Origin: Gemmatimonas sp. | GTDB taxonomy: Bacteria > Gemmatimonadota > Gemmatimonadetes > Gemmatimonadales > Gemmatimonadaceae | Length of the DNA stretch: 64,000 bases | Direction: 5' to 3' | Assembly: GCA_031414535.1 (NCBI GenBank) | Contig: JANNVQ010000014.1 | Span: 64,001-128,000 of the forward strand | In this document: positions 1 through 64,000 of the stretch, one piece after another | Numbering within the stretch: position 1 is the first letter of the stretch | How the letters are laid out: every line of letters starts with the position of its first letter | Position numbers and translations under genes: made by a program | The notes under the pieces: generated by a model | What the model was told of the DNA's origin: nothing | Seen by the model: only the letters and a program-made list of their open reading frames with translations | The model's database searches: none

Positions 1-2
1 GC

Positions 3-737
3 CACTTTGTGGCCGTGCTCCAGTACGCTCTGCGGTAGCGATCGGCCCGCGCGCACAAAGAGCACTCCCAACACCAGCATCCAGAGTGGCAGCACCCAGT
101 TATTCAGTTCCGCGACCACGGCGACCGCCGGCGTGACGTTCCGCCACATTGCGATGAAGCCAGCGAATGCGGCGAAGCCGCCAGCGTAGGCACTCCAGCG
201 CGGCAGAACGCTTGAGCGCAGCGTCCCTACCGCAATCACGAGGAAGTAAGCGCCGAGTGTGAGTTCTCCAATGAATTCGCCGAGATAGTTGCCGAGGTAG
301 CTGTTGAGGCCATCGAATACCGCGGTAATCGCGGCGCGCTGCATCTCATCCGATGTCCCCACGTACGCGTTTGCGAGGGACCAATGGATGCTCGGCCAGC
401 GCAGTAGGCCCAGCATCAGTGCAGCGGCGGAGAAGGCTGCGAGCACGAGGGCGGCGCGGCCCAGCGATGGCGTCCGCTCGTGCAGCGCCGCTTGGGCACC
501 GATGCCCGCAGGTAGAAGGAGCAGTGGGATGAGGGCATAGAACGCCCACACAGCACGACCTTCACTGCCCATGGAAAGGAGGGCAGGAAGCACATCAGCG
601 GCCGCGCCGTCGAGAACATCGGGATATGCGAACTTCGCGGCGAGGTAGCTGAACACCCCAATGAACGAGAATGCCGCGATGATCAGCGACCATCCGGCTG
701 CCTTCACGGCGCTACCCTGTGGATTCGCTCCGTTCAT
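3..737 (-). CDS. DUF4386-like multi-pass membrane protein (runs off the left edge, 3' partial)
   Basis: Not in the ORF track because there is no stop in the window. Read by hand from ATG 737, which overlaps the TGA of the upstream gene (ATGA): MNGANPQGSAVKAAGWSLIIAAFSFIGVFSYLAAKFAYPDVL...LGLLRWP...FDGLNSYLGNYLGEFIGE...; several hydrophobic helices. Confidence 0.7.
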   Translation of the reverse strand, partial: MNGANPQGSAVKAAGWSLIIAAFSFIGVFSYLAAKFAYPDVLDGAAADVLPALLSMGSEGRAVWAFYALIPLLLLPAGIGAQAALHERTPSLGRAALVLAAFSAAALMLGLLRWPSIHWSLANAYVGTSDEMQRAAITAVFDGLNSYLGNYLGEFIGELTLGAYFLVIAVGTLRSSVLPRWSAYAGGFAAFAGFIAMWRNVTPAVAVVAELNNWVLPLWMLVLGVLFVRAGRSLPQSVLEHGHKV

Positions 738-1207
738 CGCGCCCGTCCGAGGCGCACATCAAAGCCAACCGTTGGATTCACACGAACCTCGCCATCGAAT
801 GTGGTCAGTACGCCAACACCGAGGCGAAAGGCCGCGCGGCGAGCAAACGGCATGCGAAGGCCTAGGTCCGAGAGAATGCCATTGTCCCAGTCATCGTCAA
901 CGCTGAACAGGAGCGACGGAGCGAAGTACGGCGTCCATCCGGAGGACCGCAGGTAGGCAGCGGCACCGATGCGAATAAAGTTGGTGTTCTCACCCTCGGA
1001 CTGGCCGTCGGCCGTGATGATGGTGGGATAGAACCCCGCGTGGACGCCGAAGCGCTCGCCGCGCCATTCGAGACCGGTAGCGGGATTGCGAAAGATCGTG
1101 AGATAGAGACCACCCGCTACTGGAACCACTGGCGCTTGGGCGGCCGCGGTACTCGAAGCGAGCGGAAGCGCGAACAGGACGAGGACGGTGCGGAAGAGAC
1201 GGGACAT
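734..1207 (-). CDS. Secreted/outer-membrane hypothetical protein (possible small beta-barrel)
   Basis: Signal peptide (MSRLFRTVLVLFALPLASSTAAA-Q), alternating amphipathic beta-strand pattern, GGAG RBS upstream, coupled to the downstream gene. Confidence 0.65.
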   Translation of the reverse strand: MSRLFRTVLVLFALPLASSTAAAQAPVVPVAGGLYLTIFRNPATGLEWRGERFGVHAGFYPTIITADGQSEGENTNFIRIGAAAYLRSSGWTPYFAPSLLFSVDDDWDNGILSDLGLRMPFARRAAFRLGVGVLTTFDGEVRVNPTVGFDVRLGRAR

Positions 1208-1294
1208 CGGTTGGCTCCAGGGCCGCGTGAGGGAGATGCGCCGGGAGTCAGCGCGATCACATCACAATGATTGGGGATCAGGGTCTCAGTGACG

Positions 1295-1332
1295 TTGACG
1301 TCTTGCGCCAAGGGGTTGACCTTTCCTGCCAA
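1295..1332. promoter_or_regulatory. Tandem 17-bp direct repeat, putative AraC-family binding site
   Basis: TTGACGTCTTGCGCCAA (1295-1311) and TTGACCTTTCCTGCCAA (1316-1332), 21-bp period, in the divergent gap between the AraC gene and the 157-aa gene. Confidence 0.55.
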
Positions 1333-1354
1333 CCTTGAGCGTCGTGGGAGGCAA

Positions 1355-2401
1355 ATGGCGCGGTTCACTGTGGCGGCTTCGGTGATGATTGACCTCGCCC
1401 AACAGCTTGCGGCCGATGGTATTCCCAGCGGTCGGCTCTGCGACCGCGCGGGTGTGGACCCGAGCTTTCTCACGCGGCCACACGACCGGGTCTCCGCCGT
1501 GGACGCGGATCGCATCTGGAGTGCCGCCGTCGCGCTCAGTGGCGATTTACTCCTGGGATTGCACCTCGCCGAGCGCTACCGTGAAGGGGCGCTGAACATC
1601 CTCGGATACGTACTGCTGAACTGTGAGGATGCCGCAGCGGCGCTCGAGTGCCTGAGGCGCTATGCTGCGCTTTTGAATGACGGCTTGTCGGTGCGAGTGG
1701 AGGTAACTGACCACAGGTCCTCGGTGGTGCTCGAGGCAGTCGCTGGAGCCGAGAATCCATTGCTGGCCGATGGTCGTCACGTCTTCGAGACGATGGCGAC
1801 CGGGATAGTGCTCACGCTGCGGCGCCTGACGGGCCAGCGCTTCATTGCACATGAGGTGAGTTTCCGCCACGCTGCTGCCGGTACGCTCTCGGAGTATCAT
1901 CGCGTCTTCGGGACCGTCGTGCGCTTCGGCGCCGCGCGTACGCAATTGGTCTTTGCCCGCGCCGAACTTGCGGCTCCGGTGTTGAGCGCCGATGCAACCC
2001 TGTTGCCAGTGCTGGAGGGTCACGCGCGTGAGCGCCTCCGTGCACTGGAGCGCGATGGTGACACCAGTCGGCGCGTCTTGCGTGAGATTGCACCTCGTCT
2101 GACGGGTACCGCGCCGAGCGTTACGACCATCGCTCGAGCCATCGCGATGAGCTCACGCGCAATGCAGCGAGCGCTACAGGCCGAAGGGAGTTCTTTTCAG
2201 CGCACCCTAGATGAAGCGCGGCAAGCAGTCGCTGAGCGGCAACTTCGCGTACCGGGCGTGACGGCGTCGGAAGTCGCGCTGCTCCTGGGATACTCGGAGA
2301 CAAGCGCGTTTACGCGTGCCTTCCGTCGTTGGACTGGAAAGACACCGTCAGCATGGGCAACTTCTGCAGGAAACGAGTCCGAGAGCATCACCGCGCGCTA
2401 A
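1355..2401 (+). CDS. AraC-family transcriptional regulator (OruR/ArgR-like N-terminal domain)
   Basis: C-terminal double HTH (MSSRAMQRALQAEGSSF...EVALLLGYSETSAFTRAFRRWTGKTP). Start moved to ATG 1355 (GGGAGG RBS). Confidence 0.9.
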   Translation: MARFTVAASVMIDLAQQLAADGIPSGRLCDRAGVDPSFLTRPHDRVSAVDADRIWSAAVALSGDLLLGLHLAERYREGALNILGYVLLNCEDAAAALECLRRYAALLNDGLSVRVEVTDHRSSVVLEAVAGAENPLLADGRHVFETMATGIVLTLRRLTGQRFIAHEVSFRHAAAGTLSEYHRVFGTVVRFGAARTQLVFARAELAAPVLSADATLLPVLEGHARERLRALERDGDTSRRVLREIAPRLTGTAPSVTTIARAIAMSSRAMQRALQAEGSSFQRTLDEARQAVAERQLRVPGVTASEVALLLGYSETSAFTRAFRRWTGKTPSAWATSAGNESESITAR

Positions 2402-2436
2402 GTCGCAATCCGTCAACCGCCCTCACCAATTCATCA

Positions 2437-3759
2437 ATGCGCCACACCCTCCTTGCCCTGCTCGGCCTCGTGGCCGTCCTCACGTCAGCCACGCCGGCGT
2501 CCGCACAGTCGCACCTCGAGGCCCGCAATCGCTGGGCCCGCCTCTGTGAGATGCGACGCGAGAAGTTTGACCGCATCCTCCCCGAGGCAATGCGCGAGAA
2601 CGGCATCGATATGTGGATCGTAGCAATGCGCGAAGGGCACCACGACCCCCTCTGGGAACTCCTCGGGCGCGGCTACGTCGGCACCACCGGCTACTACATC
2701 TTCACCGACCGCGGCGGCGATCGCATTGAGCGCGTCGCCGTTGACATCACCGACCACAACCGCAGCGCCTGCGGCGCCTACGACCTCGAGCTCTCCGGCA
2801 CTGATCTCGGCGCCTTCGTGCGCGAGCGAAATCCGCGCAAGATTGGCCTCAACATGTCCACCGAGATGGGGATGGCGGACGGCCTCTCGTACACGATGCA
2901 CGCCAATATCGTGCGGGCGCTCGGACCGACGCTCGCAACGCGCCTCGTCTCAGCCGAGAAGCTTGTGTCGGACTTCAGCTCCCGTCGCGTGGCCAGCGAG
3001 CTCGTGGCGTTTGGTGATGCCACCGAGATGGGGCGGCAAATCGCCGAGCGCGCGCTCTCCAACGAGGTCATCACCCCGGGCGTCACTACGCTCGCCGAAG
3101 TGGCGTGGTGGATCCAAGAGCAGCAACTCCAACGCGGACTCGGCTCCTCATTTGAAGTCCCGAGCATTTACGTGACGGGGCCCAATGGGATTGAGGCAAC
3201 TTCCAACGACCGCATCATCCAGCGCGGCGACATCGTGATGATGGATTTTGGCGTGGGCTACCTCAATATGTGGACTGATCAGAAGCGGATTGCGTACGTG
3301 CTTAAGCCCGGCGAGGTGGCGCTTCCGGCGAGTATCCAGCGCGCGTTCGATCAAGCGGTCAGAGTTCGCGAGGTAATCCGGCGCACGGCCCGACCCGGCG
3401 CCACGGCGCAGGTCATGATGGACTCCGTGAATGCCGCGATTGTGGCCGCTGGATTCACCGCGATGCGCGGCTTCAACCAAGTGCGCGACGATGCGACCAC
3501 CGAGTTCATCATTGGCTGCCACTCCGTGGGTGACTGGGGGCACGGGATTGGGCCGTCGATGGCGTTCTTCAATCCGGGACGGCTGAAGTTCGAGATCCGG
3601 CCCTCCAACCTGTTCTCGATTGAGCTATTTGCGTATACGCCTATCCCCGAGTGGGGCGGGAAGAAGCTGCGGATTCCGCTCGAGGACGACGCCGTGGTGA
3701 CGTCGCGTGGCGTGGAGTGGTTGTCGCCAATCAACCATCGGATTCAGTTGATTCGATAG
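2437..3759 (+). CDS. Secreted M24-family metallopeptidase (Xaa-Pro aminopeptidase-like)
   Basis: Signal peptide from ATG 2437. Pita-bread fold metal ligands: MDFG...WTDQKR, HSVGDWGH, SIELF, LEDD. Confidence 0.8.
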   Translation: MRHTLLALLGLVAVLTSATPASAQSHLEARNRWARLCEMRREKFDRILPEAMRENGIDMWIVAMREGHHDPLWELLGRGYVGTTGYYIFTDRGGDRIERVAVDITDHNRSACGAYDLELSGTDLGAFVRERNPRKIGLNMSTEMGMADGLSYTMHANIVRALGPTLATRLVSAEKLVSDFSSRRVASELVAFGDATEMGRQIAERALSNEVITPGVTTLAEVAWWIQEQQLQRGLGSSFEVPSIYVTGPNGIEATSNDRIIQRGDIVMMDFGVGYLNMWTDQKRIAYVLKPGEVALPASIQRAFDQAVRVREVIRRTARPGATAQVMMDSVNAAIVAAGFTAMRGFNQVRDDATTEFIIGCHSVGDWGHGIGPSMAFFNPGRLKFEIRPSNLFSIELFAYTPIPEWGGKKLRIPLEDDAVVTSRGVEWLSPINHRIQLIR

Positions 3760-3773
3760 ACACGCGAGTCGAG

Positions 3774-4829
3774 CTAGGCCGCAATCCGTCGGTGCCGTCC
3801 CACCAGCGGCATCACCTGCGCGGCGAATCGCTCCATCTCCTCCAACTGCGGGCTGCACTGCAACAGCAAGAGATCAACCCCAACTTTCCCGAGCGCATGC
3901 ACGCGTTCGGCGACCTGCTCTGCTGTGCCAATCAGCCCGGTGCGCAGTCCACGATTGGACACCGAGTAGTCCTGCACGCTGAGTTGTTGATCGAGCTGGG
4001 TGTTGGCAATCCAGTCCTGGAAGTTGCCGTAGCCAGGTGAGTGCTCTGCCACGTTGGTGATGCGTGCGAGCTCTTGCTGCACCTCGCGTTCGTTGTCGCG
4101 CACGATAGCGTACGCGGCTACGCCAAACTGCATCGGCGGCAATCCGGCACGTTCGCGGCGCGCGCGCAGATCGGCAATCTTCGGTGCAAGGCGCTCCGGG
4201 GTGTCTCCGTGCATCACGTAGGCATCGCAGCGCGTGCTGATGAGCGTCTTGGCAGCCTCCGATTCACCGCCGGCATAGAGCGGCGGACGCGGGCGCGACA
4301 GACTGCGCAGTGGCGGCGGTTGCACCACCAGCTCATCCACTTGGTAGTACTTGCCATTGAAGCTCACGCTCGGCTCCGACCACGCGCGCGAGAGCACTTC
4401 GAGCCATTCGGCGGTGCGCGCGTAGCGGTCATCGTGTTCATCGAAGGTGCTGCCATAGCGACGCGCTTCGTCCTTCCACCAGCTCGACACCACATTGAGC
4501 GAGAGACGCCCATTGCTGATGTGATCGATGTTGGCCGCCTGCTTGGCCAACTGTGCGGGGTGATGGTAGCTAGGGCGCACCGCCACCATCAGCTCTAGCG
4601 AATGCGTCACCGCGGCGAGTGCGGCGGCCGTGCTCCAGGCATCCATCGCGGGCGCATTCACACCCTTGATGTCGTTCAGGAACAGCTCGGCGATGAGCGT
4701 GAGGTCGTAGCCGAGCTCTTCACTGCGCCGCGCGAGGCGCTGAACGTAGTTCCAGGTGGACTCCATGCCCTCGTCCTCAACGTTCCGCAGCCAACCGCCG
4801 AAGACCGGTAACCAATATCCGTAGCGCAT
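3774..4829 (-). CDS. LLM-class flavin-dependent monooxygenase (SfnG/SsuD-like)
   Basis: YWLPVFGGWL, AKQAANIDHISNGRLSLNVVS, DDRYARTAEW, LYAGGESE and GLIGTAEQVAER are luciferase-like monooxygenase motifs. Confidence 0.85.
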   Translation of the reverse strand: MRYGYWLPVFGGWLRNVEDEGMESTWNYVQRLARRSEELGYDLTLIAELFLNDIKGVNAPAMDAWSTAAALAAVTHSLELMVAVRPSYHHPAQLAKQAANIDHISNGRLSLNVVSSWWKDEARRYGSTFDEHDDRYARTAEWLEVLSRAWSEPSVSFNGKYYQVDELVVQPPPLRSLSRPRPPLYAGGESEAAKTLISTRCDAYVMHGDTPERLAPKIADLRARRERAGLPPMQFGVAAYAIVRDNEREVQQELARITNVAEHSPGYGNFQDWIANTQLDQQLSVQDYSVSNRGLRTGLIGTAEQVAERVHALGKVGVDLLLLQCSPQLEEMERFAAQVMPLVGRHRRIAA

Positions 4830-5800
4830 TAGCGCACCCCGGCGAGCAGTCCGGCCCGCTGCTCAAGCGCGTCAACGAGTGGCTGCCAGGGATCGAAGCC
4901 GATGACATTGGGCGCATCGGCGACGAAGTTGGAAAGTGCGTTGACGTCGTAGTAGTAGTGCTGGCCGTCGCGATCATCCACGAGCAACTCGATGCCGCCA
5001 ACATCCAACTGCGCCGCCTGCGCGATGGCTTCCACCTGCGCAATGATTGCATCGCTGGGGCGCGTGCCTTCCACCCGCATGCCTGTCTTGGGCGCGTCAA
5101 TGGCGCAGGCGCCGCGCACGAGTTCCACGCCATTCGTGGTCTGGCAGGCATCGGCGGGGCAGAGGTCAAACGAGCCCGTGGCCGGATGCACATTAATGGC
5201 ATAGAGGAACTTGCCGTTCAGCGTCTCCACTCGCGTGATGTGTCCGTTGCGCAGTGGTGCGGACTCTTGCACCAGCGCAACGCCGTCCACGCCGAGCTGC
5301 ACTTCGCCGCGCGCGGTGGCATCGCGCAGGGCCTCGGGCGTGTCGTAGCGCACGATGCCGGCTCCGCTGCCTCCAATGTTGGCCTTCACCAGCACCGGAA
5401 AGCGCAAACCTTCTGCGGCCTTGGGCGCGAGTGCCGGGTTATTGATCACGCGGCTGGCTGGGAACGGCAGCCCCAGCTTGGACAGCAGGCCAAGCTGCGT
5501 GGCCTTGGACAACTCAAGCGAGTACACGCCAGAGCCGTTCACCACGGGAACGCCGAGCCGTTCTACGTGATGCAGCCAGTGCAACGTGGAGAACAGACTG
5601 TTGCCGTGCCCGCGCAGGTAGGCGCTGGGGCTCGCCCGGTTGAAGACCAGGGAGTATGGCAGGTCTGTCTCTGAAGGGTCGAACGCGTGCGCATCGGCGG
5701 CTAGGCGTTCGTAGGGGAGGCCGCGGCGCTCAAGTTCAGTGAAGAGCGGACGGAACCAGTCGGGGTGCTCATAGAGCACAGCAATCGGACGGTGAGACAC
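4829..5800 (-). CDS. ATP-grasp (RimK/GshB-like) ligase
   Basis: FPVLVKANIGGSGAGI, LVQE, DVGGIE, YYDVNALSNF. TAATG overlap with the LLM gene. Probable GTG start at 5800; the ORF extends to 5851. Confidence 0.8.
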   Translation of the reverse strand: MSHRPIAVLYEHPDWFRPLFTELERRGLPYERLAADAHAFDPSETDLPYSLVFNRASPSAYLRGHGNSLFSTLHWLHHVERLGVPVVNGSGVYSLELSKATQLGLLSKLGLPFPASRVINNPALAPKAAEGLRFPVLVKANIGGSGAGIVRYDTPEALRDATARGEVQLGVDGVALVQESAPLRNGHITRVETLNGKFLYAINVHPATGSFDLCPADACQTTNGVELVRGACAIDAPKTGMRVEGTRPSDAIIAQVEAIAQAAQLDVGGIELLVDDRDGQHYYYDVNALSNFVADAPNVIGFDPWQPLVDALEQRAGLLAGVR

Positions 5801-6059
5801 AGGCAACTCAGGGCGAAGGATTTCGCCGACCCACACGAAAAAGCCCGGCAAGCAAAGGCGCCGCCGGGCACTCGCGTTTTAGCTCCTTGTTTAACGTGGC
5901 GGCAATAGGCGGCAAAAGACCACGGGGACAATCAGTTGGAAGGAGGATAAAGCCGCCGCAGACCGAGGTCAAGTGAGCCGGCATGGGCACGGGCAAAGTC
6001 GCTGGCAAAACGCCATATTTGTTGGGTCTGCACTCCTAGTGTCTCCCTGACGTTTTGAG

Positions 6060-8534
6060 ATGACCACGATTTTGCCTGAGCAAGCTTTGGCGGCTGATTC
6101 CGCCGAGGCCGACGCCGTCGCATCGTTCCGCACCGCCATCCTCGACAAGCTCGTCACGTCGGTGGGCAAAGACGCGCCGCACGCGCGGCCGCGCGACTGG
6201 CTGGTTGCGACGTCATTGGCGGCTCGCGATCACGTCATTCACAATTGGATGGACGCCACGCGCCGTACCTATGCGTCCAACGCCAAGCGAGTCTATTACT
6301 TCTCGCTGGAGTTCCTCATTGGCCGCATGCTCGGCGACGCCCTCAACAACATGGGCCTCACCGAAGTGGCGCGTCAGGCGCTCGCGGAACTTGGACAGGA
6401 CCTCGATACCATCCGTGAGATTGAACCGGATCCTGCGCTTGGCAACGGCGGACTCGGACGCCTCGCCGCCTGCTTTATGGAAAGCATGGCCACGTTGGGC
6501 ATCCCTGCCTACGGCTACGGTATCCGTTACGCGCACGGCATCTTTCGCCAGCAGCTGCGCGATGGCTGGCAGGTAGAGTTGCCGGAGGATTGGCTGACGG
6601 GCGGAAACCCTTGGGAGTTTGAGCGGCCAGAGGTGGCATACACGGTGGGCTTTGGGGGCTCCGTCGAGCAGGTAGTGGATGAGATGGGCCACACCCGTGC
6701 CGTCTGGAAGCCAGCCGATCAAGTGAAGGCCTTGGCCTACGACACACCGATTACGGGTTGGCGCGGCGCGCACGTCAATACGCTGCGCCTCTGGCGTGCC
6801 CGCGCGATGGATCCGATTCAACTCGAGGATTTCAATCGCGGCGATCACGTGGGCGCGCTCGCGGACCGCATGCGCCTCGAAGCGATTTCGCGGGTGCTCT
6901 ACCCCAGCGACGAGACCGCCGCGGGGCAGGAGCTACGCCTGCGGCAAGAGATGTTCTTCGCCAGCGCCTCATTGCAGGATTTGCTGCGCCGGCATAAGCG
7001 CCAGCACGGCACGCTCAACACCCTGCCCGACCACGTCGCCATTCAGCTCAACGATACGCACCCGGTAATTGCCATCCCGGAGTTGATGCGCCTGCTGATG
7101 GACGAGCATGGCATGCCTTGGGAGCGGGCGTGGGAGATTGTGCGCTCGGTGTTCAACTACACCAACCACACACTGCTCCCAGAGGCCCTGGAGAAGTGGT
7201 CGGTGTCGCTGATGGAAAGTTTGCTGCCGCGTCACATGCAGATCATCTATCTCATCAACGCTGAGCACCTCGACGCGCTGCGCATGCGTGGCGGTATCCC
7301 GGCGGCTCAGCTCTCCACGGTATCCTTGATTGAGGAGAACGGTTCGCGCTCGGTGCGGATGGGCAACTTGGCCTTCCTCGCCGCCCGCCGAGTGAACGGC
7401 GTGTCAGCGCTGCACACCGATCTGATGAAGCGCACGGTGTTCGCCGATTATCACGCGCTCTACCCCGAGCGCATCTGCAACAAAACGAACGGCATCACCT
7501 TCCGTCGCTGGTTGATGGAAGCCAACCCAGAATTGACACGGCTCATCTCCGACGCCATCGGTCCGAAGTTCAAGGACGACTTTGAGCGCTTACGGGACCT
7601 TGAACCATTCGCCGACGATGCCGCATTCCGCGAGCGCTTCATTGCCATGCGACTACGCAAGAAGCAGGCCCTCGCGAGCAAGATTATGTCTGAGCTCGGC
7701 GTGCGCGTGGATCCCGAGGCGATGTTCGATGTGCAGATCAAGCGCATCCACGAATACAAGCGTCAGCTGCTCAACATCCTTGAGACCGTCGCCATCTACA
7801 ACGCCATGCGCGCGCGGCCGCACGAGGATTGGGTGCCGCGGGTTCGCGTACTCGCCGGCAAGGCGGCGGCGGGCTACCACACGGCCAAGCTCATCATCAA
7901 GCTCGCCAACGACGTAGCCAAGGTCATCAATCGCGACCCCGTCATCCGCGACCGCTTGAAGCTGGTGTTCATGCCGAACTACAACGTGAGCCTCGCCGAG
8001 CGCATCATCCCGGCGGCGGACCTCTCTGAGCAAATTTCTACGGCCGGCATGGAAGCCTCGGGCACAGGCAACATGAAGTTCGCGCTCAATGGTGCGCTGA
8101 CCATTGGCACGCTCGACGGCGCGAACATCGAGATCCGCGAGCACGTGGGTGAGGAGAACATCTTCATCTTCGGCTTGCTGGCCGACGAAGTGACGGAGCG
8201 CCGGAAAAAGGGATTGGATATGGAGGAGACGATTGCCGCATCGTCTTCACTGGCGCAGGCGCTTCAGGACCTTGAGCAAGGCGTGTTCTCGCCCGACGAC
8301 CGCAATCGGTATCGCGGACTCGTCCAGCAACTGCGGCATCACGATCACTTCTTGGTCTGCGCGGATTTTGATTCGTATCACGGCCGCCAGTACGAGGTGG
8401 CGCGGGAGTGGCAGCAGCCGGCCAAGTGGTGGCGGAAGGCCGTGCTAAACACCTCGCGCATGGCTTGGTTCTCCTCCGATCGCACCATCCGCGAGTATGC
8501 CGCGGAGATCTGGCGTGTCGAAGCCGTCCGATAG
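6060..8534 (+). CDS. glgP: Glycogen/starch phosphorylase (GT35)
   Basis: [32 protein letters not shown] and the PLP-lysine motif [10 protein letters not shown]. Confidence 0.97.
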
Positions 8535-10914
8535 GGACGACGCGCCGAAGAAGAAGACGGCTGCCAAGCAAAAGGCAGCCGTGACGACAAGTGCGGCTAA
8601 GAAGGCTCCGGCTAAGAAGGCTCCGGCTAAGAAGGCTCCGGCTAAGAAAGCTCCGGCTAAGAAAGCTCCGGTCAAGAAGGCTTCGGCTAAGAAGTCGGCG
8701 TTAAAGTTGCGCGCCGCCGCAACGCCAGACACTCCAGCGTCCTCGCTCGATTCTGCCGCAGTCGCCGCCCTGATTGCGGGCAGGCACGCCGATCCCTTCT
8801 CCGTGCTCGGCATTCATATAGAACAGGGCGCCACTGTGCTGCGCGCCTTCGTGCCTGGCGCAGAAGGGCTTGAGGCCATCGACGCGCTCGGCAATGTGCT
8901 CGCGCGTCTGACACGCGTTCACGCCGAAGGACTCTTCGAGGGCCCAATCGAAGGGCGGCCCGCATACCGCTTGCTCGCGCGCCGCGACGCAGAATCGTGG
9001 TCGCTCGGCGACCCCTACGCGTTCGGGCCCGTGCTGGGCCCAATGGATGACTGGCTCATCGGCGAGGGCACGCACGCGCAGCTCTACGATCGGCTTGGCG
9101 CGCATTGCATGGAGCACGAGGGCGTGCGCGGCACCCACTTTGCCGTCTGGGCGCCAAACGCCCAGCGGGTCTCCGTACTCGGTGACTTCAACCAGTGGGA
9201 TGGTCGGCGTCACTCCATGCGCCTGCGGCACAGCACCGGTGTGTGGGAGATCTTCGTTCCCGATGTTGGTGAGGCCGCGCTCTACAAGTACGAACTCATC
9301 GGACCCGATGGCTCACTGCTACCCTTGAAGGCAGATCCCGTTGGGTTTGCCGCAGAGCTGCGGCCCAACACCGCATCCGTCGTGCGCGACCTGTCTCGCA
9401 TCCGCTGGAATGACGCAGCGTGGATGCAGGAGCGCGGCGAGGGCGAGCAACGCCGAAAGCCGATGAGCACCTACGAGGTGCACCTCGGCTCTTGGCGCCG
9501 AGGAGAGGGCGAACGCTGGCTTAGCTACGATGAGCTGGCCGACCAGTTGATTCCTTACGCGACGGAGATGGGCTTCACGCATCTCGAGTTGATGCCGGTG
9601 AGCGAGCATCCGTTTGATGGCAGTTGGGGCTATCAACCGGTTGGGCTCTTTGCGCCTACGTCCCGCTTTGGTGATCCCGAGGCATTCGCACGCTTCGTAG
9701 ACCGCTGCCACGTGGCGGGCCTGGGCGTGATCATTGACTGGGTGCCGGCACACTTCCCCTCGGACGCGCACGGCCTGGCTCGCTTTGATGGTACCGCGCT
9801 TTACGAGCACGAGGATCCGCGGCTCGGCTTCCATCCCGACTGGAACACGCTGATCTACAATTTTGGCCGGCGTGAGGTGAGCAACTTCCTTATCGCCAAC
9901 GCGCTATTCTGGCTCGAGGTTTATCACATTGACGGCCTGCGTGTAGACGCCGTGGCCTCAATGCTCTACCTGGACTACTCGCGGAAGGAAGGCGAGTGGA
10001 TTCCCAACCAGCTGGGCGGTCGCGAGAATCTTGAGGCGGTGGATTTCCTACAACGCCTGAACGAGACGGTCTACGCTCGCGTACCCGGTGCCATCACGCT
10101 GGCTGAGGAGAGCACGGCGTGGAGCGGCGTCTCGCACCCCACGGACGCGGGTGGACTCGGGTTCGGGTTCAAGTGGAACATGGGGTGGATGCACGACACC
10201 CTAGAGTACATGCAGGAGGAGCCGGTCCACAGGCGCTGGCACCACGACAAGATGACCTTCGGCTTGGTGTACGCGTTCACGGAGAACTTCGTCCTGCCGC
10301 TTTCGCACGACGAAGTCGTGCACGGCAAGGGCTCACTGCTCGACCGGATGCCGGGCGACGCTTGGCAGAAGTTTGCGCAGCTCCGCGCGTACTACGGCTT
10401 TATGTGGGCGCATCCGGGCAAGAAGCTGCTGTTCATGGGTTGCGAGTTCGCGCAGGGCAAGGAATGGAACGTCGGCCACTCGCTGGACTGGCATCTGCTC
10501 GACATTGACCTACACCGAGGCGTGCAAGCGGTGGTGCGCGACTGCAATCACGGCCTGCGCGAGCACGCTGCGCTGTATGCGCGCGACTGCGAGGGCGAAG
10601 GCTTCCGGTGGATTGATGTGGATGACCGTGACAACTCCGTATTCGCGTGGCTGCGTTTCGGCGGCGATGGCACGCCGCCCCTAGCCTGCGTAACGAACAT
10701 GACACCCGTGCCGCGCGAGGGATATCGCATTGGCCTGCCGCGCACGGGTCGCTGGCGTGAAGTGCTCAACACCGATTCTGCCATCTACGGTGGCTCCAAT
10801 CTCGGAAACGGCGGCGCCATCCTCGCCGAGCCGAGGGCGAGCCACGGATTTGACGCCTCGGCTTCGCTCTTGCTCCCGCCCTTGTCCACGCTGTGGTTCG
10901 TTCACGAAGGCTAA
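8515..10914 (+). CDS. glgB: 1,4-alpha-glucan branching enzyme with a Lys/Ala/Pro-rich N-terminal tail
   Basis: [50 protein letters not shown]. Likely GTG start 8515 (GGAG RBS); alternative ATG 8497. Confidence 0.96.
8596..8700 (+). repeat. 7 x 15-bp in-frame tandem repeat (GCTAAGAAGGCTCCG) encoding AKKAP
   Basis: Three exact units, two with a single change and two degenerate units, read directly from the sequence. Confidence 0.95.
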
Positions 10915-10932
10915 TCCACGTGAGGCTGCACG

Positions 10933-12201
10933 ATGACTGACCGCCTGACCTATTCCTCGCCGGTCTCGCGCTCCACAATGGCGTACGTGTTGGCGGGAGG
11001 CCGAGGCTCGCGCCTGATGGAGCTCACGGACCGTCGGGCAAAGCCCGCTGTGTACTTCGGCGGCAAGTCGCGCATCGTGGACTTTGCGCTCTCCAACGCG
11101 CTCAACACCGGCATTCGCCGCCTCGCCGTGGCCACGCAGTACAAGGCGCACTCGCTCATTCGCCATCTGCAGCGCGGCTGGAGCTTTTTGCGTGTGGAGC
11201 GCAACGAGAGCTTTGATATCCTACCGGCCTCGCAGCGCATCTCCGAGGACAAGTGGTACTTGGGTACGGCCGATGCTGTGTACCAGAACATCGACATCAT
11301 TGATGGCTATGGTCCGGAGTACCTGCTCATCCTCGCGGGTGACCACGTGTACAAGATGGACTATGAGCGCATGCTCGTTCAGCACGTGAACAGCGGCGCA
11401 GACGTGACGGTGGCCTGCGTAGAAGTGCCGGTTGCCGAGGCATCGGGATTCGGCGTGATGCACGTGGGCGAGAACGATCGTATCGTGGACTTCTTGGAAA
11501 AGCCGGCGAATCCGCCGGAGATGCCGGGCCGGCCGGGTTGGGTGCTGGCCTCAATGGGCATCTATGTGTTCCGTCGCGATTTCCTGCACGAGCAGCTGGA
11601 GCGCGATGCGGCAGATCCCACATCCTCGCGTGACTTCGGCAAGGACATCATCCCGTACTTGGTGAAGAACGCCAAGGCCGTAGCGCATCGCTTCAATGAG
11701 TCGAGCGTGCGCGGACAGTCCGAGCGCGGCGACTACTGGCGGGACGTCGGCACGCTCGACGCATACTGGCAGGCGAACATTGACCTGACGGACATCGTGC
11801 CGGATCTCGACATCTACGATCACGACTGGCCCATCTGGACCTACGGAGAGATCGTGCCGCCGGCCAAGTTCGTGCACGATGTACCGGACCGGCGTGGCGA
11901 AGCGGTGTCCTCGCTAGTGTCAGGTGGCTGCATTGTCTCGGGCAGCTTCGTACGCCGTTCCCTCCTCTTCACTGGAGTGCTCGCGCACTCGTATTCAAAG
12001 GTGGACGCGAGCGTGATCCTTCCCTACGTACACATCGGCCGCCACGCGCGGCTGAGCAACGTGATCGTGGACAAGGGCGTGCGTATTCCTGAAGGCCTCG
12101 TGATTGGCGAGGATCCTGAGCTCGACGCGCAGCGCTTCCGGCGCACGGAGAAGGGCATCTGCCTCGTCACGCAACCTATGATTGACCGGCTCGGGGCGTG
12201 A
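10933..12201 (+). CDS. glgC: Glucose-1-phosphate adenylyltransferase
   Basis: [10 protein letters not shown]...[34 protein letters not shown]. Confidence 0.97.
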
Positions 12202-13646
12202 GCGCCAAGCCTCTACACGTACTCTCCGTCGCCTCGGAGTGTTTCCCGCTGGTGAAGACAGGCGGACTTGCCGATGTGGTGGGCGCATTGCCTCAGGCTT
12301 TAGCCGCGGAGGATATCGCAGTCGAGACTCTGCTGCCGGGCTATCCTGCCGTACTTGAGGCCTTGCACGGCGCGCCGGTTCTGCAGCGGTACGAGAACTT
12401 GATGGGCGGGCCGGCACAGCTACGTGCCGGAGTTGCAGCAGGACTGGCGCTCTACGTGCTCGATGCGCCGCACTTGTTTGCACGACCAGGAAATCCATAC
12501 GTGGACGCAGACGGCCAAGATTGGCCAGACAATGCCCTGCGCTTTGGGGCACTCGCGCGCGCTGCCGCTGACCTTGCTCGTGGCGTTCCGCGCGCCCCAC
12601 GACCAGACGTGGTCCACGCGCACGATTGGCAAGCGGGACTCGTGCCCGCCTACCTGCGCTACACGCCCGGCGCGCGCGTCCCCACGGTGATGACCGTGCA
12701 CAACCTCGCCTTTCAGGGACGTTTTCCGGCGGAGTCTCTTGCTCCTCTTGGGCTGCCCGAGGACGCCTTCCAAATGAATGGCGTGGAGTACTACGGCGGC
12801 GTGGGCTTCCTGAAGGCAGGACTCGCTCTGTCGGATCGCGTCACGACCGTCTCGCCCACCTATGCCGCTGAGATCTGCACCAGCGAACACGGAATGGGGC
12901 TGGATGGTCTGTTGCGCCAGCGCGGTGGGGATTGGCACGGCATTCTCAACGGACTCGATGTGCGCGTATGGGACCCCGCCACCGACGAGCACATCGCACA
13001 GCGCTACGATGCAAAACGGCTTGGACAGCGCGCGGTGAACAAGGCAGTCCTTCAGCAAAAACTCGGCCTCGCTCTAGAGCCACGCACGGTGCTCTACGGC
13101 GTCGTGAGTCGCCTCACGTGGCAGAAGGGTATGGACCTCCTGCTCTCGGTGTTGCCAGAGTTGGTGGCTGGAGGCGCGCAGTTGGCGCTGCTAGGGGCAG
13201 GCGATGCGGCACTCGAAGCAGGTTTCGCCGATGCGGCGGCAACCTATCCTGGCCGAGTGGGCATATTGCGCGGATACGACGAGTCGTTGGCGCACAACAT
13301 TCAAGCCGGCTGCGACGCCTTGCTTGTGCCTTCTCGCTTTGAGCCCTGCGGCCTCACGCAATTGCAAGCATTGCGCTACGGCGCCATTCCAGTGGTGGCA
13401 AGGACCGGTGGGCTCGCAGACACCGTGGTTGACGCCAACGAGATGGCTCTGGCCTCACGCGCGGGTACCGGCATCGTATTCTCGCCCGTTACACGTGACG
13501 CACTGTTGCATGCCCTCGGCCGCACGCAGGCACTCTACGCTCAAGCCTCCCTCTGGCGAGCCATGCAGCGCCGTGCGATGGCCACGGATGTCAGCTGGGC
13601 CCGGCCGGCCGCTCGCTACGCAGCGCTCTATCGCGAAATCGCGTGA
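12198..13646 (+). CDS. glgA: Glycogen synthase (GT5)
   Basis: [39 protein letters not shown] overlap with glgC. Confidence 0.97.
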
Positions 13647-16600
13647 CGGGAGTGCAGGCGCAGGCCGGATTCCCGGCGCCCTTAGGCGTGACCCTGCAGG
13701 ACGACGGCGTAAACGTCGCCGTGTTCTCGCGCTACGCAACACAACTTGATTTCTGTGTTTTCGACGAGACCGGCGCGCGTGAAGTCGCGCGCATCCCGCT
13801 GCCCGAGCGCACGGGCGATGTGTGGCACGGCTTCGTTCCAGGCATTCGCGCGGGAGCACGCTACGGACTGCGCGCTCACGGCGAGTGGAGCCCGCGAGAC
13901 GGGCATCGCTTCAATGCGGACAAGCTGCTGATTGATCCGTATGCGCGAGCGCTCGACCGCCGCATCGCGCTGCACGAGGCGATGTTCACCCAAACTCCCT
14001 CTGGGACGATGAATCCCGAGGACTCAGCCGGCGTGGTGCCCAAAGCCATCGTACTGGGAGCCTCGCCGGCATGGGAGCCTCAGCGTCCGCGCCGCCCGTG
14101 GAGCGAAAGCGTCGTGTACGAAATGCACGTGCGTGGCTTCACCAAACAGCATCCCGATGTTCCGCTTCCGCTACGCGGCACCTTGGCAGGACTCGCACAT
14201 CCGGCGGCTCTTGATCACCTCGTGAAGCTGGGCATCACGGCCGTTGAGCTACTGCCCATCGCCGCTGCCGTGGACGAGCGCCACCTGATGAAGCTTGGCC
14301 TCCGGAACTACTGGGGCTACAACACCATCGGCTGGATGGTACCTGATCCTGCTCTCGCGCCCGGCGGCATCGCCGAGGTCCGGCAGTGTGTAGAGTCGCT
14401 GCACGCGGCAGGCATCGAAGTGCTCCTCGACGTTGTGCTGAATCATTCGGGCGAGAGCGATGCGATGGGCCCCACGCTATCACTGCGCGGCCTCGACAAC
14501 GCTAGCTACTACCGCCTCGTGCCCGGGCACGCGGAGCGCGACATCAATGATACGGGCACGGGCAACACGCTCGCGCTCGATCGCGCCCCCGTAACGAAGC
14601 TTGCGCTCGATACCCTGCGCTACTGGGCCAGCGCCGCGGGCGTGGATGGGTTCCGCTATGACCTCGCCACCACGCTTGCGCGCCGCGAGAGTGGATTCGA
14701 TGCGTCGGCACCGCTGCTCGCGGCCATTGATGCTGATCCACTACTCCGCACGCTCAAGCACATCGCCGAACCCTGGGATATTGGGCCGGGTGGATATCAA
14801 CTCGGCGCATTCCCTGCAGCCTGGGGCGAGTGGAACGACAAATTCCGCGATTGCGTACGTCGCTATTGGCAGGGCTTCGGCGATGCACCGGCTGAGCTCG
14901 CAACACGATTAGCTGGCTCACCCGATGTGCTACGTGGACGAGGGCGGCCGCCTTCGCGCTCCGTAAACTTCGTGACTGCGCACGATGGCTTCACCCTCGC
15001 CGACCTCGTGAGCTATGCGCACAAGCACAATGAGGCCAACGGCGAGCACAACCGCGACGGCACCGACGCCAACCATTCGTGGAATCACGGCGTGGAAGGC
15101 CCCACGGACGATCCGCGAATCGTCGAGGCGCGCCGGCGAGATGCCCGCGCATTGCTCGCCACACTGCTCTCAGCCCGCGGAACGCCCATGCTCTGCATGG
15201 GCGACGAGATGGGACGTAGCCAGCGCGGCAACAACAATGCGTATGCGCAGGATAATGAGATTGCTTGGGTGGACTGGGGCTCGACGGATCGCGCCCAGCT
15301 CGCCTTTACCACGCGTATGCTCGCGCTTCGTCAGCGCCACAGCGCCCTCCGCGAAGACCGTTGGCTGACCGGCGGACCGCGCTCAGGCGGTGCGACTCCC
15401 GACGTGCGTTGGCTGCGCGCCGACGGCCAGCTGGCCTCCGGTTTGGATTGGGGCTCGGGACGGATGAGCGTACTCGTGGCCTTACTTTCGGACTCGGTCG
15501 AGCTTCGTGTGGCGGTGTGCCTCAACCCCACGAATGACGCTGTAGTGCTCCGTCTCCCTGCCGCCGCCGAGGGTCGGCACTGGGTCTGCGCCCTGGATAC
15601 CGCAGCCGATCCCCTGCTCTTCTCCGAGTGGACCGTAGATAATCCACAGACCCTAAACCTCCCCGGGCGAGCCGTGCTGGTGTTCGCCGAGACGTCTTCG
15701 CTTGATGGTGGGGTAGCGCAAGACGCCAGTCTGCACCAGCGTTCAACATCTATGACGTTTCCACGCACGGCAGGACTGCTCCTGCATCCCACATCGCTTC
15801 CCGGCGCCGGCGGCATTGGTGACCTCGGTCCCGAAGCGCACAACTTCGTTGAGTTCATGGCCGCCGCTGGCATCAAGCTGTGGCAGGTGCTGCCGCTTGG
15901 TCCCACTGGATACGGCGACTCACCATACCAATGCTTCTCCGCCTTCGCGGGCAATCCAATGCTGGTGCACGTGCCCGGCGCTGACGGAGACTTTGACGCG
16001 AAGCAGATTGAATGGGCCCGCGTCATTCCGCATAAGCGTTCAGCGCTCCGCCGCGCGACTGCCGCGATGTCCAGAGATGCCGCGTACGCACTGTTCTTGA
16101 GTGAGCAGGCTTGGTGGCTCGAGGATTATGCGCTCTTCATGGCCCTCAAGGAGGCCCACGGCGGCGTGGAGTGGACGCGCTGGGATGAAGGGGCCCGACG
16201 TCGTGATCCAGCGGCGCTCGCGCAATGGCGCGAGCGTCTCGCCGAGGACATCGAGCACCATCGGCGCGTGCAACACCTGTTTTTCCAACAGTGGCGGAGC
16301 GTGAAGGCGCACTGCGCCGAGAAGGGCATCAAGATCATGGGTGACCTGCCCATCTATGTATCGCATGATTCGGCAGACGTGTGGGCAGCACCGCAGTATT
16401 TCATGCTGCGTGACGATGGACGTCCCACAGTGCAGGCCGGCGTGCCGCCAGACTACTTTAGCGCCACCGGTCAGCTCTGGGGTAATCCCATCTATAACTG
16501 GGACGCCATGCAGGCAGATGGGTTTCAGTGGTGGATCCGTCGCACGCGCGCGATGTTTACGATGGTCGATGTGGTGCGCGTAGACCACTTCCGCGGCTTT

Positions 16601-17218
16601 GCCGCGTACTGGGAAGTGCCGGGCGAGGACAACACCGCCATCAACGGACGCTGGGTGAACGCGCCGGGTGACGCGCTGTTCTCGGCCATCACCGAGGCCT
16701 TGGGCCCGCTGCCGATTGTCGCGGAGAATCTTGGCCTGATTACGGAAGAGGTCGAGTCGCTGCGTGCGAAGTTTGGCTATCCCGGGATGAGCATTCTGCA
16801 GTTCGCCTTTGGCGCCGACGGCTCGGCGAATGATTTTCAACCGCACACGTATCCACGCGAGCGCGTGGTGTACACCGGCACGCACGACAACGATACGGTG
16901 GTAGGCTGGTGGAACTCTGTTCCTGGCGCGGACTCCACGCGTACGCAGGCAATGATTGACGCAGAGAAGGCCTTTGCTTGCCGCTATCTCGGCACTGATG
17001 GCCGCGAGATTCATTGGACAATGATTCGGGCGGCGCTCGCGTCGGTGGCCGACACGGCGATTCTCCCGATGCAGGATTTGCTGGGCCTCGGGAACGAGGC
17101 GAGGATGAACCTTCCGGGCCGTCAGGCCGGCAACTGGGGGTTCCGCTTCACCTGGGACGAAGTCCGCACGGAGACTGTGCGTCGGCTGCGTGAGATGGTT
17201 GACCTTTATCAGCGATAG
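13643..17218 (+). CDS. glgX-malQ: Bifunctional glycogen debranching enzyme GlgX (GH13) fused to 4-alpha-glucanotransferase MalQ (GH77)
   Basis: GlgX half: [28 protein letters not shown]. MalQ half from Met at 15752: [53 protein letters not shown]. No stop between the halves. Confidence 0.93.
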
Positions 17219-17227
17219 CGAGGCATC

Positions 17228-18541
17228 ATGGCGGTAGCTCAACAGACTCCGACCAAGTTCTCCAGCATTTGGAATATGAGCTTTGGTTTCCTCGGCATTC
17301 AGTTTGGCTGGGGACTGCAGATGGCCAATATGAGCGCCATCTACGAATACCTGGGCGCAGAGCCTGATCAGATTCCGCTGCTCTGGCTCGCAGCACCACT
17401 CACAGGACTGATTGTTCAGCCCATTGTCGGACACCTGAGCGACAACACTTGGTCGCCACGCTTCGGTCGGCGACGCCCCTATTTTTTGATCGGCGCAGTG
17501 CTGGCGTCCTTGGCACTCATTGCGATGCCGAACTCCAGTTCGCTCTGGATGGCAGCTGGCCTGCTCTGGATTCTCGATGCCAGCATCAATATTTCGATGG
17601 AGCCGTTTCGTGCATTCGTGAGTGACCTGCTGCCGCCCAAGGAGCGCACGCGTGGCTTCGCCATGCAGAGCTTCTTCATTGGATTGGGTGCGGTCATCGC
17701 ATCGGCGATGCCTTGGATGCTCACCAATTGGTTTGGCGTTGTGAGCGATGGCAGTTCGGCGATCCCGCTCGCCGTGAAGCTCTCGTTCTACGTGGGCTCG
17801 GCCGCCTTCTTCGGTGCCGTGCTTTACACGGTGCTGACCACACCTGAGAAGCCCCCCGTTGATATGGCGGCATTCGAGGCCAAGCGGAAGGCTGGTGCTG
17901 GTGTTGGCAACGTCACGCGCGAGATTATCTACGCCATCACACATATGCCGAACACGATGCGGCAGTTAGCAGTGATGCAGGTGTTCACCTGGCTTGGCCT
18001 GTTCTGTATGTGGCTGTACTTCGGCGTTGCCGTGGCCACGGGAGTATTTGGCGCGACTGACCCCAGTGATCCGCGCTACCAGCAAGGCATCGAGTGGGCT
18101 GGCCTCTGCTTTGGCGCCTACTCGCTGGTGACTTTCCTGTTTGCCTTCACCTTGCCGCCGATTGCCAAGAAGGCCGGACGCAAGGGGACACACGCACTCT
18201 GCCTACTCGCCGGCGCGGCGGGGTTGTTTAGCGTGCAGTATGTCACCGAACCCAAGATGCTCCTGCTCTCAATGGTGGGCGTGGGCATTGCCTGGGCCAG
18301 CACGCTCTCGATGCCGTACTCGATTCTCGCCGGCTCGATTCCCGAGGGGAAGACGGGTATCTACATGGGCATCTTTAATTTCTTCATTGTGATTCCCGAG
18401 ATTGTCGCCGCGGTTGGTTTTGGCTGGGTGATGAACACCCTACTCGATAACAATCGCATGGCTGCCGTGACCACTGGCGGTGTGTGCCTCGCGATTGCGG
18501 CGCTGCTGGCGCTGCGCGTCACCGAGCCCAAGGAGGCCTGA
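17228..18541 (+). CDS. MFS/SLC45-like sugar (maltose) transporter
   Basis: IWNMSFGFLGIQFGWGLQ, GRRRPY, DASINISMEPFRA, GIYMGIFNFFIVIPE; about 12 TM segments. Confidence 0.9.
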   Translation: MAVAQQTPTKFSSIWNMSFGFLGIQFGWGLQMANMSAIYEYLGAEPDQIPLLWLAAPLTGLIVQPIVGHLSDNTWSPRFGRRRPYFLIGAVLASLALIAMPNSSSLWMAAGLLWILDASINISMEPFRAFVSDLLPPKERTRGFAMQSFFIGLGAVIASAMPWMLTNWFGVVSDGSSAIPLAVKLSFYVGSAAFFGAVLYTVLTTPEKPPVDMAAFEAKRKAGAGVGNVTREIIYAITHMPNTMRQLAVMQVFTWLGLFCMWLYFGVAVATGVFGATDPSDPRYQQGIEWAGLCFGAYSLVTFLFAFTLPPIAKKAGRKGTHALCLLAGAAGLFSVQYVTEPKMLLLSMVGVGIAWASTLSMPYSILAGSIPEGKTGIYMGIFNFFIVIPEIVAAVGFGWVMNTLLDNNRMAAVTTGGVCLAIAALLALRVTEPKEA

Positions 18542-21258
18542 TGTATCACCTCAGCATTGGGCGTAACGCGATTCTCGCGGCCGCACTCGTGGCGGCCGCT
18601 TCAATTCCGCTGGCGGCGCAGGCGCCAGTGGTGACGAAGGTTGATCCGCCAAGCTGGTGGCCGTCGTCTACCGTGAATCCTGTGCGCGTGATGATCCGCG
18701 GGCAGCATCTTGCGGGCGCGAGACTCGAATGCCCACGCCTCCGCTGCACCAACGTCTCGGTCAATGCGACCGGGACGTATGTGTTTGCGGATGTCGAGAT
18801 TCCGGGCGCGGCAACGCCTGGGCGCTACCCGCTGCGGGTACGCACGGCGGCAGGCAGCGCCGATGCAAGCTTCGAGATTTTTGCTCGGGTACCATCCGCT
18901 GGCAATTATCAAGGCTTCGGTTCGCAGGATGTGATGTACCTGCTGATGCCCGATCGCTTTGCCAACGGCGATACGGCCAACGACAATCCGGCGGCCTCGC
19001 GCGGACTGCTTGATCGTAGCAAGGCGCGTTACTACCACGGCGGCGACCTCGCCGGCGTGCGGCAGCGGCTGCCCTATCTGAAGGAGTTGGGGATCACGAC
19101 GATTTGGATGAACCCCATCTACGATAACAACAACCGACTCAACGAGCGCGAGACCTATGATGGCCAAGCCATCACCGACTACCACGGCTACGGCGCGACT
19201 GACTTCTATGCAGTAGAAGAGCGTTTTGGCGATATGGCCGCGCTACGGCAGTTGGTACGCGACGCGCATGCGCAGGGTATCAAGATTGTGTACGACCTCG
19301 TGGCCAACCACACGGGCCCGTATCACCCGTGGGTACAAGATGCGCCGACGCCGACGTGGTTCCACGGCACGCAGGAGCGCCATCTCAACAACACCTGGCA
19401 GACGTGGGCAATTGCGGATCCGTACGCCGCGCCGGCGGTGACTGAAGCCACACTGGATGGATGGTTCCTTAACATTCTCCCGGACCTCAATCAGGACGAC
19501 CCCGAAGTCGCCAAGTACATCATCCAAAACACGCTCTGGTGGATGGCCATCACCGGCGCCGACGGCATCCGTCAGGATACTTGGCCCTACGTGCCGCGGC
19601 GCTTCTGGCGCGAGTGGATGGCGGCTATCAAGCGCGAGTTCCCGAACACGAGAGTGGTCGGCGAAGTCTTTGATGGCGACGCGGCGGTGGTCGCGTTCCA
19701 CGAGGGTGGTCGCCCCAGTTGGGACGGCATTGATCCCGGCGTAGATGCGCTGTTTGACTTCCCGCTCTTCTATGCTTTCCGCGAAGCCTTTGCGCGGGGA
19801 CGCTCCGTGCGCGCCATGCCTCAGCAGCTCGCGCGTGACCGTCTGTACCGCTCACCCGGCTCGATGGTCACCTTCATCGGCCTGCATGATGTAGATCGCT
19901 TCATGAGCGAGCGAGGTGCTACGATTGCTGGCCTCAAGCTGGCCTACACGGCAATGTTTACTCTGCGTGGCACGCCCCTCGTGTACTACGGCGATGAGAT
20001 TGCCTTGGCAGGGGGTAGCGATCCCGACAACCGCCGCGACTTCCCCGGCGGATTCTCCAGTGACCCGCGCAACGCCTTCACCGCAGCAGGACGCAACGCC
20101 GAGCAGGAGAGTGTGCACGCCCACGTCCGGCGCCTCGCCGCGCTACGCGCCAGCCACGCCGATCTACGCAGTGACTCAATGCAGACTCTCGTGGCCGGCG
20201 AACAACTTTGGGTGTACCGGCGCGGTGGCTTCATTGTGGCCATCAACAACGACACGCTGCCAGTGACAGCGCGGATGCCTGTGGCGCGTCTGGATGCTGA
20301 TCTGATGGGCATTTGCGGCGCGCCTCGCGCAGGCGGCACCGGCTCGGCCGTAGATATTCCTGCGCGCAGCGGCTGCATTCTGCCTGTACGTGCGCTGCAG
20401 ATGCCTGGACCGTCTTTGGGCGTGACCGGCAAGCGGATTGTGGTCCCGAGCTTTGGGTCTCGTCACGTGGCTGCGCGGAACGTCGAGATTTGGCTGCCAC
20501 CTGGCTACGAGGCGGATACAGCGCGATATCCAGTGTTGTATATGCACGACGGCCAGAACGTCTTCGATCCTTCCACCTCCTCCAGTGGCGTGGACTGGGC
20601 AGTGGACGAAGTGATGACCAGTCTGATCGCCCGCGGAGAAGTCCGTCCTGCCATCGTCGTAGCCTCGTGGAACTCGCCACAACGAGTCTTTGAGTATATG
20701 GCTGCCAAAGCCATTCCTCTTGGCCAAGACAGCATCAACACGGCGCAAGGTCGTCGCGCTGGCAATTGGATCGGCGACAAATACCTGCAGTTCCTCGTGG
20801 ACGAGCTGAAGCCATACATCGACGCGCAGTATCGTACGCGGACTGGTCGCGCCGACACTTTCGTGATGGGCTCGAGCATGGGCGGCATTGCATCGCTCTA
20901 TGCAATCGCTGAGTATCCGCAGGTCTTTGGCGCGGCAGCGGCAGTGAGCACGCATTGGCCCATCGGTGATGGGGTAACGCTCGACTACCTGCGCAGTCAC
21001 ATGCCAGACCCCGCCACGCATCGCCTGTACTTGGATATCGGGACGGCCACGCTCGACTCACTCTACCCGCCCTACCAGCGCCGTGCCGATGAAATTCTAA
21101 GACAGGCGGGCTACCGGCAGGGCGTGAATCTGCACTCGCAGGTCTTTGAAGGCGAGGAGCACAACGAACGCGCTTGGCGCGAGCGCGTAGACGTGCCGCT
21201 GAAGTTCCTTCTCGCCCCAGCTCGTCCTACACCGCGCGCCAGCGGGCGCCGCGACTAG
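18541..21258 (+). CDS. Secreted GH13 cyclomaltodextrinase/neopullulanase-like enzyme fused to a C-terminal alpha/beta-hydrolase (esterase)
   Basis: ATG 18541 (TGATG overlap) and signal peptide. GH13: YLLMPDRFANGD, YHGY, RQDT, VGEV, HD. Esterase: YPVLYMHDGQN, GSSMGG, HNE. Confidence 0.88.
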   Translation: MYHLSIGRNAILAAALVAAASIPLAAQAPVVTKVDPPSWWPSSTVNPVRVMIRGQHLAGARLECPRLRCTNVSVNATGTYVFADVEIPGAATPGRYPLRVRTAAGSADASFEIFARVPSAGNYQGFGSQDVMYLLMPDRFANGDTANDNPAASRGLLDRSKARYYHGGDLAGVRQRLPYLKELGITTIWMNPIYDNNNRLNERETYDGQAITDYHGYGATDFYAVEERFGDMAALRQLVRDAHAQGIKIVYDLVANHTGPYHPWVQDAPTPTWFHGTQERHLNNTWQTWAIADPYAAPAVTEATLDGWFLNILPDLNQDDPEVAKYIIQNTLWWMAITGADGIRQDTWPYVPRRFWREWMAAIKREFPNTRVVGEVFDGDAAVVAFHEGGRPSWDGIDPGVDALFDFPLFYAFREAFARGRSVRAMPQQLARDRLYRSPGSMVTFIGLHDVDRFMSERGATIAGLKLAYTAMFTLRGTPLVYYGDEIALAGGSDPDNRRDFPGGFSSDPRNAFTAAGRNAEQESVHAHVRRLAALRASHADLRSDSMQTLVAGEQLWVYRRGGFIVAINNDTLPVTARMPVARLDADLMGICGAPRAGGTGSAVDIPARSGCILPVRALQMPGPSLGVTGKRIVVPSFGSRHVAARNVEIWLPPGYEADTARYPVLYMHDGQNVFDPSTSSSGVDWAVDEVMTSLIARGEVRPAIVVASWNSPQRVFEYMAAKAIPLGQDSINTAQGRRAGNWIGDKYLQFLVDELKPYIDAQYRTRTGRADTFVMGSSMGGIASLYAIAEYPQVFGAAAAVSTHWPIGDGVTLDYLRSHMPDPATHRLYLDIGTATLDSLYPPYQRRADEILRQAGYRQGVNLHSQVFEGEEHNERAWRERVDVPLKFLLAPARPTPRASGRRD

Positions 21259-24200
21259 AACACGCAGCCACCGCGGGCTGGCAACTCAATAACCGTTGCA
21301 TCACCCTCCAGCCGCGCTCGGGCACAAGCCCCGAGCGCGGCTGCTGCATTGAGCCTGAGTCCAGGGACACGGATGGTTACAGCCGCGTTGGCATTATTGA
21401 GCGCCACGACCGTTGCCCCGCGCCGATACACAAATTGTTGTGCGGCCACGAAGAGGTGCTCCATAGGAGCTCGGCGAAGATCTGGACGTGCCTCGCGCAA
21501 CGCCGCCAATGCTTCGAGATGCGAGTAGATGCGCTGCTCATCGCTAGTCCGACCGCTCGCCGAGAAGGCATCGCGTGTATCGCCCGGGAAGCCGCCAGGG
21601 AAGTCACGGCGGTTATCCGGGTCACCGCCGCCGGTCATACCAATCTCATTGCCATAGTAGAGCTTAGGAATGCCACGTACCGTGTACAGGAAGGTGTAAG
21701 CGAGGAGCAGGCCGTCCGTGGTGGCTGTTGAGTCCCACGGAAGACGCGGCATATCGTGATTCTCGAGGAAGGTCACGAGACGCTCAGGATGGTTGTAGAG
21801 CCTGTCCTGCGCGAGCACCTGAGCCAGTTGACGAATCTCCTCGCCACGCGCAAACACGCGCCGCGACGCTGCCTGAAGCGGGAAGTCAAAGAGTTGGTCC
21901 ACACCGGTGACGATGCCATCGGCGGGCTGGTGCGTGCCTTCAAAGAAGGCCACTGTCGCAACGTCCTCGCTCCAGAGCTCCCCGACCACGGTCAGGGCTG
22001 GGTACTCGCGCTTGAGCGCCGCCATCCAAGGACGCCAGAACCGGCGATGCACATAGGGCCAGGTGTCCTGCCTGAGCGCATCAGCGCCGCTGACGCCCAC
22101 CCACCAGAGTGAGTTCTGAATGAGATAGCGCTCAACCTCTGGGTCGTCCTGATTGAAGTCAGGCAGGATATCCGCAAACCATCCGCGCAAAGTGGAGTCC
22201 TGCACGGCCGCGCTCGCCCGCGAATCCGTGAGTGATTCCATCTTCCAGTTGTTAGGCAGATGCCGCGCGAGCGTTCCGTTGTACCAGGTTGGCGTCGGCG
22301 GGTCATTGGCCCACACGTGCTCGGGCCCCGTGTGATTGGCCACTTGGTCGAGCATAATCTTTATGCCAGCCGCGTGGGCGTCATCCACGAGGCGACGCAA
22401 AGAGGCAAGATCGCCAAGATGCTCATCCACGGAGTACAGGTCCGTCGCACCGTAGCCGTGATAGTCCGTGTATGGACGACCAGTCTCCGGCAGGCGCATC
22501 CGATGCGCCACCGTATCAACGTTGTCGTAGAGCGGCGTCATCCAGATGGCGGTCACGCCGAGCCGACGTAAGTGCGGCAGTCGCTGGCGCAGACCTTCGA
22601 GGTCACCGCCGTGGTAGGCTTTGGGGTCGCGACGGTCGTACATGCCGCGCGAGCGCGTGGGGTCGTTGTTGGTCGTGTCGCCGTCAGCAAAGCGATCCGG
22701 CATCACGAAGTAGATGAGGTCGTCGGCGCCGATGCCGGCAAACCGGCTTTGACGCTCCAGCGGCTGACTGACCATGAAATCGAAGGTCGTGCGGCCGCCC
22801 GCTGTTTCGAGGCCGATGGCATGCGTTCCCACGAGCGCCGCCGCACCAGGCGTGGGAATCTCCACATCGGCAAACACATACGTGCCGCTCTCACTCACCC
22901 GCACGTTCGAACAGCGCAGCGGTGCGCAGGAGAGCTGCGCGCCCTGCAGGTCGCGCCCACGCACGAGGATGCGCACGGGATTCACCGAATGGCCCAGCCA
23001 CCAGTTGGGTGGCTCCACCTTCACCACACTTGGAGCTGCAACAGGCGTCGGCTTGATTCTCGTCAGGCGCACCTCGCGCACGATGGTCTCGTTCAACGCC
23101 CCATTCATATTGCGGTCGCTAGGCGTATACGCGAGCGCGAGTTCGTGAACGCCCTCGGAGAGCGTCGCCACAGCCGAGGTGCTCCAGCCAAACTCGCTCC
23201 AGTTCCCTGCCCCGCGCTGCGGCATCACCAACACGCCGGCACGCACGCCATCCACGAATAGAGACCGGATGGCGGCTTTGTCCTCGGTGTTGATGGGGCC
23301 ATTGCCGTTAGCATAGAAGGCCTCAATGGCATAGCGCCCCGCTGATGGAACGCGGACTTCAAGTCGCAGACGATTCGAATCAGCTGCGCTTAGTCGCTGT
23401 ACAGCGGCCGCTACGGCAATGCGCAGCTCCGCACTCGGCGAGAGCAGGCGAAGCGGCTCGCTAGGGAAAGAGACGAGGCCGCTCTCCGCAACCGCCACGA
23501 CCTGCACTTCATCCAACATATCAGTCGCGCGCAGACGAATGCGCGGCTCTGGATATAGGTGGCTGCCCAGCAGCGAGGTGCCATTCCGCAGCACGCGGTA
23601 GCCCACAGCCCCTTCCACTGGGGGCCACTCAATCACGGCGGTATCGCCCCGCATCGCCACGATGCCTGGTTGCATCGGCGTATCAGGCGCCACCGCTGCC
23701 GCTACAATCCCGACCGTATCTTGAGGCCAACGGCCGTTCAGTTCCACCTCTAAGATCTGGTTGCCGCGTCTGTCGGCGGGAATCTCCGCATACGCCACAG
23801 GCGCGCCGTTCAGTGTGGCTCGCGCCACCGCATCACCGAAGCCACGCACAATGACCGTCACATCAGCACCGCGATACCGTAGCCCGCTCAGTCGGCGCTC
23901 TCCAGCATAAGCGGGCGGCACCATCGGTCGAATGGCCAAACTATTTTCCGCGGCGCGCAGCCCAAACAGCACGCGGTACTGCACGGCCAATTGCCCACCC
24001 ACACTCCACAGCTGGCGGTCGGAATTCAGCGCCGTGCCCTCAAAGTGGCCAGTGGCCGCGACGAGGTTCTCCTTGTTGGTAAGGAAGAGCGCCGCCGAGC
24101 GCACCGTGGTGGCAATGCCGTGCTCTACCGTTGAGCCGTGCCCGGCCTCTGCGCCCGCCCACATCCAATAGGCCCCCACAAAGGGCCAGATGCTGCCGTT

Positions 24201-25745
24201 GTGATAATTCGGAACACCGGGGATAAACGGATAGAGCGTCGGCACACCAAAGGGCATCAGCGGTGCCTGCGCGAGCACACTCGCACGATCCTCACGCGCC
24301 GTAGCGCCAGTGAGCATCGCCATCGCCTCGCCCAAAGCTTCAAACCGCTCACTCGGCGCACTCGTTACCGCTGAAAGCCGCGTAGCAATGAAGGGGTGAT
24401 GACGCGACGCCGACTCATCCCACAACCATCGGCGCATACCCGCGCGGATGGTATCAGCCTCCGTTTCCCATCCGCGAACGGTTGACGAGGGCAGAGCCAT
24501 CGCCCGCGCCATGCGTGCGAGCACCTGCCTCGCACCAAGATGCACGGCGTTCGTACCGAGGGCGGGTGACGCTGCGATGTCGGCCGGCTGCATCCAGCGT
24601 GGATAGCTCTGTTCACGCCAATCGAGAAAGCTCGACTCACCACGAACCAAACCGGTACTCGCATCCCAGGCGGTTTGACGGTCCGCCGTCACGGAGCGCT
24701 CAATGACCGCATACGACTCGCGCAGCCACTCACCATCGCCCGTCACAGCGTACAGTTCCCACGCCGCGAGCGCCCAAGTGAGACGATCTGTGCTAATCGG
24801 CCAGGAGCCACCGGTACCGGTGTCTTGGATGATTCTGCCCGTAGCATCAACCTTGGCACGAAGGCTGGCCTTCACGGCATCCGGCGCCACAAAGGGGAGG
24901 CCGAGCAGAGTCGCGAGCGCGACGTCGCGCGTCCACACACCCGGCCATTTGGCGCCCGCTGCGAGCGCCGCGTCAGGCCGTATCAGCTGCGCCAACTCAT
25001 CCAGCGACAAACGATACAACGCGTCCAGCAGCGGTTGATTGGAAGTGAGCTGAGGTCCCCATGCTGCAGCCTTGGGCGTCCACACTGCCTGACCTCGGCG
25101 ATTCACGGGCCGTAAGAACTCTGTTGCAAACTCGAGCGTGGTCTCGTAGATGCCATCGCCATCACGGTCCGTGAGGTCGCGTGCCGTGCCAGCCGCCACA
25201 CTGTTGATGTCCCACGCGAACGGATCCGTGTCGCCAATGACCGTGACACGCTCAATGCGTGTGAGCGTATCGCCACGCGGCGTCACGTAGCTCCCCGTGC
25301 GAGCAATGGCGTCCTTGGCGGCGCGCAGATCGAGGCGGATGCTCACACGCGCTTGGGCGGCCGCGGCCTGCGGCGCCATCACTGGCTCGGGCAGGCTTGG
25401 GCGCGGAGGCACACCAAACACGTAGCCGGGCGTGACGACCACACCGCGCTGCGGACGCAGGTTGATGGTGTGCTCGATGCCGGGCGGGAACTCGTTGTCG
25501 CGGCCGTTCAATGCAAACTTGAAGTGCACCTCACGCGCCGCCCGGGGATAGGTGGCGAGGATCTGCTCGCGCCCAACGGCCGTCGCGCGGAAGGGACCTT
25601 GGCGAACCTCCGTAGCGCTCAGCTCGAAGGCGTCCGACTTATAGAGAACCTGTGCCGCCAGGCCGCTGCCCGTCGCGATAAGCGCCACAGCCAAACAGGC
25701 GGCGCGCCGCGCTAGCCGTCTCCCCGTCACCAGAGCCTCGTGCAT
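21255..25745 (-). CDS. Large secreted multi-domain glycosidase: (alpha/alpha)6 GH (amylo-alpha-1,6-glucosidase/MGH1-like) + FN3-like + CBM35/6-like + GH13 cyclomaltodextrinase-like
   Basis: ATG 25745 with GGAG RBS and signal peptide. AGAKWPGVWTRD, GESSFLDWREQSYP, YHNGSIWPFV; YANGNG..NWSEFGW (CBM-like); C-terminal GH13 MPDRFADGD, RQDT, VGEL, NHD. Confidence 0.82.
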   Translation of the reverse strand: MHEALVTGRRLARRAACLAVALIATGSGLAAQVLYKSDAFELSATEVRQGPFRATAVGREQILATYPRAAREVHFKFALNGRDNEFPPGIEHTINLRPQRGVVVTPGYVFGVPPRPSLPEPVMAPQAAAAQARVSIRLDLRAAKDAIARTGSYVTPRGDTLTRIERVTVIGDTDPFAWDINSVAAGTARDLTDRDGDGIYETTLEFATEFLRPVNRRGQAVWTPKAAAWGPQLTSNQPLLDALYRLSLDELAQLIRPDAALAAGAKWPGVWTRDVALATLLGLPFVAPDAVKASLRAKVDATGRIIQDTGTGGSWPISTDRLTWALAAWELYAVTGDGEWLRESYAVIERSVTADRQTAWDASTGLVRGESSFLDWREQSYPRWMQPADIAASPALGTNAVHLGARQVLARMARAMALPSSTVRGWETEADTIRAGMRRWLWDESASRHHPFIATRLSAVTSAPSERFEALGEAMAMLTGATAREDRASVLAQAPLMPFGVPTLYPFIPGVPNYHNGSIWPFVGAYWMWAGAEAGHGSTVEHGIATTVRSAALFLTNKENLVAATGHFEGTALNSDRQLWSVGGQLAVQYRVLFGLRAAENSLAIRPMVPPAYAGERRLSGLRYRGADVTVIVRGFGDAVARATLNGAPVAYAEIPADRRGNQILEVELNGRWPQDTVGIVAAAVAPDTPMQPGIVAMRGDTAVIEWPPVEGAVGYRVLRNGTSLLGSHLYPEPRIRLRATDMLDEVQVVAVAESGLVSFPSEPLRLLSPSAELRIAVAAAVQRLSAADSNRLRLEVRVPSAGRYAIEAFYANGNGPINTEDKAAIRSLFVDGVRAGVLVMPQRGAGNWSEFGWSTSAVATLSEGVHELALAYTPSDRNMNGALNETIVREVRLTRIKPTPVAAPSVVKVEPPNWWLGHSVNPVRILVRGRDLQGAQLSCAPLRCSNVRVSESGTYVFADVEIPTPGAAALVGTHAIGLETAGGRTTFDFMVSQPLERQSRFAGIGADDLIYFVMPDRFADGDTTNNDPTRSRGMYDRRDPKAYHGGDLEGLRQRLPHLRRLGVTAIWMTPLYDNVDTVAHRMRLPETGRPYTDYHGYGATDLYSVDEHLGDLASLRRLVDDAHAAGIKIMLDQVANHTGPEHVWANDPPTPTWYNGTLARHLPNNWKMESLTDSRASAAVQDSTLRGWFADILPDFNQDDPEVERYLIQNSLWWVGVSGADALRQDTWPYVHRRFWRPWMAALKREYPALTVVGELWSEDVATVAFFEGTHQPADGIVTGVDQLFDFPLQAASRRVFARGEEIRQLAQVLAQDRLYNHPERLVTFLENHDMPRLPWDSTATTDGLLLAYTFLYTVRGIPKLYYGNEIGMTGGGDPDNRRDFPGGFPGDTRDAFSASGRTSDEQRIYSHLEALAALREARPDLRRAPMEHLFVAAQQFVYRRGATVVALNNANAAVTIRVPGLRLNAAAALGACARARLEGDATVIELPARGGCVF

Positions 25746-25764
25746 CAACTTCTCCGCGTTGTAA

Positions 25765-27462
25765 TCAGCGATTGTTTGGCAATTGACTGGCCCAGCTGGC
25801 TGCGGCCGGCCCAATGATGACATGAACCACGCCAGCCTCGAGACGCTGCACGGCGCGCGCGCCAAGCAGTAACAGCGCAGGTTCGTCGAGCCGGCTCGTA
25901 TCCTTCATACGGACCCGCAGGCGCGTATGCGCCACTGCGTCTGCGCCGGCCACATTGTCGGCGCCACCGAGCGCGGCGTAAAGCTCGTGAGCCGAGGGCA
26001 GCTCGGCAGATGGCGCCTTGGCCATCGCCGCCGCCATCTCATGCTTCAGCTGCTCGGAGCGCGTTCCAAACACTGCCTGCACTCCTCCGGCCGTCTTCAG
26101 CACACCCGAAGCCCCGAGCCCGCGCAGGGCGGCATCGTTTGCCTGCGCTGGATCGTGGAGTTCAATACGCAAGCGCGTAATGCAAGCGTCCAAGCTCTTA
26201 ATGTTGCCCGCGCCTCCGAAGGCCGCCACGAGACGCTGGCCCATAGAACCGCTCGCCGGTACATCAGTAGCCGTAGCGCCTTCCCCTGCTGGTGCCTCGG
26301 CTTCTCGACCCGGCGTCTTGTAGTCGCGTGCCACAATGACGTAGCGGAAAATCACATAGTAGAGCAGTGCGTACAGCGGCCCGAGCCACAGCAGCCACCA
26401 CCCACGCTGCGAATTGGGATACAACACGACGAAGTCAATCAAGCCGTGCGAAAACGTGGTGCTGTGGTGAATGTCAAGCAGCACCGCAATCACATAGGCC
26501 GCGCCGGCCAAGACAGCGTGAATGACGTACAGCAGCGGCGCGACGAAGAGGAAGGAGAACTCAATCGGCTCGGTGATACCCGTGAGGAAGGACGTCATCG
26601 CCGCAGAAATCATGATGCCGCCGACCTTGGCGCGATTCTCTGGACGTGCCGTCCGCCACATCGCCAGCGCCGCGGCGGGTAACCCCCACATCTTGAAGAG
26701 GTACCCACCCGCCAGATTGCCAGCCGTCGGGTCACCAGAGGTGAACCGATAGATTTCGCCGCGAATTGTGTTGCCAGTGGCGGGATCTAGGTAGCTGCCC
26801 ACTTCAAAGAAGAAGGGCGCGTTCCAGATGTGATGCAGGCCAAAGGGAATGAGGCCTCGCTCAACAAGTCCGTAGAGGCCGAAGGCCGTAGCCGGACTTC
26901 CCGTCGCCGCCCAATGTGAGAAGCCGTCAATCAATCGGCCAATCGGAGGCCACACGAAGGCCATCGCGAGGCCCGTAAACACCGCCGCAAAGGCCGTCAG
27001 AATTGGGATCAGTCGTGAGCCGGAGAAGAATCCCAGCCAGGTCGGCAACTGTGTACGAGAGTAGCGCTGATACAGAAAGCCAACCACGGCACCAATCACG
27101 AGTCCGCCAAACACACCGGTCTCGATGCTGGGCATACCGATGATCATCTTGGGCTCGTAACCCACAAACGGCGCCATCACGCCCATAGTGGCCACAAGCA
27201 CTGCGAATCCCACCACTGCAGCCAAGGCTGCGGCGCCTTCACCCGCCGTAAGGCCTAAGGCCACGCTCACCGCAAAGATGATGGGCAAGTTGCCGAAGAT
27301 TGCGCCGCCTGCTCGTGCCATCACATCGCTGACGACGACCGGCAGCACGGCGAACTTGGCAGAACCCACGCCCAGAAGGATGCCAGCCGCCGGGAGCACG
27401 CTCACCGGCAACATCAACGACTTCCCAATCTTCTGCAGGATATTGAATGTGGTACGCCACAT
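25765..27462 (-). CDS. ptsG: PTS glucose-family EIIC-EIIB with a second, degenerate EIIB domain
   Basis: LQKIGKSLMLPVSVLP, PFGLHHIWN, GITEPIEFSF; EIIB LDACITRLR; second copy DAVAHTRLR. Start ATG 27462. Confidence 0.9.
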   Translation of the reverse strand: MWRTTFNILQKIGKSLMLPVSVLPAAGILLGVGSAKFAVLPVVVSDVMARAGGAIFGNLPIIFAVSVALGLTAGEGAAALAAVVGFAVLVATMGVMAPFVGYEPKMIIGMPSIETGVFGGLVIGAVVGFLYQRYSRTQLPTWLGFFSGSRLIPILTAFAAVFTGLAMAFVWPPIGRLIDGFSHWAATGSPATAFGLYGLVERGLIPFGLHHIWNAPFFFEVGSYLDPATGNTIRGEIYRFTSGDPTAGNLAGGYLFKMWGLPAAALAMWRTARPENRAKVGGIMISAAMTSFLTGITEPIEFSFLFVAPLLYVIHAVLAGAAYVIAVLLDIHHSTTFSHGLIDFVVLYPNSQRGWWLLWLGPLYALLYYVIFRYVIVARDYKTPGREAEAPAGEGATATDVPASGSMGQRLVAAFGGAGNIKSLDACITRLRIELHDPAQANDAALRGLGASGVLKTAGGVQAVFGTRSEQLKHEMAAAMAKAPSAELPSAHELYAALGGADNVAGADAVAHTRLRVRMKDTSRLDEPALLLLGARAVQRLEAGVVHVIIGPAAASWASQLPNNR

Positions 27463-27464
27463 AC

Positions 27465-30041
27465 TCAATTCACCTCGCCGTGCCGCGCGCGTACGAGCAC
27501 GCGCACTTCCTCGCCATCCGCGCAATCCAATGCGAGCTGCGCCGTCGCACGGCACTCTGCCAAGCTGAGCTCCCGCACGCGGGCCTTAGACTCGGCCACC
27601 ACAGGCAGATCAACACTCAGCTCAGAAACGCCAAGCCCGAGTAATACAGGGATAGCCAAGGGATCGGCGGCCAGTGCGCCGCAGACCCCAGCCCACTTTC
27701 CGTGCTTCGCTGCGGCTTCGGCCGTTATGGCAATGAGCCGCAGCACCGCCGGATGCATCGCATCAACCTGCACCGCGAGACGAGGATTGGTGCGGTCCAT
27801 CGCCATGGTGTACTGCGTCAGGTCGTTGGTGCCGATGCTCAGAAAGTCGGCCTCACGCGCGAAGTGGTCCGCCATCAGCGCAGCGGCGGCCGTCTCCACC
27901 ATGATTCCCACTGGGATGCGCGGCGCATTCAAAGCCACGCGCTCCTCCTCGACCATCGCGGAGGCAGCGCGCCACTCCGCGAGCGTGGCAATCATTGGGA
28001 ACATCACAGCCACTTTGCCTTCTGCGGCGGAGCGCAAGATGGCGCGCAACTGGCGCCGCATGACCGCGGGCTCCGCCAAAGTGAAGCGGATGCCTCGCGC
28101 ACCAAGGAAGGGATTCTCTTCCTTCTCCATGGGCAGGTAGGGTAAGGGCTTATCACCACCGATGTCTAGCGTGCGAATGATGAGCAGCCGCTTCGGTCCA
28201 AGTGCCCGGGCAACGCTGCCGTAGAGCTCAGTTTGCTCGTCCTCGTTCGGTTCGCGCTCACGGGCTTGGAAGATGAACTCACTGCGCAGTAGTCCCACGC
28301 CGTCAGCGCCACCAGATACGACATCTGCGCCTTGGCGCACATCGCCGATGTTGGCCGCGACTTCAATGCGCTGCCCGTCTCGCGTGACGGCGTCCTGCTG
28401 CGCCAGCGCCTGTGCAGCTGTGCGGCGAGCGTCCCGCGCTTGACGGCGCGAGCTAGCTGCTTGTTCCTCAGCGGCGCTGGGCGCAATCCGCAAACGCCCA
28501 GTATCGCCATCCACGAGCACTCGCGTACCCACCGGGATATGCAGAGCGCGGATATCGATGCCTGCAATGGCCGGCAGACCGAGCCCTCGGGCGATGATGG
28601 CCACGTGCGAAGTCGAGGAACCCATCGTTGTGCAGAGCGCACGCACACGACTACGGTCAAGATCAGCGGCGTCTGACGGCGTGAGATCTTCAGCGATGAC
28701 AATCGCATCCATTGGCAGACTACGCGCCTGAGTGTCACGCCCCACGAGCAAGTGCAGCACTCGTCGGCCAACATCTCGCAGATCTGTCGCCCGCGCGGCT
28801 AACAGCGGATCACGGAGCGCGGCCAAGCGCTCAGCCTGTGCCGTGTAGGACTGCTGCCAAGCCCAAGAAGCGGTCCAGCCGTCCTGCACGCCAGCGATGG
28901 CTTGGTCGAGCATCTCCGGGTCCTCGAGCAACTCTTGATGCGCGGCGAAGATTGTGGCCCGCTCACCTTGGCCTTCCTGCGTAAGTCGAGTCCGCAGGCC
29001 TTCGAGTTGCAGATGCGCCGCAGCAATGGCGGCGTCGAGCTGCCGTCGCTCAATCTTTGCATCAGCGGCGCGCGCTGCAGGGACGGCGTCGTCGTAGCGA
29101 AGTTGCACCACGACACCAGCGGCAGTTCCTGGTGAAGCGGACACGCCGTGCAGGACGCCTTCAGTGACCGCTACCTCCCTGGCTCCTGCAGGTATGGCGC
29201 CTGCAGGCTTGGCGCCCTCGTGCTTGGCTTCTGCTGTACCAACCGCTGCAAGCGTAGCAGCCCGCGGCTCCGATTCCACGACGAGAAGCGCCGAGACTGC
29301 CGCAAGCGCGGCGGCCGCATCGTCACCACTCGCCAGTACCGTCACAAGGTCACCGCCGCCCACTTCAAGTGCCATCATCGAGACCACGCTACGCAGGTTA
29401 GCGTCCTTGCTCCCCTTGGCCAGACGCAGATCTGCCGTGAAACGACGCGCCACCGCAGCCAGCGCAGCGGCGGGGCGGGCGTGGAGTCCGCTGGGGTCTT
29501 GCACTCGCATTGGTGCCGACCGGAGAACTGTAGCACCCTGCTTGGGAGCATCGCCCACCGCAGCAGCCTTTCGAAACACGCGGAGCACACCAGTCTGCCC
29601 CGACTGCACTCGGCCACTCATCGTCTCCAAGCGCTCAACCTGATCCATGTTCGCAACCACCATCGGCGTGAGCAGGCTCACCGCACGAGTTGCAATCAAG
29701 TCCGGAGAGAAGCGAAGCAGCGGATCACCACGCTTCACACGATCGCCGGCTCGTACGAGAATCTCGAGTCCGGCCCCATCCAGCTTCACGGTGTCGAGGC
29801 CTAAGTGCAACACCAACTCTAGTCCGTCTACGTCGAGCGTCAGCGCGTGCTTCGCTTTATGCACCAACAGCACGGTGGCATCGCAGGGCGCCACCAGCGT
29901 GTCACCAAGTGGATCAATAGCAATGCCATCGCCAACGAGTCGTTGGCGAAATGCCTCATCAGGCACCTCGTCCAAGGAGACGACGATACCGCTGATTGGT
30001 GCGGCCAGCTCCAGCACGGCTGGCTCTGGCGATGGCATCAC
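27465..30041 (-). CDS. Multiphosphoryl transfer protein EIIA(Glc)-HPr-EI
   Basis: EIIA: VPDEAF...GDGIAIDP, HLGLDTV. HPr: GLHARPA. EI: TSHVAI, GLLRSEF, RTLDIGGDK, SIGTNDLTQY. Confidence 0.93.
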   Translation of the reverse strand: MMPSPEPAVLELAAPISGIVVSLDEVPDEAFRQRLVGDGIAIDPLGDTLVAPCDATVLLVHKAKHALTLDVDGLELVLHLGLDTVKLDGAGLEILVRAGDRVKRGDPLLRFSPDLIATRAVSLLTPMVVANMDQVERLETMSGRVQSGQTGVLRVFRKAAAVGDAPKQGATVLRSAPMRVQDPSGLHARPAAALAAVARRFTADLRLAKGSKDANLRSVVSMMALEVGGGDLVTVLASGDDAAAALAAVSALLVVESEPRAATLAAVGTAEAKHEGAKPAGAIPAGAREVAVTEGVLHGVSASPGTAAGVVVQLRYDDAVPAARAADAKIERRQLDAAIAAAHLQLEGLRTRLTQEGQGERATIFAAHQELLEDPEMLDQAIAGVQDGWTASWAWQQSYTAQAERLAALRDPLLAARATDLRDVGRRVLHLLVGRDTQARSLPMDAIVIAEDLTPSDAADLDRSRVRALCTTMGSSTSHVAIIARGLGLPAIAGIDIRALHIPVGTRVLVDGDTGRLRIAPSAAEEQAASSRRQARDARRTAAQALAQQDAVTRDGQRIEVAANIGDVRQGADVVSGGADGVGLLRSEFIFQAREREPNEDEQTELYGSVARALGPKRLLIIRTLDIGGDKPLPYLPMEKEENPFLGARGIRFTLAEPAVMRRQLRAILRSAAEGKVAVMFPMIATLAEWRAASAMVEEERVALNAPRIPVGIMVETAAAALMADHFAREADFLSIGTNDLTQYTMAMDRTNPRLAVQVDAMHPAVLRLIAITAEAAAKHGKWAGVCGALAADPLAIPVLLGLGVSELSVDLPVVAESKARVRELSLAECRATAQLALDCADGEEVRVLVRARHGEVN

Positions 30042-32104
30042 TGCACGCGACGCAGGCGGACGGCCTGCCCACCGCCGGACGCCATGCGCATCGTGAGTGA
30101 CTGCGTGTTGTCCACCTCGCGACTGCTGATTGACACGGCGGTCGGATTATCGCGCCAGTGTGCCTCGGGGCCATCAGCATAGAGCTCAGCGACCCATCGG
30201 CCTGCCGGCAGAAAATTCAGCGGCACTGTTACAGTGCGCGCTTCTTCGTCGCTAATGCCGCCCACGAACCATTCGTCGCGTCCCTTGGCCTTGCGCGCCA
30301 CTACCACCGCGTCGCCGATGGCGGCGTGTAGCACGCGGGTTGTATCCCAGTCCACCGCGACGTCGCGAATGAACTGGAAGGCTGGCTGCCCCTCGTAGTT
30401 CTCTGGGAGGTCGGCCGCCATCTGCACCGGCGAGTACAGCACCACATACAGCGCGAGTTGCTTGGCCAGCGTCGAACGAGGGCGTGCCTCCTCTGCCGTA
30501 CGGGGCCGATTCGTCCCGCTCCGCGACACCGTGAGGTTGAAGATGCCGGGCGTAAAATCCATTGGCCCAGCGAGCATGCGCGTAAAGAAGAGGATGGTCT
30601 CGTGCTCTGGTGGGTTACCGCCTTCGCCGCCCCAAGCGTTGAACTCCATGCCGCGCGAACCCTCGCGCGAAAGCATGTTAGGGAAGGTGCGGCGCTCACC
30701 CGCATCCTTGATGGGCTCGTGCATCACGATGGAGAGCCCGTGGCGTGCGGCGGTCTCCAGCACGCGACGATGGTGCCGCACCATGTACTGTCCCTGATGG
30801 GCGTGACCCAGCCCCTGCACGCTGTCGTTCACATAACCTGTCTTGATGGCCCTGATGCCTAAGCGTGCGTACAGCGCGAACGCTGAATCAAGCTGCCGCT
30901 CGTAGTTCTCAATGAAGGTGGCCGTTTCGTTGTGCATGATGAGCTGCACACCGCGCTCGCGAGCGTACGCGGCGAGGCCAGGGAGGTCGTAGTCCGGATA
31001 GGGCTCGGTGAAGGAGAACTGATGCCCGGTCTGCATCCAGTTGCCGTCCCAGCCGAGGTTCCAACCTTCCACGAGTGTGCCGCCTAAGCCATTGGCGGCC
31101 GCGTGATCGAGATAGCGCCGCGTGTTGGCCGTCGTGGCGCCGTGCAGCGCGCCGCTCGACCAGGTCATGGTGTTCACGTGCATGCCCCACCAGATACCGT
31201 TGTACTTCATTGGGGTAATCCAACGAGTATCGGCAATGCGGCTGGGCGGATTGAGCTTCAGCGTAAGCAGTGACGGCGCGAGGTCAACTGCCCTATCCGC
31301 GAGCTGCACCGTGCGCCAAGGCGTGGTGAATCCACCGCGTCCCTTCACCGCCGAGCCATCGCGCCACCGCGCCAACTCAACACGCAGGGTGCGGGACTCC
31401 GAGCGACCACGCAGGTACATGCCGGCATAGTCCACGAGGTCCGCCTCGTGAATCACCGCGTGTACTCCGGAGGCGCCCACCAAAGTGAGAGGCGTGTGTA
31501 CCAGCCCGAGCTTGCTCACCGGCCCTGACGAGTAGAGCATCTCCTGACGGTCCGGCGAGGGCACGTCGGCGGGCGCCCACCAGGCCTTCATGTCCTCAGC
31601 GAGCGCGAACTCCGTGAGTTCATCCATCATCTCGAACTCGCCGATGGACCCTTGCTGCGGGACTTCGTAGCGAATGGCCACGCCATCATCAAAGGCCCGC
31701 AACACGACGACAAACTCACGACGCGGGGCCGCACGCTCGGCGACCCGTACCCGCAATTCACGATGCACATCGCGCACTTCGCGCTGCTCACCCCAAGGCA
31801 GCGTGAAGCGCTCAGCGTGTTCGCGGCGCTCCTGCCCGACAATCGCGAGGCCACTGTCAATCGCGGGGGCGTTACGAAACGTGAATCCGAGCCGTGAGGG
31901 GACGAGTACAGCCCTCCCGTCTCGCGAGACGCTCCACGTGATTCGCCCGGCGCGCTCGTCCACTGCAATGACGTTGCGGCCGTCTGGGGAACTCAGCTGC
32001 TGCACGGTACCCTGCGCCAAAAGGCCACGCGGAGCTGCCCCGAGCGCGACAGCAAATGAGAGAAACGCAATGCTGAGGCAACGAGGACGAGTGCGCGAGA
32101 ACAT
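30038..32104 (-). CDS. susB: GH97 alpha-glucosidase (SusB-like)
   Basis: Signal peptide; SSPDG, TPWRT, KYNGIWWGMH, VEGWN, HNET, REGSRGME, FTRMLAGPMDFTPG, QMAADLPENY. Confidence 0.9.
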   Translation of the reverse strand: MFSRTRPRCLSIAFLSFAVALGAAPRGLLAQGTVQQLSSPDGRNVIAVDERAGRITWSVSRDGRAVLVPSRLGFTFRNAPAIDSGLAIVGQERREHAERFTLPWGEQREVRDVHRELRVRVAERAAPRREFVVVLRAFDDGVAIRYEVPQQGSIGEFEMMDELTEFALAEDMKAWWAPADVPSPDRQEMLYSSGPVSKLGLVHTPLTLVGASGVHAVIHEADLVDYAGMYLRGRSESRTLRVELARWRDGSAVKGRGGFTTPWRTVQLADRAVDLAPSLLTLKLNPPSRIADTRWITPMKYNGIWWGMHVNTMTWSSGALHGATTANTRRYLDHAAANGLGGTLVEGWNLGWDGNWMQTGHQFSFTEPYPDYDLPGLAAYARERGVQLIMHNETATFIENYERQLDSAFALYARLGIRAIKTGYVNDSVQGLGHAHQGQYMVRHHRRVLETAARHGLSIVMHEPIKDAGERRTFPNMLSREGSRGMEFNAWGGEGGNPPEHETILFFTRMLAGPMDFTPGIFNLTVSRSGTNRPRTAEEARPRSTLAKQLALYVVLYSPVQMAADLPENYEGQPAFQFIRDVAVDWDTTRVLHAAIGDAVVVARKAKGRDEWFVGGISDEEARTVTVPLNFLPAGRWVAELYADGPEAHWRDNPTAVSISSREVDNTQSLTMRMASGGGQAVRLRRVQ

Positions 32105-33651
32105 CAGGGACTGTCTCCGACGAGTAGGACCAGCGCCGAGCGAGCCGGCAATGAGAGCGTGACGCTTCCGTTGGCTGCCACCGTGTGCGTGCTGCCTGCG
32201 CAGCTGCCACCAACGCGGCCGCCACTGAGTAAATCACAGTAGTTGCCTGCTGGCAACGCGGTGGGAATGGTGGCGTTCACCACGCTCGTCGCATTGTTGA
32301 TGGCGACGAAGCCGAGAGCGCCCCGCGAGAATGCGACGGCATGTTGGCCGTCGTTCCAGGTCTGCGTCTGGGCAGTGCCATTCACCGCAATCCGGAAGCG
32401 AAGCATCTGACGCAACCACGGATCACGATGCTCGCAGGCCCAGACGCCGACCGGCGCCGTGGCTGGATCGGCGGTGCACACCTGACCGGTGGTGGCGCCG
32501 CCCCCGCCCACCGGGGGGCCAGCGTCGCGCCCAGCCTGAGAACTTGGCTCAAACGTGAACCCCGACATCACCATCGGATACCCGTAGGGCTGCGCGAGAA
32601 GAAATACGTTGGCGATACGCGCCATCGGGCCATCCGACCAACGGAGGCCACCCGAGCGCTGGGTGTCGTGGTTCTGGAGGAAGATCATGCCTTTGTTGGA
32701 CGGCATCAATCCCCAAGAGCCTTCACCGAAGGTGGCGAGTTCACTCACGCGCTGGCCGCCGACGCCGAGAAACTTGTTGTTGATGCCGGTTGCCTTGAAC
32801 TCCGAAATGTCCGCGCCGCCACCGCTCGCGAAGCCAAGTCCGTAGTAGTCGCTACGTGAGACCGCCTCGCCGCCGTAGTCAATGACTTCGAGGAAGAAGT
32901 AGGGACGCGGAAGTGCTTCGGCGACGAGCGTGCGGTTTACGAGGGTGACGATGGAATCCAGCTCCACCGGTTGGATGTGCTTGGCTGCGTCAATGCGGAA
33001 GCCGGCGACTCCAAGGCGCGACAGACTCAGGAGATAGTCAGCAATCTTTTGCTGAACTGATCGAGAGCCCGTGCGAAGGTCTGAAAGACCAACCAGTTCG
33101 CAGTCCTGCACCTGCACCACATTACTCCAGTTCTCGATCCCGCAGGGCGTATGGAAGTCTGCAGCCGTGTAGAGTCCGGGATACGAGTACTTGGTGAAGA
33201 CCGTGCCGTTGGTTCCGGTCCCGCTGGTGGCCGTCATATGATTGATGACGGCATCCACATAGATGTCCACGCCAGCCGTCGCGCAGCGACTCACCATATC
33301 GGTGAACTGCGCACGCGTACCGGAGCGGGACTGGGCAATGCTATAGCTCACAGGTTGGTAGCGCGTCCACCAGGTGCCACCGGCGATGTGCTCCTGCGGG
33401 GGCGACACCAAGGCCGCGTGATAACCCATCGGACCGAGCTGCAATTCGCACTCGCGTGCCACGTCCGTCCACGACCAATCAAACAGCTGTACCGCAACCG
33501 CTCCACTGGCTGCAAGCCCAGTCGGCGTATAGGTCTGTGGCAGGGTCGGCCGCGGGGGGATCACAGGGTTTATGCCAGTCCCGAGTGGAGTTTTCTCGGT
33601 GCAGGCAAGCAAGAATACCGTGAGGATGAGCAGCGTACGAAAGCGGGCCAT
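32104..33651 (-). CDS. Lipoprotein alpha-amylase (GH13, actinobacterial/animal-like)
   Basis: Lipobox LLAC after ATG 33651; WWTRYQPVSY, DAVINHM, GFRIDAAKH, FLEVID, NHDTQR. Confidence 0.9.
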   Translation of the reverse strand: MARFRTLLILTVFLLACTEKTPLGTGINPVIPPRPTLPQTYTPTGLAASGAVAVQLFDWSWTDVARECELQLGPMGYHAALVSPPQEHIAGGTWWTRYQPVSYSIAQSRSGTRAQFTDMVSRCATAGVDIYVDAVINHMTATSGTGTNGTVFTKYSYPGLYTAADFHTPCGIENWSNVVQVQDCELVGLSDLRTGSRSVQQKIADYLLSLSRLGVAGFRIDAAKHIQPVELDSIVTLVNRTLVAEALPRPYFFLEVIDYGGEAVSRSDYYGLGFASGGGADISEFKATGINNKFLGVGGQRVSELATFGEGSWGLMPSNKGMIFLQNHDTQRSGGLRWSDGPMARIANVFLLAQPYGYPMVMSGFTFEPSSQAGRDAGPPVGGGGATTGQVCTADPATAPVGVWACEHRDPWLRQMLRFRIAVNGTAQTQTWNDGQHAVAFSRGALGFVAINNATSVVNATIPTALPAGNYCDLLSGGRVGGSCAGSTHTVAANGSVTLSLPARSALVLLVGDSP

Positions 33652-33733
33652 GCGCAGTCTGGAAAAAGCGACACGCGCCCGGCCCGAGACTGTCTCGGGC
33701 CCGAGCGCGTGTGCTAGGGACAATGGTGCCGGC

Positions 33734-35314
33734 TTAGTAGCCGGTGTTCTGCGTCAGCTTGCGGTTCGCGATCAACTCGCTCGCCGGCAGCGGGTAGAGC
33801 GCGCGGAAGGCAGCCGTGGTGGCACCAGCCGCCACGTCACCCTTGAAGGTCCAGATCTTGGTCGCGCCAGTGAAAAGACCGAAGCGAATCAGGTCTTGGC
33901 GGCGATGACCTTCCATGTACAGCTCACGCGCACGCTCGTCGAGGACGAAGGCGAGCGTCAACTGCGGTGCCGTGATATTGCCTGTGGCGTTGCCGTAGGC
34001 ACGCTGGCGCAAGGCGTTGACATAGGTAAGCGCCTGCGCCGCCGTGCCACCACCGCCACGCAAATTGAGCTCGGCGTACATCAGGTACACGTCACCGAGG
34101 CGGAACATTGGCACGTCGGTATCCACGAACTCCTGGTCGGACCCAGCCGCGCCACCCGTGGTGCGGTTGGTGTACTTCGGAGCCGCAGTACCCTGCTGAA
34201 AGTCCTGCATGTTGGTGATGTTCGGCTGATTCATGTTAGCCCAGAACACGGCACGAGCATCCACCGCACCGGCACCAATGCTCGGGAACAGCGCGCGCGT
34301 CTCAGGACGCATGCGCAGGCCCCACCACGCGAAGTTCAGACCGAAATCGCCAGCGTTGAGCGGACCGCCCACATTGGCGTGCGCCAAAAACGTCGTACCG
34401 CCGTAGTTGCGCATCCGCATACCGTCCTGCGGAATGGCGAAGATGAGCTCGGGCGAGTTCTGGTTGTCGGCTGAGAACATGCGGCGGTAGTTCGCGTCAA
34501 GCGAGTAGGCACCGCTGGCAATGATGCTCTGCACTTCCGTCATCGCGGCCGTGTAGTTCGGCGTTCCGACGTAGGTACCGGCATTCATGTACACCTTCGC
34601 GAGAATCATCGCGATGGTGCCCTGATCGAAGCGGCCGTACTCCGCCGCGCCGATGGCCGGCAGGTCAGGACGCACAGCAATCAGTTCGCTGACGATGAAG
34701 TCATAGATCTGCTGCTTGGTCGCCTGGGCCGGCGCCTCGGACACCGAGGTGTTCTCGGTCACGAGCGGAACGGCGCCAAAGAGATCGAGCGCATGCCAGT
34801 AGCTGAGCGCACGCAGGGCACGAGCTTCCGCCCGGTACTGCGCAATCTCAGGACGGGTGCCCGCAGGCACGCCGCGCTGGTCGAGCTTGGACGTCGTGGT
34901 CTCACGCAACAGCACGTTGGCCATTGCGACCTGGAAGAACGCGCGGTAGTACATCGCGCCCAGGAAAGGGTTGGACGAAGACCAGAGCTGCGTGTTCAAC
35001 TCGGTAAGGGCTTGGTCGCCCCACGCGATGATGGCGTCGTCGGTTGGCAGCGTCTGCATCTGCCAGTAGAGGCGCCAGTACTGCGAGAAACCTTCGTCAA
35101 TGCCGGCGATGTCGGGATCGCCGCAGCAGCCTTGCTGGCCGGTGACGGCGAGACCCGCGTACACCTTGGCAATGAGCGAACGGTAGGCCGCAACCTCGGT
35201 AAAGACGGTCTCGGAGTTGATCGTGGACTTCGGGGACAGCGTGAGATCGGTGCACGCCGAGCCCACGAAGAGCGCGACGACTGCAGCCAGCGTACTACGA
35301 ATGATGCGCTTCAT
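33734..35314 (-). CDS. susD: SusD/RagB glycan-binding lipoprotein
   Basis: Lipobox GSAC; EARALRALSYW, FRLGDVYLMYAE, DERARELYMEGHRRQDLIRFG, QNTGY C-terminus. Confidence 0.93.
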   Translation of the reverse strand: MKRIIRSTLAAVVALFVGSACTDLTLSPKSTINSETVFTEVAAYRSLIAKVYAGLAVTGQQGCCGDPDIAGIDEGFSQYWRLYWQMQTLPTDDAIIAWGDQALTELNTQLWSSSNPFLGAMYYRAFFQVAMANVLLRETTTSKLDQRGVPAGTRPEIAQYRAEARALRALSYWHALDLFGAVPLVTENTSVSEAPAQATKQQIYDFIVSELIAVRPDLPAIGAAEYGRFDQGTIAMILAKVYMNAGTYVGTPNYTAAMTEVQSIIASGAYSLDANYRRMFSADNQNSPELIFAIPQDGMRMRNYGGTTFLAHANVGGPLNAGDFGLNFAWWGLRMRPETRALFPSIGAGAVDARAVFWANMNQPNITNMQDFQQGTAAPKYTNRTTGGAAGSDQEFVDTDVPMFRLGDVYLMYAELNLRGGGGTAAQALTYVNALRQRAYGNATGNITAPQLTLAFVLDERARELYMEGHRRQDLIRFGLFTGATKIWTFKGDVAAGATTAAFRALYPLPASELIANRKLTQNTGY

Positions 35315-35335
35315 GAGTTCGTGGGGGTGAGAGGA

Positions 35336-38308
35336 TTAGAACGCGAGGCTCAACCCAGCGGTCACAGTGCGCGACAGCGGGAAGAGGTTGTTGTCGATAC
35401 CGTTCACGCCGGCGAGCGGATCCACGCCGGAGTAGCCGGAGAAGGTGAACACGTTCTGCATGGCGCCAAAGACGCGCACCGAGCGCGCACCCATCAGGCG
35501 GTCGAACGTGTACGCCGCGGAAATGTTGTCGAGGCGCAAGAAGGACGCATCCTCAACGTAGTAGTCCGAGAAGTACTGCGGGTTCACGAAGCCAGTCTCG
35601 AGTACCGAGGCGTGACGATTGCCCGGGGCATTGGTCTGCGTGAGGCCAGAGAAGTGGCCGAGGTTGGAGGCCACGTTGTTGTAGACGTGGTTGCCCAAGT
35701 ACGCACGAGCCGTGGCCGAGAACTCCCAGTTGCCGTAGCTGGCCGTGGAGGTGTGACCGATGATCAGGCGCGGGGCGGGATCCTTGTAGGCCCGCAGGTC
35801 GTCCTGGTTGATGATGCCGTCGGCGTTCTGGTCCACGTAGCGATCGAGATCCGTCGGACCGTTGACCGGCTGGCCATTGGCACCCTTGATGTGCTCGTAC
35901 ACGAAGAACGAGTTGAGCGCCGAACCCGGCTGCAGCACCTGGATGCGGCTACCGACGCCGCCCGCGATGCCGCCCGTAAGAATCCGGTCAGTCTCGGCGG
36001 CCGAGATCGACGTGATCTCGTTCCGGTTGGTAGAGATGGCGAAGCCGGCGTCATAACCCCAGCCGCCGTTGCGCCCTTCGAGCACCAACCACGAGAGCGA
36101 GAGTTCCACACCACTGTTCTTCATCGAGCCGATGTTGGTCGTCACGAAGTTGCCGGTGGTGGTGCCGGCAGGAACCGGGACCGAGAAGATCAGGTCGTCG
36201 GTTTCCTTGTTATAGATGTCGAGCGCGCCGGTCAGGCGATCATTGAAGAACCCGAAATCGAGACCGACGTTGTTGGCCGTGGTGCGCTCCCACTTGATGT
36301 TGGGATCAACCGCGCTCGGACGAAGCGTGCTCACGAACTGGTTGCCGAACTGGTAGGTGGCCTGTGCGCCGCCCGGGGTGTAGGTGGGCACGTACAGGTA
36401 GTTGCCAAACGATTGATTACCGTTCACGCCCCACGAGTAGCGGAGCTTGAGGTCCGAGATGTTGCGCGTGGACGGGAACCAGTTCTCGTCACGAATGCGC
36501 CAGCCAGCCGCGAATGAGGGGAAGGTGCCCCACTGATTGTCGGGGCCGAAGCGCGACGAACCGTCACGACGTAAGCTGACCGTGGCGTAGTAGCGCTCAC
36601 GGAAGGTCCAGTTGGCGCGGGCGAAGAACGAGATGAGGCGGGACTCCTCAACCGACAACGACGGGCGGGTCTCGCCGGCCAGCGGAATGCCGTTCGGTCC
36701 GAGCAGGTCCGTCGACAGGTCCTCGGCGAAGAACGAGGCATAGTCACCATTCTGCTCTTCGAAGGTGTAACCGGAAGTCAGGTCGAGGCGGCTCTCGAGG
36801 CTGGCGAACTGCCTGTTGAAGTTACCGAACACTTCCAGCAAGGTATTCACCTGACGCGGCGTGTTGCGATCGAGGCGGCCAGTGCGGCCCGTCTCGATGT
36901 CACCCTGCGCCGTGCTCGGAGAGAACGACGTACGCGACGAGGTGGCGTAGTCATAACCGGAGCGCAGTGTGCCGGTGAGCCCTTCAATCTGGCGGAAGTA
37001 CCACTTGGCTTCGATGTTGCCGACGCTACGGAAGGTGCTGCCTTCGTCGGACAACAACGCCAGGTCGGACAAGGGGTTGTTCGGTCCGAGCGGATTCGTG
37101 TACTGGAAGTAGCTGCCCGCAGTGAGCGGCGCCTGAGTCGGGTCCATCGAGACCGCATTGCCGAGCGTACCGCCAGGCGAGTACAGGTCGGAGTTGCGCG
37201 TGCCCTTGAAGTTGGCGCTCAGTTCGAGACGGTCATCGAGTAGCACGTCGCGATAGCTGGCCGAACCGGAGACGCGCTGAGTGTTGGTTCCTGCCAGAAT
37301 GCCATCCTGATTGAGCAGGCCGAGCGACAGGCGGTAGCGCATGTCTTCCTTGGCACCCGAGGCGGCGAAGTTATGCTCCGCACCGCCCGCCGTGCGCGTC
37401 ACGAGATCGAGCCAATTCGTGTTCGCGCTGCCGAGGGTTCCCACGTTGGCCGGTGCATTGGCCGTCACTGCAGCGCGGAACTGATCTGCCGTCAGGAGGT
37501 CTGGACGGTTGGCGATGCTCGAAGACGAGAAACTATTGGAGTACGTGAAGGCCGGCTCCGTGGAGGAACCCGACTTCGTCGTAATGAGCACCACGCCATT
37601 CGCGCCGCGCGAGCCGTAGATGGCCGTCGCCGATGCGTCGCGGAGCACCGTCACTTCCTTAATATCGTTCGGGTTCAGGAAGTTGAGCGGGTTACGGCCG
37701 GAGGAGAGGCCGCCACCGACGTTGAGCGGCACACCGTCAATGACGAAGAGCGGCTCGTTGGAAGCATTTACAGAGGTACCGCCGCGGATGCGGATGGAGA
37801 TACCGCCGCCCGGCTCGTTGTTATCGATAACCTGAACACCCGGCACCTTCGCCGTGATGAGCTGTTCGGCGCTGACCACGCGGCCGACGTTGAACTTGTC
37901 GGGGGTGATGGCCGCCACGGTGCCGGTCGCATTGCGCACATCCTGCGTGCCGTAACCGATCACCGTCACGCCCAAAACCTGCAGCGCGGTCGTGCGGAGC
38001 CGGAAGCTGAGCGTAACCGTCGCGCCTTCGGCGACAACGACGTTTGCGGCCGAATCCGGCGCGTAGCCGAGCCGGCGCACGACCACGGTGTAAGTGCCGG
38101 CGTCCACAGGCACGGAGAAGCGACCGTCGTCGCGCGTCTGCCCGACACGACGAACCCCGGTGCCGCGGACTTCAACTTCCGCCGCGACAATCGGGGTTCC
38201 GCCTTCCGCCGCGAACACGGTACCGACGATTCGAGAAGAAGATTGTGCGAGCGCAGGTTCGCTCGCACAGAGCACTGCGATCAGCGCAAAGACGCCGTAC
38301 CGCTTCAT
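35336..38308 (-). CDS. susC: SusC/RagA TonB-dependent outer-membrane transporter
   Basis: IRIRGGTS, NEPLFVIDG, LNPNDI..VLRDASATAIYGSRGANGV, RRDGSSRFG, KWE, EDASFLRL, terminal Phe. ATG 38308 with GGAG RBS. Confidence 0.95.
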   Translation of the reverse strand: MKRYGVFALIAVLCASEPALAQSSSRIVGTVFAAEGGTPIVAAEVEVRGTGVRRVGQTRDDGRFSVPVDAGTYTVVVRRLGYAPDSAANVVVAEGATVTLSFRLRTTALQVLGVTVIGYGTQDVRNATGTVAAITPDKFNVGRVVSAEQLITAKVPGVQVIDNNEPGGGISIRIRGGTSVNASNEPLFVIDGVPLNVGGGLSSGRNPLNFLNPNDIKEVTVLRDASATAIYGSRGANGVVLITTKSGSSTEPAFTYSNSFSSSSIANRPDLLTADQFRAAVTANAPANVGTLGSANTNWLDLVTRTAGGAEHNFAASGAKEDMRYRLSLGLLNQDGILAGTNTQRVSGSASYRDVLLDDRLELSANFKGTRNSDLYSPGGTLGNAVSMDPTQAPLTAGSYFQYTNPLGPNNPLSDLALLSDEGSTFRSVGNIEAKWYFRQIEGLTGTLRSGYDYATSSRTSFSPSTAQGDIETGRTGRLDRNTPRQVNTLLEVFGNFNRQFASLESRLDLTSGYTFEEQNGDYASFFAEDLSTDLLGPNGIPLAGETRPSLSVEESRLISFFARANWTFRERYYATVSLRRDGSSRFGPDNQWGTFPSFAAGWRIRDENWFPSTRNISDLKLRYSWGVNGNQSFGNYLYVPTYTPGGAQATYQFGNQFVSTLRPSAVDPNIKWERTTANNVGLDFGFFNDRLTGALDIYNKETDDLIFSVPVPAGTTTGNFVTTNIGSMKNSGVELSLSWLVLEGRNGGWGYDAGFAISTNRNEITSISAAETDRILTGGIAGGVGSRIQVLQPGSALNSFFVYEHIKGANGQPVNGPTDLDRYVDQNADGIINQDDLRAYKDPAPRLIIGHTSTASYGNWEFSATARAYLGNHVYNNVASNLGHFSGLTQTNAPGNRHASVLETGFVNPQYFSDYYVEDASFLRLDNISAAYTFDRLMGARSVRVFGAMQNVFTFSGYSGVDPLAGVNGIDNNLFPLSRTVTAGLSLAF

Positions 38309-38395
38309 ACTTGCCACTCCGCTTTAGACTGGTGGGAAGGTGCACTCTTCCACCACCGCACGGAGATGCGCGGAGCGAGACGAGGCGCCTGTTAG

Positions 38396-38424
38396 AAGCT
38401 TCAGCCAAACGCACGTCCTGTCAA
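38396..38424 (-). promoter_or_regulatory. Candidate sigma70-type promoter for the susC operon
   Basis: Perfect TTGACA on the minus strand (38424-38419), 17-nt spacer, weak -10 (AAGCTT). Confidence 0.35.
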
Positions 38425-38476
38425 TATGTCGTAACGAAGTCTCGCTCGTGCTGCTTCAAAACAGGACGCGCGAGTC

Positions 38477-39583
38477 CTATCGGGACGCCGGCCGTGCCCC
38501 GATCGCCCGACGCCGCGGAATCAGCACCCAATAGTCGAACTCCAACACGACGCTCGGGTCGTACTGCCCTTGGTCAGTCTTGTAAGGAAAGGTGGACGCA
38601 GTCCTATCCTTTGTGGCCACACTTCGTACGCGCAACGCGCCCACATCAGCGCGCCCAGGCAACTCGGCGACCTCAAGAATCTCCGACCAGGCGTAGATGG
38701 TGTCGCCGGCGAAGCTGGGGTTCACGTGCCGTCCACCATTGATGCCCACCACGGTAAAGGCGTTCCCGAGCCCACTGAAGCTCAGGGCACGGGCCAGCGA
38801 AATGAGGTGCCCGCCGTACACAATCCGGCGCCCAAACCGGCCCTCGCGCTCGACGTGCAGATTGAAATGGACCTTGGCCGTGTTTTGAAACAGACGCGCG
38901 GCGCCCATATGATCGGCGTCCTCAATGGTCATCGCGTCCACGTGATCAATGCGTTCACCCACCGCATAATCTTCCCAAGCAAACGCCGAGCCCGCGAGCT
39001 CCGCGTCGTACGCACCATCGGCAATCGCGAATGGCGCGTGCAGGGTCTCGGGTGCCACTTGCTCGGGCAGCACCGGAATCACGTCCAATGGAGCCGGTGA
39101 GGCCGCGTCACGCTTACGCACCATAGCCCAGCGCGTGTACTCGCAGACCATATCGCCGCGCTGGTTCTCACCGCGCGAGCGCACCCAGACCACACCGGTC
39201 TGCCCATCCTTGTTGGCCTTCACGCCCAGCACGGTCGAGGTCGTACGGATGGTATCTCCCGGGTACACCGGGACGCCAAAGCGGCCATCGGCGTAGCCGA
39301 GGTTGGCGATGGCGTTGAGCGAGACATCGGGAACGGTTTTTCCGAACACGATATGAAACACGAGTATCGAGTCGAGTGGAGCGCGCGGGCATCCGACGCT
39401 CGCCGCAAACGGCGACGACGAGTTGACCGCGAAGCGCGAACCAAACAGCGACTGATACACAGCCACATCTCCGTCCGTCACCGTGCGCGGCGTGGCGTGC
39501 ACGATGACCTGCCCCGGCGTGAAATCCTCGAAGAAGTTGCCCGCCTGCATCTTCGTCACGGCCTTGTTCACAGTCTTACTCAC
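38477..39583 (-). CDS. mch: Mesaconyl-C1-CoA hydratase (beta-methylmalyl-CoA dehydratase), double MaoC fold
   Basis: [62 protein letters not shown] overlap with mcl. Confidence 0.92.
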
Positions 39584-40623
39584 AGCTCGTAGGCCGCGGC
39601 GAGGTCCGGATCCTTCTTGGCCACAAGGCGCGCGAGATCCACCATCACCTTGGCCTGTTTCCAAGTCGCGTCATCCTGCATCTTGCCGTCAATCATCGCC
39701 ACGCCAGAGCCATCCGGCATGGCGTCGAGAATGCGCTTGGCAAACTTCACCTCGCTCACATCAGGGCTGAACACGCGCCGAGCGATCGCGATCTGATTGG
39801 GCGCCAGCGACCAGGCACCCGTGCATCCCATAATGAAGGCGTTCCGGAACTGCGATTCGCAGCCGGCCTCGTCCTTGAGGTCCCCGAAAGGCCCATAGAA
39901 GGCCCGCATACCATATGATTGGCAGGCGTCCACCATCCGAGCCACGGTGTAGTGCCAAAGATCTTGCTGCACAAAAGCACGGGCACTGCCATCGGCGTTG
40001 GGGTCGCCCAGCACTCCATAGAAGGGATGCCCACCGCCAACACGCGTGGTCTTCATCCCGCGCGACGCGGCGAGGTCGGCGGGGCCGAGCGAAAGCCCGT
40101 GCATGCGCGGACTCGCCCCACAAATCTGCTCCACGTTCTTCACCCCTTCGGCGGTCTCGAGCAAAGCGTGAATCAAGATAGGCCGCGTGAGCTTGTACTT
40201 GGCCTCAAGCAGCGCGAGCATTTGGTCCACGAAGTGTATGTCCCAGGGTCCTTCAACCTTGGGAATCATCACGACGTCGAGCTTGTGGCCCGCTTGGCCT
40301 ACAATCTGCTCGAGGTCATCGAGGATCCACGGTGAGTTGAGGCAGTTGACGCGCACCCACAGCGCCGTGCCGCCAAAGTCGTGCTCCAGCGCGGCGGCAA
40401 TGAATCCAGCCCGCGCCGCCGCCTTGTCCTCTACCGGAATGGCGTCCTCGAGGTTGCCGCAGAGCACATCACACTGCTTGGCGAGCTCGGGCAGCTTGGC
40501 GCGGATCTTCTCAAGATGCGGCGGAAAGAAGTGAATCATCCGCTCGGGCCGTACCGGCAAACTCCGCAGCGGTGCCGGCGCGCCGATGGCGAGTGGCTTA
40601 TAGAAATTGTTGGGTAGCTTCAC
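39580..40623 (-). CDS. mcl: Malyl-CoA/beta-methylmalyl-CoA/citramalyl-CoA lyase (Chloroflexus-type)
   Basis: [59 protein letters not shown] and [11 protein letters not shown] match the Chloroflexus Mcl as I recall it. Confidence 0.93.
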
Positions 40624-40644
40624 GTAGTGGCTCTCCAGATTGGA

Positions 40645-41868
40645 TCAGGGGGTGGGGCCGGCAACGACTCCATCGTCGTGCAAAATGCCGAGCTCGGCTT
40701 CACTCAGGCCAGCGATGGTCAGCAGAATTTCATCCGTATGCTCGCCGAGCTTGGGCGCGGCAACAGCGTCCGCGACTGGTTCAGCGCTAAAGCGCAGCGG
40801 TGACTTCGGCGCCGGATACTCGCGTTGTCCGTGTGCACCCAGTGTGGTGAACAAGCCAGCGCCGGGCTGGCAGTCGGGATCTTCGTGCAAGGCTTCACTC
40901 AGGCTCCGATACGGCCCCCATGCCACGCGATGGGCCGTGAGCGCGGACGCCACCTCACTGTATGCTCGTAGCGCAAACCACGGCGCCAGCATCTGCGTGA
41001 TCTCTTCGCGCGCATGAAAGCGCTCGCCCTCATCCGCGAGATTTCGGCCCAGCTTGCTTGTGAGCACTTCGACTTCACTGGCCGTGCTCGTGGCCTTCAC
41101 GATGGCGTTCCACTGGCCATCAGTGAGTCCTACAATCATCACGCGCCGTCCATCCGCCGTGAGGAAGTCCTTGCCGTAGGCGCCATACAAATAGTTTCCG
41201 TAGCGCTCGCGGTCCTGGCGATGCAACACCGACTCGGCGATGAAGCCAAGGTTGCCAAGCATCGCCAGCCCAACATCCTTGAGCGCGAGCTCCACCAGCT
41301 GCCCTGCTCCAGTACGCGAGCGCTTCCGTTCAGCGGCGAGCATCGCGATCGCAATTTGGTGTCCAGCAATCGCATCCCAAGCGGGGAACACGTGATTCAC
41401 CGGCGTTGGGTCGTCCACGGGGCCCGTGAAGTCGGGCACGCCAATCTGCGGGTTTACCGTGTAATCGACTTCGCTCGTCCCATCTCGTCGGCCGCTGAGC
41501 ACGACCATGATGAGGTCCTGGCGATGCGCGCGCAGCGATTCGTACGAGAGCCAGCCTTTGGGCGGAAAGTTGGTGGAGAAGATGCCCGCATCCGCGCCCG
41601 GCGCCGTAATCACGCGTGTGAGCAATTCCTGCCCGCGCGGTGAGCGAAGGTCCACCACGATGGAACGCTTCCCCTTGTTCAATCCATCCCAGAAGAGCGA
41701 GCGCGAGCCGTCTGGCGTCAGCGGCCAACGGCGAGCGTCGAGCCCACCACCAATTTGGTCAAACCGAATGACGTCGGCGCCGAGCTGAGCGAGCGTCATG
41801 CCGCCGAGCGGTGCAGCGACGAACGCCGAGCCTTCCACCACCCTCATACCTGCGAGTATGCCAGCCAC
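40645..41868 (-). CDS. mct: Mesaconyl-CoA C1-C4 CoA transferase (family III)
   Basis: RVVEGSAFVAAPLGGMTLAQLGADVIRFD..GGGLD..RWP, VDYTVNP, NHVFPAWD, GNYLYGAYG: Mct signature. Confidence 0.92.
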   Translation of the reverse strand: MAGILAGMRVVEGSAFVAAPLGGMTLAQLGADVIRFDQIGGGLDARRWPLTPDGSRSLFWDGLNKGKRSIVVDLRSPRGQELLTRVITAPGADAGIFSTNFPPKGWLSYESLRAHRQDLIMVVLSGRRDGTSEVDYTVNPQIGVPDFTGPVDDPTPVNHVFPAWDAIAGHQIAIAMLAAERKRSRTGAGQLVELALKDVGLAMLGNLGFIAESVLHRQDRERYGNYLYGAYGKDFLTADGRRVMIVGLTDGQWNAIVKATSTASEVEVLTSKLGRNLADEGERFHAREEITQMLAPWFALRAYSEVASALTAHRVAWGPYRSLSEALHEDPDCQPGAGLFTTLGAHGQREYPAPKSPLRFSAEPVADAVAAPKLGEHTDEILLTIAGLSEAELGILHDDGVVAGPTP

Positions 41869-41870
41869 GT

Positions 41871-43112
41871 TCAGATCACCTCGCGCGTGCGCAGATCAGC
41901 GATTCGCGCTTCGTCGAGGCCGAGCAGATCGCGCAGGACTTCGTCCGTGTGCTCGCCAAGCGTGGGGCCGAGCTGACGAATGCTGCCCGGCGTCTCGCTC
42001 AAGCGCGGGACCACGGAGGGGAGAATCATGCTCTCACCGGTGCGATGGTCATCAATGGCCACAAGGTTGCGCCGCGCGTGGAACTGCCGGTCACTAAAGA
42101 TGTCGGCAATGTTGTTGAGCGGACCGGCCGGCGTGTGAGTGGAGTAGCAGCGCTCCAACACTTCCTCGCGCGTGAGCGATCCACACCAGTCGCGCACGAT
42201 CTCGTTCACCTGCGCGGCGTGTTCGAGGCGTGTACGCTGCTCACCGTACGTGGAGGAAGATGCCAACTCGGGGCGCCCCATCGCATTGGCCAAGCGCTCA
42301 AAGAGATGGTCAGTGGCGCAGGAGATGGCCACCCACTTGCCGTCCTTTGTGGCGAAGTGGCCGTGCGGACACGCGAACTCGTTGTGCGAGCTGCCCATGC
42401 GTTCGCGCACCGTGCCGTACATGGAGTAGGCCGGCGCGAGCTCATCAGTGCAGCGGAATACGGATTCGTACAGGGCCGCATCCACGTACTGTCCCTCTCC
42501 CGTCAGATCGCGGTGCCTGAGTGCAAGCAGGACGCCAATCGCTCCGTAGAGGCCGGTCATATAGTCGCCGAGCGTGGTGGAGCCTGGCGTGACGGGCGTG
42601 CCCTTGGGCATTCCGGCCAGATACGCGATGCCGCCCACGGCATGCGCCACACGCGCGAAGCCAGGACGATCCCTATATGGACCCGTCTGCCCGTATCCTG
42701 TTACACGCAGCATCACGAGCTTGGGATTTACTTGCTTGAGCCGGTCCCATCCGAGCCCCCACTTCTCCATCGTACCCGTGCGGAAGTTTTCGCAAAGCAC
42801 ATCGGTTTGCTTGATGAGCTCCAAGAAGAGCTCCTGCCCTTCTGGATGACGCAGATCAAGCGTCACGGAGCGCTTGTTGCGTGCTTCGCTCACCCAGGTG
42901 AGCGTATCGCCGCGCTGCGATGGCGTACCGAAGCGGCGGAGTCCGTCACCGCCGAGCGGGTGCTCAATCTTGAGCACGTCCGCACCGAACTCTCCGAGCA
43001 CGGTGGCGCAGAAGGGTGCCGCGATGATGGTGGCGATGTCTACCACGCGGATGCCTTCAAGCGGCATCGGCGACGGCACGATGGGCACATCAGGATGCAA
43101 GAATGTGCTCAT
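41871..43112 (-). CDS. smtB: Succinyl-CoA:(S)-malate CoA transferase beta subunit
   Basis: CaiB/BaiF family: [42 protein letters not shown]. Tandem with an smtA-like gene. Confidence 0.85.
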
Positions 43113-43115
43113 GGT

Positions 43116-44345
43116 TCAGATCACTCGCTGTTCGCGGAATTTTGCAATCTCGTTGGCTGCGAGCCCCAGCAACTCGCGCATCACCTGTTCGGTAGAATCT
43201 CCGAGCGTTGGCCCGAGACTGGTGACGCGTCCCGGTGTCTTGGAGAGGCGCGGCACCACGCCGGGAATCGCCAGGTTCTCGACAGGGCCATCGGACATGC
43301 GCACCAGATTCTCGCGGGCGGCAAACTGCTCGTCCTCGAAGATGTCCGCGATGCTGTTCACCTTGCCCACCGGAACTTCCTCACGCAGGCACTTATCGAG
43401 GACTTCCTCACGCGTGAGCGAGGCCACCCATTCAATTACCGTCTTATTGACCTTGTCGCGGTCAGCGAGGCGCTTGCGTTGATCGCCCCAGACTTCGCTC
43501 GAGGAGAGATGCGGCTGCCCCATCGCGACGCTCAAGCGCTCGAACATCTTGTCCGTCGTGCAGGCAATCGCAATCCACTTGCCATCACCGGTGCGGAAGT
43601 GCCCGTGCGGGACGGCGACGAAGCTACCGCTGCCTTCGCGCTCGCGAATTTTGCCGGTCGTTCCGTAGGCCGGTGCAATTTCCTCGAGCACGCGGAACAC
43701 GGCTTCATAGATGCCCACGTCAATCATCTGCCCGCGACCCGTAGCTTCTTGATGACGCAGGGCGATGAGCACACCAATCGCACCGAAGAGGCTCGCGATG
43801 TAATCGCCAAGTGGTACCGTACCCGGAAGCACCGGGGACTCGCCCGGGAAGCCCGAGAGGTAGTTGAGTCCACCAAAGGCCTGCGCGATGTGTGCGAATC
43901 CGCTGCGACGGCGATACGGGCCCGTCTGTCCATAGCCGGACACGCGCAGCATCACGATGCGCGGATTCGTGGCGTGCACGTCGGCCCAGCCGAGCCCCCA
44001 CTCCTCCATGGTGCCAGGACGGAAGTTCTCCACCAGCACATCCGACTTCTGCAGCAGACGCTTGAAGAGCATCACACCATCAGGCTGCCGCAGGTCAATG
44101 GTCACCGACTTGCGGTTGCGCGCCTCGCTCAGCCAACTGAGCGAAGCATCCTCACGCGGAGACTTGGTGCCGAAGTGCCGCATCGGATCGCCCGCGATCG
44201 GATGCTCCACCTTGATCACTTCGGCGCCGAACTCTCCGAGGATTGAAGCGGCGTAGGGGCCGGCGAGGAAATTGCCCACGTCAACGACCCGAACACCATC
44301 GAGTGGACGAGTCGTGAGTGTCGTGGCTGAGTCGTGCGTCGTCAC
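43116..44345 (-). CDS. smtA: Succinyl-CoA:(S)-malate CoA transferase alpha subunit
   Basis: DVGNFLAGPYAASILGEFGAEV, WLSEARNRKSVTIDLRQ, LGDY; resembles Chloroflexus SmtA. Confidence 0.87.
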   Translation of the reverse strand: MTTHDSATTLTTRPLDGVRVVDVGNFLAGPYAASILGEFGAEVIKVEHPIAGDPMRHFGTKSPREDASLSWLSEARNRKSVTIDLRQPDGVMLFKRLLQKSDVLVENFRPGTMEEWGLGWADVHATNPRIVMLRVSGYGQTGPYRRRSGFAHIAQAFGGLNYLSGFPGESPVLPGTVPLGDYIASLFGAIGVLIALRHQEATGRGQMIDVGIYEAVFRVLEEIAPAYGTTGKIREREGSGSFVAVPHGHFRTGDGKWIAIACTTDKMFERLSVAMGQPHLSSSEVWGDQRKRLADRDKVNKTVIEWVASLTREEVLDKCLREEVPVGKVNSIADIFEDEQFAARENLVRMSDGPVENLAIPGVVPRLSKTPGRVTSLGPTLGDSTEQVMRELLGLAANEIAKFREQRVI

Positions 44346-44404
44346 AAAGACCTTGAAAGAGACAGTGAGTCGCGGGTGGCGCAGTCAAACACTAGCTTGC
44401 CCTT

Positions 44405-45295
44405 ATGTCCGACAAATCCCCGATGCCAGAAGTGGACGTTGCGGCATGGATTGGCCGCAGCGAGACCGTCCAAGACGACTGTTCGACGGCGCAAGCCTTG
44501 AGCGTGGCCGCGATGCTGAACCTCAACGCCTCGCAGATTGGCGAAGGCTCCGCCCTTCCCCTGCTCTGGCATTGGTTCTACTTCCTGCCGCGGGCGCCGC
44601 AGGCCAAGCTCTCGGCCGATGGGCATCCCGAGCGCGGTGGATTCCTGCCGCCCATCACCTTGCCGCGGCGCATGTTTGCGGGTGCGCGCGTCACCGTGTA
44701 TCAGTGGCTCACGCTCGGTCGCCCGGCGACGCGCGAAGGTACGATCCTCAACGTGCGGGAGACCAGCGGCAAGAGCGGCAAGCTGACCTTCGTCTCTGTT
44801 GGATACCGATTCCTGCAGGATGGCGTGCTGTGTTTGGAAGAGGAGCAGGACATCGTGTACCGCGAGCCCGGTGCTGCAGTGCCTGCGCCGACTGCCGCCG
44901 AACGTCCAGCGTTGGTAGACGGGGCGTTCAGCGAGGAGTTCACACCAGACTCGCGCCTGCTGTTTCGGTTCAGCGCGCTGACGTTCAACGCGCATCGCAT
45001 TCACTACGACCGTCCCTACGCGATGCAGGAAGAGGGCTACCCCGGCCTCGTCGTGCACGGACCGCTGATTGCACTGCTGCTGGCCGAACTCGCGCAGCAG
45101 CAGTCCCAACATCAGATCGCCAAGTTCAGCTTCAAGGGTATGGCACCGCTGTTCGACATTGGTAGCGTGCGGCTGTCGGGGGTGCGGACAGCCTTGAATG
45201 GCCCCGACGCGCGTGCCTCCGAGCGCATCGGGCTCGCGGCACACGCCGTGGACGGCACGCAGACGATGGCCGCTGAAGCGGTGTTCAGACCGTAA
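44405..45295 (+). CDS. meh: Mesaconyl-C4-CoA hydratase (HTD2/Ich-like hot-dog fold)
   Basis: HWFYF, DGHPERGGFLPP..LPRRMFAG, LFRFSALTFNAHRIHYD..YA..EGYPGLVVHGPL. The specific assignment relies on context. Confidence 0.8.
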   Translation: MSDKSPMPEVDVAAWIGRSETVQDDCSTAQALSVAAMLNLNASQIGEGSALPLLWHWFYFLPRAPQAKLSADGHPERGGFLPPITLPRRMFAGARVTVYQWLTLGRPATREGTILNVRETSGKSGKLTFVSVGYRFLQDGVLCLEEEQDIVYREPGAAVPAPTAAERPALVDGAFSEEFTPDSRLLFRFSALTFNAHRIHYDRPYAMQEEGYPGLVVHGPLIALLLAELAQQQSQHQIAKFSFKGMAPLFDIGSVRLSGVRTALNGPDARASERIGLAAHAVDGTQTMAAEAVFRP

Positions 45296-48200
45296 TCGCA
45301 AGACCGCGATAGATGCGGGAGCGGTAGCGCGAATCCTTCTCCTCGGGAATCGGCGCCGCTGCCAACAGCACGGCCTTGGCAAAGCGCGCCAACTCTTCCG
45401 CCTGCTCCGCGGCATCGCGCGGCTCCTCGCTGCGCATACGCCGCGTAATGTTGATCTGGTTCACCGGCACATTGGTGTAGAGCCGCTCGTTTTCTACGCC
45501 CAGCGTGGCCGTGAGCGCATGCAAGGTGGTCTTCACGAAGTTGGCGATGGCGAACTGCGCCGGCGATCCGCCCACCGGCACGTCCGGCGACACCAGAATC
45601 AATCGCGCACCCTTGTAGAGCGAGACCTTACGCGCCACGCGGAAGTGCTGCGTGAGATTGCCCTCGACCACTTCCGAGAAGCCCGCCGCATCGAGGTGAT
45701 CCTTGCCCGCGATGCCAAACAATGCTTGCGGAATTGGCGTGAACGGCGTGGCAATCACGGCAGCAGGCAACCCGTGCGCGGCGACGGCCGCATCCATGCC
45801 CGACTCGAGTTCGTCACCGACCACACGGACATCCGCTCGCTCAGCGTGAGGCAGGCCAGAGAGTGACTCGCGGCTCTTAGCTGCGGCTTCGGCTGTTCTC
45901 ATGAGCACCACCAGACGCCCAACCTGTGCTTCGCCGAGGAAGGTCTCGGCGGCGGCGGCCATGTGCTCCGTGAGATGCTCGCCGATGATCCACACCGTCT
46001 CGCCTTCCATGAGCGCCACGCGCTCGGGCCGTGCGCGGCCAAACAACTCGCGTTCGGTGATGGTGCGCTCCTGATGCAAGCCACCGCTGGGCTCGAAGGT
46101 CTCCCCAGAAATTGCGCGGTCCGCCATGAAGAACACCGTGGCCAGTGCGACGTCCGTTTCCGTCGGCATCTGCTTCAAGTGCAGCATGCCGAGTACGCCC
46201 TTGGCGATTTTCTCGGCCTCGGCCATCACCTCGGCGGCGTTCAGGAACGGTTCGGCTGGCTCCGGCAGCTTGCTGAGCCAAGCCTCGGCGGACTCCATTG
46301 CGCCCTTTCCAGCAGCACTCACGACGCCGCCGTTGATCAGGCGGTTGAGGAAGCGCCGCGCAATGGCGGGCGTGAAGATGAAGCGGACCGAAGAGAACTG
46401 TGCGTCAGCTGCGCCCGTCCCAACGAGGCGTGACCCCAAGGTCTGGAGTTCCTGTGGGACCCCTTCCGCCTGCAGCGACGGCACGTCATTGCCCTGCATG
46501 GCGGCAAGGCAATCGGCCAAGCTCGCACCAGACTCAAGCGCCTTGAGTGTGGCCGTGTGCACGAGGGTCAGCCGCTTGTTCTCGTGAATCAGTCGCGCGC
46601 GGCGCGCGAAGAGTCCAGCCTTGCCGTCCTTGCCGGCGAGGCGCTGCCCATCCACCGGCCCCGGTGCGATTGCGTTGATCTGCACCTCCGGACCAACGAA
46701 CTTCGCGAGGTTCTCCACGAGCGCGCGCTGGCCCGCCTTGGAGACTGCGTAGTCCGCACGGTTCGGGTAGGGCACGGCAATAAACTTCTCACCGCCAAAG
46801 TACGAACTCACGTTGAGCACGTAGCCCGAGCCCTGCTTCTTCATCAGCGGCACCACCTTCTCGATGAGCGAGTAGTTGCTCTCGAGATTGGTGTTGAGCG
46901 TGTTGCGCCAGTCCGCAACGTCCATGTCCACGACCATCTGCTCAGCGCCGGCGATCCCTGCGTTGTTGATGAGGTAGTCGAGTCGACCGAACTCCTTGAG
47001 CGTTTTCGCCAAGGCCTCACTGAGCTTCGCTTCGTTGTTGGTGTCTACGTTGGCGATGTACTGCACGCGCTCGTGGGCACGGTAGTAGCCGATGTCCTCG
47101 AGTTCGCGCACGATGCTGTCGCGCATACCCTTAAGCTGCTCCTCGCGACGCGCCGTGATCATGACGCGAGCGCCAGCCATCGCGAGCAGGCGTCCGATTT
47201 GGCCACCGATACCCGCCGAGCCGCCGGTGATGAGGGCGACCTTGCCCAAGTGCAGGCCGTGGAGGGCTTCCATCCAACCGAAAGTGGCTTTGCGTGAGCC
47301 CGTGGCGTCCACGATGCTCGAGGGCAGGTAGAGATTCACCTGATTGATGCGGCGCTTGGTGTACATCAAGCGCGCTGCGTGGCTCGCCGCGAAGGGGAGC
47401 CCCTCATCCTCCGCGTTGGACCAACGGATGATTTGGTTGGACCATTCCACGACCTTGCGCTTGTGCATGGCGACTTGCACTTCTGTCTCGTCGCGCCAGA
47501 TGCGCACCAACTCTTCCATTGATGAGCGCAGAATGTCGGCGTAGGCGTTGGCCCCGCCATCGCTGCCATTCGAGAGGAAGATTGTGCGCGGGTACGAGTT
47601 GCGCGGAGCAGCCGTGCGCCAAAAGCGCGTCAGCTCGCGGGCGATCGCGATGGCACCAACGATCTCGCCCGTGATGAACTGATCAACGTCGGTGTCGCTG
47701 GCCTCGGCCAAGGGCGCGAGGAACTTGCCGGGACCATAGGCCGGCATGACGATGGCACCGTGGAGGACGTCCTCGCGGGCGCGCTCTTCATTGAGCACGG
47801 CGGAAAGCGTCTCGGGACGACGACGATCGAACAAGACCGGTGTGATGCGGCGGTCGCGGTCATCATCCTGAAGCGCAGCCTGCGCCGCGTGCACGTTCTC
47901 CTCGCTCCCGAGGCCAAGGATGACGCTCGCACCGCAACCCGCCTGCACGCGTGCCACCGTGAGTGCATCGGCCACTTGATTACCGGCCGCCACGAGCAGC
48001 GTGACGCCTGTGCCATCAACTGTCCGGAGCGTGGGCCGCGCGGTGAAGGTGCTACGCGACTCTTGGCGGACGGCCATGCCGTGCGTGACTTCAAAGTTGT
48101 GTCCGTTGAAGGCGGCAGATTCTTCGGAGCCCAAGAAGACGATGGTGTTGGCGACGTCATCCACGGTGGGGAGACGGCGTCCTGCAACGCCCTTCTCGTC

Positions 48201-49073
48201 TGGGCGAGCGAGGGTCATGAGGCCCGTCATCTCATCGTGCGTGGTGCCAGGCTTCATGTCGCGCAGTCCGTCCATGGCGGCGAACACGTTGCGAATGCGT
48301 TCGCTATCAATGGGGCCAGGGAATACGGTATTCACGCGAATTCCGCGGGGTCCAAGCTGCAGGGCCAGTTGGCGCGAGAAGGCATTGAGCGCTGCCTTCG
48401 GGACTACGTAGGCCACGCGTCCGTAGTACTGCGTGCGCGAGAAGATGGTAGACACCTGGATGATGGTCGCACCAGGCTTGAGATGCGGGGTGACGGCCCG
48501 CACGAGATTCCAAGAGAGCCCGAGCAGATTGCCCGCGGCGTCGCGCGCCGTTTCGGAATCGGCGCTGCCTTCGGTACGCAGCAGTTCGAGTTCGTCGCGC
48601 GTGAGCGGGACGTCCTCGAGAATTTGCTTGGGGCCCGCGGAGCCCGCGTTGTTGACCACGATATCAATGCGACCAAACTGCTGCATCGCCGCGTCGATGC
48701 CCCAACGCACCTGGCCGGGATCGGCGGCATCGAAGGGCAGTACGTGCGCGTTGGCAGCCTTGGCCTTAGTCTGCTTAAGCAGTGCCGTGCGCGTGGCCTC
48801 GAGCTTCGTGCGGTTGCGACCGACGAGGATGACCGTCGCGCCTTCCTCGAGATACCGACGCGAAATGACAACGCCGATGTTGCCCGCCGCACCGGTAACA
48901 AGCGCGACCTTGCCCGCGAGGCGACCGGCGCCGCGTACGGATGTCTTTGCCGATGTCTTTGCCGATGTCTTGGCCGATGTCTTGGCAGAGGCTTTTGCAG
49001 AGGCCTTGCTGGCGGCCGGCTTCGACTTCGCAGACTTTGTTGGCTTCGCTGACTTCTTGATGGTACGCGGCAT
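45285..49073 (-). CDS. mcr: Bifunctional malonyl-CoA reductase (3-hydroxypropionate-forming)
   Basis: 1262 aa tandem SDR: GRLAGKVALVTGAAGNIG, YYGRVAYVVPK; GLHLGKVALITGGSAGIGGQIG, YPNRADYAVSK; ends RIYRGLAITV, as in Chloroflexus-type Mcr. Confidence 0.95.
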   Translation of the reverse strand: MPRTIKKSAKPTKSAKSKPAASKASAKASAKTSAKTSAKTSAKTSVRGAGRLAGKVALVTGAAGNIGVVISRRYLEEGATVILVGRNRTKLEATRTALLKQTKAKAANAHVLPFDAADPGQVRWGIDAAMQQFGRIDIVVNNAGSAGPKQILEDVPLTRDELELLRTEGSADSETARDAAGNLLGLSWNLVRAVTPHLKPGATIIQVSTIFSRTQYYGRVAYVVPKAALNAFSRQLALQLGPRGIRVNTVFPGPIDSERIRNVFAAMDGLRDMKPGTTHDEMTGLMTLARPDEKGVAGRRLPTVDDVANTIVFLGSEESAAFNGHNFEVTHGMAVRQESRSTFTARPTLRTVDGTGVTLLVAAGNQVADALTVARVQAGCGASVILGLGSEENVHAAQAALQDDDRDRRITPVLFDRRRPETLSAVLNEERAREDVLHGAIVMPAYGPGKFLAPLAEASDTDVDQFITGEIVGAIAIARELTRFWRTAAPRNSYPRTIFLSNGSDGGANAYADILRSSMEELVRIWRDETEVQVAMHKRKVVEWSNQIIRWSNAEDEGLPFAASHAARLMYTKRRINQVNLYLPSSIVDATGSRKATFGWMEALHGLHLGKVALITGGSAGIGGQIGRLLAMAGARVMITARREEQLKGMRDSIVRELEDIGYYRAHERVQYIANVDTNNEAKLSEALAKTLKEFGRLDYLINNAGIAGAEQMVVDMDVADWRNTLNTNLESNYSLIEKVVPLMKKQGSGYVLNVSSYFGGEKFIAVPYPNRADYAVSKAGQRALVENLAKFVGPEVQINAIAPGPVDGQRLAGKDGKAGLFARRARLIHENKRLTLVHTATLKALESGASLADCLAAMQGNDVPSLQAEGVPQELQTLGSRLVGTGAADAQFSSVRFIFTPAIARRFLNRLINGGVVSAAGKGAMESAEAWLSKLPEPAEPFLNAAEVMAEAEKIAKGVLGMLHLKQMPTETDVALATVFFMADRAISGETFEPSGGLHQERTITERELFGRARPERVALMEGETVWIIGEHLTEHMAAAAETFLGEAQVGRLVVLMRTAEAAAKSRESLSGLPHAERADVRVVGDELESGMDAAVAAHGLPAAVIATPFTPIPQALFGIAGKDHLDAAGFSEVVEGNLTQHFRVARKVSLYKGARLILVSPDVPVGGSPAQFAIANFVKTTLHALTATLGVENERLYTNVPVNQINITRRMRSEEPRDAAEQAEELARFAKAVLLAAAPIPEEKDSRYRSRIYRGLAITV
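48940..49011 (-). repeat. ~6 x 12-bp in-frame tandem repeat (GATGTCTTTGCC on +) encoding AKTS/AKAS in the Mcr N-terminus
   Basis: Units start at 48940, 48952, 48964, 48976, 48988 and 49000, with progressive degeneration. Confidence 0.9.
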
Positions 49074-49106
49074 CGTGAATCCTGCTCGGGTGAGAGAGGC
49101 GAGAGC

Positions 49107-52100
49107 TCAGGCGTCGCTGCGGCGGCGCGCGGCCCATTCCTGATACAGCTCGTCGCGGCTTCGGAGGCCTGGCCGCGGGAGCGCGTGGTTCACCACATAC
49201 GTGGCGCCGGCGTGGGTGTTATCCCACATCGCTTGGTGCGCCTTAGGTAGATCTTCCCAAGGCACGACAGTTGGTTCGGTCACTTCGAGCTGGCCCGCAC
49301 CGATCATCTCGTTCATCCGCACCACCTCGTAGGCGTTGCAGAGGTGCGTGCCGGCAATAGTCGCCGTCGGCATCAGGATGCGACGCTGCCGCATCCAGAC
49401 TTGTGGGGCGTAGAAGGTGAAGCGGCGGCCCGCGAGATCCTCGCAGTACACCACGCGTCCCGTGAACGGCTTCACCAGCGATGTGCTCGCGGCGAGTGCA
49501 TCGTGGCCAGCGCGTTCGATGATGAGATCGGGATAGCCGCGCGGGTTATCCGCCGTACGCAGATACTTGCCGACCGCGCTGCCGAAAGGCTTCATCGTGC
49601 GCTCTTGGTAATCGCGCACGGCATCCTTGAAGGCCGCGGTCTCTTTCTTGGCGTCGGGCATCGGCGGCAAGGCGTCTGGCCAATCGAAGCCATCGCCCTC
49701 ACGGCGGCGAATTTCCTCGAGCGATACCACGCCCTTCACCGCATCGCCAAATCCCAGCGACTGCACGAACTCGCGTTGTGCGTCGGTGGCGGTTGCCACC
49801 ACGAGCCGGCCGCGCAACGCTCGCACAGCCTCAATGGCTTCAAGGCCAACAGGATCGAGCAGCGCGCCGTCGCCTACTCCATAGTAGAGCAACACAGCTT
49901 CGCCGGCACGCAGGCGCGCGCGGCGCAGCATGGCATCAGGTGTCGATGCGCCACGCTTACCCACGAACGAGAACCAATACCCGCTCGTCGCACCGTAAAA
50001 AGTGAGTGTGCCTCCCTCAGCGAGCATCTGGAAGCTGCGTGGGAAAGCTTCCTGCCCGGCGTGCGAGACTGCGTAATCAGCGAGTCCACCACCGTTCTGA
50101 TCGCGAAAGGCCTGCAAGAGCGGCTCACCGTCGCGCTCCCACTTGGCGATGCCCGCGGCGTCTGACGGCACGGGCGTGAACACCTTGGCCCAGCGCGCGT
50201 CCTTACGATCAATCGCCCCGGCCGCGCCCTGCGCCTTCACGAAGGCAGCACGTTCGGCGCTCGATACGAGGCCAACCGCTGAAAGTCCGTTGCGGGCCGC
50301 GCTCTTGAGCGCCTCAAGGCCGGTACCCGTCGCCGCACCTTCCACGAAGATGCGCTTACCGCTCTCCACCTGAAGCGTGGTGAACAGCGCACGCACGACT
50401 GTGCCCAAGTTGAGCACATAGGAGCCAGCGGCCTCCAGCGTCAGATCAGCCGGCAGATGATGCAACTGCGGCCCCTGCGTGAGCAAAAACTGTTGATGCG
50501 AGCCGGTGTCCGTCTCGTAGCCTTGAATGGAGAAGCCCGCGTACATTGGGTCGCGACCAGCGAGTGGAGACAGCAACTCACTCTGGCCGGAGTAAATGGT
50601 GACGAGGTCCCCAACCTTGAGACGGCCTTCCTTCTTGAGTTCGCCGCCCATCGCAGCGACGAGTCCTACGCCACCAGAGCCCGTGACCTGGTAGTCGAGG
50701 TCGTGATTCTCAAACGGCGACACCGGAATGCCCGTGATGGCCCAGATGTCATTGAAGTTCACTTCCGACGCGAGCACGTACACGAGCGCTTCGTTGGGCC
50801 CAGGTGTGGGCACAGGCGCGACGATCTCACGCTCTTTTTCCCGCGGCAGGCCGTGGTCCGGCGCACCGGTGCGCGCGTCGCGCACCACAGCGTGACCAAA
50901 CTGCCAACGAGGCACCGGCGTGAGTCCCGGGAAGAATGGCGCGCCCACGGGGAGCAAGTCACCACTGGAAATCAGCGCCTCACGCACGGCACCGTGTGGC
51001 GTGGTATCGCGATGCGTGGGAAGAGCTGCGCTGCGTTTGTCTTGGAACGCTTGGATGCCCGCCTTGCCGCCGTCGGGATCAACCACGGCTTCGGCAAAGA
51101 GTCGCGCTTCGCGCTCGAGACCCGCATCAATGCCCCGCGTCCACCCGGTGCGCACGGCATCAACGATACGGGCAGCTACTGCCCCGCGACCCACCACATC
51201 TGCCTGCGCGAGCAAGCGTCGCACTTCGGGATCATGCAGCGCCGCATTCAAGTCATCACCACCCGGACCCTGCCAAGCACGCGCCGCCGCACGACGCGCC
51301 GCAAAGGTCCTGGCAACTAAGCCGCTACCCTTTTCATCACGCACATACTCAGCGGCCAAGCGCACCGCGAGCGTGAGCACGTCTTCTGAGTCAGAGGCCA
51401 GCGCGTGCACGAGGCCGTCGGCGCTCATCGCGTCGGCGTCCTGCGTGCGCCCACCGATGATGATCTCTAGCGCTCGTACGAGCGGATGCGCGTGCTTCGC
51501 AGTCTCAAGCAAACGCGGAAGTCGCTGCGTGCCGCCATAGCCGGGCAACAAATTGAGTCGCACCTCTGGCTGACCGAAGCTCGCCGAGGACTCTGCCACA
51601 CGCACGTGACAGGCCATGGCGAACTCCATGCCTCCGCCGAGCGCCACACCATTAATCGCGGCGATGGCCGGCTTGTTCATCGCTTCAATCTTGCGAAACG
51701 CGAGCTGTGCGTTGTTAGGCAGAGGAAGCGCTTCTTCAATCGTGCGCACTTCCTCGAGAAGCTGACGGATATCCGCACCTGCCACGAAACTCGCCGTACC
51801 CTGCCCCGTGAAGATCACAGCCTTCACATCCTCGCGACGCGCGACGTGGTCCACCACGATGTTGAGTTCGTCGAGCGCACGCTCGTTGAGCGCGTTCACC
51901 GGCGGATTATTAATGGTCACGACCGCAAGACGCGCCGTGTCGGACAGCGGATGATACAGAATGCGGAAGTAGCGGTAGTCCTCAAACAGGCGCTGCTCGT
52001 CGGCCACCTTCTGCCGCTCGAGCCAGTCCGCCACCACTCGGCGCAATTCCGGAATGCACTCAGGATTGCGCAGCGTTGAGGTATCGCCTACGTCTTCACC

Positions 52101-54605
52101 ATCCACGATAGCGCGCACCATCCGACGCATATACTTGCCGCTGCGCGTCTCCGGAAACTGGGAGACTTCAATGAAGTCTTCCGGTACCGCCGTGGGGCCC
52201 TTCTCTTGGCGCACGGTCTCAATGAGGCGACGGCGATCATCGCTCGTGAGCTTGCGGCCCGGCGCGGGCTTCACGAACGCCAGCGGCGTGAGCCCCTTCT
52301 GCGCATGCGGGGCGCCGACGACAATCACATTGCCCACGGGTGAATCGGGATTCACCTGCTTGTCGCGCAGGATAGCGCCTTCAATCTCTTCTGTGCCGAG
52401 CCGGTGGCCAGACACGTTGATTACGTCGTCTGAACGGCCGTGCAGCGAGAAGCCGCCGTCTGCGTACTTTACCGCAAAGTCGCCCTGCGTGTAGGCAAAG
52501 CGGCCCTGCCAGCGCGTCCAGTAGGTGCTGCGGTAGCGATCAAAATCACCGCGCCAGCTCTTGGACACCGCGTGCCCATCAACCTTAAAGCCTTCGGCGT
52601 CGCCCCAGATGGTGCGCGCCAAATACGGATACGGCGCCGCAATGACAATCTCGCCCTTCTCGCCGATCTCGGCGGGACGTGGCTTGAGACGGCCCTCGGC
52701 ATCAGGCTCGCTATCCGGCAACCACACATCGCCCTGCACCCACGGCAGAGGATACGTGTGGGCATCGGCGCGCAGCGGGAAATCGGCGTTGCCAAACAAA
52801 TGCGTCCACACGATGCCGCCGTGCTCGGTGGCCCAATACGAATTGATGTACCAGGGCGTCACGAGCTCCATGCCAAACTGCTGCACGCTCGGCGACGTGG
52901 GCTCGGCGCAGAAGGTCGCCACACGCAGCGAGTCGAGCGCGTATTGCTTGACGTCCGCCACGTTCTGCGGATCCGTCATCACCGTCTTCAAGAAGGTCAC
53001 GCCCGCCTTGAAGATCTTCACACCGTAGCGCTCAATCATGCTCGCGAAGCGGCCGGCGCTCGGGAATACCGGCGCGCCTTCGCCAATCACCGAGGTCACG
53101 CGCGAGGACAGCGCAGCGCAGATCATATAGCTCTGGCCCGTGATCCAACCGGGATCGGCCACCACGTACATCACATCGCCCGGCTGCGCATCGAAGGCAA
53201 CCTTCATCGTATGTGTGAGGCCGGCCACGTAGCCGCCGTGGACGTGCACGACGCCCTTGGGCTTGCCGGTGGAGCCGGAGGTATAGATGAAGAAGAGCGG
53301 AAACTCCGCGTCCACCACAGCCGGCGCCGACGAGGCCCAGACGGCTTCCACCAACGCACGGTCATCGAGCGCGAGCAGGTCTGCCTCGCTCGCAACATTC
53401 GCGCCGGCGCGCCGTGCCTGCTCCACAACGTGCGCGAGCGCCTTCGCGGTAAGTTCGTGCGCCCACTGGTCACGCTCGGCGCGCCAAACAATATCCGTCT
53501 GTGCCGTATGACGCACCACAATCACCGCACGCACCCGGGCCGGCGTGGCAACGAGCGCTGAGGCGATAGCGGTGCGAATGCGCGAGGCTTCGGCGGAGCT
53601 GAGGGCGGTGAAGGCCTCAAGTGCGAGACCCACGCCGCGCATCACATCCGAGCGCTCGAGCGTGATTTCACCGCGTACAGCGCTGGCCGCACCATCGAGA
53701 ATGGCGCTGGCCAAAGCGGTATCCAGCTTCAAGGACTCAACAGCGGCGCGCACAGTAGCCGCGGCAACCTCGGCCGGTACGTAATTGTCGAGCGCTGGGT
53801 CCGTATACACTTCCTTGAACGGCACCACCTGCGCGTTGCGATATCCACCATCGGCCGTGATGACCACGGACGCGCCCGCATTGTGAATGCGGTCGGAGAG
53901 CGTCTTGTCGGAGAAGCCGCCAAACACCGGCGTGTACACTACACCGAGTCGCTTGCAGGCCTCAGTCCAGAACACTTGCTCCGGAATGTTTGGCATGTTG
54001 ATGGCCACGCGGTCCCCGCGCTCGACGCCAAGATTGCGCAGCGCGATGGCGCACTTGGCCGTCTCGAGCAGGAGGCGCTTACGGCTGACCGCGAAGGACA
54101 CCACCGGGCCGCCGCGGCCACCATCGAGCGACTGGTCCCATCTGTCTCCTTCGAAGAGCAGCGCGGCTTCGCTGCCGTGGCCGGCCAAAACGTGGCGATC
54201 TACTTCATTAAAGCAGGCGTTGGTGAGACCGCCGGAAAACCAGCGGTAAAACGGGGCTTCGCTGTCGTCGAAGGCGCGATGCCAAGGAGTCCAGTCGGCC
54301 GCGAGCGAGGCTTCAACTTGAGCGCCAGTGCGGGCGTCGTAGCCGGCCCAACGGGAGCTCGTATCGTCCCAAGAGATCCAGGCACCGTGCATGCCCACAT
54401 CTGGTGCAAACCAATGGATTTCGCGGCTGGCGATGGCACCGTGATAGGCGCCTGGATCGGCGAGCACTTGAGCCCGCTGCGCGTCCCATTCGGCACGGCT
54501 ACGGATTGGGTTCACCAGGGCCAACGGCGGGGTGATGTCTGGCGCCGTGCCCGCAGCGTCCGCTGGTGCGGAACGAGAATTTCCCGTGCTAGTGCGCATC
54601 TGCAC
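49107..54605 (-). CDS. pcs: Trifunctional propionyl-CoA synthase (3-HP-CoA ligase + dehydratase + acrylyl-CoA reductase)
   Basis: 1832 aa. ACS domain: YTSGSTGKPKG, SYWATEHGG, PETRSGKYMRR. Crotonase: FVAGADI, ALGGGME, FGQPE. Reductase: EVNFNDIW, GAATGTG, QVWMRQRRI. Confidence 0.96.
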   Translation of the reverse strand: MQMRTSTGNSRSAPADAAGTAPDITPPLALVNPIRSRAEWDAQRAQVLADPGAYHGAIASREIHWFAPDVGMHGAWISWDDTSSRWAGYDARTGAQVEASLAADWTPWHRAFDDSEAPFYRWFSGGLTNACFNEVDRHVLAGHGSEAALLFEGDRWDQSLDGGRGGPVVSFAVSRKRLLLETAKCAIALRNLGVERGDRVAINMPNIPEQVFWTEACKRLGVVYTPVFGGFSDKTLSDRIHNAGASVVITADGGYRNAQVVPFKEVYTDPALDNYVPAEVAAATVRAAVESLKLDTALASAILDGAASAVRGEITLERSDVMRGVGLALEAFTALSSAEASRIRTAIASALVATPARVRAVIVVRHTAQTDIVWRAERDQWAHELTAKALAHVVEQARRAGANVASEADLLALDDRALVEAVWASSAPAVVDAEFPLFFIYTSGSTGKPKGVVHVHGGYVAGLTHTMKVAFDAQPGDVMYVVADPGWITGQSYMICAALSSRVTSVIGEGAPVFPSAGRFASMIERYGVKIFKAGVTFLKTVMTDPQNVADVKQYALDSLRVATFCAEPTSPSVQQFGMELVTPWYINSYWATEHGGIVWTHLFGNADFPLRADAHTYPLPWVQGDVWLPDSEPDAEGRLKPRPAEIGEKGEIVIAAPYPYLARTIWGDAEGFKVDGHAVSKSWRGDFDRYRSTYWTRWQGRFAYTQGDFAVKYADGGFSLHGRSDDVINVSGHRLGTEEIEGAILRDKQVNPDSPVGNVIVVGAPHAQKGLTPLAFVKPAPGRKLTSDDRRRLIETVRQEKGPTAVPEDFIEVSQFPETRSGKYMRRMVRAIVDGEDVGDTSTLRNPECIPELRRVVADWLERQKVADEQRLFEDYRYFRILYHPLSDTARLAVVTINNPPVNALNERALDELNIVVDHVARREDVKAVIFTGQGTASFVAGADIRQLLEEVRTIEEALPLPNNAQLAFRKIEAMNKPAIAAINGVALGGGMEFAMACHVRVAESSASFGQPEVRLNLLPGYGGTQRLPRLLETAKHAHPLVRALEIIIGGRTQDADAMSADGLVHALASDSEDVLTLAVRLAAEYVRDEKGSGLVARTFAARRAAARAWQGPGGDDLNAALHDPEVRRLLAQADVVGRGAVAARIVDAVRTGWTRGIDAGLEREARLFAEAVVDPDGGKAGIQAFQDKRSAALPTHRDTTPHGAVREALISSGDLLPVGAPFFPGLTPVPRWQFGHAVVRDARTGAPDHGLPREKEREIVAPVPTPGPNEALVYVLASEVNFNDIWAITGIPVSPFENHDLDYQVTGSGGVGLVAAMGGELKKEGRLKVGDLVTIYSGQSELLSPLAGRDPMYAGFSIQGYETDTGSHQQFLLTQGPQLHHLPADLTLEAAGSYVLNLGTVVRALFTTLQVESGKRIFVEGAATGTGLEALKSAARNGLSAVGLVSSAERAAFVKAQGAAGAIDRKDARWAKVFTPVPSDAAGIAKWERDGEPLLQAFRDQNGGGLADYAVSHAGQEAFPRSFQMLAEGGTLTFYGATSGYWFSFVGKRGASTPDAMLRRARLRAGEAVLLYYGVGDGALLDPVGLEAIEAVRALRGRLVVATATDAQREFVQSLGFGDAVKGVVSLEEIRRREGDGFDWPDALPPMPDAKKETAAFKDAVRDYQERTMKPFGSAVGKYLRTADNPRGYPDLIIERAGHDALAASTSLVKPFTGRVVYCEDLAGRRFTFYAPQVWMRQRRILMPTATIAGTHLCNAYEVVRMNEMIGAGQLEVTEPTVVPWEDLPKAHQAMWDNTHAGATYVVNHALPRPGLRSRDELYQEWAARRRSDA

Positions 54606-54805
54606 TCACGACGACGTGGCGAACGCGTGACTCCGGCCTTGTGCTACCAAACCGGACACTGGGGGGTTGGGGGAAGTTATGCGCCGCGCTCCGAGTCACC
54701 AGCTACCCGAATGGGTTGGGTGGTTTGGGCACCACCGAGCCGGTTCGAGCATTCAAATGGGCTGTGGCGCAGCCACAACATTTCACCCGTTCCGTACACA
54801 TCGTC

Positions 54806-56194
54806 ATGCGCTCCTTACTCCGCCGAGTTCTCGCGGCCGCTCTTATCAGCCCCCTCGTTCTCTCAGCTCAAGAACCCAGTCGCGCCGGCGGACCGCCTGC
54901 CGGGGTAGCTGCCCAGCGTCCTGCCGGGCCCGATTCCTCGACGCTGCAGTCGCAGGCCATCCGGGTCTTCCTCGACTGTCAGGGCCGAGCCCGTGGCTGC
55001 GACCGCGACTTTCTCGTCACGGAAATCAACTTCGTGAACTGGATGCGCGACCGCTTCGACGCCGACGTGCAAATTCTGGCCCAGGCCCTCACGAACGGCG
55101 GTGGCGGGATTGAGTACACGATCACCTTCATCGGTCGGAATCGCTTTGAGGGGATGACGGACACGCTCAAGCTGAACACGCTGCCGAACGACGCTGACGA
55201 TCGCATTCGCCGCGAGCTCGCGCGCGTCTTCAAGCTTGGGCTCACGCGCTATGTGGCCCGCTCGCCGATCGCCTCGCGTTTGCAGGTGGCCTACACCGCG
55301 CCCTTTGGTGGGCAGCGCGGTCAGGTGGCGGCATCAAATCTGCAGGACCGGTGGAACCTCTGGACCTACACCACGAACCTCAACACCTTCGTGCGCGCCG
55401 AGGAGAGGCAGCGGGTGGTAACCGGGTCGCTGGCGTTCTCGGCAAATCGCTCCACTGCCGAATGGAAGCTCAACTTCTCCATTAGCGGCAACATTGACGA
55501 GCGGAAGTTCAAGATTCCGGCGAGCACCACGCGCCCCGCGTTCACGGTCACCAACGAGCAGCGCACGTACAACCTCAACTCGCTGATGGTGCGCTCGCTC
55601 TCGGATCACTGGTCGGCCGGCCTCAAGTTGGGCGCAGGCTATTCAGACTTTCTCAATCAGGATGCGGCAATCCGGGCGCAGCCAGCCGTCGAGTACAATG
55701 TGTTCCCCTGGACGGAGCAGACGCGGCGCCAGTTTACCATTTTGTACAACATCGGCCCCAACTTCTACGACTACCAGCGCGAAACCGTGTTTGGCGAGAC
55801 CTCGGAAGTCCGCTTCTCTCAGCAGCTGACGACGTCGTACGTGGCGCGCCAGCAGTGGGGTACGCTCAACCTCTCGCTGGACTGGCTGAACTACCTGCAC
55901 GATTTCAACCGTCACGCGCTGACCTTCACGACCAACGCCGACCTGCGCTTGGGCCGCGGTTTTTCGCTCAATATCAACGGCTCGGCCGCTCGCGTGCGCG
56001 ACCAAATCTACCTGCCAGCCGCCGGCAACACCGAAGAGGAGATTCTCCTCAGCCGTCAGGCGCTTCAGACCGGCTTTCGCATCGAAACGAGAATCGGCGT
56101 GCGCTACACGTTCGGCTCGATCTACAACACTATCGTAAACCAGCGTTTCAGCTCGCTGGGCTCAAGCGGCGGTCGCTTCCAGTTCTTCTTCTAG
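54806..56194 (+). CDS. Putative outer-membrane beta-barrel protein
   Basis: Signal peptide from ATG 54806, VFLDC..CD N-terminal domain, amphipathic strands, GSIYNTIVNQRF, terminal Phe. Confidence 0.7.
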   Translation: MRSLLRRVLAAALISPLVLSAQEPSRAGGPPAGVAAQRPAGPDSSTLQSQAIRVFLDCQGRARGCDRDFLVTEINFVNWMRDRFDADVQILAQALTNGGGGIEYTITFIGRNRFEGMTDTLKLNTLPNDADDRIRRELARVFKLGLTRYVARSPIASRLQVAYTAPFGGQRGQVAASNLQDRWNLWTYTTNLNTFVRAEERQRVVTGSLAFSANRSTAEWKLNFSISGNIDERKFKIPASTTRPAFTVTNEQRTYNLNSLMVRSLSDHWSAGLKLGAGYSDFLNQDAAIRAQPAVEYNVFPWTEQTRRQFTILYNIGPNFYDYQRETVFGETSEVRFSQQLTTSYVARQQWGTLNLSLDWLNYLHDFNRHALTFTTNADLRLGRGFSLNINGSAARVRDQIYLPAAGNTEEEILLSRQALQTGFRIETRIGVRYTFGSIYNTIVNQRFSSLGSSGGRFQFFF

Positions 56195-56210
56195 AAGTAC
56201 CAACAGTGAA

Positions 56211-56251
56211 AAAGACGGTCCGCCACGATTGCTTCGTGGCGGACCGTCTTT
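56211..56251. terminator. Bidirectional intrinsic terminator
   Basis: AAAGACGGTCCGCCACGA-ttgct-TCGTGGCGGACCGTCTTT: perfect 18-bp stem with A/T tails between convergent genes. Confidence 0.9.
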
Positions 56252-56276
56252 GCATTCACAGGCTCTTGCGAGTCGC

Positions 56277-57989
56277 TTACTGCTTGGTCGTGGCGGTTGC
56301 GTTTGGCTTCGCTGTTCCCTCAGCGGGCGCATCTTCATCGGTCAGCTTTCCAAAGGCGCCTGGCAACTCTACGCCCGCGATGTCGCGCAGCACGTTCATC
56401 ATCGGAGGCAGGGTGCCGGCCATGCTCTGTAGAAATCCGCTTGCTCCGCCTTTCCCACCCTGGCCCGAATCCCACACCACGACCTTATCGAACTTGATGT
56501 TGGAAATAGCCTTGGCTGAAGTCTCAGCGAGTGTGTCGAGATGCTCCACCATCATGAGCTGGAACGCCTCCTTGGCGCCGCCGGCGGCCGCGACCAGCTC
56601 CTTCATCGCCTCAGCCTTGCGCGACATGATCTCGTATTGGCCCCGAGCCTCCGCCTCCAGCTTCGCGTAGATGGCACCGGCCTCGGCCTGCGCCTGAATC
56701 CGTACGCGTTCGGCGTCCGCTTCAGCCTCGACGATTATCTGAGCCTTTTGTGCCTTCGCACTCGCCTCAAGCTTTGCGCGCTGCTCCGCCTCAACACGTT
56801 CTGCATCGGCGAGCGCCGCGCGCGCCATAGCCCGGAAACCCGCTTCCTGCACCGCCGCCTCCGCTTCGCGCTTGCGTGTCTCGGCAAGCTGGTACGATTC
56901 CGCTTCTTTCACAACCAGGGTAGCGCGAGTGGCCGCAACCAAGGCCTGCGAGGCAGCTTCACCTTCAATAGCCTTGGCTTCCGCGTCGGCCACAGCCACG
57001 CGGCGCTGGCGCTCAGCGTCCTTGATCTGCGCGTCACGTTCGAAGGCCGCACGCTGCTCGCCGATCTGTTGGTCGCGGTCTAGTTCCGCGATGCGTACCG
57101 CTTGCTGGCGCTCCGCTTCCTTCACGAGCGCTTCGCGCTGCAACGCCGCAGTCTGTTCGCCAACAGCCTGCTCCTTTTCGACTTCGGCAATGCGTACGAG
57201 CTTATCGCGATCCGCTTCGCGAATGCCGATCTCGCGGAACTTGCCAGCGTTCGCCACTTGCACGGCGCGCTCGCGCTCGGCCTCCGCCACGCGGACCTCG
57301 CCGAGCTTCTCTTGGTCGGCCACGTCGCCGCGCGCCTGCTGAACGGCCATTGCAGCTGCCTTCTTGCCAATGGCTTCGATGTAGCCGGAATCGTCCTTCA
57401 AGTCCGTGATGTTCACGTTGATTAGGACGAGGCCAATCTTCTTCAGCTCCGGCTCGAGCGACATCTGGATGCGCTGGAGGAAGCCCTCGCGATCGCGATT
57501 GATTTCCTCAATGCGCATCGAAGCGATCACCTGGCGCAGCTGGCCAAAGATGATGTCCTGCGCTTGACGCTTGATGGCCTCGTGGGCGAGACCGAGAAGC
57601 CGGATCGCTGCGTTGCTGCGAATGTCCGCTTCGGTACCGATGGCAACCGTGAATACGGAGGGCACGGCCACGCGGATATTCTCGAGCGAGAGCGCATCCT
57701 TGAGAGGAATGTCAATCTGGATTGGCTCCAAGCTGAGATATGCATATTCCTGAATGACGGGCCACACGAATGCGCCGCCGCCAGAGATGCAGCGCGCCGC
57801 ACCGTCCCCTCCTACGCGGCCCGAAATCACCAGCACCTTGTTCGCCGGGCAGCGGCGATAGCGCGAGACGAAGAGCACAACGAGGCCACCGACCGAGAGC
57901 GCGGCGACCGCGGGAAGGACGACACCAAGCATGCTGGTATTCTCCAGCATGTTGCCGAGTTGCAACAAGAGTCCGCTACCGCTGAGCAT
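56277..57989 (-). CDS. Flotillin/SPFH-domain protein
   Basis: N-terminal TM, SRYRRCP, GGGAFVWP, IFGQLR, LINVNITD, long AEA-rich coiled coil, DKVVVWD. Start uncertain (ATG 57989). Confidence 0.9.
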   Translation of the reverse strand: MLSGSGLLLQLGNMLENTSMLGVVLPAVAALSVGGLVVLFVSRYRRCPANKVLVISGRVGGDGAARCISGGGAFVWPVIQEYAYLSLEPIQIDIPLKDALSLENIRVAVPSVFTVAIGTEADIRSNAAIRLLGLAHEAIKRQAQDIIFGQLRQVIASMRIEEINRDREGFLQRIQMSLEPELKKIGLVLINVNITDLKDDSGYIEAIGKKAAAMAVQQARGDVADQEKLGEVRVAEAERERAVQVANAGKFREIGIREADRDKLVRIAEVEKEQAVGEQTAALQREALVKEAERQQAVRIAELDRDQQIGEQRAAFERDAQIKDAERQRRVAVADAEAKAIEGEAASQALVAATRATLVVKEAESYQLAETRKREAEAAVQEAGFRAMARAALADAERVEAEQRAKLEASAKAQKAQIIVEAEADAERVRIQAQAEAGAIYAKLEAEARGQYEIMSRKAEAMKELVAAAGGAKEAFQLMMVEHLDTLAETSAKAISNIKFDKVVVWDSGQGGKGGASGFLQSMAGTLPPMMNVLRDIAGVELPGAFGKLTDEDAPAEGTAKPNATATTKQ

Positions 57990-58521
57990 CACTGTCCCCG
58001 TGAATGAGTGGGCTACGACCAACCAAGACCGTATCGTGTGAGAGGGTGTCGACCACCCAGACTTGTGCGCCCGACGGAATCGATTCCTCCGCGGTCATCG
58101 CGGCAAGTTCGAGGAACCGTGAGTGGGCGGTGAGGTGCACCTTGCCCACGCCCGCGCGGGCGCCGGGGATCGGCAGAGCGACTTGCGCCGCCACTCCGAT
58201 GGTCATTCCAATCTGAAAGCTCTTATCAAGGTCGAGGCGGCGCATCCGCATCGTGAGCCACGCGATGCCGAATGCGGCCCCGGCGCCTACTACAATGGCA
58301 ATTGGGAGCGCGAGTAAACCCGGCACTCCCCATTGCACGAGACCTAGGCCGGCACCACCGAGTCCGGCGGCCGCGGCCGATAGGGCTCTGACCGTAAAAA
58401 GGTCGAGGCCGTCGCTGACATCCGATTCGAAATCGTCCCCGACGCCGAAGACGCCAAGCACGAACTGAATCACGATAACGCCGGTCCCCAGAGCGAAGAG
58501 TGTTAAAAAGAAGGCCGTCAC
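57976..58521 (-). CDS. NfeD-like membrane protein
   Basis: GTG 58521 with AAGGAG RBS, about 3 TM segments plus a C-terminal OB-like domain, directly upstream of flotillin. Confidence 0.75.
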   Translation of the reverse strand: MTAFFLTLFALGTGVIVIQFVLGVFGVGDDFESDVSDGLDLFTVRALSAAAAGLGGAGLGLVQWGVPGLLALPIAIVVGAGAAFGIAWLTMRMRRLDLDKSFQIGMTIGVAAQVALPIPGARAGVGKVHLTAHSRFLELAAMTAEESIPSGAQVWVVDTLSHDTVLVGRSPLIHGDSDAQR

Positions 58522-58659
58522 ATCGTCTCCTTGAGGGAAGGTAAATCTGGAAACCCGCACGGGGATTTGGCTAGCCTCGCGATGGATGTGCTCGAGGCAG
58601 AGTCCCCGGTTACGTTCAGACGAGGTCCGGATAGAGTACAAACTCCCGGGAGTAAGGCA

Positions 58660-58821
58660 ATGAAGAAGCTGCTCGTGTTCGTGGGTTCCACTCTCGGCAG
58701 CTACACCGGCTGGTGGCTCGGCGAGGACTTCGGCTTCATGACGGCCTTCATTCTTAGCATGGTCGGCCTAGGCGTCGGAATGTGGCTCGGCGCCCGCTAC
58801 GCCCAGCGCTACGACGGATAG
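58660..58821 (+). CDS. Small (53 aa) two-helix Gly-rich membrane protein
   Basis: MKKLLVFVGSTLGSYTGWWLGEDFGFMTAFILSMVGLGVGMWLGARYAQRYDG; GGAG/AAGG upstream. Confidence 0.65.
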   Translation: MKKLLVFVGSTLGSYTGWWLGEDFGFMTAFILSMVGLGVGMWLGARYAQRYDG

Positions 58822-58841
58822 CCACGCCGAGGACAGCTGTC

Positions 58842-58866
58842 ACTTTGTAGTACCAAGTACTTGACA
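58842..58866 (+). promoter_or_regulatory. Imperfect palindrome ACTTTG-N5-CCAAGT next to a TTGACA -35 box
   Basis: Palindrome at 58842-58858 and TTGACA at 58861-58866, upstream of the membrane protein-wHTH-uppS operon. Confidence 0.5.
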
Positions 58867-58895
58867 GCAGGCGACGCGAACGGCATCCTCAGGGC

Positions 58896-59528
58896 ATGCC
58901 GAAGCCCGCCCGAGAGACCCCGGCGCTCCACGACCGAGCGCTGCAAGATCTCTCCTTCATTCGCCGTACCATGGAAGGCGCCGCTGCCTTCACCGACGTT
59001 CCCGGCTGGGGACTGGTGGTCAGCGGCGCCGTTGCGCTCGCCACCGCACCACTCGCCGCACGGCAACCGACACCCGAACGCTGGGTCGCGATGTGGACAG
59101 CGGCGGCGCTCGTCGCCGCGTGCGTCGGCTCCTGGATGATGTTCCGAAAGATGCGCCTACGCGTGGGCCCGCAGCAGCCTCTCTTGGTGAGCGTACCCGC
59201 ACGAAAGTTCTTGCTCAGCTTCTGGCCCAGTATCGTCGCCGGTGCACTCATCACCTTCGCCCTCATCGATCCCTTCGTTCCGGGGATTGATGCGCACCTC
59301 ACCGCTCGAGTGTTCCCGGGACTCTGGTTGCTTCTCTACGGCCTCGGCGTCACCACCGCCGGTGCCTTTTCCATCCGCGCCGTACCCCTCATGGGACTCG
59401 GCTTCATCACACTCGGTGCCGTAGCCCTCTTCGTTCCCGTACTCAACGGCGATCTGATGATGGCACTCGGCTTCGGCGCACTGCAGGTGGTGTTCGGCGT
59501 GCGCATTGCCCGGAGGTATGGTGGCTAA
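58896..59528 (+). CDS. Multi-pass membrane protein
   Basis: ALQDLSFIRRTME N-terminal motif followed by about 6 TM helices. Confidence 0.75.
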   Translation: MPKPARETPALHDRALQDLSFIRRTMEGAAAFTDVPGWGLVVSGAVALATAPLAARQPTPERWVAMWTAAALVAACVGSWMMFRKMRLRVGPQQPLLVSVPARKFLLSFWPSIVAGALITFALIDPFVPGIDAHLTARVFPGLWLLLYGLGVTTAGAFSIRAVPLMGLGFITLGAVALFVPVLNGDLMMALGFGALQVVFGVRIARRYGG

Positions 59529-59925
59529 GAACGACGGCTCTGCCGCACGCGCCAAGCGACTCGACCCAAAGCGCCTCGACGCGAAGCACGAACGCACGAC
59601 CCTGAAGTCCGTGGATGGAGATGCCGCTATGCCCATGAGCCTCGACCGCGTCATTCACGAGCGCCTGCGACTCGCCATTGTGAGCGCACTCGCCGTGCAC
59701 GATTCGCTGACCTTCAATGAATTGAAGGCCATGCTCGAGACCTCCGACGGCAACGTGTCCGTGCACGCGCGCAAGCTGGAAGACGCGGGTTACGTGGCCT
59801 GCAAGAAGGGATTCGATGGCCGGGTGCCACGTACGGAGTACAAGCTCACGGCGGCTGGGCGTCGCGCGCTGGAACAGTACTTGTCGCACATGGAAGCGCT
59901 CATCAAGCGAGTGAGCGGCGTATGA
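59521..59925 (+). CDS. Winged-helix transcriptional regulator (MarR/ArsR-like, HTH_34 type)
   Basis: LDRVIHERLRLAIVSAL, TFNELK, DGNVSVHARKLEDAGYV, PRTEYKLT. GGAGG upstream of GTG 59521. Confidence 0.88.
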   Translation: MAKNDGSAARAKRLDPKRLDAKHERTTLKSVDGDAAMPMSLDRVIHERLRLAIVSALAVHDSLTFNELKAMLETSDGNVSVHARKLEDAGYVACKKGFDGRVPRTEYKLTAAGRRALEQYLSHMEALIKRVSGV

Positions 59926-60617
59926 ACGGTATCCCGAAGCATCTCGCTGTCATCATGGACGGCAATGGACGCTGGGCCTCACGTCGTGGCCGTCCGCGCT
60001 GGATGGGACACGTGCGCGGCGCACACACCGTGCGCGAGGTGGTGGCCCACTCCGCGCGAGTGGGCGTAGAGCAGCTTACGCTCTACGCCTTCTCCAGTGA
60101 CAACTGGAAGCGCCCCCGCGAGGAAGTTGGGTTTCTCTTTGATCTCTTTGCCTCGCACATCGAACGCCAGCTCGCTGATCTCGTCAAGAACGGCATTCGC
60201 TTCTCGATGATTGGCCGCCGCGATCGGCTGCCACGAGCATTGGTGAACGCCATCGCTGATTCCGAGCGCCGCACGGCGAGTGGACGCCGGATGCACCTGC
60301 GCGTGGCCATCGACTACTCGAGCCGCGAATCCATCCAAGGGGCGCTGACGCTCGACCCCTCCCTGCGCGGCCTTCCTGATGGCGCCACCATTTTGCCACC
60401 GGTGGATTTGCTGCTGCGCACTGGCGGGGAGCGACGTCTGTCGGACTTTCTGTTATGGGAAAGTGCCTATGCCGAACTCGCGTTCTTGGACGTAACGTTT
60501 CCCGACCTTACGACGGCCGACCTCGACGCAGCGTTCGCTGACTTCGCAATGCGCGAGCGTCGTTTTGGAGACGTACCGGCCAGCTCCGAGAACAGTCTCT
60601 CCGAGAGCGGCAGCTAG
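59922..60617 (+). CDS. uppS: cis-prenyltransferase (undecaprenyl diphosphate synthase family)
   Basis: HLAVIMDGNGRWA, LYAFSSDNW, DLLLRTGGERRLSDFLLWESAYAE. Confidence 0.88.
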   Translation: MNGIPKHLAVIMDGNGRWASRRGRPRWMGHVRGAHTVREVVAHSARVGVEQLTLYAFSSDNWKRPREEVGFLFDLFASHIERQLADLVKNGIRFSMIGRRDRLPRALVNAIADSERRTASGRRMHLRVAIDYSSRESIQGALTLDPSLRGLPDGATILPPVDLLLRTGGERRLSDFLLWESAYAELAFLDVTFPDLTTADLDAAFADFAMRERRFGDVPASSENSLSESGS

Positions 60618-61309
60618 CGCTTCTTGCCCTTCTGGCTCGTTGGCGTAAACCCGCCCGCATAGTCCAGCACGCACATCTCGCGGTAACGTGTGTGCGGACC
60701 GCAGGCGCCACCCATCACGCGCAAGTTGGGATTGAAGATGTTGCGCCGGTGCCCGCGCGACGGCACCCCATCATCCACAATCAAGGAGATGAGGACGTCG
60801 CGCGCGTTAGCACTCCCGTAATCAATGTTCTCGGCGGCACTGCCATTCCACGCGCCGTAGCGTCGAATGCGCGAATCCATAGAAGAGCCATCGCGGCCGT
60901 CATGACCCGTGGCTCCGCTCGGCCCTTGGTCACGCACGTGATCGCGAGCCGCGAGCGCGAGGCCATCTGCCCACGCGAGTGTAGGCAGGGGAGTCTGCTG
61001 ACGTAGCGCACGGATGGCCTCACGCACCGCATTGGGGCCTTCGTTGGTCTGCAGGCCAACACGACTTCCAGGGCGCCTCAAAATGCTGCCGTCAAAGTGC
61101 GGGAGGAGGGCCTCGAGGTGCGCGGCGTAGCCCGCTGGATCTGTGCGGGCCGCGTTGTGTTCGTCGAGCAGGGCGCGATTGAAAGCAGGCGCGAGCTGCC
61201 CGCCCGCCGTGCTCGAACACAGCGCAAGTGCGCCAACCAACAGTGCGGAACAAAATCGCCTAAGTCGCATAAAGGGAATATGTTTCATTAGAGAGGTTTC
61301 GCCACTCAT
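60614..61309 (-). CDS. Secreted CAP/SCP-domain protein
   Basis: Signal peptide; HNAART, AARDH, GH, AENIDYG, DDGVPSRGHRRNI. Start may be 61288 or 61270. Confidence 0.85.
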   Translation of the reverse strand: MSGETSLMKHIPFMRLRRFCSALLVGALALCSSTAGGQLAPAFNRALLDEHNAARTDPAGYAAHLEALLPHFDGSILRRPGSRVGLQTNEGPNAVREAIRALRQQTPLPTLAWADGLALAARDHVRDQGPSGATGHDGRDGSSMDSRIRRYGAWNGSAAENIDYGSANARDVLISLIVDDGVPSRGHRRNIFNPNLRVMGGACGPHTRYREMCVLDYAGGFTPTSQKGKKR

Positions 61310-61321
61310 ACTGGTGCCGCT

Positions 61322-63016
61322 GTGATGCTGTATGCCCCACCGCCGGTTGTGGCTGAAGTCCTTGCCCTACAGCAGGCCGCCACCTGTGATGGCTCGGTTG
61401 TGTCGCGCATCGAGTTTCGCAGTTACAAGCCGTCCCTGCAGACGGCTGCCGAGCGTGCAGCAGCCGCGACGACGGATGCAGTAGGCCTCGAGCACGCGCG
61501 CACGCACGCCTTCGTGATTCGCGCCTACCTTCGCTTCCAAGAGGGCGATCCCTGCACCGAACAAAAGCGCCGAGAGTCAGAGCGACTACTGCGCGCACAA
61601 CGCTTCATCTCTTCGGCGTCGGTCCAGACCTTCCCCGATGGCGAAGGACGCGTACGCGTACGCGTGAGTGTCGTGGATGAGCTTCCCTTCGTGGGGTCCG
61701 TGCGCGTCCGGGGTTTCACGCCGTCGGCGGTAACTATTGGCTCAATGAACTGGGCTGGCCGCGGCATCACAGCCGTGGTCGGCGCCGAGCACGAACCGGG
61801 CTACCGCGCGGGCGGCCGTATTCTTGTCGGACAATCAGGAGCGTTCGGACGTCCGGCACTCGCGGATGCTGAATGGCAACGCCGCACCTTGGGAAGTCTC
61901 TGGCGGGCGACATACGCAGAGCCTTTCCTCACTGCCGGACAGTCCTCTGCACTACATGCGAGCGTTCTGCGGGAGACTGCCTACCCGACGCTGCTACGGC
62001 CAGGAGAACCTGACGTTGTGGTGCGCACGCAACGGGCGGCCTACAACGCCGGCTGGGTGCGACGTGTGCGAGGCGGAGCGTCTGACCGCTTGGTTGGACT
62101 TGGCGGCATCATGGTGATGGGCACTGAGATTCAGACAGATGCTGTGTTGTCCATCCGCAGCGATAGCGGACTGATGGCGACAGACGATAGCAGTCTGTTT
62201 GGTCGTTACCGAGCACACGCCAACGGACGCGTCGCGCTGATTTCCGGATTGCGCTACCTACGGTTCAAGACCGTGCAGCGCTACGAGACGCTCCGCGCCG
62301 AGCAGGACCTCGCATCCGGTGTGGAGCTCGACGCCTTGGTGGGTCCGAGCATCAACCAGTCGGCGGGTGCGCGCGACCTCCTCATCGCAGCCGATCTCTA
62401 CCTTGGCGCGGCTGGCACCACTTCGTTCACCACGTTCAAGGTACGCGCCGAGGGCCGCATCACTGGCCGCGATGACGTGTGGGAGGGTATCGTCGGCAGC
62501 GCGCTCTTCTCTTGGTTCAAGCTCACGTCGCCCACGCGCACGCGAATCCTCAGTCTCTCCGGCGCAGCGGTGCAGAATCTCGCGTTCCCAGCGCAACTCA
62601 CGTTCCGCGATCATGAGGGTGGGCTGCTGGCCTTTCCCGACGGCGGCGAAGGTGGCGCGGCGCGCGCGGTGCTACGACTTGAAGAGCGATTGTTGCTGCC
62701 GTGGTTGAGCCGCCGTGCAGGCCTTGCCACGGGCTGGGTGGTGGACGCAGGCCGCATTTGGAAGGGAGATGCGCCGTTTGGGGCCACGACTCCGTTGCGC
62801 GGCTCGCTTGGCATCTCACTCCTCGGCTCTTACCCCGTCACGAGCAAGCGCCTCTACCGCGTGGATTTCGCGGTACCCATAAACCCTGGGCCAGGCGACG
62901 CGAAGTTCGTGATTCGCTTTCTCTCTGGCGACCGCACAGGCACCTTTTGGGCGGAACCTCCCGACGTGACACGCGCACGGGCCAGCACGGGACCGAATTC
63001 GCTCATCCGCTGGTGA
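61322..63016 (+). CDS. POTRA + beta-barrel (Omp85/BamA-TamA-like) outer-membrane protein
   Basis: IRAYLRFQEGD...ESERLLR is POTRA-like, followed by beta-strands, EER, DAGRIW and RVDFAVP. Signal peptide unclear. Confidence 0.6.
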   Translation: MMLYAPPPVVAEVLALQQAATCDGSVVSRIEFRSYKPSLQTAAERAAAATTDAVGLEHARTHAFVIRAYLRFQEGDPCTEQKRRESERLLRAQRFISSASVQTFPDGEGRVRVRVSVVDELPFVGSVRVRGFTPSAVTIGSMNWAGRGITAVVGAEHEPGYRAGGRILVGQSGAFGRPALADAEWQRRTLGSLWRATYAEPFLTAGQSSALHASVLRETAYPTLLRPGEPDVVVRTQRAAYNAGWVRRVRGGASDRLVGLGGIMVMGTEIQTDAVLSIRSDSGLMATDDSSLFGRYRAHANGRVALISGLRYLRFKTVQRYETLRAEQDLASGVELDALVGPSINQSAGARDLLIAADLYLGAAGTTSFTTFKVRAEGRITGRDDVWEGIVGSALFSWFKLTSPTRTRILSLSGAAVQNLAFPAQLTFRDHEGGLLAFPDGGEGGAARAVLRLEERLLLPWLSRRAGLATGWVVDAGRIWKGDAPFGATTPLRGSLGISLLGSYPVTSKRLYRVDFAVPINPGPGDAKFVIRFLSGDRTGTFWAEPPDVTRARASTGPNSLIRW

Positions 63017-63132
63017 GAGATTGCGTCGGCGGTTCTCCGCGCGCTCAACGCCGCTGGCGCGATATGCGTTCTCGGGCTAGGCTCACTGAGCCTTGCAGCC
63101 CGCCGGCAGCGCGCCCCTACCCCGCTCAACCT

Positions 63133-63792
63133 GTGCCCAGTCACTCCCCGCGCTTCACGGCGCAACTAATTGTGATCGTGCTTGCTGCATGCACGCCGTC
63201 CCAGAACCAGCCAACGCCCGTGCCTGCTCCGCAAACGGTAACGCAGCCCGCCGCTGCGGCCGACGAGCATGCGCACCACGATATGGAAGGCATGCCAGCG
63301 GTGACCATTCCCGCCGGAGCCCTGTTTGTGGAAGCCGACGTGCGCTTTATGCAGGGGATGATTGCCCACCACGCGCAGGCGGTCTACATGACGCGCATGG
63401 CCGAGGGTGCAGGCGCCTCGCCACGCGTGCTGCGCCTCGCCAATAAAATCGATCTCTCGCAGGCTGGCGAGATTTCGCTGATGCAGGGTTGGCTTCGCTC
63501 CAACGGCCAGGTTGCGCCAGATACGTCGTCGTGGCGCTCCATGCGAATGGCCGGCATGCTCACCGATGCGGAGTTGCAGCAGCTCGCCGCCTCGCGCGGT
63601 CGTGATTTTGATCGACTGTTCCTGCAGTTGATGATTCGCCACCATGAAGGCGCGCTCTCCATGGTGAGCGACCTGCTCAAGACACCGCGCGCCGCGCAAG
63701 ACGTAGACGTGAACGTGTTGGCTAATGAAGTCGAAACCTCGCAGATGGCCGAGATCGAACTGATGTTGCAGATGCTCGAAGAGCTCAACTGA
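63133..63792 (+). CDS. DUF305 ferritin-like lipoprotein
   Basis: Lipobox LAAC; ADVRFMQGMIAHHAQA, MAGMLT, FLQLMIRHHEGA, Q.AEI. Start estimated (GTG 63133). Confidence 0.85.
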   Translation: MPSHSPRFTAQLIVIVLAACTPSQNQPTPVPAPQTVTQPAAAADEHAHHDMEGMPAVTIPAGALFVEADVRFMQGMIAHHAQAVYMTRMAEGAGASPRVLRLANKIDLSQAGEISLMQGWLRSNGQVAPDTSSWRSMRMAGMLTDAELQQLAASRGRDFDRLFLQLMIRHHEGALSMVSDLLKTPRAAQDVDVNVLANEVETSQMAEIELMLQMLEELN

Positions 63793-63821
63793 CCCACCAA
63801 ACACACTTGGAGTCGCACTCG

Positions 63822-64000
63822 ATGGAAATGCTTCGCCGTTCCCTGCTGGCCGCTTCCGTAGTCGGAGCGCTAGCCACGCCACTCGTCGCGCAGACGTATC
63901 CCAACGCAAACGATCCGCGCAACAATCTTTCGAGCGGTCTCTCAAACGCCGGCATCGCCATCGAGGGAATGCGGCTGCTCTCCACCGCACCCAAGGCAGC
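63822..64000 (+). CDS. Secreted protein, 5' part only (possibly LVIVD-repeat protein)
   Basis: ATG 63822 with GGAG upstream: MEMLRRSLLAASVVGALATPLVAQTYPNANDPRNNLSSGLSNAG... The open frame runs to the window edge; family guessed from the DUF305 context. Confidence 0.55.
   Translation, partial: MEMLRRSLLAASVVGALATPLVAQTYPNANDPRNNLSSGLSNAGIAIEGMRLLSTAPKA

Follow-up and report, generated by a model that had tools for sequence, protein, structure and literature searches.

A 16-kb gene cluster predicted to encode the pathway-specific enzymes of the 3-hydroxypropionate bi-cycle in a phototrophic member of the Gemmatimonadaceae

Eight genes lying side by side at 38477-54605 of a 64,000-nucleotide stretch of DNA (the window) are predicted to encode every pathway-specific enzyme of the 3-hydroxypropionate bi-cycle (Table 1). 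None of the eight open reading frames (ORFs) contains an internal stop, and meh alone is on the opposite strand, diverging from smtA across a gap of 59 nt and converging on mcr with an overlap of 11 nt. The meh/mcr joint is also the seam between the two halves of the cluster. The likely start of mch, a GTG at 39583 taken from a codon-model gene call, overlaps the mcl stop by 4 nt. The genes form three transcription units, so the initial annotation of a single cluster holds for their adjacency but not for their transcription.

Table 1. Features of the cluster and its flanks (window coordinates).
Feature	Predicted product or content	Coordinates	Strand	Length	Basis
left flank	outside pathway: glycogen genes, maltodextrin SusC/SusD locus with glucose PTS	8515..38317			
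mch	beta-methylmalyl-CoA dehydratase (mesaconyl-C1-CoA hydratase)	38477..39583 (start likely)	-		4E3E, 8HGN, PF19315
mcl	malyl-CoA/beta-methylmalyl-CoA/citramalyl-CoA lyase	39580..40623	-		6KIN, 4L7Z
mct	mesaconyl-CoA C1-C4 CoA transferase	40645..41868	-		TIGR04253 (below cut-off), 7XKG, 8APQ
smtB	succinyl-CoA:(S)-malate CoA transferase subunit B	41871..43112	-		CoA_transf_3; identity
smtA	succinyl-CoA:(S)-malate CoA transferase subunit A	43116..44345	-		CoA_transf_3; identity
meh	mesaconyl-C4-CoA hydratase	44405..45295	+	296 aa	ORF, identity and gene order vs Chloroflexus islandicus
mcr	bifunctional malonyl-CoA reductase	45285..49073	-	1262 aa	8HI4, 8HJW full-length
pcs	trifunctional propionyl-CoA synthase (ligase, dehydratase, reductase)	49107..54605	-	1832 aa	6EQO full-length
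right flank	outside pathway: unannotated secreted/outer-membrane ORF (+), flotillin (-)	54806..58022			

The identities first proposed for all eight genes are borne out by intact ORFs, matches to solved structures and identity to Chloroflexus islandicus genes. Pcs carries the ligase-dehydratase-reductase fusion of a trifunctional enzyme and is homologous over its full length, in the same domain order, to its best solved-structure match, 6EQO (2519 bits), which we take to be the propionyl-CoA synthase of Erythrobacter sp. NAP1. The reductase domains align end to end and share NFNDIW, GYET and GTHLCN, presumably the residues that bear on carboxylating versus non-carboxylating reduction, therefore a carboxylating variant is not indicated. 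The closest Pcs homologue in the family (84%) belongs to genus g46. Mcr gave full-length matches to 8HI4 (1174 bits) and 8HJW (1126 bits) and possesses both SDR catalytic sites of the bifunctional enzyme. It shares its domain order with the Roseiflexus castenholzii MCR described in PMC10470521 (8HI4): T209-Y222-K226 and S757-Y775-K779 align to the Roseiflexus triads T165-Y178-K182 and S731-Y749-K753, and Y216, R219, Y769, R772 and R825 to the substrate-binding Y172, R175, Y743, R746 and R799, but the protein encoded here has a low-complexity N-terminal extension of ~46 aa rich in Lys/Ala/Ser/Thr.

Mcl, Mch and Mct are Chloroflexus-type. Mcl scored 634-636 bits against 6KIN/4L7Z (E about 1e-190) versus 197 and 183 bits against the malyl-CoA lyases 4L9Y and 5UGR, while Mch matched 4E3E (E 9e-161), 8HGN (E 2.5e-135) and PF19315. 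Mct matched 7XKG/8APQ over its full length (E about 1e-170) with the WD motif (D165) aligned; its score against TIGR04253 (E 3e-183, 609 bits) is below the cut-off of 725, which none of 18 Gemmatimonadaceae matches reached. Meh and SmtAB, with neither a curated model nor a close structure, were assigned by identity and synteny only: Meh, SmtA and SmtB are 57%, 72% and 77% identical to C. islandicus genes in identical order (locus L321). Meh matched no Pfam or NCBIfam model and, in the PDB, itaconyl-CoA hydratase only (E 9e-62), and solved structures matching SmtA are all distant (best E 6e-56). SmtA is 84% identical to its counterpart in genome G217, and SmtB is 75-80% identical to Chloroflexota records and up to 88% to Gemmatimonadota.

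RpoB of the host (58-78% to ten Gemmatimonadota matches) is nested in Gemmatimonadaceae genus g1, confirming the earlier suspicion of a Gemmatimonadota-like, non-Chloroflexota organism; the genome is 98.4% complete. Among the 55 species of its genus, mcr or mcl was found in the host alone. In phylogenies, pcs-mcr sides with genus g46 and mct-mcl-mch falls inside genus g53 (AU p 4e-62 and 9e-4), patterns that, like the presence, integrity and residues of the genes, are directly observed. Genus g46 lacks SmtB; five tested g46/g58 genomes contain mcr with no SmtB orthologue (best full-length match 36-40%). The cluster thus appears to be a two-source mosaic put together in the host lineage, and we infer the direction in which its halves were transferred. 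No tRNA gene, flanking or terminal repeat, mobility gene or atypical composition marks the cluster as a mobile element or genomic island, and an empty site is not definable because the two flanks are ~150 kb apart in same-genus genome G253. A horizontal origin is supported, but the 'portable module' wording needs changing because the halves differ in source and their ends have neither tRNA gene nor repeat.

Chloroflexota encode the same eight enzymes with the module order meh<>smtA-smtB-mct-mcl-mch, but in C. aurantiacus, as previously noted, mcr and pcs (Caur_2614, Caur_0613) lie apart from the module (Caur_0173-0180; PMC3150298), whereas here they are adjacent and abut it. One-cluster forms make up 10 of 51 comparable loci, with a gene order different from that found here. 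In Burkholderiales loci such as L288, L291, L293 and L304, and in a single Gemmatimonadetes record (L317), all eight genes are likewise contiguous over about 16 kb, in the order meh<>smtAB-mct-mcl-mch-pcs-(mcr), with mcr visible in five single-cluster loci and the remainder ending inside pcs. There the pcs-mcr pair comes after mch and shares its strand; in the present cluster it lies at the opposite end of the module, in convergent orientation to meh, an arrangement seen in 0/61 mcr loci and 0/49 meh loci that have 1.5 kb or more of flanking sequence. The full bi-cycle has already been reported in two Gemmatimonadaceae MAGs, and its gene sets in Burkholderiales MAGs, by Garritano et al. 2022 (PMC9802188), in agreement with the genome surveys mentioned in the initial annotation, and its occurrence in this host group is therefore not novel. 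Those MAGs (see also bioRxiv 10.64898/2026.09.02.748891) share the family, the complete set and the glyoxylate-module order, and autotrophy was likewise proposed for them with no physiological demonstration. The accessible portions of PMC9802188 describe an operon for the glyoxylate genes only and mention neither a pcs-mcr-module cluster nor a two-source origin nor exclusion with isocitrate lyase. The additions made here are that the host is the sole mcr/mcl bearer in its genus and that the cluster is a mosaic.

The carboxylases and general enzymes missing from the window are encoded elsewhere in the genome. These include accA, accB, accC and accD (above NCBIfam cut-offs), a PccB-like carboxyltransferase (PF01039, E 7.6e-199) next to biotin carboxylase and carrier genes on contig C41, a mutase (two N-terminal subunits, a B12-binding subunit and MeaB), methylmalonyl-CoA epimerase, sdhCAB and a class I fumarase. 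No PCC-specific model was passed, so host housekeeping enzymes would complete the bi-cycle on the assumption that propionyl-CoA is the substrate of the PCC-like set. Lack of propionyl-CoA carboxylase or mutase had been thought fatal to the proposal; the mutase and a PCC-like set are present. The suggested search for pufLM and bch genes was also positive, with pufLMC, puhABC, bchXYZ, bchLB, bchHID and acsF all above cut-offs; this type II photosynthesis gene set is accompanied by alternative complex III. Furthermore, as entry routes into the pathway the genome encodes acetyl-CoA synthetase (above cut-off), a glcDEF-like operon (below cut-offs), a beta-carbonic anhydrase beside a SulP transporter and PntAB, and it also has the NuoF motif.

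Three other routes of carbon assimilation were looked for and not found. The glyoxylate shunt is absent, neither isocitrate lyase nor malate synthase being found in the 98.4% complete genome; for the ethylmalonyl-CoA pathway, tblastn with the Pcs reductase domain recovered Pcs and one 25% match only, motif scans were blank and no crotonyl-CoA carboxylase/reductase was found; and the Calvin cycle lacks a carboxylating RuBisCO, the single PF00016 match (408 aa) being below all NCBIfam cut-offs and closest to OiaX-type RuBisCO-like proteins. As for an inorganic donor that could supply NADPH, the proposed check for hydrogenase and sox genes found neither NiFe hydrogenase (family matches occur in 10/22 mcr-bearing genomes) nor SoxB in the host; SoxB was above cut-off in 0/23 genomes. 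Present are a type III SQR that keeps both aligned cysteines and passes NF049943 (552 vs 525 bits), accompanied by TusE and DsrE2, together with TsdA, a sulfite dehydrogenase of the SoxC type that exceeds its cut-off and, next to the photosynthesis genes, a dioxygenase-rhodanese fusion. The genome resembles that of Chloroflexus in combining an SQR with alternative complex III and a type II reaction centre, but differs in lacking a glyoxylate shunt and NiFe hydrogenase, in its type III rather than type II SQR, in its phylum and in that the working of the pathway is predicted from genes.

A sample of 250 Gemmatimonadaceae genomes, in which kin are not independent, contained 22 mcr-bearing and 17 mct-bearing members: isocitrate lyase occurred in 0/17 mct-bearing versus 85/233 other genomes, and pufM in 17/22 mcr-bearing versus 15/228 others.

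The best reading, and a probable one, is light-powered mixotrophic co-assimilation in place of the glyoxylate shunt. An aerobic anoxygenic phototroph would obtain ATP from light through its type II reaction centre and alternative complex III, and convert acetyl-CoA via ACC and Mcr to 3-hydroxypropionate and via Pcs to propionyl-CoA. Carboxylation by the PCC-like enzyme and isomerisation would give succinyl-CoA, a net C4 gain from acetate and two bicarbonates. Glyoxylate derived from malyl-CoA through Smt and Mcl, or from glycolate through GlcDEF, would be combined with propionyl-CoA to yield pyruvate and acetyl-CoA (Mcl, Mch, Mct, Meh). NADPH would come mainly from oxidation of organic substrates, with transhydrogenase, perhaps topped up by sulfide. 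We infer these activities and the flux from the gene content. The flanking sugar-uptake locus, the lack of an inorganic donor common to the mcr-bearing group and the distribution of isocitrate lyase and pufM in the family sample favour mixotrophy. Also in favour of this reading, 39 of 40 listed differences from a relative in run X3 (the best-supported 40 of 914 rows) are synonymous. There are counterpoints. Organic co-assimilation does not strictly need Smt and the entire second cycle, and the lineage apparently gained an SmtAB-containing module that closes the autocatalytic loop, a requirement of autotrophy; the sulfur genes described above also belong here. The bi-cycle is not required in genus g1, because the remaining six g1 members of the family sample have neither it nor isocitrate lyase, and C. 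aurantiacus holds it alongside a glyoxylate shunt (PMC3150298).

Facultative photolithoautotrophy is unlikely. Electrons from sulfide would enter the quinones through SQR, light-driven pmf would allow complex I to make NADH and PntAB NADPH, and the bi-cycle would turn three bicarbonates into pyruvate. The parallel is Chloroflexus aggregans, which is capable of photoautotrophic growth on sulfide and has a type II SQR to which a detoxifying role was once ascribed (PMC6759344). The gene set is complete, down to the SQR, TsdA, sulfite dehydrogenase, fusion protein, NuoF motif and PntAB, and the source is labelled freshwater sediment, but hydrogenase, SoxB and carboxylating RuBisCO are missing and AcsF indicates aerobic phototrophy. 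Type III SQR occurs in 6/22 mcr-bearing versus 19/228 other genomes, so that 19 of the 25 other genomes with it lack mcr and 16 of the 22 with mcr lack it. A preprint (bioRxiv 10.64898/2026.09.02.748891) calls Gemmatimonadota of fresh water obligate photoheterotrophs, and according to PMC11316326 physiological autotrophy in the phylum is not demonstrated. Of the earlier proposal of autotrophic or mixotrophic fixation, the mixotrophic part is favoured and autotrophy is unproven. It is similarly doubtful that the halves work largely separately, Pcs-Mcr as an NADPH sink or a 3-hydroxypropionate/acrylate/propionate route and meh-smt-mct-mcl-mch on glyoxylate or C5 dicarboxylates (mesaconate, itaconate, citramalate), with minor net CO2 gain. 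The three transcription units, the itaconyl-CoA hydratase match of Meh, the SmtB-less g46/g58 genomes and the Gemmatimonadota loci with smtAB-mcl but no mct (L295, L300, L307, L316, L328) would fit, as would the 17 other mct-bearing family genomes, 16 of which have the halves on separate contigs and one of which has them 694 kb apart; however, 17/17 mct-bearing genomes also carry mcr, and the halves were joined at least twice in different orders, which suggests joint function.

Far less probable is an artefact or relic, whether a chimeric contig, a mis-bin joining genes of two organisms or genes in decay. The locus is unique in its genus, its phylogeny points to two sources, its gene order is unseen elsewhere, and none of the public contigs listed covers the whole stretch, the pieces from run X1 leaving small gaps at 42094-42171 and 55574-55872. 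Nevertheless, depth is even across the public contigs that tile the cluster. Those of X1, which may be the source sample, run across the entire cluster with 0 differences at depth 11-15; one covers the meh/mcr seam (44989-48969), one of 29 kb extends from the left flank into mcl and another from pcs into the right flank. In sample X2 of the same study, fragments of each half recur without differences at depth 5-6. Cluster codon usage (percentiles 25-68) and tetranucleotide distance (percentile 38) are typical, the ORFs and Mcr catalytic residues are intact, 11 left-flank genes match G253 at 53-84%, and the right-flank flotillin matches same-genus G253 and G051 at 83-86%. The contig consequently fits one genome, and the chimerism that the initial annotation had allowed for was not found.

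Whether non-Chloroflexota bi-cycle gene sets fix carbon has been called open (bioRxiv 10.64898/2026.09.02.748891), and this near-complete phototrophic genome is a clean test case, with eight intact genes in 16 kb, a single candidate donor route via sulfur and no glyoxylate shunt, carboxylating RuBisCO or hydrogenase. It is quite unlikely that a photoheterotrophic lineage, having rebuilt a closed autocatalytic bi-cycle from the pcs-mcr of a Smt-less relative and the SmtAB module of another genus, can use its type II reaction centre and SQR for photoautotrophic growth on sulfide; if true, no autotroph would have been demonstrated earlier in its phylum, and no working bi-cycle earlier outside Chloroflexota. 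Since mcr occurs in 17/32 pufM-bearing Gemmatimonadaceae, roughly half, co-fixation of bicarbonate powered by light may be widespread in fresh water. The mosaic would represent a carbon-fixation pathway put together from modules between genera, and a compact cluster from what the habitat label suggests is a non-thermophile lineage could serve pathway reconstruction in a laboratory host. Beyond the cluster, the unannotated right-flank ORF matches no Pfam or NCBIfam model and has two paralogues elsewhere in the genome.

The cluster is a real, unusually tidy example of an already known bi-cycle gene set. All eight genes from which the initial annotation had proposed a complete 3-hydroxypropionate bi-cycle lie where it placed them, in ORFs free of internal stops. 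The minus strand encodes pcs and mcr as well as smtA-smtB-mct-mcl-mch, whose genes are a few bases apart; meh alone is on the plus strand, shares 11 nt with the end of mcr and diverges from smtA. In searches of solved structures, Pcs, Mcr, Mct, Mcl and Mch matched bi-cycle enzymes over their full length, and Mcr has identical residues at the positions aligned with those established as essential in Roseiflexus (PMC10470521). No close solved structure or curated model was found for Meh, SmtA or SmtB, and their assignment is based on the Chloroflexus islandicus genes, with which they share gene order and 57%, 72% and 77% identity, respectively. A naturally carboxylating Pcs was rejected, as its reductase motifs are identical to those of 6EQO. 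The N-termini of mcr (window 48940-49073) and glgB (window 8515-8750) are Lys/Ala/Thr-rich low-complexity extensions, the mcr region with a 12-nt tandem repeat and that of glgB with weak matches to histone H1-like models.

The host assembly (G000; 58 contigs totalling 3.70 Mb, completeness 98.4%, contamination 1.9%) contains no SSU rRNA gene and RpoB was therefore chosen for classification. Its ten best matches among 80 loci are all Gemmatimonadota, and it is 86-93% identical to RpoB of seven genomes of g1, a genus of the Gemmatimonadaceae in which it is nested in a quick ML tree, confirming the non-Chloroflexota, Gemmatimonadota-like host first proposed. The genes flanking the cluster on both sides match same-genus genomes, and composition is ordinary: codon usage falls at percentiles 25-68, and tetranucleotide distance ranks at percentile 38 among 208 windows. 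Contig coverage, suggested as a check for chimerism, speaks for an intact locus: contigs from the public run X1, possibly the source sample, cover the cluster at depth 11-15 without a single difference and extend across the meh/mcr seam and both outer joints. X2, a run from the same study, has identical pieces from both halves (pcs-mcr and the meh-smtAB-mct-mcl-mch module). In X3, from a separate study, fragments of susC, mcl-mct, smtB, mcr and pcs from a relative are about 92% identical, and no contig bridges the two halves. A mobile-element signature was rejected, the window having neither tRNA nor terminal repeats and no unusual composition, and no empty insertion site could be defined, flotillin being present in two and SusC in one of five same-genus genomes, where the flank genes are not adjacent. 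Promoter and terminator scans gave no signal beyond that of shuffled sequence.

Two Gemmatimonadaceae MAGs are described by Garritano et al. 2022 as having the full set of bi-cycle genes, with equal glyoxylate-module order (PMC9802188), in line with the initial caution that genome surveys had noted gene sets in some non-Chloroflexota MAGs. A 2026 preprint again describes bi-cycle genes in freshwater Gemmatimonadota, calls their role unconfirmed and finds photoautotrophy markers not enriched in those genomes, a test that differs from the pufM association counted here in a 250-genome sample (bioRxiv 10.64898/2026.09.02.748891). A marine survey reports the complete pathway in none of its MAGs (PMC11316326). 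A literature search, with most subscription journals outside its reach, found neither a two-source nor a single-cluster bi-cycle described for Gemmatimonadota, nor any mention of the gene order in G000 or of exclusion between mct and isocitrate lyase.

The Mcr and Mcl phylogenies that had been called for place the halves differently: Mcr is sister to that of g46 (support 100) and concatenated Mct-Mcl-Mch is nested in g53 (support 98-100), both other genera of the family, with the remaining genera grouped alike in matched trees of the two halves. Both larger trees exclude partial sequences, and the Mcr tree also leaves out 25 Pseudomonadota loci for thinning. AU tests, run on quick LG+G4 trees of 12 and 11 rows, rejected a grouping of Mcr with g53 (p 3.7e-62) and of the Mct-Mcl-Mch module with g46 (p 9e-4), values that are optimistic because the groups were named after the larger trees had been inspected. 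Between G000 and g46, Pcs is 84% identical and RpoB 77%; in all other between-genus pairs for which the two could be compared, Pcs identity does not exceed 73% and is lower than that of RpoB. This excess of Pcs over RpoB identity indicates an exchange of pcs-mcr between the lineages of g46 and of G000 in g1; it may have run in either direction, as g1 might have retained an old pcs-mcr and been the donor. No SmtB orthologue was found in the five g46 and g58 (another genus) genomes tested, three of them at least 90% complete, so a g53-type module would supply the step missing from the pcs-mcr partner lineage. Typical codon usage and protein identities of 76-84% to the nearest relatives suggest that the cluster was not assembled very recently. 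In an unrooted FastTree tree, Mcr of G000 and g46 groups with that of Steroidobacteraceae and Burkholderiales (support 100) and not with most other Gemmatimonadaceae Mcr, which suggests that Mcr may have been exchanged across phyla.

The gene order of G000 is absent from 61 mcr loci and 49 meh loci with enough flank, among the best matches listed; locus comparisons were drawn from the best 71 and best 80 loci, and more exist. One-cluster forms occur elsewhere: where 1 kb or more beyond mch is available (51 loci), the module continues past mch into pcs in 9/14 Pseudomonadota, 1/20 Gemmatimonadota and 0/12 Chloroflexota. A third order, with mct adjoining mcr, occurs in three Burkholderiales/Rhodocyclaceae loci. 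The other 17 mct-bearing genomes of the family have mct and mcr on separate contigs (16) or 694 kb apart (one). Complete or near-complete glyoxylate modules of equal order were also seen in Planctomycetota, Bdellovibrionota, Myxococcota and Woeseiaceae (L312, L314, L315, L322, L323, L324, L325), and five Gemmatimonadota loci (L295, L300, L307, L316, L328) have smtA-smtB-mcl with no adjacent mct, mch or meh. L316 has a broken mcl, and L250 and L303 each have a split mct.

Among 250 evenly sampled Gemmatimonadaceae genomes, mcr was found in at least 22 (a floor, from a stricter first look) and mct in 17, all of which are among the 22. pufM is present in 17 of the 22 mcr-bearing genomes versus 15/228 others, and isocitrate lyase in 0/17 with mct versus 85/233 without (84/232 if G034 is removed, a genome flagged unpublished that is in the denominator of all family tallies); the genomes counted represent no more than five to eight genera and are related, not independent, and because of this relatedness Fisher tests were given no weight. 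Neither mcr nor cluster-type mcl was found in the 54 other species of g1 (26/55 in the genus at least 90% complete), of which 22 carry pufM, so a single lineage of a genus that was phototrophic beforehand acquired or retained the pathway.

The remaining pathway enzymes that were to be sought beyond the window were located in G000, propionyl-CoA carboxylase as a candidate. accA, accB, accC and accD score above their cut-offs; contig C41 holds a PccB-like carboxyltransferase together with a biotin carboxylase and carrier, the result of the pcc search; and the genome further encodes two mutase subunits, a B12-binding subunit, MeaB, an epimerase, sdhCAB and a class I fumarase. Two matches to a class II 'fumarase' motif score better as aspartate ammonia-lyases. 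The host is a type II phototroph (pufLMC, puh, bch, acsF) with an alternative-complex-III-like operon, cbb3 oxidase, a NuoF motif and PntAB; isocitrate lyase, malate synthase and a Ccr homologue were sought in the genome and none was found, and the RuBisCO family is represented by a RuBisCO-like protein only. The photosynthesis genes on contig C49 (L082-L086) lie in two blocks; the roughly 50 kb between them holds unrelated genes, among them toxin-antitoxin pairs, a DNA methyltransferase and an IS256 transposase. puhA is spread over two adjacent ORFs. Contig C31 has a gene cluster with a nosZ motif (29208-35033; motif only).

The bi-cycle forms one pyruvate from three inorganic carbons (PMC3150298), and its enzymes also co-assimilate acetate, propionate, 3-hydroxypropionate and glycolate (cited in PMC9802188). 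The cluster probably serves mixotrophic co-assimilation in an aerobic-type phototroph that has no glyoxylate shunt: light would provide ATP, organic oxidation would provide most NADPH, and C2-C3 acids plus bicarbonate would be converted to C3 and C4 precursors with no carbon lost. Sulfide-driven autotrophy, for which Chloroflexus aggregans is the comparison case (PMC6759344), is kept in view by the SQR, TsdA, sulfite dehydrogenase and rhodanese fusion of G000, but is unlikely: type III SQR occurs in 6/22 mcr-bearing versus 19/228 other family genomes and hydrogenase-family matches in 10/22 mcr-bearing genomes, and therefore no donor tracks the pathway across the group. In G000 itself neither a NiFe hydrogenase nor SoxB was found (best SoxB score 102 bits versus a cut-off of 550). 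It is likewise doubtful that the two halves, separate in the other mct-bearing genomes and adjoining here, are used separately, and very improbable that a cluster with uninterrupted frames and matching X1 contigs is an artefact or relic.

Candidate sulfur-oxidation genes and the RuBisCO-like gene of the host genome
Feature	Location	Locus	Remark
RuBisCO-like protein, 408 aa	C14 (contig of the window):137870-139096	L347	About 10 kb right of window; below all cut-offs, best to OiaX
Type III SQR with TusE and DsrE2	G000:C29:208988-211104	L350	
TsdA, then SoxC-type sulfite dehydrogenase, cytochrome c, two sulfur-transport proteins, ArsR-like regulator	G000:C2:39260-43548	L349	Without SoxB
ArsR regulator, metallo-beta-lactamase-rhodanese fusion, probable TauE-type membrane protein (label by sequence appearance only)	G000:C49:35637-38160	L083	Adjoins bchID-puhE

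At window 54763, about 160 nt ahead of pcs, is a single TGT-N12-ACA site, which we take to be the PpsR motif. Light regulation of pcs by PpsR was rejected, the site being attributable to chance: such sites precede pcs in 3/53 relatives (L073 left out) versus 100/2700 random windows, and in 0/66 smtA upstream regions. Three gammaproteobacterial loci (L040, L054, L059) have TGTC-N10-GACA 36-54 nt upstream of pcs, resembling the bch promoter sites of G000, a hint that pcs-mcr may be under photosynthesis-linked control there, and overall not above background. Elsewhere in the window (8515-38317), a glycogen operon adjoins a maltodextrin SusC/SusD locus that includes a glucose PTS, made up of a fused EIIA-HPr-EI and EIICB; the g1 genome G253 has an otherwise matching block without the PTS pair. 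A 2668-aa ORF without annotation lies 2-10 kb left of the window (C14:54018-62024).
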